NCBI RefSeq assembly: GCF_004102945.1
Contig: NZ_CP019384.1
Coordinates: 510,001-542,000, forward strand
DNA length: 32,000 nucleotides
Reading direction: 5' to 3'
Origin: Candidatus Velamenicoccus archaeovorus
Lineage (GTDB): Bacteria > Omnitrophota > Gorgyraeia > Velamenicoccales > Velamenicoccaceae
Shown: positions 1-32,000 of the stretch, piece after piece
Layout: each line of letters starts with the position of its first letter
How positions within the stretch are numbered: the stretch's first letter is position 1
Program-made: the position numbers and the translations under genes
Notes under the pieces: model-generated
What the model saw: only the letters and a program-made list of their open reading frames with translations
The model's database searches: none
What the model was told of the DNA's origin: nothing

Positions 1-119
1 TATTCCGGAACACGGAACGCCTGCGTATCCGAACTTCGTCACCCTCAATCAATAATCATGAAAGGCGGCGGCGCGCCAAGAACGGCGTGCCGCCGGCCAT
101 CCTTCAAAGAGGTGCCGTT

Positions 120-458
120 ATGAAAAAAATAGAAGCAGTGATCCGCGCAGAGAAACTGGACGATGTCATGGAGGCTTTGAAAAGCGCAGGCGCGCCAGGA
201 TTGATGGTGACGCGTATCGAAGGGCATGGCCGCCAGAAAGGTCTCACGGAGCAATTCCGTGGCAGGGAATTTAAGGTGGATTTGTTGCCGAAGATCAAGG
301 TCGAGACGGTCGTGCGCGATGCGGATGCGGCCAGATTCGTGGACATCATCGCCAGGGCGGCCAAGACGGGTGAGATAGGCGACGGCAAGATCTTCGTTTC
401 CGCCGTGGCCGACGTGATGAGGATCCGTACCAAAGAAATGGGGGATGGCGCCGTCTGA
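120..458 (+). CDS. glnB: Nitrogen regulatory protein P-II
   Basis: 112-aa product MKKIEAVIRAEKLDDV... with P-II hallmarks (GHGRQKG T-loop region, TGEIGDGKIFV). The ATG at 120 gives the canonical length; the ORF-track start at 87 adds 11 non-homologous residues. Confidence 0.9.
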   Translation: MKKIEAVIRAEKLDDVMEALKSAGAPGLMVTRIEGHGRQKGLTEQFRGREFKVDLLPKIKVETVVRDADAARFVDIIARAAKTGEIGDGKIFVSAVADVMRIRTKEMGDGAV

Positions 459-475
459 AATCCGACGAAAGACCA

Positions 476-667
476 TTGACGCCTGCGGCCATGCAAAATC
501 CGGAGCTGATACGCAAGATGAGGCTGTTAAAAGCCCAAAAGGAGTATACGCTTTACGATCTGTCGCGCATTCTGGATGTCCAGGTGGCAACTATCGAGCG
601 TTGGTTCAGGACGGGCCGGATCAATAAAATTTATGCCAGACTGGTGCAGGAGAAGTTGAGCCTTTGA
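476..667 (+). CDS. Small helix-turn-helix protein (hypothetical)
   Basis: 58-63 aa ORF between glnB and amtB. The segment YTLYDLSRILDVQVATIERWFRTG looks like an HTH. No convincing SD before either TTG 476 or ATG 491, so coding status is uncertain. Confidence 0.4.
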   Translation: MTPAAMQNPELIRKMRLLKAQKEYTLYDLSRILDVQVATIERWFRTGRINKIYARLVQEKLSL

Positions 668-786
668 TGGTTTAGGGCGATAGCCGGAGGCGCTTAAAGG
701 CGTCCCAAAAACAGGAAGGAGGTATTATTTTATTTTGTATTTGTTCAATTGATTACGCATGGTACTTCAAGATAGCGGGAAGTCTA

Positions 787-805
787 ATCCCGTCAAAGGC
801 GGGAT
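787..805 (+). promoter_or_regulatory. SD-proximal hairpin in the amtB leader, homologous to the leader hairpins at 7235-7259 and 26122-26144
   Basis: atcccgtc-aaa-ggcgggat gives an 8-bp stem including one G-T pair and a 3-nt loop. It is followed by ggaaagg and ATG 818. The flanking sequence tcaagata...gggaagtctaat aligns with tcaagataca...tggagttaat of element A2. Confidence 0.5.
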
Positions 806-817
806 GGAAAGGTCCAT

Positions 818-2044
818 ATGAATGCAGGTGATACAGCGTGGGTCTTGATGTCGTCGGCGCTTGTGATGCTGATGACGCCGGGTCTTGCTTTTTTTTACGG
901 AGGCATGGTCCGCAGGAAGAATATTTTGAGTATCCTGATGCAGTGTTTTATTATCTTGTGCGTCATGAGTCTCCAGTGGGTTTTGTTCGGTTACAGCCTT
1001 GCGTTTGCTCCAGGCAACTGGTTTATCGGCGGTCTGCAGTGGCTGGGCTTGAACGGCGTCGGCCAGGAACCGTTTGTGGAGTATGCAGCCACTATCCCGC
1101 ATATGGCGTTTATGATTTTTCAGGCGATGTTTGCCATCATCACTCCGGCGTTGATCATCGGCGCATTTGCCGAACGCATGAAGTTTTCAGCCTTCGTCGT
1201 ATTTACGCTCTTGTGGGCGACGCTCGTGTATGACCCGGTTTGCCACTGGGTCTGGGGTGTCGGCGGCTGGATTCGCAATCTTGGGGCGCTGGATTTTGCC
1301 GGCGGGACGGTCGTCCACATCAACGCCGGCATCGCGGCGCTGGTGACGGCTCTCGTCATCGGCCGCAGGAGATGTTTGGATAAGAACGTTCCTTCTCCGC
1401 ACAACCTCCCGTTTGTGGTTTTAGGAACGGCCCTTTTATGGTTCGGCTGGTTTGGGTTTAACGCAGGCAGCGCGTTGGGAGCCAACGGACTGGCGGCCAA
1501 TGCTTTTGTCGTGACCAATACTGCGGCGGCAGCTGCCGGTTTGAGCTGGGCCCTGATCGAATGGTTCCGTGTCGGCAAGCCGACCATGTTCGGCGTGGCG
1601 TCGGGCGCCGTGGCGGGCCTGGTGGCCATCACGCCTGCGGCCGGTTTTGTCGGCGTTGTCCCGGCCGTCATCATCGGGCTTATGGTCAGTGTTTTCTGCT
1701 ATCTGGCCGCAGCCATCATCAAGCCGAAGATGGGATATGACGACGCCCTCGACGCTTTCGGCGTCCACTGCGTCGGCGGTATCTGGGGCGCCCTGGCGAC
1801 GGGATTGTTTGCGTCCAAGGCCGTTAATGCCGCGGGCGCGGACGGTTTATTTTTCGGCGGATCAGGGTTGTTCCTCAAACAGTTGCTGGCGGTGGGCGCG
1901 ACTCTCGCCTATGCCGTTATGGTTACTTTCATCCTCTATAAGATCGTTGACGCCCTGCTGGGGATACGGATCGAGGAGAGGGAAGAAGAGATAGGCCTGG
2001 ATCTGTCGCAGCACCATGAACGGGCTTATACGATGATAGAATAA
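818..2044 (+). CDS. amtB: Ammonium transporter (Amt family)
   Basis: 408-aa polytopic membrane protein with Amt-type sequence (AFFYGGMVR, DFAGGTVVHINAG, GVHCVGGIWG). Flanked by two P-II genes. Confidence 0.95.
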   Translation: MNAGDTAWVLMSSALVMLMTPGLAFFYGGMVRRKNILSILMQCFIILCVMSLQWVLFGYSLAFAPGNWFIGGLQWLGLNGVGQEPFVEYAATIPHMAFMIFQAMFAIITPALIIGAFAERMKFSAFVVFTLLWATLVYDPVCHWVWGVGGWIRNLGALDFAGGTVVHINAGIAALVTALVIGRRRCLDKNVPSPHNLPFVVLGTALLWFGWFGFNAGSALGANGLAANAFVVTNTAAAAAGLSWALIEWFRVGKPTMFGVASGAVAGLVAITPAAGFVGVVPAVIIGLMVSVFCYLAAAIIKPKMGYDDALDAFGVHCVGGIWGALATGLFASKAVNAAGADGLFFGGSGLFLKQLLAVGATLAYAVMVTFILYKIVDALLGIRIEEREEEIGLDLSQHHERAYTMIE

Positions 2045-2083
2045 TCAAGGCATAGATGGTTTAAAGGAAAGAGAGGTTGTATC

Positions 2084-2425
2084 ATGAGGTTAATCATTGC
2101 CATCATTCAGCCGGCCCGGTTTGAGGCCGTGCGGGATGAGTTGTATAAGGCCGAAGTGAACCTCATCACGGTCTCCGAGGTCCTGGGTCACGGCCGCCAG
2201 AAGGGCGTGACGGAGGTTTACCGCGGAGCCAAAGAGATGGGGAACCTCCTGCGCAAGGTGCGCCTGGAGATTGCCGTCAACGAGAACTTCGTGGAACCGA
2301 CCATCCAGGCCATTATCAAAGGCGCCAAGACGGGCCAGACAGGCGACGGCAAGATCTTCGTCTTGGACATGGAAGAATGTGTGCGCATCCGCACGGAGGA
2401 ACGGGGTCCCGTAGCCATCGGCTGA
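2084..2425 (+). CDS. glnK: Nitrogen regulatory protein P-II (GlnK-type, amtB-linked)
   Basis: 113 aa, MRLIIAIIQPARFEAV...GHGRQKG...TGQTGDGKIFV. SD aaggaaagagagg upstream. Lies immediately downstream of amtB. Confidence 0.9.
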   Translation: MRLIIAIIQPARFEAVRDELYKAEVNLITVSEVLGHGRQKGVTEVYRGAKEMGNLLRKVRLEIAVNENFVEPTIQAIIKGAKTGQTGDGKIFVLDMEECVRIRTEERGPVAIG

Positions 2426-2447
2426 CAGGCTGCCCATAAGTGCTCAG

Positions 2448-2487
2448 AGCCAGGCGTTGTCCCTGATGGGATAGCGCCTGGCTTTTT
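2448..2487 (+). terminator. Rho-independent terminator after glnK
   Basis: agccaggcg (2448-2456) pairs with cgcctggc(t) (2475-2483) and is followed by a T-run at 2483-2487. Confidence 0.6.
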
Positions 2488-2496
2488 ATCGAAACC

Positions 2497-2536
2497 TTGA
2501 CCCCGTTAGAGAATGCAATTTCTCTAACGGGGTCAA
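2497..2536. promoter_or_regulatory. Perfect 17-bp inverted repeat (candidate operator or second hairpin)
   Basis: ttgaccccgttagagaa (2497-2513), 6-nt spacer, ttctctaacggggtcaa (2520-2536). It ends 1 nt before the -35 of the promoter below. Confidence 0.5.
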
Positions 2537-2537
2537 C

Positions 2538-2566
2538 TTGAATAATGCCGATGATTGTCCTATAAT
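2538..2566 (+). promoter_or_regulatory. Sigma70-type promoter for the PCP_red-like/MFS unit
   Basis: TTGAAT (2538-2543), 17-nt spacer, TATAAT (2561-2566), about 20 nt upstream of SD aataggagg and TTG 2588. Confidence 0.45.
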
Positions 2567-2587
2567 TGGAAAAAATAGGAGGTTTCT

Positions 2588-2851
2588 TTGGCTATCGGTT
2601 GGGATAATGCCACACAGGAAAAATTCAAGGTCTTGATCGGCAAGATGCCGGTTTTCATGCGTCCTGTCGCCGAAAAGACGATCGTCCAGAAGGCAGAGGG
2701 TCTTGTCCTGCAGGACAACCGCTCCGAGATCACCGAGAAAGATATGGTGGATGCTTTCTTTGCCGAAACGCCTTTCGGTTTTCAGGGACTCATGAAGAAC
2801 GATCTCTTGTCGGTCGGCATCGACTATACGAAATATGGTTATGAGAAGTAG
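2588..2851 (+). CDS. PCP-reductase-family small protein (protochlorophyllide reductase 57 kDa C-terminal-like domain)
   Basis: 87 aa. The pattern WDNATQEKFKVLIGKMPVFMRPVAEKTIVQKAEG...ITEKDMVDAF resembles that domain family as I remember it. TTG start with a good SD (aggagg, 2577-2582). Confidence 0.55.
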   Translation: MAIGWDNATQEKFKVLIGKMPVFMRPVAEKTIVQKAEGLVLQDNRSEITEKDMVDAFFAETPFGFQGLMKNDLLSVGIDYTKYGYEK

Positions 2852-2883
2852 GATGTGAACCGTCTTTTGGGCGGGGTCAAGCC

Positions 2884-4053
2884 ATGGACAGAAAAGCCGC
2901 AATGCGTTTTATCCTGATGATGGGGTTGGTAAGCCTCTTCGGCGACATCTCCTATGAGGGGGCCCGTGCCATGACGGGGCCGTATCTGGCTTTTCTGGGC
3001 GCTTCCGCAGTCACAGTCGGTTTTGTCTCGGGACTCGGAGAGTTTTTGGGATACGGACTGCGGCTTGTTTCGGGTGTAGCCGCAGACAAAACGCGCGCCT
3101 ATTGGCCGCTTACTTTTCTGGGGTATGGCCTTATTTTGGCGATCCCGTGCTTGGCTTTTACCGGCAGCTGGCAGATAGCGGCGTTATTCATTATCCTGGA
3201 GCGCGCGGGGAAAGCCGTCCGTTCTCCGGCGAGAGATGCGCTCCTGTCTTATGCGACAAAGCAGGTAGGCAGGGGGTGGGGGTTTGCGGTCCATGAGGCC
3301 ATGGACCAGATCGGCGCGGTCGCAGGGCCGTTGATCTTTGCTGCCGTTCTCTTCTGGAAGAATAATTTCCGCCTTGGATTCGGCATCCTTTTTATTCCTA
3401 CCCTTTTGACCATTTTGTCTCTGATATTTGCCAAGTCCTATGGGCGGGCGCCCGAGGATTTCGAGACGCCCCGGGACCCGCAGCCACAGCCGGCGCAGGA
3501 AGCAAAGCTTGCGCCTGCTTATTGGCATTATGCGGCTTTCAGCTGTTTGTGCGTAGCGGGTCTCGTGAATTTCCAGATCATTTCTTATCACTGGAAAGTC
3601 CATGCCTTGCTCTTGGACGCCTGGATCCCGCTCGTCTATGCATTGACGATGGCCGTGGACGGAGTGGCGGCCCTTGCCGTCGGCAAAGCCTACGACCGCT
3701 GGGGCTTCAAGACCCTCGGATTGGTTCCTATCGTAACCCTGCTTGTGCCGTTCTTTGTCTTTTTGCCGTCATCTGCCGCTTCTACCGTTGTTGTTGCCGT
3801 CCTCTGGGGTATTGTGATGGGCATGCACGAGACCATCATGCGGGCGGCGATCGCCGATCTGACGCATATTCAGAAGAGGGGGTTCGGCTACGGATTTTTT
3901 AATACCATTTACGGCGGCGCATGGTTTCTGGGCAGCTTTACCGTAGGCGCGCTGTATGGACTAAACATACGCTTTGTGCTTTTGTTCGTCGTCGTCTTGG
4001 AGTTGGCCGCCTTTGCCGTATTTTGGAAGTTTCTCAGGCGCGCCCCAAGGTGA
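2884..4053 (+). CDS. MFS transporter
   Basis: 389 aa with about 11-12 predicted hydrophobic helices in a two-halves organisation and a charged central loop (RAPEDFETPRDPQPQPAQE). Substrate unknown. Confidence 0.75.
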   Translation: MDRKAAMRFILMMGLVSLFGDISYEGARAMTGPYLAFLGASAVTVGFVSGLGEFLGYGLRLVSGVAADKTRAYWPLTFLGYGLILAIPCLAFTGSWQIAALFIILERAGKAVRSPARDALLSYATKQVGRGWGFAVHEAMDQIGAVAGPLIFAAVLFWKNNFRLGFGILFIPTLLTILSLIFAKSYGRAPEDFETPRDPQPQPAQEAKLAPAYWHYAAFSCLCVAGLVNFQIISYHWKVHALLLDAWIPLVYALTMAVDGVAALAVGKAYDRWGFKTLGLVPIVTLLVPFFVFLPSSAASTVVVAVLWGIVMGMHETIMRAAIADLTHIQKRGFGYGFFNTIYGGAWFLGSFTVGALYGLNIRFVLLFVVVLELAAFAVFWKFLRRAPR

Positions 4054-4109
4054 TTCAGTCTCCCTCCAGGAATCCCTGCATCTTTCCGCATCAAACCTCC
4101 GGATTTTTA

Positions 4110-4127
4110 TAGTGAAAAAAATCACAA
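4110..4127. promoter_or_regulatory. Rex-box-like palindrome 1
   Basis: TAGTGAAAAAAATCACAA compared with the Rex operator consensus TTGTGAA-N4-TTCACAA. GTGA/TCAC half-sites have the correct 6-nt separation. Located just upstream of the -35 of the rex promoter. Confidence 0.5.
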
Positions 4128-4134
4128 AATGGCC

Positions 4135-4162
4135 TTGACATGGCTTAAAGGTATGTTATATT
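4135..4162 (+). promoter_or_regulatory. Sigma70-type promoter of rex
   Basis: TTGACA (4135-4140), 16-nt spacer, TATATT (4157-4162). Confidence 0.5.
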
Positions 4163-4173
4163 TATATTAGTTA

Positions 4174-4191
4174 TTGTGATTTTTTGAACAA
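4174..4191. promoter_or_regulatory. Rex-box-like palindrome 2 (weaker)
   Basis: TTGTGATTTTTTGAACAA. The left half matches the Rex consensus; the right half GAACAA deviates from TCACAA at 2 positions. Lies downstream of the -10. Confidence 0.4.
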
Positions 4192-4270
4192 TATTATTTT
4201 CTTTTCATAAGGCCCCCTGCGCAAAGGTTCTTGTTCAGGCATCCGAAGAACGCAACCATCGAGGATACTT

Positions 4271-4927
4271 GTGGTAAACAAGAAATGCATTATCCGTCTT
4301 TTAAGGTATAAAAACGCCCTCCACAGGCTGAACAGCCTGGGGTTTGTGAAGGTGTTTTCCGACAACCTGGCGGATGCGGTAGGCGTGACCGCTTCCCAGG
4401 TGCGCAAGGATTTTTCCCTTTTCGGCATCTGCGGCAATAAGCGCGGCGGATACCAGATCGAGGCCCTGCTGGGCAAGCTCAACCATATCCTCGGCAAGAA
4501 CGAACAGCAGAAAGTGGTGATTGTCGGAGGGGGAAATATCGGGGCGGCGCTGATGAAGTATAAGGGTTTTGAGAAGGAGGGCGTCAAGATCGCCGCCTGT
4601 TTTGACATCGACCCCGCGAAATACAACCACAAGGAAGGGGATATCCCTGTTTTGCCTTTGGAGCAGCTCAGGGATTTTGTGCGTCAGAACCATATCAAGA
4701 TCGGCGTGATCGCCGTGCCGGATATCGCGGCCCAACAGGTCTTGGACCTGATGCTTGCGGCCGGAATCAAGGGGGTCCTGAATTTTGCGCCGATACGCTT
4801 GAGGGCGGCCAGCGACTGTGTCATCAACAATGTGAACCTGGTTTTGGAACTGGAGACTGTCATCTATTTCATCATTAACGGGCTGGAAAAATCCATCGCC
4901 GAGATCCATGAAGAGCAGAAATCTTAA
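4271..4927 (+). CDS. rex: Redox-sensing transcriptional repressor Rex
   Basis: 218 aa. N-terminal winged helix (RLLRYKNALHRLNSLGFVKVFSDNLADAVGVTASQVRKDFSLFG) plus a Rossmann motif (VVIVGGGNIGAAL). GTG start. Confidence 0.9.
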   Translation: MVNKKCIIRLLRYKNALHRLNSLGFVKVFSDNLADAVGVTASQVRKDFSLFGICGNKRGGYQIEALLGKLNHILGKNEQQKVVIVGGGNIGAALMKYKGFEKEGVKIAACFDIDPAKYNHKEGDIPVLPLEQLRDFVRQNHIKIGVIAVPDIAAQQVLDLMLAAGIKGVLNFAPIRLRAASDCVINNVNLVLELETVIYFIINGLEKSIAEIHEEQKS

Positions 4928-6743
4928 AACCAATATCATCCTGTCTTTTTTTGCCGTCATTTCTATTTTGGTGGTGTCGGTCGCTATTTTGGGTTATTAC
5001 ATTATCAACAGAAATGTCATCCAGCGTGCGCAAAGGCAGATCAAAAACGACTTGAAGGTTGCCCGATGGGCTTACAATACGGAGATTGACAGGATCCGCC
5101 TGGCGTTCAATCTCGTGGGGCCGTCTAACGACCTCGAAAGACTCAAAGGCCAGATCGGCCTGGATTATATTTCGGTCGTCGACAAGAACGACCTGCCGGC
5201 CATCAAGAGCGAGGTTGTCCGGGCGGCGTTTGAAGGCAAGGCGCTGGCTGCGACACGCATTATCGGTCCCGAAGAGCTTAAAGAGATGGGACGGTCTTTG
5301 TATGAGAAGTCCGTTATCGAGATCAAGCCTACCGCCAAGGCGCGGCCGACGGAAATACACATCCTTGACAGCGCCATGGCTGTCGGGTATGCCAAGCCGC
5401 TCTTTGATAATGCCGGCCACGTGCGGGCCGTCATGTATGGCGGCAAGATCATCAACAGGGATGCCGAGCTGGTGGATAAGATCCGCAGTTTTGTTTTCGA
5501 AAACCAGATGTATGAAGGCCGGCCGACGGGGACGGTGACGATCTTTTTGGATGATGTCAGGATCGCGACAAATGTCCTGGATAAGAACGGCGAGCGAGCT
5601 ATCGGCACTAGGGTTTCCGCTACCGTCTATAAAAAGGTGGTCGAGGAAGGCCGAACATTTTTAGACCGCGCCTTTGTTGTTACCGATTGGTATCTCACGG
5701 CTTATGAGCCTATCCGTAATATCGAAGGCAAGGTGATCGGCATCCTTTATGTCGGCATCTTGGAGAAGCCTTTTGTGGACATGCGCCGCAATGTTTTTCT
5801 GGTATTTTTTGGCATCGTGGTTCTCGCGTCTTTATTAGCCGTCATTCTGGGTCTCGTTTTGGCCCAGGGCATGGCGCGGCCTCTCACCAGGCTCCTGGAG
5901 GCCGCAGGCCGGTTTTCTAAAGGGGACCTTTCCCACAGGATCGGGATGTTCAACAGCCGCGTGCGCGAGATCGATGTCCTGGCCGAGGCCTTCAACGACA
6001 TGGCGGCAAAGATCGATGAGCGCGAAAAGAGGCTCGAGGCGCTTAATAAAGAACTGGAGGCACTGAACAAGAGCTATCTGGATCTCGTCGGCTTTGTGTC
6101 GCATGAGCTCAAGGGTATCCTTTCGTCGACGATCATGAATGCCTACACGGTCCGGGACGGGTTTTTGGGGATGGTGAACTTCAAGCAGCGCAAGGCCCTG
6201 GATTCGATTGCGCGCAATCTCGATTATCTGGAGGCGACCGTCAAAAATTTCCTGAATTTAAGCCGTTTGGAGAAAGGCGAGCTCGCCGTCAGCAAATCCG
6301 AAGTCTTGTTAAAGGAAAACATCGTTGATCCTTCCCTGGAGGCGTTCGGCCGGCAGGCGACGGACAAAGAGATGCAGGTGGTCAACGATACCGCCGCAGG
6401 TTTGAAAGTGATGGCGGACGTGGATCTTTTGCAGATCGTCGTCAACAATCTGATCGGAAACGCCGTCAAGTACGGCCAGCGGGGCGGTATCTTGCGCGTG
6501 AGCGCCGAGATCCGCAATGGCACAGCGCATGTTGAGGTCTATAATGACGGCAAACCCCTTGCGCAGGACGAGATAGATAAACTTTTCCGCAGGTTCTCGC
6601 GGTTGAAATCCGAGGAGACGCGTAACGTCCAGGGGACAGGTCTGGGATTGTTTGTCAGTAAGGAGATTATCGAAAAACATGGCGGTTGGATATGGGTAGA
6701 GGCCAGGCCGAAAGGGAATGCGTTTGTGTTTGAGATCAAATAA
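4908..6743 (+). CDS. Sensor histidine kinase with an extracytoplasmic Cache-like domain and HAMP
   Basis: 611 aa. TM1 (IILSFFAVISILVVSVAILGYYII), an outside domain of about 270 aa, TM2, HAMP, a coiled coil, the H-box FVSHELKG, and HATPase motifs (GNAVKYG, GTGLGL). The start overlaps the rex 3' end by 20 nt. Confidence 0.9.
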   Translation: MKSRNLKTNIILSFFAVISILVVSVAILGYYIINRNVIQRAQRQIKNDLKVARWAYNTEIDRIRLAFNLVGPSNDLERLKGQIGLDYISVVDKNDLPAIKSEVVRAAFEGKALAATRIIGPEELKEMGRSLYEKSVIEIKPTAKARPTEIHILDSAMAVGYAKPLFDNAGHVRAVMYGGKIINRDAELVDKIRSFVFENQMYEGRPTGTVTIFLDDVRIATNVLDKNGERAIGTRVSATVYKKVVEEGRTFLDRAFVVTDWYLTAYEPIRNIEGKVIGILYVGILEKPFVDMRRNVFLVFFGIVVLASLLAVILGLVLAQGMARPLTRLLEAAGRFSKGDLSHRIGMFNSRVREIDVLAEAFNDMAAKIDEREKRLEALNKELEALNKSYLDLVGFVSHELKGILSSTIMNAYTVRDGFLGMVNFKQRKALDSIARNLDYLEATVKNFLNLSRLEKGELAVSKSEVLLKENIVDPSLEAFGRQATDKEMQVVNDTAAGLKVMADVDLLQIVVNNLIGNAVKYGQRGGILRVSAEIRNGTAHVEVYNDGKPLAQDEIDKLFRRFSRLKSEETRNVQGTGLGLFVSKEIIEKHGGWIWVEARPKGNAFVFEIK

Positions 6744-6857
6744 GGGCATAAGTATTCATCTCTTGCTCAAACGTCCGCCACTGGTTCTTCGGCGCCTGCC
6801 TGCCGGTAGGCAGGGACGCCCGCCGATGCAGTGGTGGCGGGGGCTTGTAAATTTTCC

Positions 6858-6898
6858 CAAGGTTCGGCCGATAGGGCCAGGTGCAGAAAAATACCTTG
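6858..6898 (+). repeat. Partial leader-element copy (A0) containing the ccgatagggccaggtg motif
   Basis: caaggt (6858-6863) pairs with accttg (6893-6898) around tcggccgatagggccaggtgcagaaaaat. The sequence resembles the 3' part of A1 (7010-7050). Confidence 0.4.
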
Positions 6899-6917
6899 AT
6901 AGAGACAAACATATATT

Positions 6918-7057
6918 GACTCCTCGCGTAAACATCTTGTCAATATCTGTCTGCGACCAGTCCTCGCAGAGCTCAGGCGGGTTCCGCAGGAAGCGGAATA
7001 CTGGTCTTTCCGATAGGGCCAGGTGCATCCAGATATTTCCAAGATACGCAAGGAGTT
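6918..7057 (+). repeat. Rod-like hairpin element A1 of the structured leader (long form with a two-hairpin insert)
   Basis: The 5' arm actcct/gcgta/tcttgtcaatatctgtctgc pairs with the 3' arm gcatccagatatttccaaga/tacgc/aggagt. Conserved apical sequence gaccagtcctcgcagagctcaggcgg (6955-6980). Insert at 6982-7024. Confidence 0.6.
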
Positions 7058-7070
7058 AACCCAGAAAGGG

Positions 7071-7121
7071 TAGACCTCCGCATTCCACATAACGGAGGGT
7101 CTAATTCCGCCAGAGGCGGAA
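7071..7121 (+). repeat. Two inter-element hairpins of leader A
   Basis: tagacctccg (7071-7080) pairs with cggagggtcta (7093-7103). ttccgcc-aga-ggcggaa (7105-7121) forms a 7-bp stem. Confidence 0.55.
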
Positions 7122-7140
7122 GATTAAAGGAAAGTAACGT

Positions 7141-7236
7141 GACTCCCCGTGTAAGCATCTTGACAATTTATGTCTGCGACCAGCCTTCGCAGAGCTCAGG
7201 CGGGCAGCCATAAATTCTCAAGATACACGTGGAGTT
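7141..7236 (+). repeat. Rod-like hairpin element A2 of the structured leader (short form)
   Basis: 7142-7153 pairs with 7224-7235 (11/12), then a bulge agca, then 7158-7177 pairs with 7204-7223 (18/20). 26-nt apical sequence gaccagccttcgcagagctcaggcgg (7178-7203). Confidence 0.65.
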
Positions 7237-7265
7237 AATTCCGCCAGAGGCGGAATTAAGGAGGG
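7235..7265 (+). promoter_or_regulatory. SD-abutting hairpin plus ribosome-binding site of the first hydrogenase-operon gene
   Basis: ttaattccgcc-aga-ggcggaattaa is a perfect 11-bp stem (7235-7259). SD ggagg (7260-7264) is directly 3' of it, and GTG is at 7272. Confidence 0.6.
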
Positions 7266-7271
7266 TTTAGC

Positions 7272-7631
7272 GTGACAACGCCACTGGATATGATCAAAAA
7301 GAAAAGGGCCGAGGCGATCAACCGCATCCTCGGCAAGGGATATTTGTCGACGAAACGCGTCTATGTCGGCATGGCGACATGCGAGATCGCGGCGGGATCC
7401 AAAGATGTAATGGCGGTCTTTGAGAATGCCATCAAGAATGAAGGATTGACCGACGTGTATCTGAGTCAGAAGGGCTGCGCCGGTCGTTGTAACCTGGAGC
7501 CGACCGTCGAAGTTGTGGAGGAAGGTAAGATCCCTGTCAAATACGGCAAGGTAACCAGAGAAATGGCGCGCCAGATCATCGACCAGCATTTGAAAAAAGG
7601 CGAAGTGATCAAGGAGTGGATTATTCATTGA
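7272..7631 (+). CDS. Thioredoxin-like [2Fe-2S] ferredoxin-domain protein (HndB-like small hydrogenase subunit)
   Basis: 119 aa. VYVGMATCEIAAGS...KGCAGRCNLEPTVEV resembles the small Trx-like Fd subunit found in NAD(P)-linked [FeFe]-hydrogenase operons. Only 3 Cys (C37, C69, C73). Confidence 0.7.
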   Translation: MTTPLDMIKKKRAEAINRILGKGYLSTKRVYVGMATCEIAAGSKDVMAVFENAIKNEGLTDVYLSQKGCAGRCNLEPTVEVVEEGKIPVKYGKVTREMARQIIDQHLKKGEVIKEWIIH

Positions 7632-7656
7632 AAAGACACTGGGATACAAGAAAATT

Positions 7657-7785
7657 ACCAATGTCCAATTACCCATGAAATCCCAATTCTCAAATATCCA
7701 ATTTGTTCCTTGGTTATTTGTTTTTTGATTGGTCATTGGTTATTGGAAATTTAACGGGTGATTGGTGACATGGTGACTTGGTGAC
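7657..7785. repeat. AT-rich imperfect palindrome with 4 CCAAT and 4 ATTGG pentamers and 3 TGGTGAC direct repeats
   Basis: CCAAT at 7658, 7665, 7683 and 7698. ATTGG at 7728, 7735, 7742 and 7761. TGGTGAC at 7763, 7771 and 7779. The arms are roughly 70 percent complementary by eye. Confidence 0.5.
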
Positions 7786-7811
7786 AACAATCAGCAGGAA
7801 GGGACGAAGAG

Positions 7812-9602
7812 ATGCCAAGACGATACGTGATTACATTATGCGACGGGCCGACATGCATCCATAAAAGGTCCAAGGAACTGGAAGCGGCGATCGAGACGGA
7901 GCTGACCAGGCACGAGCTTACCGGCAGGGTGAGCGTCAACCTTTCGGGGTGCCTGGGGATGTGTGCCCAGGGGCCTGTCATGGCGATCAATCCTCAGTAT
8001 ACCGTCTACGGTAACGTGACGGCGGACGATATACCGGAGATCGTCTCGAGCCATATCCTGAAGAAAAAACCCGTGGCGCGTCTCGCCATCGACGAGGATC
8101 ATCTCTATAACAGGTTTTTCCGTGTTTTCGGCGACATAAATTTTTTCGGCAAACAGATGCGCATTGTGCTGCGTAATTGCGGCATCATCGACCCGGAGAA
8201 TATAGATGATTATTTATCCGTGCGCGGCTATGAGGCCCTGGCCAAGGTTTTGACCGATATGAAGCCCGCAGATGTTATCGCTCAGGTGAAGACGTCCGGC
8301 CTCAGAGGCCGTGGCGGCGCCGGTTTCCCTACGGGGATCAAATGGGAGTTGGCGGCCAGGCAGAAGACGGATGAAAAATTCCTTATCTGCAATGCCGACG
8401 AAGGGGACCCCGGCGCTTTCATGGACAGGAGCACGATCGAAGGAGACCCGCATACCGTCCTGGAAGGCATGATCATCGGGGCTTATGCCGTCGGTGCCAG
8501 CAAAGGTTTTGTGTATATCCGCGCGGAATACCCCTTGGCGATCAAACGGCTGGAAAAGGCCATCGCCGACGCCCGCAGGGAATGTTTTCTGGGCAAGAAC
8601 ATCCTCGGTTCCGATTTTTCTTTTGATATCGAGATACGCCTTGGCGCCGGAGCCTTTGTCTGCGGGGAGGAGACGGCGCTGATCCATTCGATCGAGGGAC
8701 ACCGCGGCATGCCGAGGCCCCGTCCGCCTTATCCGTCGGTCCAGGGGCTTTTTGACAAGCCGACCTTGATCAACAACGTCGAGACGTGGGCGAACATCCC
8801 CGTCATCATCCTGGACGGCGCGGAATGGTTCAGCTCGATCGGGACAGAGAAGAGCAAGGGGACGAAGGTCTTTGCGCTTGCCGGGAAGATCAAGAACACG
8901 GGTTTGATCGAGGTGCCCATGGGCGTGACACTAAGGTCCATCATTTACGATATCGGCGGAGGTATTCCGAACAACAAGAAATTCAAGGCGCTCCAGACAG
9001 GCGGGCCTTCGGGCGGCTGTCTCTCCGAGGATTACCTGGATACGAAGATTGACTATGAATCGCTCGCTGCGGCCGGTTCCATCATGGGGTCCGGCGGTAT
9101 GATCGTTATGGACGAAGATTCATGCATGGTGAACATCGCGCGGTTTTTTCTGGAATTCACGCAGAACGAATCTTGCGGCAAATGCACGCCGTGCCGCGAG
9201 GGGACCAAGCGTATGCTTGAGATCCTGACCCGCATCACGGAAGGCAAGGGCCAGGAGGGCGATATCGAGAGGCTGGAGCGTCTGGGGAACCTGATCAAGA
9301 AGGCGTCCCTGTGCGGGTTGGGGCAGTCGGCCCCTAATCCGGTCTTGAGCACGATCAAGAATTTCCGCAGCGAATACGAGGAGCATATCAAGCAGAAAAA
9401 ATGCCGCGCCGGTGCGTGCACGGCCTTGACCGGCTATGAGATTACCGATAAATGCGTCGGTTGCACGGCCTGCAGGAAGGTCTGTCCTGTCGGCGCAATC
9501 ACCGGGAACCCCAAGAGCCGGCATTTCATCGATCAAGGCAAATGCGTCAAGTGCGGTTTGTGTTTCGACACATGCAAATTCAGCGCGATCAAGAAAGGGT
9601 AG
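7812..9602 (+). CDS. hydB: NAD(P)H-binding flavoprotein subunit of [FeFe]-hydrogenase (NuoF-like, HydB/HndC)
   Basis: 596 aa. N-terminal Trx-like 2Fe-2S domain (CDGPTC...CLGMC), FMN/NADH module (GRGGAGFPTG), N3 cluster region (ESCGKCTPCREG) and C-terminal 2x[4Fe-4S] (CVGCTACRKVCP, CVKCGLCFDTC). Confidence 0.92.
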   Translation: MPRRYVITLCDGPTCIHKRSKELEAAIETELTRHELTGRVSVNLSGCLGMCAQGPVMAINPQYTVYGNVTADDIPEIVSSHILKKKPVARLAIDEDHLYNRFFRVFGDINFFGKQMRIVLRNCGIIDPENIDDYLSVRGYEALAKVLTDMKPADVIAQVKTSGLRGRGGAGFPTGIKWELAARQKTDEKFLICNADEGDPGAFMDRSTIEGDPHTVLEGMIIGAYAVGASKGFVYIRAEYPLAIKRLEKAIADARRECFLGKNILGSDFSFDIEIRLGAGAFVCGEETALIHSIEGHRGMPRPRPPYPSVQGLFDKPTLINNVETWANIPVIILDGAEWFSSIGTEKSKGTKVFALAGKIKNTGLIEVPMGVTLRSIIYDIGGGIPNNKKFKALQTGGPSGGCLSEDYLDTKIDYESLAAAGSIMGSGGMIVMDEDSCMVNIARFFLEFTQNESCGKCTPCREGTKRMLEILTRITEGKGQEGDIERLERLGNLIKKASLCGLGQSAPNPVLSTIKNFRSEYEEHIKQKKCRAGACTALTGYEITDKCVGCTACRKVCPVGAITGNPKSRHFIDQGKCVKCGLCFDTCKFSAIKKG

Positions 9603-9607
9603 ATGCG

Positions 9608-11386
9608 ATGGAAAGCAAGACCATAACGATCACCATTGACGGTAAGACATACCAAACACAGGAGGGGTTGACCATCATGCAGGCGGCAGACCAGCTGGGT
9701 TTCCATATCCCGCGGCTCTGTTATCATCCGAAGCTCTCGATCGAAGGCGCCTGCCGCGTCTGTATTGTGGAGGTTGAGGGTGTCAGGACATATGTGGCGT
9801 CTTGCGCCTATCCCGTGATGGACGGCATGAAGATCCGCACCAACACCCAGGAGATCCGCCGCGCTCGGCGCGATATCGTCGAACTCATCCTGGACAATCA
9901 TCCCCAGGATTGCCACACCTGTGAACGCGATTCCAACTGCGAGCTCCAGCGGCTGGCCGCCTCCATGGGGATCCGCAAGAGGCATTTCGAAGGCGAGCGC
10001 AAGAAATACGAAAAAGACCTGACATCGACCTCCGTGATCAGAGACCCGAACAAGTGTATCCTCTGCGGCCGTTGCGTGCGTATCTGCTCGGAAGTCCAGA
10101 AGGTGACGGCCCTTGGCCACGCGCACCGGGGTTTCCAGACGGTCGTCATGCCGGCATATAACATGCCGTTCCGCGACAGCGTCTGCACGACCTGCGGCCA
10201 GTGCATCAACGTTTGTCCGACGGCGGCTTTTGTCGAGAAGGTCTACACGCAGGATCTTTTTGCCAAGCTGAACGATCCGAGTATTATCAAGGTGGCGCAG
10301 GTCGCTCCGTCTGTCAGGGCCGCCATCGGCGAGGCCTTCGGGCTGGAGCCGGGGCGCGCCATGGAACGCGAAATTGCCGCAGCTTTAAGAAGATTGGGGT
10401 TCGATTATGTTTTTGATACGCAATTCTCCGCCGACCTGACGATCATGGAAGAGGCGAGCGAATTTTTAGAGAGGTTCCAGGGCAAAGGGAAGCTGCCCAT
10501 GATCACGTCGTGTTCCAGCGCCTGGATGAAGTGCGTGGAGCAGTTCCATCCCGATCTTCTGGAAAACGTCTCGACCTGTAAGTCGCCGATGTCCATGATG
10601 GGCGCGCTCGTGCGCACCTATTTTGCCGACAAGATCAAAAAAGACCCCAAGGAGATTTTGAGTGTTGCGGTCATGTGCTGCACGGCCAAAAAATATGAGG
10701 CCTCGCGGCCGGAGCTGATGGTGAACGGTTTGCCGGCCATTGATATGGTGGTGACGACCCGCGAGATCGCCTGGATGTTTAAATCCGCAGGAATAGATCT
10801 CTTGCATATCAAGGGAGAGGATTTTGACGAGCCTCTCGGTTTGTCGTCGGGCGCCGGCGCCATCTTCGGCGCCACCGGCGGCGTCATGGAGGCGGCCATC
10901 CGCACGGCCTATGAGTTGTATACGGGAGAGACGCTCATGGACATCGAGCTTGAATCCCTCAGGGGGTTGGCCGGCATCAAGGAAGGCAAGGTGACGATTG
11001 ACGGCAAGGAGATCCGTGTCGCTGTGGCCCACGGCCTGGGCAATGCCGCGACCGTCCTGGATATGGTGCGCAAAGACCCTGATCGTTTCCATTTCGTCGA
11101 GATCATGGGATGTCCAGGCGGCTGCATCGGCGGCGGCGGACAGCCCTATGCCGGCATCAATTCGATGCCCCTGGATGAGGAGTGTCTCAAAAAGAGGGCG
11201 GAAGCGCTCTATGGTATCGACCGTCGCAAGACGATCCGCCGCAGCCATGAGAACCCCGATGTGCAGAGGTTGTATAAAGATTTCCTGGGACGGCCCTTGA
11301 GTGCCAAGTCCCATCAGCTTCTGCATACGCATTACAAGGTCAAGGAGCCCAGAGGCATCATCCCGCAGGAATTAAAAGTCAGATAA
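9608..11386 (+). CDS. hydA: [FeFe]-hydrogenase catalytic subunit (M3-type, CpI-like architecture)
   Basis: 592 aa from ATG 9608; the upstream part of ORF 9452 overlaps hydB. N-terminal 2Fe-2S, His-ligated and 2x[4Fe-4S] domains, then the H-domain with FGATGGVMEAA and EIMGCPGGCIGGGGQP. L1 and L2 motifs are atypical (TSCSSAW, MCCTAKKYE). Confidence 0.9.
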   Translation: MESKTITITIDGKTYQTQEGLTIMQAADQLGFHIPRLCYHPKLSIEGACRVCIVEVEGVRTYVASCAYPVMDGMKIRTNTQEIRRARRDIVELILDNHPQDCHTCERDSNCELQRLAASMGIRKRHFEGERKKYEKDLTSTSVIRDPNKCILCGRCVRICSEVQKVTALGHAHRGFQTVVMPAYNMPFRDSVCTTCGQCINVCPTAAFVEKVYTQDLFAKLNDPSIIKVAQVAPSVRAAIGEAFGLEPGRAMEREIAAALRRLGFDYVFDTQFSADLTIMEEASEFLERFQGKGKLPMITSCSSAWMKCVEQFHPDLLENVSTCKSPMSMMGALVRTYFADKIKKDPKEILSVAVMCCTAKKYEASRPELMVNGLPAIDMVVTTREIAWMFKSAGIDLLHIKGEDFDEPLGLSSGAGAIFGATGGVMEAAIRTAYELYTGETLMDIELESLRGLAGIKEGKVTIDGKEIRVAVAHGLGNAATVLDMVRKDPDRFHFVEIMGCPGGCIGGGGQPYAGINSMPLDEECLKKRAEALYGIDRRKTIRRSHENPDVQRLYKDFLGRPLSAKSHQLLHTHYKVKEPRGIIPQELKVR

Positions 11387-11413
11387 GACGGACCATTGAG
11401 GAGAGATAAACCC

Positions 11414-11896
11414 ATGATCGCAGCAGAAGACAAGAAGACGGCATTAAAAGAATTCATGGAGAAGGCCAAGAGCGGCGACCATCCGGAATCGCAGTTGATC
11501 GCTATCCTTCATCGCGCGCAGGAACTCTACGGCCACCTTGACCAGGCGGTGATGGACGATATTGCCTTGACCATGAACATCCCGACGGCCCACATATGGG
11601 GTGTGGCGACCTTCTATCACTATTTCAACCTCAAGCCGAAGGGGAAGCATTCGATCTCCGTTTGCCTGGGGACGGCGTGCTACGTCAAAGGCGCCGCACA
11701 GGTTTTGGAAACAGTCAAAAAGGAGCTCAAGATAGACATCGGCGAGACGACGCAGGACGGGATGTTTACGCTGACCGAAACGCGGTGTCTGGGGACGTGC
11801 GGCCTGGCGCCTGTCATGATGATCGATGACAAGGTCTATGGAGCCCTGACGCCGAAAAAGACCGTTGAAATCATCCAGAGTTTTTATAAGAAATAG
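11414..11896 (+). CDS. hydC: NuoE-like [2Fe-2S] subunit of [FeFe]-hydrogenase (HydC/HndA)
   Basis: 160 aa from ATG 11414 (SD gaggagag). Motifs SVCLGTACYVKG...RCLGTCGLAP are typical of the 24-kDa NuoE family. Confidence 0.88.
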   Translation: MIAAEDKKTALKEFMEKAKSGDHPESQLIAILHRAQELYGHLDQAVMDDIALTMNIPTAHIWGVATFYHYFNLKPKGKHSISVCLGTACYVKGAAQVLETVKKELKIDIGETTQDGMFTLTETRCLGTCGLAPVMMIDDKVYGALTPKKTVEIIQSFYKK

Positions 11897-11950
11897 CAAA
11901 AGATAACAGATTACAGAGTGCGGAGAACAGAGGGTAGGGGACAGAAAAGC

Positions 11951-13336
11951 GTGAAACATATTGATGAACAAAAAATATGGGATGTCTTGGGCGATGCCCA
12001 AAAGGCGTCCGCGGCAGACGTCGAGGCGGTCCTGGCCAAAAGCCGCACCCTCAAAGGGTTGACGTTGAAAGAGACCGCTGTGCTTCTGTCGGTTTCAGAC
12101 CCCGCGATTTTGAAAAAGATCCTTGAAACCGCCGCCTGGGTGAAAAACGAGATTTACGGCAGCCGTATCGTTCTGTTTGCGCCGCTCTACACGAGCAATT
12201 TTTGCATGAACGGCTGCCTTTACTGCGGCTTCAAGGCGGACAACAAGAGCGTTAAAAGGAAAGCCCTGACGCCCGGCGAGGTCTCGCGGGAAGTCTCCTG
12301 GCTCCTCGGCTGCGGCCACAAGCGCATTCTTCTTGTCGCCGGTGAATCCAGGGGCTCCCGTCGTCCCGTCGTGGAGGATTACGTTGAGGCGATCGAGGCG
12401 GTGTATCGTGTCCGTATCGGAGCGCATCAGATCCGCAGGGTCAATATCAACTGCGCCCCCTTGAGCGTCGATGATTTCTGCAAGCTTAAAAGAGCGGGTA
12501 TCGGGACGTATCAACTTTTTCAGGAGACGTATCACGATGCCACGTATCGTCGTCTCCATCCCTATGGCCCCAAGAGCGACCCCGATAACCGTCTGGATGC
12601 GATAGACCGTGCCTTCCGCGCCGGCATCGACGATGTGGGCATCGGCCCGCTTTTCGGTCTCTACGATTATCGTTTTGAGACTCTGGGTCTTCTGGGGCAC
12701 ATCCGTCACCTGGAAGAGGCATTCGGTGTCGGGCCCCATACGATCTCCGTGCCGCGCATCGAGCCGGCGCACGGCATCGATTTCATGTCCCAGACAGCCT
12801 ATAAACTGTCGGATGAGGAATTCAAGAAAACGGTCGCCGTCCTCAGGCTGGCCGTTCCCTATACGGGGATCATCCTGACGACAAGGGAGGTGCCGGCATT
12901 CCGCGACGAGCTTTTCGCCGTCGGTGTCTCGCAGGTCAGCGCCGGCTCCCGGACATCGCCGGGAGGTTATACCCAGGATGACGGCGCAGACGACGGCCAG
13001 TTTTTCCCGAACGATTCAAGGAATCTGGACCAGGTGATCGGGTCTCTGCTTGAGAAAGGATTGTGCCCGAGTTTCTGTGCAGCCTGTTATCGCAAGGAAC
13101 GCACGGGCGCGACATTCATGGGCCTGGCCAAACCCGGGGCGATCAAAGGTAAATGCCAAATGAATGCCTTGATCACGCTTAAGGAATATCTGGATGATTT
13201 TGCTTCTCCGGGCGTCAAGGAGAGAGGATACAGATTGATCGAAGAGGCCAGGACGCTTCTCGATGAAGACACCCGGCGGCAATTGAGCGTTTTTTTCGAC
13301 GACATCCAAAGGGGGATCCGCGACGCGTATGTCTAA
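11951..13336 (+). CDS. hydG: [FeFe]-hydrogenase maturase HydG (radical SAM tyrosine lyase)
   Basis: Radical-SAM CMNGCLYCGF plus the C-terminal CPSFCAAC-X21-C cluster motif typical of HydG. The start is uncertain (GTG 11951 preferred; ORF-track start is 11918). Confidence 0.88.
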   Translation: MKHIDEQKIWDVLGDAQKASAADVEAVLAKSRTLKGLTLKETAVLLSVSDPAILKKILETAAWVKNEIYGSRIVLFAPLYTSNFCMNGCLYCGFKADNKSVKRKALTPGEVSREVSWLLGCGHKRILLVAGESRGSRRPVVEDYVEAIEAVYRVRIGAHQIRRVNINCAPLSVDDFCKLKRAGIGTYQLFQETYHDATYRRLHPYGPKSDPDNRLDAIDRAFRAGIDDVGIGPLFGLYDYRFETLGLLGHIRHLEEAFGVGPHTISVPRIEPAHGIDFMSQTAYKLSDEEFKKTVAVLRLAVPYTGIILTTREVPAFRDELFAVGVSQVSAGSRTSPGGYTQDDGADDGQFFPNDSRNLDQVIGSLLEKGLCPSFCAACYRKERTGATFMGLAKPGAIKGKCQMNALITLKEYLDDFASPGVKERGYRLIEEARTLLDEDTRRQLSVFFDDIQRGIRDAYV

Positions 13337-14375
13337 ATTTGAAAGCCTGCTCGACAGGGTTGCCGGAAGCGATGCGCCGGATATGGCCGATATCCTGGCG
13401 TTGCTGAATGCTTCCGGCGCACAGACGCAGGCGTTGTACAGGCGGGCCGATGATATCCGCCGCGCCCGTATGGGCGACGGGATCTTGTTACGCGCGATCG
13501 TGGAGTTTTCCAGCAGGTGTTCCAGGGATTGCGCTTATTGCGGGTTGCGCAAGGCCCATCGGCAGCTGAAACGCTACCGCATGAACACGGCGGAAATCCT
13601 GGCGTCGGTCCTGGAGGCTGCGTCTTCCGGGATCAAGACGGTGGTTTTGCAGTCGGGAGAGGACGATACGCTCGATCCTTTCTGGCTTGCGGATGTCATC
13701 CGGGCCATCAAGTCCGGCACACAGATGGCCGTGACGCTTTCTGTCGGAGAAAAGCCGCAGGAGGTGTATGCCCTGTGGCGCGGCGCCGGCGCCGACCGCT
13801 ATTTGTTGAAGATCGAGACGACGAATCCGTCGTTGTACCGGCGTCTCCATCCGGATATGGATTTTGACAGGCGGCTTGAGTGTTTGCGCGTCCTGCGGGA
13901 GCTGGGCTACCAGACAGGGTCCGGCAGTATCGTGGGGCTTCCCGGACAGACAGCCGAAGACCTGACGCAGGATATTCTGTTTTTCAAGCGTTGTGATTTC
14001 GACATGATCGGCATCGGTCCATTTATCGCGCATCCAGACACGCCTCTGGGATTGGAGGGCGACGGAGACATCCAGGCCGTGCTCAAGGTGCTTGCGGTCA
14101 CGAGGATCGTGGTCAACAACGCGCACATGCCGGCCACGACGGCGGTGGGAAGCCTCGAGGAAGATCATCGCCTCGCGGCCCTGAAGTCCGGCGCCAACGT
14201 TCTCATGCCGAATTTTACGCCTCAGCCCTACAGGCAGGCCTATGAGATCTATCCGCATAAGCGCTGCCTGACGGAAACCTCGGGGGCGTGTGTTCCCTGC
14301 ATGGAAACAATGGCCTCTGCCATCGGCCGTTGTGTGAATTACAGCCGGGGGGATTCATTAAAAATAAAGGTGTGA
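13329..14375 (+). CDS. hydE: [FeFe]-hydrogenase maturase HydE (radical SAM)
   Basis: 348 aa with CSRDCAYCGL and BioB-like length. Overlaps the hydG stop by 8 nt. Confidence 0.85.
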   Translation: MSKFESLLDRVAGSDAPDMADILALLNASGAQTQALYRRADDIRRARMGDGILLRAIVEFSSRCSRDCAYCGLRKAHRQLKRYRMNTAEILASVLEAASSGIKTVVLQSGEDDTLDPFWLADVIRAIKSGTQMAVTLSVGEKPQEVYALWRGAGADRYLLKIETTNPSLYRRLHPDMDFDRRLECLRVLRELGYQTGSGSIVGLPGQTAEDLTQDILFFKRCDFDMIGIGPFIAHPDTPLGLEGDGDIQAVLKVLAVTRIVVNNAHMPATTAVGSLEEDHRLAALKSGANVLMPNFTPQPYRQAYEIYPHKRCLTETSGACVPCMETMASAIGRCVNYSRGDSLKIKV

Positions 14376-14475
14376 TATAATAGGGACATTGAGCGGGATG
14401 TTCACTCTGCGCGGCCTAAAGCTCCGCCCTTTAGGGCGCAAGAGTGTTGTGGCCGCTTAGAGTAACCAGAAACAA

Positions 14476-14495
14476 GCCTCGGCCCTGGCCGAGGC
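14476..14495 (+). other. GC-rich stem-loop between hydE and the receiver gene
   Basis: gcctcggc-cctg-gccgaggc is a perfect 8-bp stem. No T-run follows, so it is not a classical terminator. Confidence 0.3.
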
Positions 14496-14546
14496 CGAGG
14501 CTGAGGCCGGGGAATATGGGTTGACTATAGGAGAGGAGATGGAGAC

Positions 14547-14933
14547 ATGTCGAATAAAATCCTGATTATCGATGACGATGCGGATTACGTTGACGCCATG
14601 AGTACGCTTTTGACGGCGAAGAACTATGATGTGATTTCGGCGCCGAACGGCGAAGAGGGGTTCAAGAAAGCCAAGAAGGAAGCCCCGAGCCTGATCTTGC
14701 TCGATGTCATGATGACGCATAAGAGCGAAGGTTTTGATATCGCCCGGAACCTGAAGGGCGACGAGGCGACGAAGGACATCCCCGTCATCATGATCACAGG
14801 CATCCGTAAAGAGATGAATCTGCCGTTCGGTTTTGAGCCGGATTCCGACTGGTTGCCCGTCAAGACGGTGCTGGAAAAGCCGATCAAACCGGATACGTTG
14901 CTCAAGGCCGTCGAAGAGAATATAAAAAAGTAG
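14547..14933 (+). CDS. Stand-alone response-regulator receiver protein (CheY-like)
   Basis: 128 aa, ILIIDDD...LILLDVMM...KP with no output domain. Confidence 0.9.
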   Translation: MSNKILIIDDDADYVDAMSTLLTAKNYDVISAPNGEEGFKKAKKEAPSLILLDVMMTHKSEGFDIARNLKGDEATKDIPVIMITGIRKEMNLPFGFEPDSDWLPVKTVLEKPIKPDTLLKAVEENIKK

Positions 14934-15033
14934 GATGTTATGAATCCCGTTAGACCTGCCTGAAGCGTCTCTTCGGGGTTCAGGGTTGTATTGTGTATCG
15001 TGATGTGTCTGTGCGTTTGAGAGGTCTAGCGGG

Positions 15034-15288
15034 ATGAAGAAGTCGATCGTCGTCATCCATATGCACCGGCGGCGTACCGCTGCGGCCAGGGTCCAGAAGG
15101 CCTTGACGGACTACGGCTGTATCATCAAGACCCGCTTGGGCATCCATGACGGTGTGTTGGACAAGTGCTCGGATGAAGGATTGATTCTGCTTGAGGTTGT
15201 CGGGGCTCCGGGCGAAACCCGGGCCCTGGAGAAGGCGCTCAAGGCCTGCCCCGGCGTCAAAACCAAGACCGTCGCCATCCCCCTCTGA
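15034..15288 (+). CDS. Putative iron-only hydrogenase system regulator (TM1266-like ACT-fold protein)
   Basis: 84 aa. The pattern of hydrophobic strands and GV.VKTV near the C-terminus, plus its position between hydE and hydF, matches the small hyd-linked TM1266 family as I recall it. Confidence 0.65.
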   Translation: MKKSIVVIHMHRRRTAAARVQKALTDYGCIIKTRLGIHDGVLDKCSDEGLILLEVVGAPGETRALEKALKACPGVKTKTVAIPL

Positions 15289-15322
15289 TAAGTGCCTGCA
15301 CGGAATTTTCAGCATTGAGACT

Positions 15323-16579
15323 ATGCAAAAGACACCCAAATCCCTTAGGCTGCACATCGGGTTGTTCGGCAGGACCAATGTCGGCAAGTCGAGCTTTTTG
15401 AATTATGTCGTCGGCCAGGATGTCGCGATCACGTCGCACATCCCCGGCACGACGACCGACGTGGTTGAAAAACCCATGGAATTGCTGCCGCTCGGCCCTG
15501 TCGTTTTCCTCGATACGGCCGGGCTCGACGATGCTTCCGAGCTCGGCGCCTTGAGGATCGAACGCACCAAAAAGGTTTTCGACCGGTGCGACGTATTGGT
15601 GCTGTTGACGGAACCCGAGGCGTGGGGAGGATATGAAGATGAGGTTTTGGCAGAGGCCCGGAAACGCCGGATCCCCGTCGTCATCGTCGTCAACAAGGCC
15701 GATACCCGCGTTCCTTCGGCTGATTTTATGGAGTCGTTGCGCCGGCGTTCTTCCCGCGTTTTGTCCTGCAGTTGTCTCGACCGTCAGGGGCGGGATCCTT
15801 TTGTCCATTCCTTCAAAGCGCAGCTGATCGAGATATGCCCCGAAGAATTTCTTCATCCGCCGGCGCTGGTCGGTGACCTCCTGGCGCAAGACAAGCTTTG
15901 CGTGTTCATCGTCCCTATCGACAAGGAGGCGCCGAAGGGGCGTCTGATCCTTCCCCAAGTCCAGGCGATCCGCGATGTGCTCGATGGCGGCAGAGGCGTT
16001 GTCGTCGTCAGGGAAAGCGAATATGCGTCATGCCTCAAAAATTTGAGGACGCCGCCGTCTTTGGTCGTCTGCGATTCCCAGGTGGTGGCCAGGATGGTTG
16101 AAGAGACGCCTCCGGAAATCCCATGCACGACTTTTTCCATCCTGTTCTCGCGCAGCAAGGGCGATCTGGACGAGGCGGTCAGGGGCGCCGGGGTTCTCGA
16201 TCAGATCCAAGAGGGTGACAAGATCCTGATTGCGGAGGCCTGTTCTCACCATGCGATCCAGGATGATATCGGCCGCGTCAAGATCCCGCGGTGGTTGTCT
16301 CAATTCAAAGGGTTCGATGTCCCTGTCGAGGTCTGCGCCGGCAAGGATTTTCCTGAAAACCTGAAAGGTTTCCGTCTTGTGATCCATTGCGGGGCCTGCA
16401 TGTTCACGAGGCGCGAGATGCTGGCCCGGATCGAGAGGGCCAGAGAGCAGGGGGTCGCCTTGACCAATTACGGCGTCGCCATCGCGTATCTGCAGGGAGT
16501 CCTGTCGCGCGTCCTGAGTCCGTTTCCGTCGGCGCTGTTGGTCTATCAAGAGACAGCCGGCACGCCTCAGCAGCATTAA
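15323..16579 (+). CDS. hydF: [FeFe]-hydrogenase maturase GTPase/scaffold HydF
   Basis: 418 aa from ATG 15323; the upstream part of ORF 15191 overlaps the preceding gene. P-loop GRTNVGKSS, DTAG, NKAD, and C-terminal CSHH...HCGAC cluster ligands. Confidence 0.9.
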   Translation: MQKTPKSLRLHIGLFGRTNVGKSSFLNYVVGQDVAITSHIPGTTTDVVEKPMELLPLGPVVFLDTAGLDDASELGALRIERTKKVFDRCDVLVLLTEPEAWGGYEDEVLAEARKRRIPVVIVVNKADTRVPSADFMESLRRRSSRVLSCSCLDRQGRDPFVHSFKAQLIEICPEEFLHPPALVGDLLAQDKLCVFIVPIDKEAPKGRLILPQVQAIRDVLDGGRGVVVVRESEYASCLKNLRTPPSLVVCDSQVVARMVEETPPEIPCTTFSILFSRSKGDLDEAVRGAGVLDQIQEGDKILIAEACSHHAIQDDIGRVKIPRWLSQFKGFDVPVEVCAGKDFPENLKGFRLVIHCGACMFTRREMLARIERAREQGVALTNYGVAIAYLQGVLSRVLSPFPSALLVYQETAGTPQQH

Positions 16580-16713
16580 CTTCCAGCCCCGATTTTTCTT
16601 TTTAGGTTTTTTTCGTGCAAGGCCCCGCTAGAGTAATTTCCCACGCCTGATAATTTCAAACTATCTTCCGCTACGACGCTGCATTGTGCGTCCATCACCC
16701 TCACAGAAAAACC

Positions 16714-16742
16714 TTGACGAAATAATTATAGTATGCTATATT
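16714..16742 (+). promoter_or_regulatory. Sigma70-type promoter of the tetR-efflux operon with overlapping short palindromes
   Basis: TTGACG (16714-16719), 17-nt spacer, TATATT (16737-16742). ATAATTAT and TATAG-N4-CTATA palindromes in the spacer/-10 region are candidate TetR operators. Confidence 0.4.
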
Positions 16743-16777
16743 TTTGATGTATGCTTCAAATATTGAAGGAGGCCGGC

Positions 16778-17452
16778 ATGGTCCATAAGGAATATTCATT
16801 GCGCGAACGAAAGCATGCCAAAACGAAGATCGCCATCATGAATGCTTTCATCAAGCGCCTGGAGAAGACGCGTTTCGACGATATCTCCGTCCGCCAGATC
16901 TGCGAGGATGTCGATGTTTCCGAAGGCACCTTCTTCAACTATTTTCCGGAAAAGATCGACATCATCAACTATTATATGCACCTGGAGTTTCTTCAGGTTA
17001 TCTGGAAGGCCCGTAAAGACGTGCCGGAAGGCGCGTATGTGGCCTTGATCGATGCCGTTCTTGAAAACCTGGGAAAGGAATTATTGCGTTATGACAATAT
17101 CATTTATCAGTTGATAGCCCTGATGATCATCCAGCAGCAGAGGCCCAAGAATCTGTCCATATCCAACCTTGAAAGGCAGACTTTTCTGCCGGATTGCGAA
17201 GGTATAGAGGATATAAAACTGATGCTGCCGGACGATTTCTTCAGCGAGTGCCTCAAAGAGGCCGTCCGTCATGGCGAGCTCTCCAAAGACATTAAAATCG
17301 ACGATTTGCAGGTATCGTTAATGACAATTTTGAGCGGTACGTTATTGGCGGCTAAATTCGCCGCCAATAAGGATATTGTTTATCATTTCAGGCGTCAATT
17401 GCGGTTTCTCTGGAAGGGTTTGGGGATAAAGAGAGCGGCGAGGAGAAGATGA
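16778..17452 (+). CDS. TetR/AcrR family transcriptional regulator
   Basis: N-terminal HTH (KTKIAIMNAFIKRLEKTRFDDISVRQICEDVDVSEGTFFNYFPEK). ATG 16778 has SD aaggagg. Confidence 0.85.
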   Translation: MVHKEYSLRERKHAKTKIAIMNAFIKRLEKTRFDDISVRQICEDVDVSEGTFFNYFPEKIDIINYYMHLEFLQVIWKARKDVPEGAYVALIDAVLENLGKELLRYDNIIYQLIALMIIQQQRPKNLSISNLERQTFLPDCEGIEDIKLMLPDDFFSECLKEAVRHGELSKDIKIDDLQVSLMTILSGTLLAAKFAANKDIVYHFRRQLRFLWKGLGIKRAARRR

Positions 17453-18798
17453 GAAGACGTTTGATCTTTGCAGCCAGTCGGGTCATTATCGCGGCTCTTA
17501 CCTTAAATATGGCCATGGCGGTTGGTTATGCCGCGGAGTGCCCCGTTGTTTTAGAGATAGGTCTTGACGAGGCCATCGGAAGGGCCCTGGATACCAGCGA
17601 AGAATTGAAGATCAAGGATAAAGAGGTTGATAAAAGCGAGGGGGCCTACCGGGAGGAGCGCGCAGAGATGCTGCCGCATTTTACCGCCAAGTCGCAATGG
17701 ACGCGTAACCTGTCTTATCCGGACAGCGCGGCCGCCGAGATAGCCGATTACGAGTCCGAAAACACTATCAACGCTTCGCAGGTCCTCTGGTCATTCGGCA
17801 GGGTCCTGTATGCGGTGAACGCCGCCAAAAAAGCGGTGGAGGCGACCAGATTCAACAGGGATGCCACCAGAGAGGAGATCGTCTATACCGCCAAGTTGAG
17901 CTATTACAGCTGTCTTTTGGCCAAGAATACCTTGTCCATCACCGAGAAGTCGTACGCGAATGCCCTCGAGAACAAGGATCTGTTGGGCCAGCGTTCCTAT
18001 GGCGGCCGCAGCTCCAGGTATGAGATCCTTAGGATGAATACGGATGTGGCTTCGCGCGTTCCTGCGGTCAACGAGGCCAGGACAGAGTTCGACGCGGCCG
18101 TAGAGACTTTGAAGAGGCTTATTGATGTGAGTCATGAATGCAGTATTTCCTTGCTTGGGGATTTTAAGGATAAATATGAATCTTACGATTACGAGGCGCT
18201 CGTTTTCGTCATGGCTGAAAGAGAACCGTATCTCAAGAGCTTGGATAAGACCATTGAATCGGCCGATGCAAAGGTCAAGAGCAAATTCGCCGCCCTATTC
18301 CCGACCGTATCCGCCTTTTCCTCATGGGGTTATGCCGGGGGCGGCAACGAACATTCATTCCCGTCCGGCGGCGACCTGGATAATTATTCCCTCGTGGGCT
18401 TTAAGATCGATATCCCGATCTGGGAAGGCGGGCTCAAGCAGGCACAGTTGAGCCAATCGAGGGCCACCAAGGATATCGCGGTCTTGAGAAAACAGCAGGT
18501 GTGGAGGAACTACATGCTGGAACTCAAGAAAGCCTTTTTGGAATATGAACAGTATAAGGACAATCTCAAGGCCAATATCGAAGCGGTGGACCTGGCGCAA
18601 GAGTCGTTCAAGCAGACGCAGGAGATGTTCGCGTCTGGCCAGGTAACTCTGACCGACCTGAACGACGCCGAGCTTCTGTTGACCAACCAGAGGCTGAATA
18701 AAGAAATGACGTTGTTCAACATCAATGTGACGCTGGCCAGGATAGAAAAGTTGATCGCGGAGAAAGCCAATGAAATGTCCGTCGTTAAAAAATCTTAA
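17449..18798 (+). CDS. TolC-family outer membrane efflux protein
   Basis: 449 aa with a signal-like N-terminus and two repeated OEP-type halves. 4-nt overlap with tetR. Confidence 0.8.
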   Translation: MRRRLIFAASRVIIAALTLNMAMAVGYAAECPVVLEIGLDEAIGRALDTSEELKIKDKEVDKSEGAYREERAEMLPHFTAKSQWTRNLSYPDSAAAEIADYESENTINASQVLWSFGRVLYAVNAAKKAVEATRFNRDATREEIVYTAKLSYYSCLLAKNTLSITEKSYANALENKDLLGQRSYGGRSSRYEILRMNTDVASRVPAVNEARTEFDAAVETLKRLIDVSHECSISLLGDFKDKYESYDYEALVFVMAEREPYLKSLDKTIESADAKVKSKFAALFPTVSAFSSWGYAGGGNEHSFPSGGDLDNYSLVGFKIDIPIWEGGLKQAQLSQSRATKDIAVLRKQQVWRNYMLELKKAFLEYEQYKDNLKANIEAVDLAQESFKQTQEMFASGQVTLTDLNDAELLLTNQRLNKEMTLFNINVTLARIEKLIAEKANEMSVVKKS

Positions 18799-19489
18799 TC
18801 CCAGGGCAAAGGTATACGCGGCCATGCTTTTGTTTGGCGTCATCGCCGTGTTTATCAGGATCGTCCTTGTGCAGCTTGACCGCGGCCGTCAGATCGTCAG
18901 CTTTGTTTCCGAGTGGGAGCGATACGGCAGGCCGGTCCTTGTCAAAGAAATGATGGCGGTTGATGTTCCTGTGTATACGAAATTCACCGTCATCATCGGC
19001 CAGGATGGTTCGGCCAGAGGTTTTGTCACGGGAGACATCAAGGACAAGCTTGCACAAGGCCAGGCGGTCTACCCGAACGCCAATAGCGGGATCCCTTGCG
19101 GCGCGATCTCAGAGATCGGTCAGGAGCTTGATATGGAGACGGGGATGTTCCCGGTCACGGTGGGTTTTAGCAATTTTTCAGGCGCGTCCGGCTCCAGGCT
19201 GGTGCTTTTTGCGCAAACACAAACTTTGAAAGCCGCATTGGTCGTGCCCAATGATATCGTTGATATTTCTAAAGATGGTTCTTTTTTGTGGAAGGTCGAG
19301 GACGGCAAGGCCAGGAAGATCCATGTCAAGATCGGTTCCCGTAACGGCTATGGGACCCTTATCGCCGAAGGCATCGGGTCCGGCGATTTGGTCGTGCTCA
19401 GGGGTCAGGATTCGTTAAGCCAGAACGATAAGGTGAAGATCGTGGGCCGGCAGGCCGGTCCCGCGCGCAGGACAGGAATGGGGCTATAA
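18770..19489 (+). CDS. Efflux RND periplasmic adaptor (membrane-fusion protein), unusually short
   Basis: 239 aa. N-terminal TM anchor and beta-rich lipoyl/barrel-like segments (FVTGDIKDKLAQGQAVY, GDLVVLRGQDSLSQNDKVKIV) with no long coiled-coil segment. The start may be further downstream. Confidence 0.65.
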   Translation: MKCPSLKNLNPRAKVYAAMLLFGVIAVFIRIVLVQLDRGRQIVSFVSEWERYGRPVLVKEMMAVDVPVYTKFTVIIGQDGSARGFVTGDIKDKLAQGQAVYPNANSGIPCGAISEIGQELDMETGMFPVTVGFSNFSGASGSRLVLFAQTQTLKAALVVPNDIVDISKDGSFLWKVEDGKARKIHVKIGSRNGYGTLIAEGIGSGDLVVLRGQDSLSQNDKVKIVGRQAGPARRTGMGL

Positions 19490-19493
19490 AACA

Positions 19494-22400
19494 ATGATCG
19501 CTTATTTTGTCAGACATCGGATCACCACCATCATGTTCGTTCTGGTGTTTGTGGTCCTCGGTGTATACAGTTATGCCAACCTGCCTATCGAGAAGACGCC
19601 GAAGATGGACTTTCCTATTGTGACGGTTTCGGTGACGTATCCGGGCGCAACCCCCTTAGAGGTCGAAACTCTGGTTGTCAAAAAGATCGAAGACGTGGTT
19701 GCCGAGATCTCCGAGATCAAGAAGATCAAAAGCCAGGCCTATGAAAGTCTGGCTTTTATTTCTATTGAGTTCTTGATCGAGGCAGACGTCAATGTCAAGT
19801 CCATCGAGGTCAAGGACAAGGTGGATGCGATCTTGAACGACCTGCCCGATTCAATCGAAAAACCCATCATCGAGAAATACGATCCCTTGATCGTACCGGT
19901 TATGGAATTGGTGCTTTCCAGTGATACGCTGGACGGCCGGGATCTCTATGAATACGCCGACAAGACCCTGAAGACCAAGATTTCTTCTATTGCGGGGGTC
20001 GCCAAGGTCGATGTCTATGGCGGCAAGAAGAGGCAGGTCAACGTCTGGCTCGACCCCATGCTGATGAAACAGCATTACATCAGTATCGGCGAGGTGGTCA
20101 ATGCGATGCTCTTGAAGAATATGAATATCCCTGCCGGCGCCTTGGAGAAGGGTTTTAATTCGCTCGGGGCCAGGTTTACCGGGGAATTCGAGAGCATCGA
20201 TGAGATAGCACGGATGAAGCTGGTTTCTTCCGACGGATCCAGCTGCCTCCTGAAAGATATCGCGACGATAGAAGACAGCTATAAGAAGATTGATTCCATG
20301 GCGCGGTATAACGGCAGAGAAGTCGTAGGCCTTTCCATCAATAAATCTTCCGACGGCAACGCGGTATCCATCGCCCGGGATCTGCGGCGCAGACTGGATG
20401 CGTTCAGGGCGATCCTGCCTCGCGGTGTCAACCTTGATGTAGCGACGGACACGACGACGTTTATCGTCGATGAGACCCATGCGACGATTTGGAATATTTT
20501 TATTGGTCTTTTGCTGACAGCCGCCATCCTTTATTTTTTTATAGGCAGGTGGGATATTGCTTTTATCGCCTGCATCATTATCCCCACTTCCATTATCTCG
20601 ACCCTGTTTCCTATGTGGATGTCGAAGTTTTCGATCAACATGCTGACCTTGTTGGCCATCGCTTCGGTGCTCGGGACATTGATCTCGAATGCCATCGTCA
20701 TCATTGAGAACGTATTGGTGCATCTTGAACGTTCTGATGACCCTGAGAAGGCCGCTATCGAGGGGACCCAGGAAGTTTTTGTCCCTATTATCGCGGCTAC
20801 CGGCACCAATCTCGTCGTTTTTATGCCGTTGTCCCTGATGAGCGGGATCGTTGGCGTGTTCATGAAGTCTTTCGGCTTAACGGTTGTCTACGCCACATTA
20901 TTTTCATTGCTGGCTTCTTTTGCTCTGACCCCTATGCTGTGCGCCGCGCTCCTGCAGCCCAAAAAAGGCGAGAAAAGGGGCACCGGAAAACCAAATGTTA
21001 TCTTGGAGGCATTATTCGCTCCATTGCATTGGATACGTCAAGGCATTGATGCCGGCATGGAATTCTTGAAAAAGGAATATAGACATATCTTTGATCTCAT
21101 CTTTCGATATCCCAAGGCGACCATTATTTCCGTTGTCCTGCTGTTTTTTGGGTCATTGATGCTGGTGCCGTATCTCGAGAGCGATTTTTCGCCGAAGTCC
21201 GATGAGGACCAGTTCGTCATCAATATGGTTTTGCCGCAAGGCTCTACGATTGAACGCACCCTGGAAGCCTGCAGGCTGGTAGAGGGGTATATTGAAAAGA
21301 TCCCGGAGAAGAAATCGTATCTGACCAACATCGGAGAGAATGGGGTCGAGAACGCCAAGATCACGCTGGATCTTGTGTCTTTAAAAGACAGGAAGAGAGC
21401 GGACACGGAGATCATGGATGAGCTTACCAAATTCATCGCTGCGATCCCCGATGTCGAGGTGAGTTATGACCGGGGTATGTCTGCCGAATCCGGCACCGGA
21501 GATGTGGCCATAGACCTCTATGGTATTGATTACGATACGATGATCGGGCTTTCCCAGCAGATGAAGGGCTTGATGGAGCAGAGCGGCTATTTCAAGAGCG
21601 TTATTTTGTCTTACAAATTCCCCGGCGATGAAGTCCGTCTCAAGCCCCTGCAGGAAAAAATCGCAGAGTATGGGCTCACGGCCGCAACCGTAGGGACAAG
21701 CTTCCGGTCGTCGGTATATGGAGAAGATACGAATACGTATAAGGAAAAGGGCGAAGAATACAAGATCAATATTGAGTTGAACGACGCCTACGCGCAGGAG
21801 GCCGATGACATCAAGGTCATATCCGTGCTTTCGCGTAAAGGGCTTATCCCTTTGGATGAGCTCGGCACGCTCGTGATCGACAAGACCGTTCCTATGATCC
21901 GTCATCGCGACAGGGTGAGGGTTATCCACCTGGACGGTTTCCTGGGCAAAAGCTCGATGGGCGTGGTCAGCGGCGTCCTCGACAAGCGGTTCAAGGCCAT
22001 GCAATTCCATGAAGGCTATGGTTATCGTTATGTGGGGAATGCTGAACACATGGACGAAGCGACCCGTGAACTTGGCAAGGCGTTTGTGCTCGGGGTCATC
22101 CTGACGTTCATGCTGCTTTGCGCTCTTATGAATTCGTTGATCGCCTATCCTTTGGCCATCATGACGACGGTCGCGACCTCGTTGATCGGGATCATCCTGG
22201 GTTTGTTTTTCCTGGGTCTATCCATCAATATCGCATCGATGATGGGCATCGTTATGCTCGTGGGTATGGTGGTCAATAACGCGATATTGATGCTGGATTA
22301 TACCCTGATCAAGATGAGGGAGGGCGTGCCGGTCAAGGAAGCGCTGTGGATCGGGGCTACCGAGAAATTCCGGGCGATCATGATGACATCCATCGCGATC

Positions 22401-22565
22401 ATCCTGGGTGTCTTGCCGCAGCTCTGGTCGGTCATGGAAGCCAAGAGGGCCATGGGCGGCGTCATGACCGGCGGCATGCTTGCTTCGATCGTGTTCACTT
22501 TTATTCTTGTTCCCGTTGTCTTCTGGTATCTGGTCCGTTTCGAAAAAAGATTTGTCAAACATTGA
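19494..22565 (+). CDS. RND efflux transporter permease (AcrB/HAE family)
   Basis: 1023 aa with 12-TM RND topology and two large periplasmic loops. Confidence 0.92.
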   Translation: MIAYFVRHRITTIMFVLVFVVLGVYSYANLPIEKTPKMDFPIVTVSVTYPGATPLEVETLVVKKIEDVVAEISEIKKIKSQAYESLAFISIEFLIEADVNVKSIEVKDKVDAILNDLPDSIEKPIIEKYDPLIVPVMELVLSSDTLDGRDLYEYADKTLKTKISSIAGVAKVDVYGGKKRQVNVWLDPMLMKQHYISIGEVVNAMLLKNMNIPAGALEKGFNSLGARFTGEFESIDEIARMKLVSSDGSSCLLKDIATIEDSYKKIDSMARYNGREVVGLSINKSSDGNAVSIARDLRRRLDAFRAILPRGVNLDVATDTTTFIVDETHATIWNIFIGLLLTAAILYFFIGRWDIAFIACIIIPTSIISTLFPMWMSKFSINMLTLLAIASVLGTLISNAIVIIENVLVHLERSDDPEKAAIEGTQEVFVPIIAATGTNLVVFMPLSLMSGIVGVFMKSFGLTVVYATLFSLLASFALTPMLCAALLQPKKGEKRGTGKPNVILEALFAPLHWIRQGIDAGMEFLKKEYRHIFDLIFRYPKATIISVVLLFFGSLMLVPYLESDFSPKSDEDQFVINMVLPQGSTIERTLEACRLVEGYIEKIPEKKSYLTNIGENGVENAKITLDLVSLKDRKRADTEIMDELTKFIAAIPDVEVSYDRGMSAESGTGDVAIDLYGIDYDTMIGLSQQMKGLMEQSGYFKSVILSYKFPGDEVRLKPLQEKIAEYGLTAATVGTSFRSSVYGEDTNTYKEKGEEYKINIELNDAYAQEADDIKVISVLSRKGLIPLDELGTLVIDKTVPMIRHRDRVRVIHLDGFLGKSSMGVVSGVLDKRFKAMQFHEGYGYRYVGNAEHMDEATRELGKAFVLGVILTFMLLCALMNSLIAYPLAIMTTVATSLIGIILGLFFLGLSINIASMMGIVMLVGMVVNNAILMLDYTLIKMREGVPVKEALWIGATEKFRAIMMTSIAIILGVLPQLWSVMEAKRAMGGVMTGGMLASIVFTFILVPVVFWYLVRFEKRFVKH

Positions 22566-22598
22566 TCTTGCGATAGGCCACGTCCGTACGTCCAAACA

Positions 22599-23165
22599 AT
22601 GAAAGAACTGGATATTCTGTTTTTGTTGACAAGGTTTATAGATAAGAACGGGTCTGTTTTTGCCCACGGCCGGCGCGTTGCCGGGATTGCCTGCGCCATG
22701 GCCAAAAAGATGGGGTATTGCGACGAAGGGATCAGGCATATTCATTGTGCCGCCGTTGTTCATGATATCGGGAAGATCAATGTCCCGCAAGAAATTGTCA
22801 ATAAACCTGGTTGTCTCAGCGACCATGAGATCGCGATTATCAGGAAACATCCCGAACTGGGATTTTGTCTTTTGAAAGACACGAAGCCGGAGTCTATTGT
22901 TGCGGAGGTTGCCCTTCAGCATCACGAGAGGATGGATGGTTCAGGGTATCCTTTCGGGCTGTGCGCCCGGGACATCCATCCTGTTGCAAGGATTGTTGCC
23001 GTTGCCGATGTGATTGATGCGATGACTTCTTTGCAGGCGTATAGGCCGGCCCTAAATATGCACGATGCCCTCGGAGAACTCATGCGGAACCGCGGATCGC
23101 TATACGATGCCGGAGTCGTCGATGCCAGCGTATCGCTTTTTGAGCGGGGAGAGTATCATGTCTGA
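22599..23165 (+). CDS. HD-GYP domain protein (putative cyclic-di-GMP phosphodiesterase), no sensor domain
   Basis: 188 aa, H...HDIGK...HHERMDGSGYPFG. Confidence 0.85.
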   Translation: MKELDILFLLTRFIDKNGSVFAHGRRVAGIACAMAKKMGYCDEGIRHIHCAAVVHDIGKINVPQEIVNKPGCLSDHEIAIIRKHPELGFCLLKDTKPESIVAEVALQHHERMDGSGYPFGLCARDIHPVARIVAVADVIDAMTSLQAYRPALNMHDALGELMRNRGSLYDAGVVDASVSLFERGEYHV

Positions 23166-23595
23166 GGTGCCCTATGATGTGAGGCTTTCCGAATTATTGC
23201 AGAGGGTTATGCGGGATTTCCGTGTCCAAGCCTACCGCTATTCACTGTCCCAAAAACTTCCTTTATCAGAGTGCCGGGTGTTGTTTCTGTTGTGTAGCGG
23301 CTTGCCGGTTAAAATGAACAAAATAAAACAGGATTTGTTTGTTTCCGGGGCATGTGTCACAAGCATCGCCGACCGGCTTATCAGAAAAAAACTCATCATA
23401 CGCCGCCGCAGCGATACAGACCGCAGGAAGGTAAGTCTCGTACTTACGGATAAAGGAAGGAGTTGCTTGGTGCGATTGGAAGCGCGCCGGAAGGGTTTGC
23501 TGAAAGCGATATTCGGGAACTTAACAGAAAGAGATAAAAAAACAATAGAGGACGGCGTTTCCATTCTTGCCGTGTCTTTGGAGTCCGTAAAATGA
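23158..23595 (+). CDS. MarR family transcriptional regulator
   Basis: 145 aa from ATG 23158 (ATGTCTGA overlap with the HD-GYP stop). Winged-helix region LFVSGACVTSIADRLIRKKLIIRRRSDTDRRKVSLVLTDKG. Confidence 0.8.
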   Translation: MSEVPYDVRLSELLQRVMRDFRVQAYRYSLSQKLPLSECRVLFLLCSGLPVKMNKIKQDLFVSGACVTSIADRLIRKKLIIRRRSDTDRRKVSLVLTDKGRSCLVRLEARRKGLLKAIFGNLTERDKKTIEDGVSILAVSLESVK

Positions 23596-23651
23596 ATCTG
23601 ATCCATAAGGCGTTACAGGTGACGCTATGGTGCTGATGAAAAAATAAATTT

Positions 23652-24320
23652 ATGAAAAGTTATTTATGGCGGGCATTGGTGAGCAACAAGTACTACCATT
23701 TATTGGCTGTGCTTGTTGTTTTCTTTTTTATCGTGCCGTTCGGGACGGGTGGCCCGATGCAGCATTTCGTCTTTCCGCTGATGTTTTTGTCCGGCATCCT
23801 TTTTTCTTTAAGGGCACTGGAAGTCAAAAGGGCGGAATTTCTCCTTATGGCCTTGACCGGCGTATCGGCATTGGCCATCGGCATTTTGTTTGAGTTCTTC
23901 CATGCTCCCGCGGCAGGAGGCAGGATCCTGCTTGAAATACCCATCGTGATCTACGCGTTTTTCTTATTGATGTCCATAGCGCTTCTGATCTCCAAGATGT
24001 TCGCTGTCTCAAAAGTGACCAGCGATACGATCGCCGGAGGCATCAGCGTCTATTTGCTTCTGGGGTTCCTGTGGACGGTGTTTTATTATGCCGTGTATAT
24101 TTACGACCCCTGCGCTTTTAATTTTCCTTCGCCGGCCCATCAATACAGTTTGTTCTATTTCAGCTTTTCGACGTTGACGACCGTGGGTTATGGGGATGTT
24201 TACCCGGTGAACAGGATGGCGATGTCCCTTTCCAACCTGGAGGCCATCACCGGCCAGATGTATGTCGCAATCTTCATTTCCAGGCTTGTGGGGTTGCATA
24301 TTGCAGCCCATAACAAATAG
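23652..24320 (+). CDS. Potassium channel family protein (ion transport 2 type)
   Basis: 222 aa, multi-TM, with the selectivity filter TTVGYGD. Confidence 0.8.
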   Translation: MKSYLWRALVSNKYYHLLAVLVVFFFIVPFGTGGPMQHFVFPLMFLSGILFSLRALEVKRAEFLLMALTGVSALAIGILFEFFHAPAAGGRILLEIPIVIYAFFLLMSIALLISKMFAVSKVTSDTIAGGISVYLLLGFLWTVFYYAVYIYDPCAFNFPSPAHQYSLFYFSFSTLTTVGYGDVYPVNRMAMSLSNLEAITGQMYVAIFISRLVGLHIAAHNK

Positions 24321-24327
24321 GCAAAAG

Positions 24328-25509
24328 ATGTCGAAAAAAATCTGCTGGTTGGTCATTTTGATTTTATCCGTGTCTGGTTGCGCCGCGGCGCGGCATGCGG
24401 TCCCGTCGGGCCTGACAGGGGACGTAACGGTTTCGGGTCTGCGGGATATCCGGGCGGTCAGCGGCGCCCGGAGTGAGTCTTTTACGAAAGATTTTATCGG
24501 GCTATTGGAGCAGGCGGAAAAGAACAGCCCGTCTTTTTTTGATTTCAGGGGCGGCCGGACGTATACGTTGCTTGCGATCTCCGGCGGCGCGGCATACGGC
24601 GCTTACGGCGCCGGCCTCCTGAACGGCTGGACGCAAGAAGGGTCAAGGCCGGTTTTTCAGATCGTGACGGGGATCAGCGTCGGGGCCATTATCGCCCCGT
24701 TTGCCTTTTTAGGCAGCGCCTACGACCGCCAGCTCCAGGAGCTTTGCACGAATTATGCGACAAAGGACATCATGCACGTCCGTCTGTCCCATGATTCTTT
24801 TGCGAGTTCACGGCCGCTGGAACGCTTGCTTGAGAAATACTTCGACGAGAGATTCCTGAAGGAAGTCGCCGCCGCCTACGCTCAGGGCCGCAGGCTGTAC
24901 GTCGGGACGACCGATCTGGATGCGCAGCGGCTTATTATCTGGGATATGGGGAAGATCGCCTCTGTAGGAGACGAGAGGGCGTTGCGTTTATTTAGAAAGA
25001 TCATTCTGGCGTCGGCATCGATCCCTCTGGCATTTCCGCCGGTTTTCATGCAGGTGGAGGCCGGCAACAAGACATACGATGAGATGCATGTCGACGGAGG
25101 GGTCATCAAGCAGGTCTTTTTCCTTCACGATATCGCCCTCGGTCTGGAGCAGGCCGTCCGCCAAAAAGGCCTGGATATGTCGAGGTTGAAATACAGGATT
25201 TACGTCATCAGGAATGGCTATGTCGATCCTGTCTGGAAGGAAATCCCCGACAGTCTTGTCGATATTGCAGAACGTGCCGTCGATACGCTGATCAACGCCC
25301 AGGGCATCGGGGACATCTATCAATTGTACACCTTCACAAGGTTACGCGGAGGCGATTTCAATCTTGCCTATATCCCCGGTGACCATCTTTCGGCGGCTAA
25401 AGAGCCTTTTGACCCCGTGGAGATGCGGAAACTTTTTGACCTTGGTTTTGAAGAGGCGGCCGCCGGCTATCCCTGGAAAAAGGTCCCGCCGGGCCTGGAG
25501 AAAAAATAG
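24328..25509 (+). CDS. Patatin-like phospholipase lipoprotein
   Basis: Lipobox LSVSGC after MSKKICWLVILI. Patatin motifs SGGAAYGAYG, GISVG and HVDGG. ATG 24328 is preferred over ORF-track start 24262. Confidence 0.85.
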   Translation: MSKKICWLVILILSVSGCAAARHAVPSGLTGDVTVSGLRDIRAVSGARSESFTKDFIGLLEQAEKNSPSFFDFRGGRTYTLLAISGGAAYGAYGAGLLNGWTQEGSRPVFQIVTGISVGAIIAPFAFLGSAYDRQLQELCTNYATKDIMHVRLSHDSFASSRPLERLLEKYFDERFLKEVAAAYAQGRRLYVGTTDLDAQRLIIWDMGKIASVGDERALRLFRKIILASASIPLAFPPVFMQVEAGNKTYDEMHVDGGVIKQVFFLHDIALGLEQAVRQKGLDMSRLKYRIYVIRNGYVDPVWKEIPDSLVDIAERAVDTLINAQGIGDIYQLYTFTRLRGGDFNLAYIPGDHLSAAKEPFDPVEMRKLFDLGFEEAAAGYPWKKVPPGLEKK

Positions 25510-25582
25510 GCAGCGGCCGCAAGACCGGCAGTCGTGTTTATCCGGAGAAAGGCCCGGGCGGACGGAAGGCCAGGTTTCTGGC

Positions 25583-25607
25583 GCGCTTCAAAAGAAGCGC
25601 TTTTTTT
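25583..25607 (+). terminator. Rho-independent terminator after the patatin gene
   Basis: gcgcttc-aaaa-gaagcgc followed by TTTTTTT. Confidence 0.7.
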
Positions 25608-25627
25608 ATTTCTTTTTTAGGGATATT

Positions 25628-25636
25628 TGTTATAAT
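25628..25636 (+). promoter_or_regulatory. Extended -10 promoter element (TGTTATAAT)
   Basis: TGn-TATAAT in an AT-rich stretch with a weak -35. It would give a 5' UTR of about 510 nt for trxA that includes the whole structured leader. Confidence 0.35.
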
Positions 25637-25826
25637 ATAGAAGATTTTTTTGAGAACGGAAGGACGAGGAGCGTGCCTCGCGTCAACCCGCCTTGAGAGT
25701 GATATATCTTGTTTTTATCAAATGAGTTGCAAATATGATGTAATATTTTTTTATCCCGGCGTAAGGTTTCATCTTTGCGGGGTGAAACATTTGTTTGGAA
25801 TTTAAGAAGAATTAAGGAATTAACGT

Positions 25827-25965
25827 TACTCCTCGTGTAAGCATCTTGACAATTTATGCCTGCGACCAGCCTTCGCAGAGCTCAGGCGGGCAGTCATAAA
25901 TTCTCAAGATACACTGCCGCAGAAAGCGGCACACCGGCCATCCGATAAGGCCGGGTGAAGGAGTT
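25827..25965 (+). repeat. Rod-like hairpin element B1 of the structured leader (with the two-hairpin insert on the 3' side)
   Basis: 4 substitutions versus A2 over 89 nt. 25845-25863 pairs with 25890-25908. The apical 26-mer (25864-25889) is identical to A2. Insert at 25915-25956. Confidence 0.65.
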
Positions 25966-25978
25966 AACCCAGAAAGGG

Positions 25979-26033
25979 TAGGCCTCCGCAATACCAAATA
26001 AGCGGAGGGCCTAATCTCGTCAGAGGCGGAAGA
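25979..26033 (+). repeat. Inter-element hairpins of leader B
   Basis: taggcctccgc (25979-25989) pairs with gcggagggccta (26002-26013). A degenerate copy of the ttccgcc hairpin follows (26015-26033). Confidence 0.5.
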
Positions 26034-26043
26034 CATTAAGAAA

Positions 26044-26122
26044 GACCCCTTGCCTAAGCGCTTGTCCGTTTCACTCACAAGCACCAGAGGTGTTCGTGAA
26101 ATGGACTTGCGCAGGCAGGGGT
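26044..26122 (+). repeat. Rod-like hairpin element B2 (divergent sequence, same architecture)
   Basis: acccct(t)gc (26045-26053) pairs with gcaggggt (26115-26122). gcct/gcgc pairs with gcgc/aggc. cttgtccgtttcac (26061-26074) pairs with gtgaaatggacttg (26096-26109). Apical hairpin with an AGAG loop. Confidence 0.55.
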
Positions 26123-26150
26123 AATTCCGCCGGAGGCGGAATTAAGGAGG
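26122..26150 (+). promoter_or_regulatory. SD-abutting hairpin plus ribosome-binding site of trxA
   Basis: taattccgcc-gga-ggcggaatta (26122-26144), then AAGGAGG (26144-26150) and ATG 26155. Confidence 0.6.
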
Positions 26151-26154
26151 CCCC

Positions 26155-26478
26155 ATGGGAGCAATTCATTTGAGCGATGAGAATTTTAAGAAGGAGGTCT
26201 TGGAATCCAAGATTCCATGCCTGGTCGATTTCTGGGCCGAATGGTGCGGGCCTTGTCGTCGGGTCGCGCCGGTCGTTGAAGAGATAGCGGATGAATTTCA
26301 GGGGCGGTTTAAGGTCGCAAAGCTTAATGTGGACGAAGGGTCCAAGACGGCATCGGCTTACGGCGTCATGTCCATCCCGACATTGATGTTTTTCAAGGAT
26401 GGGAAGGTCGTCGAGCAGGTCGTCGGGGCCGTCGCCAAGCAGGAACTTGTGGCCAAAATAGAGGAGTTGTTGGGCTAA
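26155..26478 (+). CDS. trxA: Thioredoxin
   Basis: 107 aa with the active site WAEWCGPCR. Confidence 0.95.
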
Positions 26479-27431
26479 TGGATGCTATAGCGTTGATCAG
26501 AGAAAAGGCGAAGAAACAATCAAAGACGATTGTTTTGCCGGAAGGGCACGATCCCCGCGTCAGGAAAGCGGCGGAGTTTATTCAACAGGAAGGTATTGCC
26601 AAGGTTATTTTGCTGGAGAAGGGGAAGCTCGATCCTAAAAAGATCGAAGAATACACGGAATTATATTATCAGCTTCGTCAGCACAAAGGGATCGCCAGGG
26701 AAGAGGCCCAGCAGACGGTCTTGAATCCTGTTTTTTACGGAGCGATGCTGGTCCGTCAAGGCTTGGCGGACGGTTTTGTCGCCGGAGCGGACACAACGAC
26801 ATCAGATGTCGCCAAGGCAGGCCTGTATTGCCTAGGCGTGGACCGCAGGATCGCGACGATCTCGAGCTGTTTTATCATGACGGTTCCGGATTGTCCTTAC
26901 GGCGAAGGGGGAACGTTCCTTTTTGCCGATTGCGGCATCATTCCCGATCCGACGACGCGGCAGTTGGCGCAGATCGCGCTGTCGACGGCAGACCTGGGAC
27001 GCAAGGTCCTGGGGATCACGCCGAAGGTGGCGATGCTGAGTTATTCCACCAAAGGGTCGGCGAGCGGGCGTTTTATCGAGAGGATCCGGGAAGCCACGGC
27101 CATGCTGCACGAGATGGCGCCCGACCTTGCGGTTGACGGAGAGCTGCAGGTGGACGCGGCCATCGTGCCTGATGTTGCCAGACATAAAAATCCCGGAAGC
27201 CCGATCCAGGGGGACGCCAATATCCTTTTGTTCCCGAACCTGGAGGCGGGCAATATCGCTTACAAGCTCGTCGAGCGCCTGTCCAAAGGCCGTGCCCTTG
27301 GGCCGCTCTTGATGGGATTGGTTAAACCTTGCAGCGATCTGTCGCGCGGCTGCAGCTGGGAAGATGTTGCGGATTGCACGGCCGTTACGGCGATCCGCTG
27401 CCAGTATGAAGTTGAAGGCGAGGGCATATGA
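26478..27431 (+). CDS. pta: Phosphate acetyltransferase (short PTA_PTB type)
   Basis: 317 aa with PTA-family sequence (GADTTTSD, SYSTKGSA, NILLFPNLEAGNIAYK). TAATG overlap with trxA. Followed by ackA. Confidence 0.85.
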   Translation: MDAIALIREKAKKQSKTIVLPEGHDPRVRKAAEFIQQEGIAKVILLEKGKLDPKKIEEYTELYYQLRQHKGIAREEAQQTVLNPVFYGAMLVRQGLADGFVAGADTTTSDVAKAGLYCLGVDRRIATISSCFIMTVPDCPYGEGGTFLFADCGIIPDPTTRQLAQIALSTADLGRKVLGITPKVAMLSYSTKGSASGRFIERIREATAMLHEMAPDLAVDGELQVDAAIVPDVARHKNPGSPIQGDANILLFPNLEAGNIAYKLVERLSKGRALGPLLMGLVKPCSDLSRGCSWEDVADCTAVTAIRCQYEVEGEGI

Positions 27432-28549
27432 CATCCTGCAAGATCCTCGTCATCAACTCGGGAAGTTCTTCGATCAAATATCGTCTGTTCCGTGCCTCCA
27501 AGAACGGAGGCGGCGGTGCGCGTTTTGCCCTCGTCACCAAAGGGTTGATCGAGAAGATCGGTCATAAAGATTCCAATGTCCATGACCATAAGGAGGGCAT
27601 TCAGCTTCTGTTGAATACCCTCACTCAAGGTCAGGGCGCCAAGATAAAGGATTTGAGCGAGATTTGCGCCATCGGTCATCGCATCGTTCACGGCGGTGTG
27701 ACATTTAAAAAACCGACGTTGATCACTTCAGAGGTCATGGCCAAGATCCGCGAGTGTTTTGAGTTGGCTCCTTTGCATAATCCGGCGAATTACGCGGGCG
27801 TCGAAGCCTGCCAGGCGATCCTTCCGAACGTCAAACAGGTCGCCGTCTTCGATACGGCTTTCCATCAGTCTCTGCCGGAACATGCCTACATTTACGGCCT
27901 GCCTTACGAATATTACGAAAAATATAATCTCAGGAAGTTTGGGTTTCACGGCACGAGCCATCAGTACGTGGCCCACGAGGCGGCGCGCATTTTGGAAAGG
28001 CCCTTGAGGAAATTGAAGCTCATCACATGCCACTTGGGCAATGGCTGCAGCATTGCGGCCGTCAAACATGGCCAGTCTATCGATACGAGCATGGGCTTTA
28101 CGCCGCTGGAAGGATTGGTCATGGGGACGCGATGCGGCGATATTGACCCGGCATCCGTCATCTTTCTTGCGGAAAAGGAAAAGATCAGCTTAGAAGAGAT
28201 CGATCGGGTCCTGAACTATAAAAGCGGCCTTAAGGGGGTTTCCGGCCTCAGCAACGATATGAGGGAGATCTGGGAGGCGGCAAAAGAAGGCCACCACAGG
28301 GCGAAACTTGCGTTTGATATCTTTACGTACAGGATCAAAAAGTATATCGGCAGCTATATCGCCGCGATGGGCGGGGTGGACGCTATTGTATTTACGGCGG
28401 GGATCGGTGAGAACGAAGCGCATGTCCGCAACCGGATCACCAAAGGACTTTTTGATTTCCTGGATGACAAGAAAGTCAGGGTGTTGGTGGTCCCCACCAA
28501 TGAAGAGTTGATGATCGCCAAGCAGACATTTCATGTGGTTAGCTTATGA
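27428..28549 (+). CDS. ackA: Acetate kinase
   Basis: 373 aa, ILVINSGSSSIKY, GHRIVHGG, FHGTSH, CHLGNG, TAGIGEN. ATGA overlap with pta. Confidence 0.92.
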   Translation: MTSCKILVINSGSSSIKYRLFRASKNGGGGARFALVTKGLIEKIGHKDSNVHDHKEGIQLLLNTLTQGQGAKIKDLSEICAIGHRIVHGGVTFKKPTLITSEVMAKIRECFELAPLHNPANYAGVEACQAILPNVKQVAVFDTAFHQSLPEHAYIYGLPYEYYEKYNLRKFGFHGTSHQYVAHEAARILERPLRKLKLITCHLGNGCSIAAVKHGQSIDTSMGFTPLEGLVMGTRCGDIDPASVIFLAEKEKISLEEIDRVLNYKSGLKGVSGLSNDMREIWEAAKEGHHRAKLAFDIFTYRIKKYIGSYIAAMGGVDAIVFTAGIGENEAHVRNRITKGLFDFLDDKKVRVLVVPTNEELMIAKQTFHVVSL

Positions 28550-28583
28550 CGGTTGCGGCAGAGGTGCTGGAAGAGAGGCGGAA

Positions 28584-28946
28584 ATGTACAGGATCATGTG
28601 CAAGTCGAAAATTCACAGGGCCAGGATCACAGGGGCGCTTCTGTATTACGAAGGCAGCATCGCTATCGATACGGACCTTCTGGAGGCCGCGGATATCCTT
28701 CCCGGTGAAAAGGTCGAAGTTCTCAATGTGAACAACGGCTCGCGGATCGAGACGTATGTGATTGCCGGCAAGAAAGGGTCGGGCGAGATGTGCCTGAATG
28801 GTCCTGCGGCGAGGTCCGGCTGTGAGGGGGATGAAATCATCGTCCTGGCTTACGCGATGGTGCCGGAGAACGAGGCGAAAAATCTCAAGATGAAGGTTGT
28901 GCATGTCGATTCTTCAAACAAGATTAAGAATACATTTCTACGGTGA
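28584..28946 (+). CDS. panD: Aspartate 1-decarboxylase
   Basis: 120 aa from ATG 28584, KSKIHRARIT...YEGSIAID (Gly-Ser self-processing site). Confidence 0.9.
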   Translation: MYRIMCKSKIHRARITGALLYYEGSIAIDTDLLEAADILPGEKVEVLNVNNGSRIETYVIAGKKGSGEMCLNGPAARSGCEGDEIIVLAYAMVPENEAKNLKMKVVHVDSSNKIKNTFLR

Positions 28947-29418
28947 TCCGGTTTTGCGCCGGAGATCTAGACCGGTGGCTGCGGTGGGTCCCGAGGAGCA
29001 GGCTGTTCTTGTTCAGATGGAAGAGGTGATGCGTTGCGCCGGCGGCGTAGGGCTGGCGGCGCCTCAGGTAGGCTTGAACAAGCAACTCGTGGTCGTGGAC
29101 GTTGGAGAAGGGCCGGTGGCCCTGGCCAATCCGAGGATATTAAAAAAATGGGGCTCGGCCGCCATGGAAGAAGGGTGTTTGAGCCTTCCCGGTATTTACG
29201 TCAAGGTGAAGCGCGCCAAGAAGGTCAAGGTCGCGGGTTTGAATGAAAAGAACGAGAAGGTTGTCATCGTCGCGGCGGATTTTTTGGCGCGTGCCCTCCA
29301 GCATGAGATCGATCATTTGCGGGGAAGGTTGATCTTTGATTATGCCAATTTGTTTGAAAAATTAAGACTGAAAGCCAAACTGAGACAGGTGAGGGCGGGA
29401 TCGCGGATCTCTGCTTGA
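28903..29418 (+). CDS. def: Peptide deformylase
   Basis: Motifs GVGLAAPQ, EGCLS and HEIDH. The N-terminus MSILQTRLRIHFYGDPVLRR fits ATG 28903, which overlaps panD by 44 nt. Confidence 0.9.
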   Translation: MSILQTRLRIHFYGDPVLRRRSRPVAAVGPEEQAVLVQMEEVMRCAGGVGLAAPQVGLNKQLVVVDVGEGPVALANPRILKKWGSAAMEEGCLSLPGIYVKVKRAKKVKVAGLNEKNEKVVIVAADFLARALQHEIDHLRGRLIFDYANLFEKLRLKAKLRQVRAGSRISA

Positions 29419-29494
29419 CGCCTGCCGCAGGGACAAGAAGGAGCCGGTTTTTTGAGACAACAACAGGAAAGCGCATCAAAGGAGGTATCTCAAC

Positions 29495-29638
29495 ATGGAT
29501 TGCCCCAACAGCGAACGCAATACTTCCGAGTGTCCTTGCGATTACAAGCATTGCCCCAGAAAAGGGACGTGCTGCGAGTGTATCGCATATCATCGCAAGG
29601 ATAAACAATTGCCGGCATGCCTGCGTGAGCAGGAATAA
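29495..29638 (+). CDS. Small Cys-rich protein (47 aa; resembles the DUF6485-type family)
   Basis: Not in the ORF track (<60 aa). Strong SD aaaggagg (29478-29485), 9 nt before the [50 protein letters not shown] has 8 Cys. Confidence 0.6.
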
Positions 29639-29665
29639 GGGAACCGAACGGCAGGGCAGGTGGCT

Positions 29666-30604
29666 ATGGTTTATGATGTGGTGATTGTCGGTGCCGGTCC
29701 CGCCGGCCTGACGGCTGCGCTTTATGCGGGCCGTTCCAAACTTAAAACGAAGATTCTGGAGAAGGAAGCCGTCGGCGGCCAGATCCTATTGACGGAGTTG
29801 ATCGAGAATTTTCCGGGTGTGTATCGGATGAATTCTTTCGACTGGGTCGAGGTCGTCAAGAAACAACTGGCAGATTTAGACCAGGTAGAGTTGCAGGAAA
29901 GCGCCGGCGTCGACAAACTGGAAAAAAACGGAAAAGAATTTCGTCTCCATGTCCATAGCGATGCCGCAGGCGGACCGGAGGTCCTGGAGGCCAAAAGCAT
30001 TATTTTGGCGACGGGCGCCAGGCCCAGGAGGTTGGGGGTCCCCGGAGAGAACAAGTTGACGGGCCGCGGCGTTTCTTATTGCGCCACATGCGACGGCCCT
30101 CTGTTTCGCGACAAAAACGTCGTGGTCGTCGGCGGCGGCGAAACGGCTTTGGAGGAGGCGTTGTATTTGAGCCGTTTTGTCAAGACGGTCACCATCGTGC
30201 ATCGTCGACAGGGATTGAGGGCAACGGCGCTGATCCAGGAGCGCGTCGCCAAAGATCCGAAGATCCGGTTGAAGCTGGAATTCGTTCCCCTCGAGGTCGT
30301 CGGGGCGTCCCGCGTGGAGGCCCTGAAGATCCGGAACGTTGCAGACAAACACGAAGAGTCGTTGGCGTGCGACGGCGTTTTCGTCTTTATCGGTTTCAAT
30401 CCTGAAACGGCGTTTTTGGAAGGGATGCTTGAGACCACCCAGGAAGGATATATCCTGACGGATGAACGGATGATGGCATCGGTCGAAGGGGTTTTCGTCT
30501 GTGGGGATTGCCGCAAGAGACCCTTGAATCAGGTCGTCACGGCCTGCTCTGAAGGCGCCATCGCCGCTTATGCGGCCGCAAGATTCCTGGAGCAGGCAAC
30601 ATAA
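29666..30604 (+). CDS. trxB: Thioredoxin-disulfide reductase
   Basis: VVIVGAGPAGLTAALYA, redox-active CATCDG, and a second dinucleotide motif VVVVGGGETALEEA. Confidence 0.92.
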   Translation: MVYDVVIVGAGPAGLTAALYAGRSKLKTKILEKEAVGGQILLTELIENFPGVYRMNSFDWVEVVKKQLADLDQVELQESAGVDKLEKNGKEFRLHVHSDAAGGPEVLEAKSIILATGARPRRLGVPGENKLTGRGVSYCATCDGPLFRDKNVVVVGGGETALEEALYLSRFVKTVTIVHRRQGLRATALIQERVAKDPKIRLKLEFVPLEVVGASRVEALKIRNVADKHEESLACDGVFVFIGFNPETAFLEGMLETTQEGYILTDERMMASVEGVFVCGDCRKRPLNQVVTACSEGAIAAYAAARFLEQAT

Positions 30605-30621
30605 CAGGTCCGCGGGATCCC

Positions 30622-31563
30622 ATGAAAAAAACCGCTTCTTACCTTTTAAGGATCGGCATAACCGCAGGTTTGCTGATCCTTTTGTTTTTCCGCACGCCCC
30701 TCAAAAAAATCGTCTCCATCGTCCTGCAGGCCGATTTTTACTGGCTCCTGGGAGCTTTTCTGCTGTTTTTCTTCCTCAATGTCCTTGTTTTCCTGAGATG
30801 GTTTCTTTTGCTGCGCGGCCGCGGCATCCATGTTTTCCCCCCGCGGCTGTTTTTGTCCTATCTTGTTTCTCTGTTTTTCAACCTGATATTTCCTTCGACG
30901 ATCGGCGGGGATGCGGTGCGCACGCTTGATATCTCCCGCCATACGCAGAGGCATTCGAGCGGTATTCTGGCGAGCGTCGTTTTGGACCGTGTCAGCGGCT
31001 TCCTCGGCCTCGTGACCGTCCTCATTTTTTCCCTTGCGTTCGGTTATAAAGTCTTTAACGACGCCAGCATCTTTCTGGCGACGGGCATCCTTTTATTTTT
31101 AGTCCTTGTTTTTTGCGGCATGATGTTCTCGGGCCGCTTCTTCGGTCTCTTGGCCGCATGCATCCCGTTTGGCGGCGTGCGCGGGTATTTCGAGAAGATC
31201 CACAAGGAGACAAAGGCGTACAAGGGGCAACGCAGCGTCCTCTGGATGTCATGGATCATCTCTTCACTCACCCATGTGGGGCTGGCGTTTACCTATTATC
31301 TGACGGCGCGCGCCTTCGGTCTGGATTATTCCCTGATCTATTTTTTGATCTTTGTGCCGATGATCACGGCTTTTTCGTCCCTGCCCGTCTCCATCGGCGG
31401 ACTGGGCGTCAGGGATGCGGCCTCCGTCTTTGTCTTTGCCAAGATCGGCATTGCGGCCGAGAAGGCCTTTGCGATATCGCTGATGAATTTCGGCTACACC
31501 TTCCTCTTGGGTCTCTTGGGAGCCGCCGGTTATGTCTTTATTCTATATCGTCGACGGGTATAA
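30622..31563 (+). CDS. Flippase-like / lysyl-phosphatidylglycerol-synthase TM-region family membrane protein (UPF0104)
   Basis: 313 aa with about 8 TM helices. The N-terminus K..L.IGITAGLLILLF and GGDAVR-type loop are typical of this family. Confidence 0.6.
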   Translation: MKKTASYLLRIGITAGLLILLFFRTPLKKIVSIVLQADFYWLLGAFLLFFFLNVLVFLRWFLLLRGRGIHVFPPRLFLSYLVSLFFNLIFPSTIGGDAVRTLDISRHTQRHSSGILASVVLDRVSGFLGLVTVLIFSLAFGYKVFNDASIFLATGILLFLVLVFCGMMFSGRFFGLLAACIPFGGVRGYFEKIHKETKAYKGQRSVLWMSWIISSLTHVGLAFTYYLTARAFGLDYSLIYFLIFVPMITAFSSLPVSIGGLGVRDAASVFVFAKIGIAAEKAFAISLMNFGYTFLLGLLGAAGYVFILYRRRV

Positions 31564-32000
31564 CGTCATCAAGCGCTCGGGGCCTTTTTGCGATCTGCCC
31601 CTGCGCCAGGCGCGGGAACGCTTTTTTATGTTTTTGGAAAGCAGCCGGCCGCACGGCTCGGTGCGCAACAGGCTGGCGGTCGTCTTTGACGGGTCTGCGC
31701 AGGTGTTCGGTTTCAAAGAAAGCAGGACGTTCGAGATCATTTTTACGACGGGTGAATCCGCCGATGAGAAGATCAAAGAGATGGTCCGCGCGGACAGGGA
31801 TCCCCGCAACATCGTCGTCGTGACGGATGACAGGGAGCTGGGGTACGCGGTGCGGTGCCAGGGCGCGCGGGTCATAGTTTGCGCCGATTTCCTGAAGTCG
31901 TCCGGCACAGCCAAGAGGCGGGGGCGGTCCGTTGCCCAGGAAGCCGATCTCAAGAATGTCCTTAATATCGTACAGAGGGAAAAGATCACGCAGGAGCTTA
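31532..32000 (+). CDS. YacP-like NYN-domain protein (predicted RNase), 3'-truncated by the window end
   Basis: Open frame from ATG 31532 to the window edge, not in the ORF track because no stop is reached. MSLFYIVDGYNVIK...AVVFDG...SADEKI...VVVTDDRELG matches the NYN/YacP pattern. Confidence 0.6.
   Translation, partial: MSLFYIVDGYNVIKRSGPFCDLPLRQARERFFMFLESSRPHGSVRNRLAVVFDGSAQVFGFKESRTFEIIFTTGESADEKIKEMVRADRDPRNIVVVTDDRELGYAVRCQGARVIVCADFLKSSGTAKRRGRSVAQEADLKNVLNIVQREKITQEL

Follow-up and report, generated by a model that had tools for sequence, protein, structure and literature searches.

In the rex-kinase-hnd operon, the stop codon of the kinase gene (6741–6743) and the GTG start codon of hndB (7272) are separated by an intercistronic gap of 528 nt, and the question raised by this locus is whether the structured leader within the gap belongs to the hydrogenase genes or to something more general. 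The original prediction, made on the 32,000-nt stretch of DNA analyzed here (the window), described the gap as highly organized, with a composite leader of about 350 nt containing two rod-like elements (A1 and A2), and read it either as a cis-regulatory leader of the hydrogenase operon or as a member of a structured dispersed repeat family. Sequence comparisons show it to be a copy from a lineage-restricted family of modular hairpin repeats, and a hydrogenase riboswitch is not supported.

The gap is organized as described, and the proposed architecture was found in both rods (Table 1), with upper arms that are 90% complementary in A2, where 26 nt lie between them, and 81% complementary in A1. 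As had been claimed, the apices of the two rods differ by 2 substitutions, and their stems differ by paired changes (aatTtAtg/caTaAatt in A2 versus aatAtCtg/caGaTatt in A1) that keep complementarity. The two small hairpins placed between the rods and the perfect 11-bp hairpin adjoining the Shine-Dalgarno sequence (SD) are likewise present. The extent was only partly right: the stretch from 6918 to 7271 is structured, but the organized region is larger, as 6768–6887 also contains hairpin modules or fragments from the same repertoire. The first of these segments (6768–6847) is missing from the orthologous spacer on two related contigs (L004 and L011), the second-subfamily sequence cttgtaaattttccca.ggttcg also occurs in L005 (1219–1245) and L013 (14026–14040), and CCGATAGGGCCAGGTGCA, within the 6845–6887 segment, is repeated exactly at 7010–7027.

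Table 1. Coordinates of the leader modules and of rex in the window
Feature	Position	Strand	Details
rex	4271–4927		
Imperfect, GC-rich rod next to the kinase stop	6768–6847	+	absent from the L004/L011 spacer
G mini-hairpin, tip of the preceding rod	6795–6814	+	cctgcctgccggtaggcagg; also inserted in the L005 copy
Fragment of second rod subfamily, then F-type hairpin remnant	6845–6887	+	cttgtaaattttccca.ggttcg
Remnant of older spacer	6888–6917	+	ccttgatagagacaaa, homologous to ccttgttataggcaaaTTAAGGAGG
Rod A1, type II	6918–7057	+	basal helix 6919–6929/7046–7056, 4-nt bulge, upper helix 6934–6954/7025–7045
Paired apex of A1	6955–6980	+	within rod A1
Mini-hairpin E in A1	6981–6999	+	inserted after apex
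Mini-hairpin F in A1	7001–7024	+	inserted after apex
Module C	7057–7103	+	small hairpin C1 and hairpin C2; copy at 25958–25990
Hairpin C1	7057–7071	+	aaccc-agaa-agggt
Hairpin C2	7071–7103	+	CCUCC/GGAGG stem, loop CAUUCCACAUAA, z −3.0
Internal D hairpin	7105–7121 (segment 7102–7140)	+	ttccgcc-aga-ggcggaa
Pseudo-RBS	7124–7140	+	ttaaaggaaagtaacgt, after internal D hairpin
Rod A2, type I, minimal 95-nt form	7141–7236	+	basal helix 7142–7152/7225–7235, bulge, upper helix 7157–7177/7204–7224
Paired apex of A2	7178–7203	+	ends GC-AGA-GC
Terminal D hairpin	7235–7259 (segment 7235–7271)	+	perfect 11 bp, z −5.5
Live SD	7258–7264	+	AAGGAGG, then 7-nt spacer and hndB GTG at 7272
Second family locus (thioredoxin leader)	25808–26031	+	−61.1 kcal/mol, z −6.1; 83.1 bits
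Rod B	25827–25914	+	95% identical to A2 over 97 nt; copy spans 25818–25914
Hairpin E′	25915–25931	+	inserted in 3′ basal strand of rod B
Hairpin F′	25933–25957	+	inserted in 3′ basal strand of rod B
Closing AAGGAGT	25958–25964	+	thioredoxin leader
Module C	25965–26012	+	thioredoxin leader
Internal D hairpin	26014–26031	+	thioredoxin leader
Terminal D hairpin	26121–26145 (segment 26121–26154)	+	thioredoxin leader
Live SD	26144–26150	+	AAGGAGG; ATG at 26155

Both rods and the spacer as a whole fold far better than shuffled sequences (A2, −43.0 kcal/mol, z = −6.6; A1, −61.1 kcal/mol, z = −5.7; whole hndB spacer, z = −6.8), and no shuffle equalled the native folds. The 26-nt apical sequence, correctly seen as nearly identical in A1 and A2, is not the unpaired loop it had been taken for but an 8-bp extension of the helix with a 3-nt tip (CC.AGCCUU..GC(AGA)GC..AGGC.GG), in which a compensatory change (GCCU/AGGC versus GUCC/GGAC) is found. 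Three further copies have an extra hairpin in place of the AGA tip, so the apex tolerates the insertion of whole hairpins. The suggestion that G-T pairs favor a folded plus-strand RNA did not hold, with 8 G-U-type versus 12 A-C-type cells over 14 copies, and the minus strand even folds slightly better (A2, −47.2 versus −43.0 kcal/mol; A1, −64.2 versus −61.1 kcal/mol; whole spacer, z = −8.4 versus −6.8). The assignment of the strand rests on gene orientation and the SD; wobble pairs and folding energy are uninformative. The stacked helices of 11, 20, and 8 bp reach the length of an RNase III site (at least ~20 bp of near-continuous double-stranded RNA), and the rods are long enough for an RNase III substrate or a barrier at the 5′ end.

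The helices are maintained through compensatory substitutions. In a MAFFT alignment of 14 copies, 89% of the cells are paired and 7 pairs show double changes, a result reached by 0 of 500 shuffles and compared with at most 1 in slid controls; in a model-fitted alignment of 17 copies, 11 pairs show double changes, above the slid controls (at most 4), and covariation between copies is thereby borne out. The D hairpin also has a compensated variant (UCCCGUC/GACGGGA). Some mismatched or unpaired positions stay invariant while the helices covary, such as columns 33/152, which are U-C in 17 of 17 copies. Only some three sequence types (I, II, and the L006_2 type) account for the compensatory changes, and at least one copy is chimeric (L003 5418–5575, a type II/type I chimera that breaks two covarying pairs); the independent compensatory events are therefore few.

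Run on the window and related contigs, a covariance model (R1) matched the sense strand 17 times at E < 1e-8, the matches being spread over 11 different spacers and including A2 (108 bits, E 2.5e-21) and A1 (80.1 bits, E 3.8e-15), and the dispersed repeat family raised in the original prediction is indeed multi-copy. Two whole-collection scans with exact cores found 11 loci, 2 in one metagenome-assembled genome (MAG) and 9 in metagenomes; the count of 2 per MAG is a lower bound because the first pattern used on the genome collection (GACCAG...) was too strict, many copies reading CATCCAG or CACCCAG instead. The core unit of the family consists of a pseudo-RBS (AAGGAAA-N-ACGTT), the ~95-nt rod “A” (ACUCC...GGAGU, ~40 bp interrupted by fixed mismatches, U-C and C-C, and by a bulge of 4 nt), mini-hairpins that may or may not be present (E/F, G, and C), and, at most loci, a terminal D hairpin with live SD (UUAAUUCCGCC-AGA-GGCGGAAUUAAGGAGG) 4–8 nt upstream of the start codon, the same unit that ends the hndB leader. 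In the 5′ flanks of 18 copies, nearly all A rods are preceded by a pseudo-RBS of the ttaaaggaaagtaacgt type, and the C2 loop motif CAUUCCACAUAA recurs on different stems at other loci. The rod lies upstream of thioredoxin in the window as well, and of at least nine other, unrelated genes on related metagenome contigs and in one MAG. Besides HndB/FeFe hydrogenase, the downstream genes encode thioredoxin (with pta-ackA), Thioredoxin_3, an OmpA-family protein, Hsp20, DoxX, a LemA-like protein, glutamine synthetase III, DUF4900, and one unknown protein, and a degenerate copy precedes gyrA. The hosts are uncultured PVC-superphylum or Omnitrophota-like bacteria; one MAG bears the label Planctomycetia, and among named HndB homologues the nearest are those of Candidatus Omnitrophota MAGs.

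Copies in both orientations, in 3′ or convergent spacers, and with no link to start codons had been named as the mark of a generic repeat; every copy found is sense-oriented. On the reverse strand, R1 matched only where it overlapped sense-strand matches, with no independent antisense match, and antisense, convergent-spacer, or intragenic copies were absent from the ~250 kb searched. Wherever the downstream gene is in view (10 of 10 spacers), the rod is co-oriented with it, and an SD located a few nucleotides before the start codon closes the mosaic, mostly as a D-type hairpin with AAGGAGG or AAGGGGG; the glutamine synthetase leader in L003 ends in a different module with AAGGAG. With all copies in sense, and with mosaics that extend as far as the SD and start codon where a gene is in view, the family has a true link to translation starts, an unusual trait among repeats of the REP/MITE type.

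Comparison with close relatives shows how young the arrangement before hndB is. Six syntenic loci (L017–L022; HndB 95% identical, 86–89% nucleotide identity to the window) have a kinase-hndB spacer of 76 nt without a rod and carry ccttgttataggcaaaTTAAGGAGG directly 5′ of hndB, and the rodless spacers of other relatives measure 111 nt (L023), 59 nt (L012), 1 nt (L013), and 48 nt (L014). Among the syntenic loci compared, only the window, L004, and L011 carry the rod before hndB. Because relatives with 85–95% identical HndB have rodless spacers of 1–111 nt, the mosaic of 380–528 nt is a recent insertion. The empty site reads ...CAAATTAAGGAGGAGTTTGTG; at the filled site, the left side has TTTAGGAAA and the right side AATTAAGGAGG. 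The mosaic is bounded on both sides by an SD-like TTAAGGARR, of which the empty site has one; such flanking motifs belong to the consensus of the element. Although their flanking DNA is ~94–95% identical, the window and L004/L011 differ by whole modules (the position of E/F, presence or absence of C, and a 108-nt block). Modules are thus gained, lost, and moved over a very short evolutionary scale. At the second locus in the window, the order in 25808–26031 is pseudo-RBS, rod B, E′, F′, AAGGAGT, module C, and internal D, and at this thioredoxin locus both the window and L018 have the insertion, which L012 lacks despite the same promoter. A leader specific to the hydrogenase operon, binding a ligand or a protein, does not agree with a rod that is absent from syntenic relatives, precedes unrelated genes, and varies in its modules between near-identical genomes.

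Promoters, where visible, lie upstream of the rod and are specific to their locus. The rex-kinase-hnd operon starts from a TTGACA-16-TATATT promoter between two Rex-operator-like inverted repeats (4108–4193), ~3 kb upstream of the mosaic, L006 has TTGCTA-17-TAAAAT ~20 nt before the rod, and TGtTATAAT occurs at 25628–25636 in the thioredoxin leader, 3′ of a terminator. A promoter scan found no sigma-70-type −35/−10 pair inside the hydrogenase or thioredoxin mosaic; the TTGACA in the 5′ arm of A2 (7161–7166) has no matching −10, and an “H” module (TTGTAAGG...TATAGGCAAA) was rejected as a promoter since its spacing varies between 12 and 15 nt. As the mosaic fills the entire spacer behind a co-directional gene at several loci, a non-sigma-70 promoter within it is conceivable.

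On balance, and with moderate confidence, we read the hndB leader as a co-transcribed, SD-linked mosaic repeat that would affect mRNA processing, stability, and presentation of the RBS. The mosaic would be transcribed together with its neighbors as a 5′-UTR or intercistronic RNA, in which the long rods may act as processing and/or stabilizing structures and could give the downstream, probably highly expressed, genes an mRNA fate apart from that of the upstream regulatory genes, and the D hairpin would serve both to insulate the SD and to present it. The family probably spread via recombination at the SD-like TTAAGGARR junction repeats that bound the mosaic.

Several narrower identities were tried and set aside. 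Rfam returned no match for the whole window at gathering thresholds, in line with the original prediction, which had recognized no known RNA family; at E ≤ 10, positions 6700–7300 gave only chance-level weev_FSE and HOTAIR_3, and the L008 mosaic and the L012 hairpin array gave nothing. A riboswitch or other gene-specific leader should be conserved before orthologous genes, where the spacers of L012–L023 (1–111 nt) are rodless. As an expression platform, the hydrogenase leader shows no terminator 3′ of the rods, its SD lies outside the terminal D hairpin, and accessibility follows no pattern. An RNA thermometer (ROSE/fourU) was rejected on a terminal hairpin that is a perfect GC-rich 11-bp helix ending just before AAGGAGG and on pairing of the SD that is inconsistent across copies. 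Sequestration or exposure of the SD as a common function was likewise dismissed, with partition-function estimates of P(unpaired) of 0.24–0.87 in filled and 0.12–0.91 in empty leaders and no systematic difference between them. The 22-codon open reading frame in A2 (from caatttATG to the TAA in GGAGTTAA) is not conserved as a leader peptide in other copies, where its start reads CTG (A1, L004_1, L006_2) or ACG (L005) and 44-nt inserts break the frame; a GTG-initiated frame after the A2 pseudo-RBS is not conserved either. By reading of the sequence, R′′/R′ core sites (RYYYAAC/GTTRRRY), a cassette array, and an integrase as in integron attC are lacking, and IMG/VR contains no exact match of the core or the D + SD unit that would point to a phage.

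A broader regulatory role was also weighed, namely that the mosaic is a dedicated cis-regulatory RNA (protein- or ligand-binding, or thermosensing) of a stress, redox, or high-expression regulon, with a trans factor that reads the fixed mismatches and bulge of the rod or the CAAUACCAAAUAAG-type C2/F loops and coordinates translation or decay of the downstream genes. The family appears small (11 exact-core loci in the two whole-collection scans), is strictly in sense and reaches the SD, precedes several stress and redox genes (two thioredoxins, Hsp20, DoxX, and hydrogenase), and combines covarying helices with invariant mismatches (33/152), and five different stems, among them those of the more distant relatives L012 and L013, carry the C2/F loop consensus. 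We nevertheless regard this role as unlikely, since relatives with 85–95% identical HndB lack the element at their orthologous hydrogenase locus, as L012 does at its thioredoxin locus, and since glutamine synthetase III, the OmpA-like protein, DUF4900, and gyrA (degenerate copy) fit no single regulon. The differing module order and content in near-identical genomes, an apex open to whole-hairpin insertions, and the lack of a conserved multi-helix junction, terminator, SD-sequestering expression platform, or Rfam match argue in the same direction.

Equally doubtful is a hairpin repeat of the MITE, REPIN, or PATE-like kind that behaves as a selfish, non-autonomous DNA element, is moved by a transposase in trans, and has no host function, its sense orientation and position before start codons reflecting either a target preference for SD-like AAGGAGG or strand-specific single-strand transposition together with purging of harmful insertions. 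Recent insertion with filled/empty polymorphism at two loci speaks for this reading, as does the identity between A2 and B (95% over 97 nt), which exceeds that between the window and its syntenic relatives (86–89%). In addition, the rod, a single long inverted repeat, matches REPINs and MITEs in size, the mosaic has SD-like direct repeats on its flanks, the GGTAG-plus-palindrome layout of C2 (gGGTAG-ACCTCCG...CGGAGGT) recalls REPs, a Y1 (IS200-type) transposase is present in the lineage, and another hairpin repeat family also occupies intercistronic spacers here. The occurrence in both orientations that characterizes MITEs, REPs, and REPINs is not what we found, however, as all 10 spacers are co-oriented with a mosaic always reaching a live SD, antisense, convergent, and intragenic copies are lacking, and the helices are kept via compensatory changes. 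Clear terminal inverted repeats (TIRs) with a fixed-length target-site duplication (TSD) were not found, the SD-like motifs at the flanks belong to the consensus of the element and are not random target sequence that was duplicated, and ~250 kb of sequence showed no cognate IS. The only Y1 transposase detected (L009, 7247–7645) belongs to an ordinary IS200/IS605 element that has its own end hairpins, unrelated to the modules, and splits the Hsp20 promoter, and a link to it was rejected.

More tentatively than the co-transcribed repeat, we entertain a self-propagating translation-initiation cassette, a sense-only mobile structured leader that integrates at SDs via its TTAAGGARR ends; it would leave a decayed SD upstream and supply a fresh, hairpin-insulated SD downstream. 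Very improbable is a signal at the DNA level (an operator for a dimeric regulator, a “mobile promoter,” a cruciform, or a nucleoid-protein site), which the TTGACA in the 5′ arm, the strand-symmetric fold, the usefulness of a promoter behind a co-directional gene, and the known reuse of upstream regions (PMC3575422) might suggest, but which is opposed by the lack of a sigma-70-type pair in the two mosaics, by good promoters upstream of the rod, by an arm spacing that ranges from 26 nt to >100 nt owing to inserts, and by arms that differ within one genome yet stay complementary, which fits pairing and not recognition by one protein.

A co-transcribed mosaic repeat linked to SDs shares traits with several known systems. 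The BIME/REP elements of enterobacteria are also intergenic mosaics of variable combinations from a small hairpin repertoire, with module content that varies between strains, and are co-transcribed with their neighbors and reported to stabilize mRNA or attenuate expression in operons (PMC3049150, PMC3184786). However, they lie mainly after stop codons in alternating orientations and hundreds of copies, are RAYT-linked, and are built on a ~35-nt palindrome, whereas all copies here are in sense and 5′ of a start codon, the mosaic ends in the SD of the gene, the main unit is a ~95-nt rod, and a RAYT was not encountered. The BOX elements of Streptococcus pneumoniae (boxA-boxB(n)-boxC) are similarly modular, highly variable in length, strongly folded if transcribed, and often 5′ or 3′ adducts of operons, and boxA and boxC have been reported to stimulate expression of the downstream gene (PMC3049150). 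Unlike the present family, they carry TIRs and TSDs, are found in either orientation, and bring no RBS with them, and they share no sequence similarity with it and belong to a different host phylum. Correia (NEMIS, Neisseria) and ERIC/IRU elements are inverted repeats of 100–155 nt that form long mRNA hairpins between co-transcribed genes; Correia is cleaved by RNase III, and ERIC affects mRNA stability and is cleaved by RNase E, both in an orientation-dependent manner (PMC2229807). Members of these families insert in either direction and duplicate a TA, and promoter and IHF motifs are found in Correia. The rods here show none of these hallmarks and always have a terminal module with an SD on their 3′ side, in most cases the D hairpin. 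Near-identical upstream regions before non-homologous genes are also known from promoter reuse in prokaryotes, within a genome and among close relatives (PMC3575422), but what is shared here is a structured leader, presumably transcribed, with an RBS and without a recognizable promoter. Finally, riboswitches and RNA thermometers such as ROSE likewise form multi-hairpin 5′ leaders with covarying helices and a last hairpin adjoining the SD, and ROSE precedes small heat-shock genes as one member of this family precedes Hsp20. The present leaders differ in having no conserved junction or ligand pocket, an SD left unpaired by the last hairpin, no conservation at orthologous loci, no Rfam match, and unrelated downstream genes.

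A strictly sense, 5′-confined family that ends in an RBS is unusual among mosaic hairpin repeats such as BIME, BOX, Correia, and ERIC. For annotation, the case shows that a structured, covarying hydrogenase leader can resemble a new riboswitch and yet be a recently inserted repeat, and such a mis-call is avoided here. To our knowledge, post-transcriptional control is wholly undescribed in the hosts, which are uncultured PVC/Omnitrophota-like anaerobes. The filled and empty alleles carried by close relatives offer ready natural controls. If the translation-initiation cassette were real, it would rewire mRNA processing, stability, and translation of any gene before which it lands and would represent a kind of mobile cis-regulatory element that is neither a MITE, a REP, an integron cassette, nor a mobile promoter. 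The family would exemplify natural portable “UTR plus RBS” parts, which could decouple the hydrogenase structural genes from the rex-kinase regulators within one operon.

The 528-nt spacer between the Cache/HAMP histidine-kinase gene and the first hydrogenase gene (encoding an HndB-like 2Fe-2S protein and followed by NuoF-like, HydA, NuoE-like, HydG/E, and HydF genes) is highly organized, as the original prediction had claimed. A repeat finder recovered both predicted rod-like hairpins, A1 and A2 (direct repeats with 88% identity over 65 nt), as well as the perfect 11-bp hairpin next to the Shine-Dalgarno (SD) sequence, which is the terminal copy of module D. The predicted extent of 6918-7271 holds except at its start, as hairpin modules or fragments also lie further upstream. 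Against dinucleotide shuffles, A2 folds at -43.0 kcal/mol (z -6.6) and A1 at -61.1 kcal/mol (z -5.7), while the D hairpin and the whole spacer reach z-scores of -5.5 and -6.8. The 26-nt apical sequence is no loop but an 8-bp extension of the rod with a GC-AGA-GC tip. Nor do G-T pairs favor the + strand: wobble pairs do not identify the strand, since the copies together hold 8 G-U-type versus 12 A-C-type non-Watson-Crick cells and the - strand of the spacer folds at least as well as the + strand.

Coordinates of features in the window (W) and in related loci (L numbers: metagenome contigs and one MAG)
Feature	Position	Remarks
83-nt direct repeat, copy one	W 360-442	72% identity to copy two, on the other side of amtB; aligns with P-II gene in syntenic L017
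D-like hairpin (taatcccgtc-aaa-ggcgggat), then GGAAAGG	W 780-817	directly before amtB ATG (818); no A rod
P-II gene	W 2084-2425	
83-nt direct repeat, copy two	W 2324-2406	within P-II gene
Rex-operator-like repeat aGTGAAAAAAATCACAa	W 4108-4127	
Promoter TTGACA-16-TATATT	within W 4108-4193	near-consensus sigma-70
Rex-operator-like repeat TTGTGATTTTTTGAACAA	W 4174-4193	
rex	W 4271-4927	Put_DNA-bind_N + CoA_binding
Histidine-kinase gene	W 4908-6743	
Hairpin modules or fragments	W 6768-6887	
Rod A1	W 6918-7057	arms 6934-6954 / 7025-7045
C2, larger hairpin of module C	W 7071-7103	common-loop hairpin
Rod A2	W 7141-7236	arms 7157-7177 / 7204-7224, 90% complementary, 26 nt apart
Terminal D hairpin	W 7235-7259	
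hndB start (GTG)	W 7272	
Second, unrelated inverted-repeat family	W 7653-7744	arms AATTACCAATGTCCAAT / ATTGGTCATTGGTTATT; fills 180-nt hndB-hndC spacer; also occupies this spacer in L014-L016; spacer only 15 nt in L018 and L019
Same second family	L014 16126-16213	
~7.8-kb block	W 16545-24322	between hydF and patatin gene; TetR-like regulator, outer-membrane efflux protein, AcrB-type RND pump; missing from otherwise collinear L017-L019
Extended -10 TGtTATAAT	W 25628-25636	thioredoxin leader, after patatin terminator
Rod B	W 25818-25914	
Common-loop hairpin	W 25979-26012	
Rod, type II 5′ arm + type I 3′ arm	L003 5418-5575	
IS200/IS605-type element	L009 7190-7745 (- strand)	inserted in spacer of Hsp20 promoter TTGCTA-17-TAAAAT, intact in orthologous L006; 132-aa Y1 transposase, own end hairpins (cccgggctttNagcccggg)
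876-nt spacer	L012 1271-2146	short tandem repeats (gaatgaa / ggcttata-like units); at least four E/F-like hairpin pairs, loops CAWTWCCRAAUWAG; preceded by predicted small terminator-ended transcript with own TTGACA-17-TATAGT promoter

The suggestion that the rods belong to a structured dispersed repeat family is borne out by multiple copies in 11 spacers. A third copy, B, shares 95% identity with A2 over 97 nt and lies within the leader of the thioredoxin-pta-ackA cluster, alongside more copies of the small hairpins. Scanning for the exact core yielded two loci in one MAG labeled 'uncultured Planctomycetia', and a slightly looser core nine metagenome loci. With a covariance model made from 14 copies, further, more divergent copies were recovered within these loci, for a total of 17 sense-strand matches (E < 1e-8) in 11 different spacers; all reverse-strand matches overlap sense-strand ones. 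The hosts are called PVC/Omnitrophota-like here because the nearest named HndB homologues come from Candidatus Omnitrophota/Omnitrophica MAGs. Rfam gave nothing similar, even at permissive thresholds, IMG/VR contains no exact copies, and literature searches turned up nothing for this lineage; no described family matches the mosaic by sequence or structure model.

As defined from the copy alignment and flanks, the unit comprises a pseudo-RBS (TTAAGGAAA-WWAACGT), rod A (ACUCC(Y)CG(Y)GU, a 4-nt bulge, a 20-bp helix in which C-C and U-C mismatches are fixed, an 8-bp apex, and ...ACRCG(N)GGAGU), and UUAA. Entire hairpins are accommodated in rod A at four fixed positions: ahead of the apex in L009 and L008, behind it as in A1 (modules E+F), within the 3′ basal strand as in copy B (E′+F′) and L005 (hairpin G), and at the tip in L010, L003, and L008. 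Between units lie an internal D hairpin and module C, which consists of a small hairpin and a CCUCC/GGAGG hairpin with the loop CAAUACCAAAUAAG or CAUUCCACAUAA. In most loci, UUAAUUCCGCC-AGA-GGCGGAAUUAAGGAGG closes the mosaic 4-8 nt ahead of the start codon, whereas the glutamine synthetase leader of L003 ends in a different module and AAGGAG. Sense-strand hairpins sharing the loop CA(A)UWCC(R)(M)AUAAG were found at two window sites and in L003, L006, L010, L012, and L013 on wholly different stems (CCUCCG, CCUUCG, CUGGCG, CCCGCG, UCUUCCC), and this loop could be a candidate binding motif in its own right. Judging from the rod-free hairpin before amtB and another just before the hndB SD in L014, a hairpin immediately preceding the SD may be a feature general to this lineage.

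The rod helix is clearly maintained, although independent events are few, as the rod covariation derives from roughly three sequence types. When 14 copies are aligned with MAFFT, blind to structure, 89% of cells are paired and both partners have changed in 7 of 39 pairs; none of 500 shuffles attained these values, and slid controls contained no more than one such pair. Aligning 17 copies to the model raises both-side changes to 11 pairs (at most 4 in slid controls), among them the predicted paired changes between the A1 and A2 stems. Two fall in the apex (GCCU/AGGC versus GUCC/GGAC), where A1 of the window is intermediate, with one U-G and one C-A. Paired changes likewise separate E from E′ (UUCCGC/GCGGAA versus UGCCGC/GCGGCA), F from F′ (CUGGCC/GGCCAG versus CCGGCC/GGCCGG), and variants of D (UUCCGCC/GGCGGAA versus UCCCGUC/GACGGGA). 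One L003 rod joins arms of types II (as in A1) and I (as in A2) and breaks two covarying pairs.

In all ten spacers with a downstream gene in view, the rod is co-stranded with that gene and the mosaic reaches its SD. The genes concerned encode HndB, thioredoxin, a small Thioredoxin_3 protein, an OmpA-family protein, membrane-anchored Hsp20, DoxX, a LemA-like protein, type III glutamine synthetase, a DUF4900 protein, and an unknown 273-aa protein; gyrA is preceded by a degenerate copy. Glutamine synthetase, OmpA, Hsp20, and thioredoxins are typically abundant proteins. Since the OmpA-family copy lies behind the Thioredoxin_3 gene, the element also occurs between cistrons. No antisense, convergent-spacer, or intragenic copies were found across the ~250 kb searched. 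Recognizable promoters all lie upstream of the rod, as in the thioredoxin leader and in L006 (Hsp20 promoter ~20 nt 5′ of the rod), and no sigma-70-type promoter was found inside the hydrogenase mosaic. From this sense position up to the SD and the upstream promoters, the mosaics are most simply read as transcribed 5′-UTR or intercistronic sequence.

The mosaic is not a conserved, hydrogenase-specific leader, because it is missing from orthologous rex-kinase-hndB loci. Among the syntenic loci reached via HndB homologues, no rod occurs in the kinase-hndB spacers of L017-L022 (76 nt; HndB 95% identical to the window, collinear with 86-89% nucleotide identity), L023 (111 nt; HndB 92%), L012 (59 nt; 89%), L013 (1 nt; 86%), or L014 (48 nt; 85%). 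Of the loci compared, the window and L004/L011, whose flanks match the window at 93-96% identity, are the only ones filled at this position, and their spacers (528 versus 380 nt) differ by whole modules: the window has E/F inside the apex of A1 and L004 has them behind the A1 3′ arm, and module C and a 108-nt block after the kinase stop are exclusive to the window. At the empty site the sequence is ...CCTTGTTATAGGCAAATTAAGGAGGAGTTTGTG; at the filled site the same CCTTGATATAGGCAAATTTAGGAAA lies 5′ of A1 and GGAATTAAGGAGGGTTTAACGTG 3′ of the last D hairpin. The mosaic is thus flanked by two copies of the SD region, one decayed and one live, both of which also form the unit's consensus ends. The thioredoxin locus is filled in the window and L018 and empty in L012, where the TGTTATAAT promoter and first ~100 nt of the leader are still common. 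Identity between A2 and its paralogue B exceeds that between the window and its syntenic relatives, which suggests recent copying or conversion within the genome. L013 carries a minimal, very divergent rod with a C-like module in the spacer between hydA and the gene that follows, and L012 arrays of E/F-like hairpins, so the set of modules predates this particular rod and extends beyond it.

A regulatory RNA that binds a trans-acting factor would account for the invariant mismatches and for the conserved C2/F loop on five different stems, but would not explain why the element is missing from orthologous loci, why its targets are unrelated, and why there is no expression platform; on the same three grounds a hydrogenase riboswitch is unsupported. 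Recent insertion and high paralogue identity would fit a selfish MITE/REPIN-like element, against which stand the strict sense orientation, the linkage to the SD, the compensatory changes, and the fact that the sole transposase nearby belongs to the unrelated IS200/IS605 copy. A DNA-level operator or promoter is countered by arms that differ in sequence within one genome while keeping complementarity, by their very variable spacing, and by the absence of any promoter match. In kind, the mosaic is an intergenic hairpin repeat; what makes it an unusual variant is its strict placement 5′ of genes in sense orientation, with the RBS at its end.

At the hydrogenase locus, relatives' spacers down to 1 nt make it most likely that rex, kinase, and hnd genes form one operon, in which case the mosaic would be inserted between cistrons and would not form a leader close to the promoter. 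The promoter upstream of rex lies between Rex-operator-like inverted repeats, a layout also present in L012, L013, and L014, which suggests NADH/NAD-responsive control of the whole operon. Elsewhere in the window, the 83-nt repeats around amtB look like parts of two P-II (glnB-like) paralogues, given the P-II genes that contain or align with them.

The element is thus a mosaic that occurs in multiple copies, only in sense orientation and linked to the SD, with a maintained structure and rapidly reshuffled modules, and we infer that it acts in mRNA. Its stacked rod helices (11 + 20 + 8 bp) reach the length that RNase III needs. Among comparable repeat hairpins, those of Correia repeats are cleaved and ERIC changes the stability of flanking cistrons depending on orientation, and BOX elements, themselves modular, can stimulate genes downstream of them (PMC2229807, PMC3049150). 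The GC-rich D hairpin directly 5′ of AAGGAGG might conceivably shield the SD from upstream sequence, a role made doubtful by computed SD accessibility, in which no consistent gain was found. Recombination at TTAAGGARR junctions best accounts for the spread, with transposition a less likely alternative, and it seems unlikely that the mosaic is a mobile, SD-targeting translation-initiation cassette. Insertion between the low-demand rex/kinase and the high-demand hydrogenase genes may separate their mRNA fates, and such a separation of regulatory from structural messages, if true, would be useful.

Follow-up and report, generated by a model that had tools for sequence, protein, structure and literature searches.

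Organization of the leader upstream of trxA-pta-ackA

We analyzed a window of 32,000 nucleotides from the genome of Candidatus Velamenicoccus archaeovorus (contig NZ_CP019384.1, positions 510,001 to 542,000). Three consecutive genes in this window, whose products belong to the Thioredoxin, PTA_PTB, and Acetate_kinase families (the third is named 'acetate kinase' by NCBI), are preceded by a composite leader, here referred to as locus B. Its features are as follows.

25583 to 25610, + strand: hairpin with T-run resembling an intrinsic terminator, 3' of a patatin-like gene; kept in L077, L079, and L080
25626 to 25638, + strand: promoter-like extended -10 element (TTTGTTATAATAT), kept in all trxA orthologs examined, whether they carry repeats or not
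25810 to 25826, + strand: left insertion flank, a pseudo-SD and spacer (AATTAAGGAATTAACGT), direct repeat of ATTAAGGAG at the right end
25827 to 25914, + strand: B1, long irregular hairpin module (LH) consisting of 5' arm, apex, and 3' arm; covariance model R1
25915 to 25931, + strand: SH1, small hairpin TGCCGC-AGAAA-GCGGCA
25932 to 25957, + strand: SH2, small hairpin; its stem varies and covaries, and its YCCGATA-type loop is conserved
25958 to 26013, + strand: LNK (mini-hairpin ACCC-AGAA-GGGT) and MID hairpin (TAGGCCTCCGC...GCGGAGGGCCTA)
26014 to 26032, + strand: H6, degenerate TTCCGCC-NGA-GGCGGAA hairpin with two U·G pairs and one mismatch, then a pseudo-SD spacer to 26043
26044 to 26122, + strand: B2, second long-hairpin module, of a separate family (z = -6.8)
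26122 to 26144, + strand: H7, SD-abutting hairpin of 10 bp, TAATTCCGCC-GGA-GGCGGAATTA
26144 to 26157, + strand: native SD AAGGAGG (26144 to 26150), CCCC spacer, and trxA start codon ATG (26155)

The terminator-like hairpin marks the start of the putative trxA transcription unit. Since the promoter-like -10 element was present in all trxA orthologs examined, the composite would lie wholly within the predicted 5' UTR. Measured from this promoter-like box, the predicted trxA 5' UTR is about 510 nt long in the window and about 110 to 170 nt long in module-free relatives. As had been read from the sequence before, H7 directly abuts AAGGAGG; this SD and its spacer recur unchanged in L077, whose trxA site is free of modules (TTTAAGG followed by TTAAGGAGGCCCCATG).

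Two further leaders were found in the window. The first, locus A, precedes the hyd/hnd genes, and the second is a degenerate remnant upstream of an ammonium-transporter gene.

780 to 820, + strand: degenerate leader remnant before the ammonium-transporter gene (amt), with MID 3'-like sequence, an H7-like hairpin (AATCCCGTC-AAA-GGCGGGAT), GGAAAGG, and ATG
6775 to 6917, + strand: upstream part of locus A, with a GC-rich hairpin containing the mini-hairpin module CCTGCC..GGCAGG (6794 to 6816), a partial SH2 (6865 to 6885), and a degenerate promoter-like P module (ACCTTGATAGAGACAAA, 6893 to 6909)
6918 to 7056, + strand: A1, an LH module with SH1 (6982 to 6998) and SH2 (7001 to 7022) nested in its apex
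7050 to 7140, + strand: LNK-MID (7050 to 7103), H6 hairpin (7104 to 7122), and pseudo-SD spacer (ATTAAAGGAAAGTAACGT)
7141 to 7274, + strand: A2, an LH module (7141 to 7235), followed by H7 (7236 to 7258), SD AAGGAGG (7258 to 7264), and hndB start codon GTG (7272)

The sequence-only reading had described loci A and B as colinear. The order of modules is indeed the same, but the match is not exact, given that SH1 and SH2 stand 3' of the B1 hairpin at locus B and are nested in the apex of A1 at locus A. B1 (25827 to 25914) and A2 (7141 to 7228) are nearly identical, with mismatches at 4 of 88 positions (7141/25827, 7147/25833, 7173/25859, and 7208/25894; about 95% identity), and the apical stretch that they share, previously given as a 26-mer, extends over 34 nt (25860 to 25893, corresponding to 7174 to 7207). 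The linker of locus B (AAGGAGTTAACCCAGAAAGGG, 25958 to 25978) is identical to 7050 to 7070 and is followed by MID at 25979 to 26013. The AGGAGT at 25959 to 25964 pairs with the basal ACTCCT of B1. Covariance model R1 assigned B1 92.8 bits on the + strand versus 26.3 bits on the - strand; A2 scored 112.9 bits.

B2, the second long hairpin of locus B, is not a diverged A2. Its descent from LH was rejected because nhmmer placed it in a distinct family of eight copies, located at unrelated genes, and its match to the LH covariance model is a weak one of architecture (22 bits, E of about 9e-4). The apical loop of B2 is AGA, not AGAG as reported earlier.

Folding and covariation of the modules

Both composites fold far more stably than expected, with minimum free energy z-scores of -9.1 for locus B and -7.8 for locus A; those of single hairpins range from -3.6 to -6.8. 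The arms of LH, about 31 nt each, pair end to end and thus constitute terminal inverted repeats of the kind found in MITEs. The stem differences quoted between the two loci preserve base pairing exactly as had been stated. In the alignment of LH copies, both sides changed in 9 of 33 pairs, and the covariation of 0.214, compared to 0.102 after shuffling, was reached in none of 500 shuffles. The same was true for SH1/SH2, in which 8 of 15 pairs displayed changes on both sides (0/500). Stems of MID and H7 likewise carry compensatory changes, as judged by inspection, the formal counts covering LH and SH1/SH2. In SH2 and MID, the loops are conserved and the stems covary.

About 11 G·U cells, but only one or two A·C cells, occur in the LH stems. 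This much greater tolerance of G·U than of A·C suggests that selection acts on how the sense-strand RNA folds. Both the covariation and the G·T tolerance could also stem from hairpins that form in single-stranded DNA during transposition.

One functional idea, the exposure of the SD by H7, was evaluated computationally, and it came out negative. In partition-function folding of 43 leaders, with two stem A's included among the scored bases, the SD was unpaired with a probability of 0.53 in the native sequence and 0.60 after scrambling of the H7 5' arm, a difference in the wrong direction for H7 keeping the SD single-stranded (Wilcoxon P of about 9e-4). The predicted unpaired probability is about 0.5 and is not raised by H7, and mutually exclusive helices were not identified in the leaders.

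A mosaic family of hairpin modules upstream of unrelated genes

Colinearity of two highly structured leaders in one genome, both ahead of operons that function in fermentative metabolism, had suggested a dedicated composite leader, either riboswitch-like or recognized by a common factor, through which the Hnd-type [FeFe] hydrogenase operon and trxA-pta-ackA would both respond to H2 or redox state. The two operons are even adjacent in one relative, in the order HK-hnd-hydEGF-trxA-pta-ack. The distribution of the modules makes such coupling highly improbable. Searches with nhmmer and Infernal revealed these modules, again in their preferred order, upstream of at least 30 unrelated gene families. 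Leader-bearing genes include those for ribosomal proteins (rpsM [S13], rpsK [S11], and rplS [L19]), chaperones and proteases (groEL, HSP20, and clpP), a tRNA synthetase (lysS, LysRS), and amino acid biosynthesis (ilvC, KARI; aroC, chorismate synthase), as well as acpP-like, LemA, and OmpA-like genes. The proposed shared control of two redox and energy operons is not supported. In addition, Rfam 15 returned no match, neither for the whole window at the gathering score nor for the two leaders at an E value of 1 or less; the same applied to the Elusimicrobiota loci.

At least seven short modules, namely, P, LH, B2, SH1, SH2, the GC mini-hairpin, LNK-MID, and H6/H7, occur in variable order and number. 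The rplS leader, for example, reads LH-LNKMID-H6-LH-H7. At other genes, LNK-MID is arranged in tandem in up to four copies, and SH modules are nested. The leaders span 30 to 520 nt and are often intercistronic, as between rpsM and rpsK or ilvN and ilvC. About 65 copies of LH were found, and their sense scores were far above the antisense scores where both strands were scored (e.g., 114 versus 41 bits). The LH core 18-mer alone matched five sites in one related MAG. A phage origin was rejected, as neither the H7 nor the LH-core pattern had a match in IMG/VR. No published description of these repeats was found in the literature searched. Locus B is probably one copy of a mosaic hairpin-repeat family that is restricted to the lineage of Candidatus Velamenicoccus archaeovorus and its closest relatives.

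The family is strictly polar. Not one of the 74 module clusters in roughly 0.4 Mb of related DNA was strand-mixed. Testing for a start codon after each cluster to assign the downstream gene, we noticed that the orientation of the cluster was that of this gene wherever one was assignable and that most clusters stop 2 to 8 nt short of the start codon. The pattern of H7 plus SD had matches in 49 metagenome stretches; for 47 of 51 H7 matches, an open reading frame begins 10 to 16 nt past the T of TAAGG, i.e., 2 to 8 nt after AGGAGG. As these 49 loci were picked by the H7+AAGG pattern, SD adjacency, constancy of H7, and part of the orientation are subject to ascertainment bias in them. Only two kinds of loci, protein-anchored orthologs and secondary clusters in flanking DNA, lend support free of this bias. 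SD-adjacent cases of this unbiased kind are the protein-anchored loci and the leader of the amt ortholog in the flank of L059 (16 to 96), a clear LNKMID-H7. A possible divergent pair of modules, 300 nt apart, was observed in L071. It is a single possible counterexample to an orientation set by replication direction, too little to decide that question.

Turnover at orthologous genes and insertion junctions

Comparison of orthologous sites indicated that leaders differ even between close relatives. At trxA, the leader is reduced to LH and H7 in L066 and to LH-SH1-SH2-H7' in L079 to L081, and it is absent from L077 and L078 (94% TrxA identity), L075 (87%), and L076 (82%). At hyd, distal modules differ in L030 and L059, and no leader is present in L075 and L082 to L086. 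On each of two contigs, Ga0255811_11813742 and Ga0373411_0000404, the trxA leader is present and the hyd site is empty. Conservation of the whole composite at these two operons, as opposed to a mobile repeat, had been claimed before; instead, relatives lack the leader at these operons while carrying copies elsewhere, which is the very pattern that had been named as evidence against that claim. The variable or missing composites and the empty hyd sites on contigs with filled trxA sites argue further against a dedicated redox leader.

Empty sites at both trxA and hyd read ...AAA followed by TTAAGGAGG. The basic unit, LH-TAA-H7, lies between ...AAA and TTAAGGAGG, flanked by the direct repeat ATTAAGGAR, and filled sites at trxA and hyd are bordered by ATTAAGGAR/TTAA. 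Insertions of SH1/SH2 show no consistent duplication. Junctions between modules are located at TAA/TTAA and within hairpin loops, and 50 left flanks of LH yielded the consensus ATTAAGGAAAT(A/T)AACGT. Judged from these sequence comparisons, modules are shown to be gained, lost, duplicated, and nested quickly at the DNA level. The proximal LH-H7 unit is kept at the same genes across diverged populations, with distal modules varying.

This turnover is what would be expected of selfish or neutral DNA of the MITE or REP type. Its insertion machinery would recognize the asymmetric TTAAGGAGG or the adjacent TTAA. Choice of target and the purging of harmful insertions would then account for the gene-sense orientation and the SD adjacency, and hairpins would be kept as signals for a transposase that acts on single-stranded DNA, the RNA having no role. 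Presence/absence and copy-number polymorphism among near relatives, filled sites with direct repeats, TAA/TTAA junctions, the MITE-like 31-nt inverted arms of LH, contigs that frequently terminate inside leaders, trxA and hyd genes of relatives that work without a leader, and the negative outcome for SD exposure by H7 all speak for this explanation. It has difficulty with the polarity: classical MITEs and REPs are found in either orientation, whereas none of the 74 clusters was strand-mixed and most are followed by a same-strand open reading frame, including those of the possible divergent pair in L071. The excess of G·U over A·C in the stems and the retention of proximal LH-H7 units across diverged populations also run counter to it, and an unsystematic look through about 0.46 Mb revealed no transposase or autonomous parent. 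We regard a purely selfish origin as possible but rather unlikely.

Promoter-like modules, transcription, and protein levels

A consensus promoter scan detected no full -35/-10 pair. A promoter-like layout is provided by the P module (TTGYAA, 16 nt, TATAGG; TTTTGYAAGGAA..ACCTCGNTATAGGCAAAATTAAGGAGG), which was found at 13 sites, before unrelated genes as well as before LH units. Where modules precede a P module, as some do, they may fall outside the mRNA of the downstream gene. LH itself was rejected as a promoter: a perfect TTGACA is present in it, yet no -10 element follows at 16 to 18 nt, and other LH subfamilies carry TTGTCA, TTGTTA, or CTGAAA at this position. A leader peptide encoded in A2 (28-codon upstream reading frame starting with GTG at 7139, with SD-like AAGGAAA upstream) was discarded as well, since most copies have GTT or ACG in place of the start codon.

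Published transcript data put the transcription of leader A on a par with that of the hyd genes. In the metatranscriptome, obtained under one condition only, a coding sequence called inside leader A has 25.3 TPM and hndB has 27.4, compared to 10.7 for the kinase gene upstream (PMC12583861, Table S2), so that TPM increases across the leader. Leader-bearing genes in the window have ordinary TPM values (PMC12583861). At the protein level, riBAQ values of 411 to 632 ppm for TrxA and 492 to 551 ppm for Pta were reported for two of three fractions, with 157 and 163 ppm in the third (PMC12583861). Both proteins rank among the highest by riBAQ of about 110 neighboring genes listed, their TPM being ordinary (PMC12583861).

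Constancy of some of the modules raised the question of a common reader. H6/H7 matches TAATTCCGCCRGAGGCGGAATTA exactly in 56 of 83 copies, its loops being NGA in gene sense throughout; conserved loops on covarying stems, as seen in SH2 and MID, are typical of recognition loops; and P is conserved over 45 nt, well past a promoter consensus. Together with the REP2 precedent (PMC3184786), these properties would fit a global regulon in which a P-leader-SD cassette brings dozens of genes under the control of a single trans-acting factor. Such a factor could be a protein that binds DNA or RNA, an RNase, or an sRNA; it would recognize H7, the LH apex, or P and coordinate expression, for instance during prey attachment. 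The near-invariance of H7 is mostly forced by the search pattern, and the protein-anchored copies of L079 to L081 and the amt remnant vary in sequence with compensation. The gene set has no functional theme, the cassette is freely lost in orthologs, no candidate factor was identified, and leader-bearing genes of the window are unexceptional in TPM. We therefore consider a regulon of this type unlikely.

Proposed role of the leader cassettes

The reading we favor, to which we assign a probability of roughly 65%, is that mosaic repeats with fast turnover build leader cassettes that reach from promoter to SD and have a generic role at the RNA level. Modules fill the stretch from a putative promoter, or from the preceding cistron, up to the ribosome-binding site TTAAGGAGG, which apparently belongs to the gene itself. 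There, they may act generically on any mRNA that carries them, through stabilization of the 5' end or of intercistronic regions or through processing of long helices, and they may give a constant context ahead of a perfect SD. A ligand- or redox-specific switch would not be part of this arrangement. Spread could occur by targeted insertion proximal to the SD or by ectopic recombination.

A bolder version, in which a self-propagating element homes one way to TTAAGGAGG and creates a genome-wide posttranscriptional regulon that a single RNA-binding factor or RNase would read via H7 and the LH apex, strikes us as improbable. If it were true, a sizable fraction of the genes of a predatory ultramicrobacterium with a 2-Mb genome, among them ribosomal-protein, chaperone, and core metabolic genes, would have had their 5' UTRs remodeled by it.

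Should the repeats prove to be genome-wide, a reduced genome of 1.97 Mb would equip many housekeeping genes with long, structured, and rapidly changing leaders. They would offer a natural system to study the conversion of repeats into components of 5' UTRs and the possible targeting of a ribosome-binding sequence by an element. On the practical side, the repeats break metagenome assemblies of the Velamenicoccus lineage, yield spurious open reading frame calls within leaders, and can be mistaken for operon-specific riboswitches.

Comparison with known repeat systems

The closest parallels are REP2 of Neisseria and the BIME and BOX repeats. Like the repeats described here, Neisseria REP2 (CREN) and the IR-A/IR-B repeats of Borrelia plasmids are dispersed directly 5' of many different open reading frames (PMC3184786). 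REP2-type repeats also share 5'-UTR stem-loops and a constant, short spacing between ribosome-binding site and start codon, and REP2 carries a promoter (PMC3184786), as the Velamenicoccus mosaic has its promoter-like P module. REP2 is a single unit of 120 to 150 bp with about 26 copies, which includes the ATG and lacks terminal inverted repeats (PMC3184786). Velamenicoccus repeats, in contrast, consist of at least seven interchangeable modules, nested and in tandem, with inverted arms of 31 nt and an SD that is apparently the gene's own; similarity in sequence to REP2 is not to be expected.

Enterobacterial BIMEs and REP clusters, together with RIME and NIME, consist of short palindromic motifs in extragenic mosaics; BIMEs are cotranscribed, may affect mRNA stability, and reach high copy numbers (PMC3184786). 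G+C-rich palindromes arranged in mosaics (H6/H7, SH1, SH2, and the GC mini-hairpin) are likewise present in Velamenicoccus. REPs usually follow genes on the 3' side or separate convergent genes, and their orientation alternates in BIMEs, whereas Velamenicoccus clusters occupy one strand, in gene sense, and abut the SD. The BOX repeats of Streptococcus pneumoniae (boxA-boxB(n)-boxC) resemble them in having a variable number of internal modules and stable predicted hairpins that are transcribed, often near 5' ends of genes, where they can modulate expression (PMC3184786). The grammar of BOX is fixed (A-B(n)-C), and BOX may face either way and is not SD locked; modules in Velamenicoccus are more numerous and insert into each other's loops.

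Long inverted arms that form a long RNA hairpin upon transcription, a size of about 100 to 150 bp, and insertion polymorphism between strains are shared with ERIC of Yersinia and enterobacteria and with Correia elements of Neisseria, the latter of which can carry promoters (PMC3184786). ERIC and Correia elements are inserted in both orientations, at varied distances from genes, and with TA duplications. Their effects are exerted through RNase E or RNase III. Unlike these elements, LH always points in gene sense, has H7 as its partner at the SD, and carries TTAA/ATTAAGGAR flanks; the either-orientation insertion that characterizes MITEs was not seen, only one orientation relative to genes being found. 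The combination of strict polarity, an SD-locked position, loop nesting, strong covariation, and a promoter-like module is not known from REP, BIME, BOX, ERIC, Correia, or REP2 elements.

Orientation lock and intercistronic position are features that the Velamenicoccus repeats have in common with the MIRUs of mycobacteria, which are orientation-locked repeats of 40 to 100 bp in intercistronic spacers, placed relative to stop and start codons. MIRUs are thought to act via small overlapping open reading frames (translational coupling) and are not hairpin mosaics, and they differ from the Velamenicoccus repeats in both respects.

Architecture of the two leaders

The intergenic regions upstream of trxA-pta-ackA (leader B, 25827-26154) and of the hyd operon, which starts with hndB (leader A, 6918-7271), match their description in the sequence-only reading with small corrections only. 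In leader B, the elements listed below are followed by AAGGAGG, CCCC and the ATG of the thioredoxin gene, and then by PTA_PTB and acetate-kinase-family genes.

Elements of leader B (positions in the window, forward strand)
25827-25914: B1, a copy of the long hairpin (LH)
25915-25931: small hairpin SH1
25932-25957: small hairpin SH2
25958-25978: 21-nt linker, identical to 7050-7070 of leader A
25979-26013: MID hairpin (LNK-MID together with the linker)
26014-26032: degenerate TTCCGCC-type hairpin
26044-26122: B2
26122-26144: hairpin abutting the Shine-Dalgarno sequence (SD)

B1 and A2 are nearly identical, as had been claimed, but they differ at 4 of 88 rather than 89 positions, and their identical stretch is a 34-mer rather than a 26-mer. 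Both leaders are strongly structured (folding against shuffled sequences, z = -9.1 for locus B and -7.8 for locus A; single hairpins, -3.6 to -6.8). The modules follow the same order in both, except that SH1 and SH2 are placed after the hairpin in B1 and nested within the apex of A1. B2 had been taken for the counterpart of the A2 hairpin; it belongs to a separate repeat family.

Upstream of the ammonium-transporter gene, a degenerate MID-3'/H7-like hairpin (AATCCCGTC-AAA-GGCGGGAT) lies directly 5' of GGAAAGG-ATG; this region (780-820) looks like a decaying third leader. In a relative (L059, 16-96), the LNKMID-H7 leader of the orthologous gene is clearly recognizable. A 180-nt AT-rich spacer (7632-7811) separates hndB from the NuoF-like gene; it holds short direct repeats, GGTGAC(A/T)TGGTGAC and TTGGTTATT, and the LH model matches 7667-7744 weakly (12 bits, E 0.6). 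The corresponding gap is only 15 nt in relatives (L082, 3360 to 3376).

A dispersed family of mosaic repeats

An nhmmer census, seeded from the window and scanning about 0.4 Mb, yielded 74 clusters with 67 copies of LH, 65 of H7 (the SD-abutting hairpin), 45 of LNK-MID, 27 of SH1/2, 14 of H6 (the other TTCCGCC-type hairpin) and 8 of B2. Strands were mixed in none of the 74 clusters, and the order and number of modules were highly variable. LNK-MID occurred in tandem, in up to four copies, and SH modules were nested inside the apices of LH or the loops of MID. The LH covariance model found about 65 copies; where the antisense strand gave a score too, sense reached 114 bits against about 40 bits for antisense. 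TAA delimits the module ends (...GGAGT-TAA, ...GGGYC-TAA, ...GGGG-TAA and ...GGAAT-TAA-GGAGG), and a pseudo-SD flank with the consensus ATTAAGGAAAT(A/T)AACGT precedes LH. Two further modules belong to the same mosaics (L034, L040 and L073; 6775-6840 in the window), an additional long-hairpin family (…CTTGTAAATTTCCGCCAGGGTAGGCCGTCGGCCTGGCGCAGCCGGCCAGGACGGCC…GGAAATTTCC…) and a GC mini-hairpin (CCTGCCTGCCGGCAGGCAGG); the mini-hairpin is also present at 6794-6816, 5' of A1.

The complete order of locus A, LH-SH-LNKMID-H6-LH-H7, was seen again upstream of rplS and of a small thioredoxin-like gene, and the LNKMID-B2-H7 string that makes up the 3' half of locus B was seen upstream of three other genes. 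A and B are therefore colinear because they follow a common grammar, not because the two operons are linked. The SD-abutting hairpin followed by AAGG matched 49 metagenome stretches, and an open reading frame started 10 to 16 nt past the T of TAAGG in 47 of 51 matches. The downstream products are mutually unrelated: S13, S11, L19, GroEL, ClpP, lysyl-tRNA synthetase, ketol-acid reductoisomerase, chorismate synthase, an ACP-like protein, LemA, HSP20, OmpA-like, DoxX, PNPOx and others.

A further module, P, TAATTTTG(C/T/A)AAGGAA-N9-ACCTCGNTATAGGCAAAATTAAGGAGG-N5-7-ATG, is repeated upstream of unrelated genes and also directly 5' of LH units, with other modules sometimes 5' of it. From its layout (TTGYAA, 16 nt, TATAGG) it is predicted to act as a promoter; a consensus promoter scan did not call it. 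A degenerate copy (6893-6909) stands in front of A1.

Four proteins of the window match Candidatus Velamenicoccus archaeovorus exactly; this member of the Omnitrophota has a closed genome of 1.97 Mb. True homologues of the LH-apex 18-mer were found in only one other species-representative genome (5 copies). This MAG, CAYYFL01 (L003, L014, L019 and L024), the sole such genome found with LH repeats, is labelled "uncultured Planctomycetia bacterium"; its repeats and the HSP20-, DoxX- and DUF4900-type genes it has in common with the metagenome loci suggest a Velamenicoccus relative within Omnitrophota. Neither the 18-mer nor the SD-abutting hairpin pattern occurred in IMG/VR, and Rfam gave no match to the leaders even at E ≤ 1. 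An Elusimicrobiota MAG, JAYRXX01, holds two copies of a very different intergenic repeat (L001 3211-3228 and L007 2013-2030), also without an Rfam hit, which has the 22-mer CCTTCGCAGAGCTCAGGCGGGC in common with the LH apex and is otherwise not alignable; this could be chance (roughly 1 to 2%) or a short motif common to both. Leaders are also where many metagenome and MAG contigs begin or stop (L074, 1-105; L027, 81; L037, 128; L063, 1221; L003, 127), and the repeats therefore seem to break up assemblies from this lineage.

Gain and loss at orthologous operons

Orthologous trxA and hyd operons were retrieved by protein anchoring, which is free of pattern bias.

Leaders at trxA and hyd in relatives (L numbers, retrieved loci)
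trxA, V. archaeovorus MAG (TrxA identity 96%): B2-H7
trxA, L079-81 (94%): LH with nested GC hairpin, SH1, SH2, compensated H7' (TCCCGTC/GACGGGA)
trxA, L066: only LH, mini-hairpin, H7
trxA, L077/78 (94%): no module
trxA, L075 (87%) and L076 (82%): no modules
hyd, L030, L057, L059: proximal H6-LH-H7 kept, distal part different
hyd, L075, L082-85, L086: spacers of 1-76 nt, no module

An upstream terminator and/or the TTGTTATAAT box was kept at all trxA orthologs examined, which places the repeats inside the predicted 5' untranslated region; it measures about 510 nt in the window versus about 110 to 170 nt without repeats. The empty trxA site of L077 reads ...CACTTTAAGG/TTAAGGAGGCCCCATG, with SD and spacer identical to those of the window. 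The empty hyd site of L082 and L083 reads ...TATAGGCAAA/TTAAGGAGGAGTTTGTG, and a filled ortholog ...TATAGGCAAATTTAGGAAATCAACAT-LH...-GGCGGAATTAAGGAGG. Since the contigs with the trxA loci L080 and L079 also contain the hyd loci L082 and L083, respectively, one genome has the trxA leader and an empty hyd site. Relatives without the leader at these operons, with copies at other genes, are what the sequence-only reading had itself named as refuting it. Control shared specifically by trxA and hyd, as the sequence-only reading had proposed, does not hold, because the same modules precede unrelated genes and the leaders vary or are absent in relatives.

In L075 (Ga0265297_10000206), one uninterrupted run holds the genes for the histidine kinase, hnd, hydE/G/F, trxA, pta and ack, whereas about 10 kb of extra genes (15191-25509; OEP/RND efflux, patatin-like and others) separate hydF from trxA in the window. 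The two leader-bearing operons were therefore probably once adjacent. L077 (6325-6702) and L078 (5447-5824), which lack the trxA leader, carry another insertion of about 370 nt between trxA and pta; it has terminal inverted repeats of about 25 nt (GAGTCTCCGATAAATAGGTGGCA ... GTGCCTATTATTTATCGGAGGCTCAGG) and seems to be MITE-like and unrelated.

Selection on structure, expression and possible function

Compensatory differences between copies were confirmed. Across 20 LH copies, 98.2% of cells were paired and both sides had changed in 9 of 33 pairs (48 cells); the covariation score was 0.214, versus 0.102 for shuffles (0/500) and 0.02 to 0.04 for slid partners. SH1 and SH2 covaried in 8 of 15 pairs (0/500). 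G·T-tolerant DNA hairpins may be an alternative source of such stems. Selection on folding of the sense-strand RNA is favoured by the excess of G·U (about 11 cells) over A·C (1 to 2 cells) in LH stems, together with the invariant polarity. The earlier interpretation is supported only in part, for structure and compensation.

In published data for the same organism (PMC12583861, Table S2), a CDS called within leader A has a TPM of 25.3; hndB has 27.4 and the kinase gene upstream 10.7. A CDS within leader A (LMHFDP_233150), called in the Flye annotation of the LiM genome, is without a counterpart at NCBI. TrxA and Pta (26155-27431; QAT16606 and QAT16607) are among the most abundant proteins of about 110 neighbouring genes listed, with riBAQ values of 411 to 632 and 492 to 551 ppm in two of three fractions and 157 and 163 in the third; their transcripts are ordinary (TPM 25 and 38). 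Directly 5' of trxA, the patatin-like gene reaches a similar TPM (21), yet almost no protein is present (PMC12583861, Table S2).

These repeated, polar, SD-proximal and structurally constrained modules, which are transcribed (leader A) and have been gained or lost between close relatives, probably work as cassettes that act generically on any mRNA bearing them, by 5' or intercistronic stabilization or processing, and that would provide a constant context before a perfect SD. Either insertion close to the SD or ectopic recombination would account for their spread. Purely selfish DNA with target specificity for TTAAGGAGG is a serious rival; a REP2-like global regulon is a less likely possibility. 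The narrower proposal that H7 holds the SD in an unpaired state was not borne out in silico.

In function, the closest parallels are Neisseria REP2 and Borrelia IR repeats, which place promoter, RBS and stem-loops immediately 5' of ORFs. In organization, mosaic BIME and BOX elements are nearest, and LH alone resembles a cotranscribed MITE such as ERIC or Correia (PMC3184786). The Velamenicoccus family lacks defining features of each of these (both orientations, 3' location, a single fixed unit) and is best regarded as a novel form of dispersed mosaic repeat. While the operon-specific story falls away, the family of repeats stands out as unusual and has apparently not been described before; the papers searched on Velamenicoccus or Omnitrophota, a set without the original genome paper, do not describe it.
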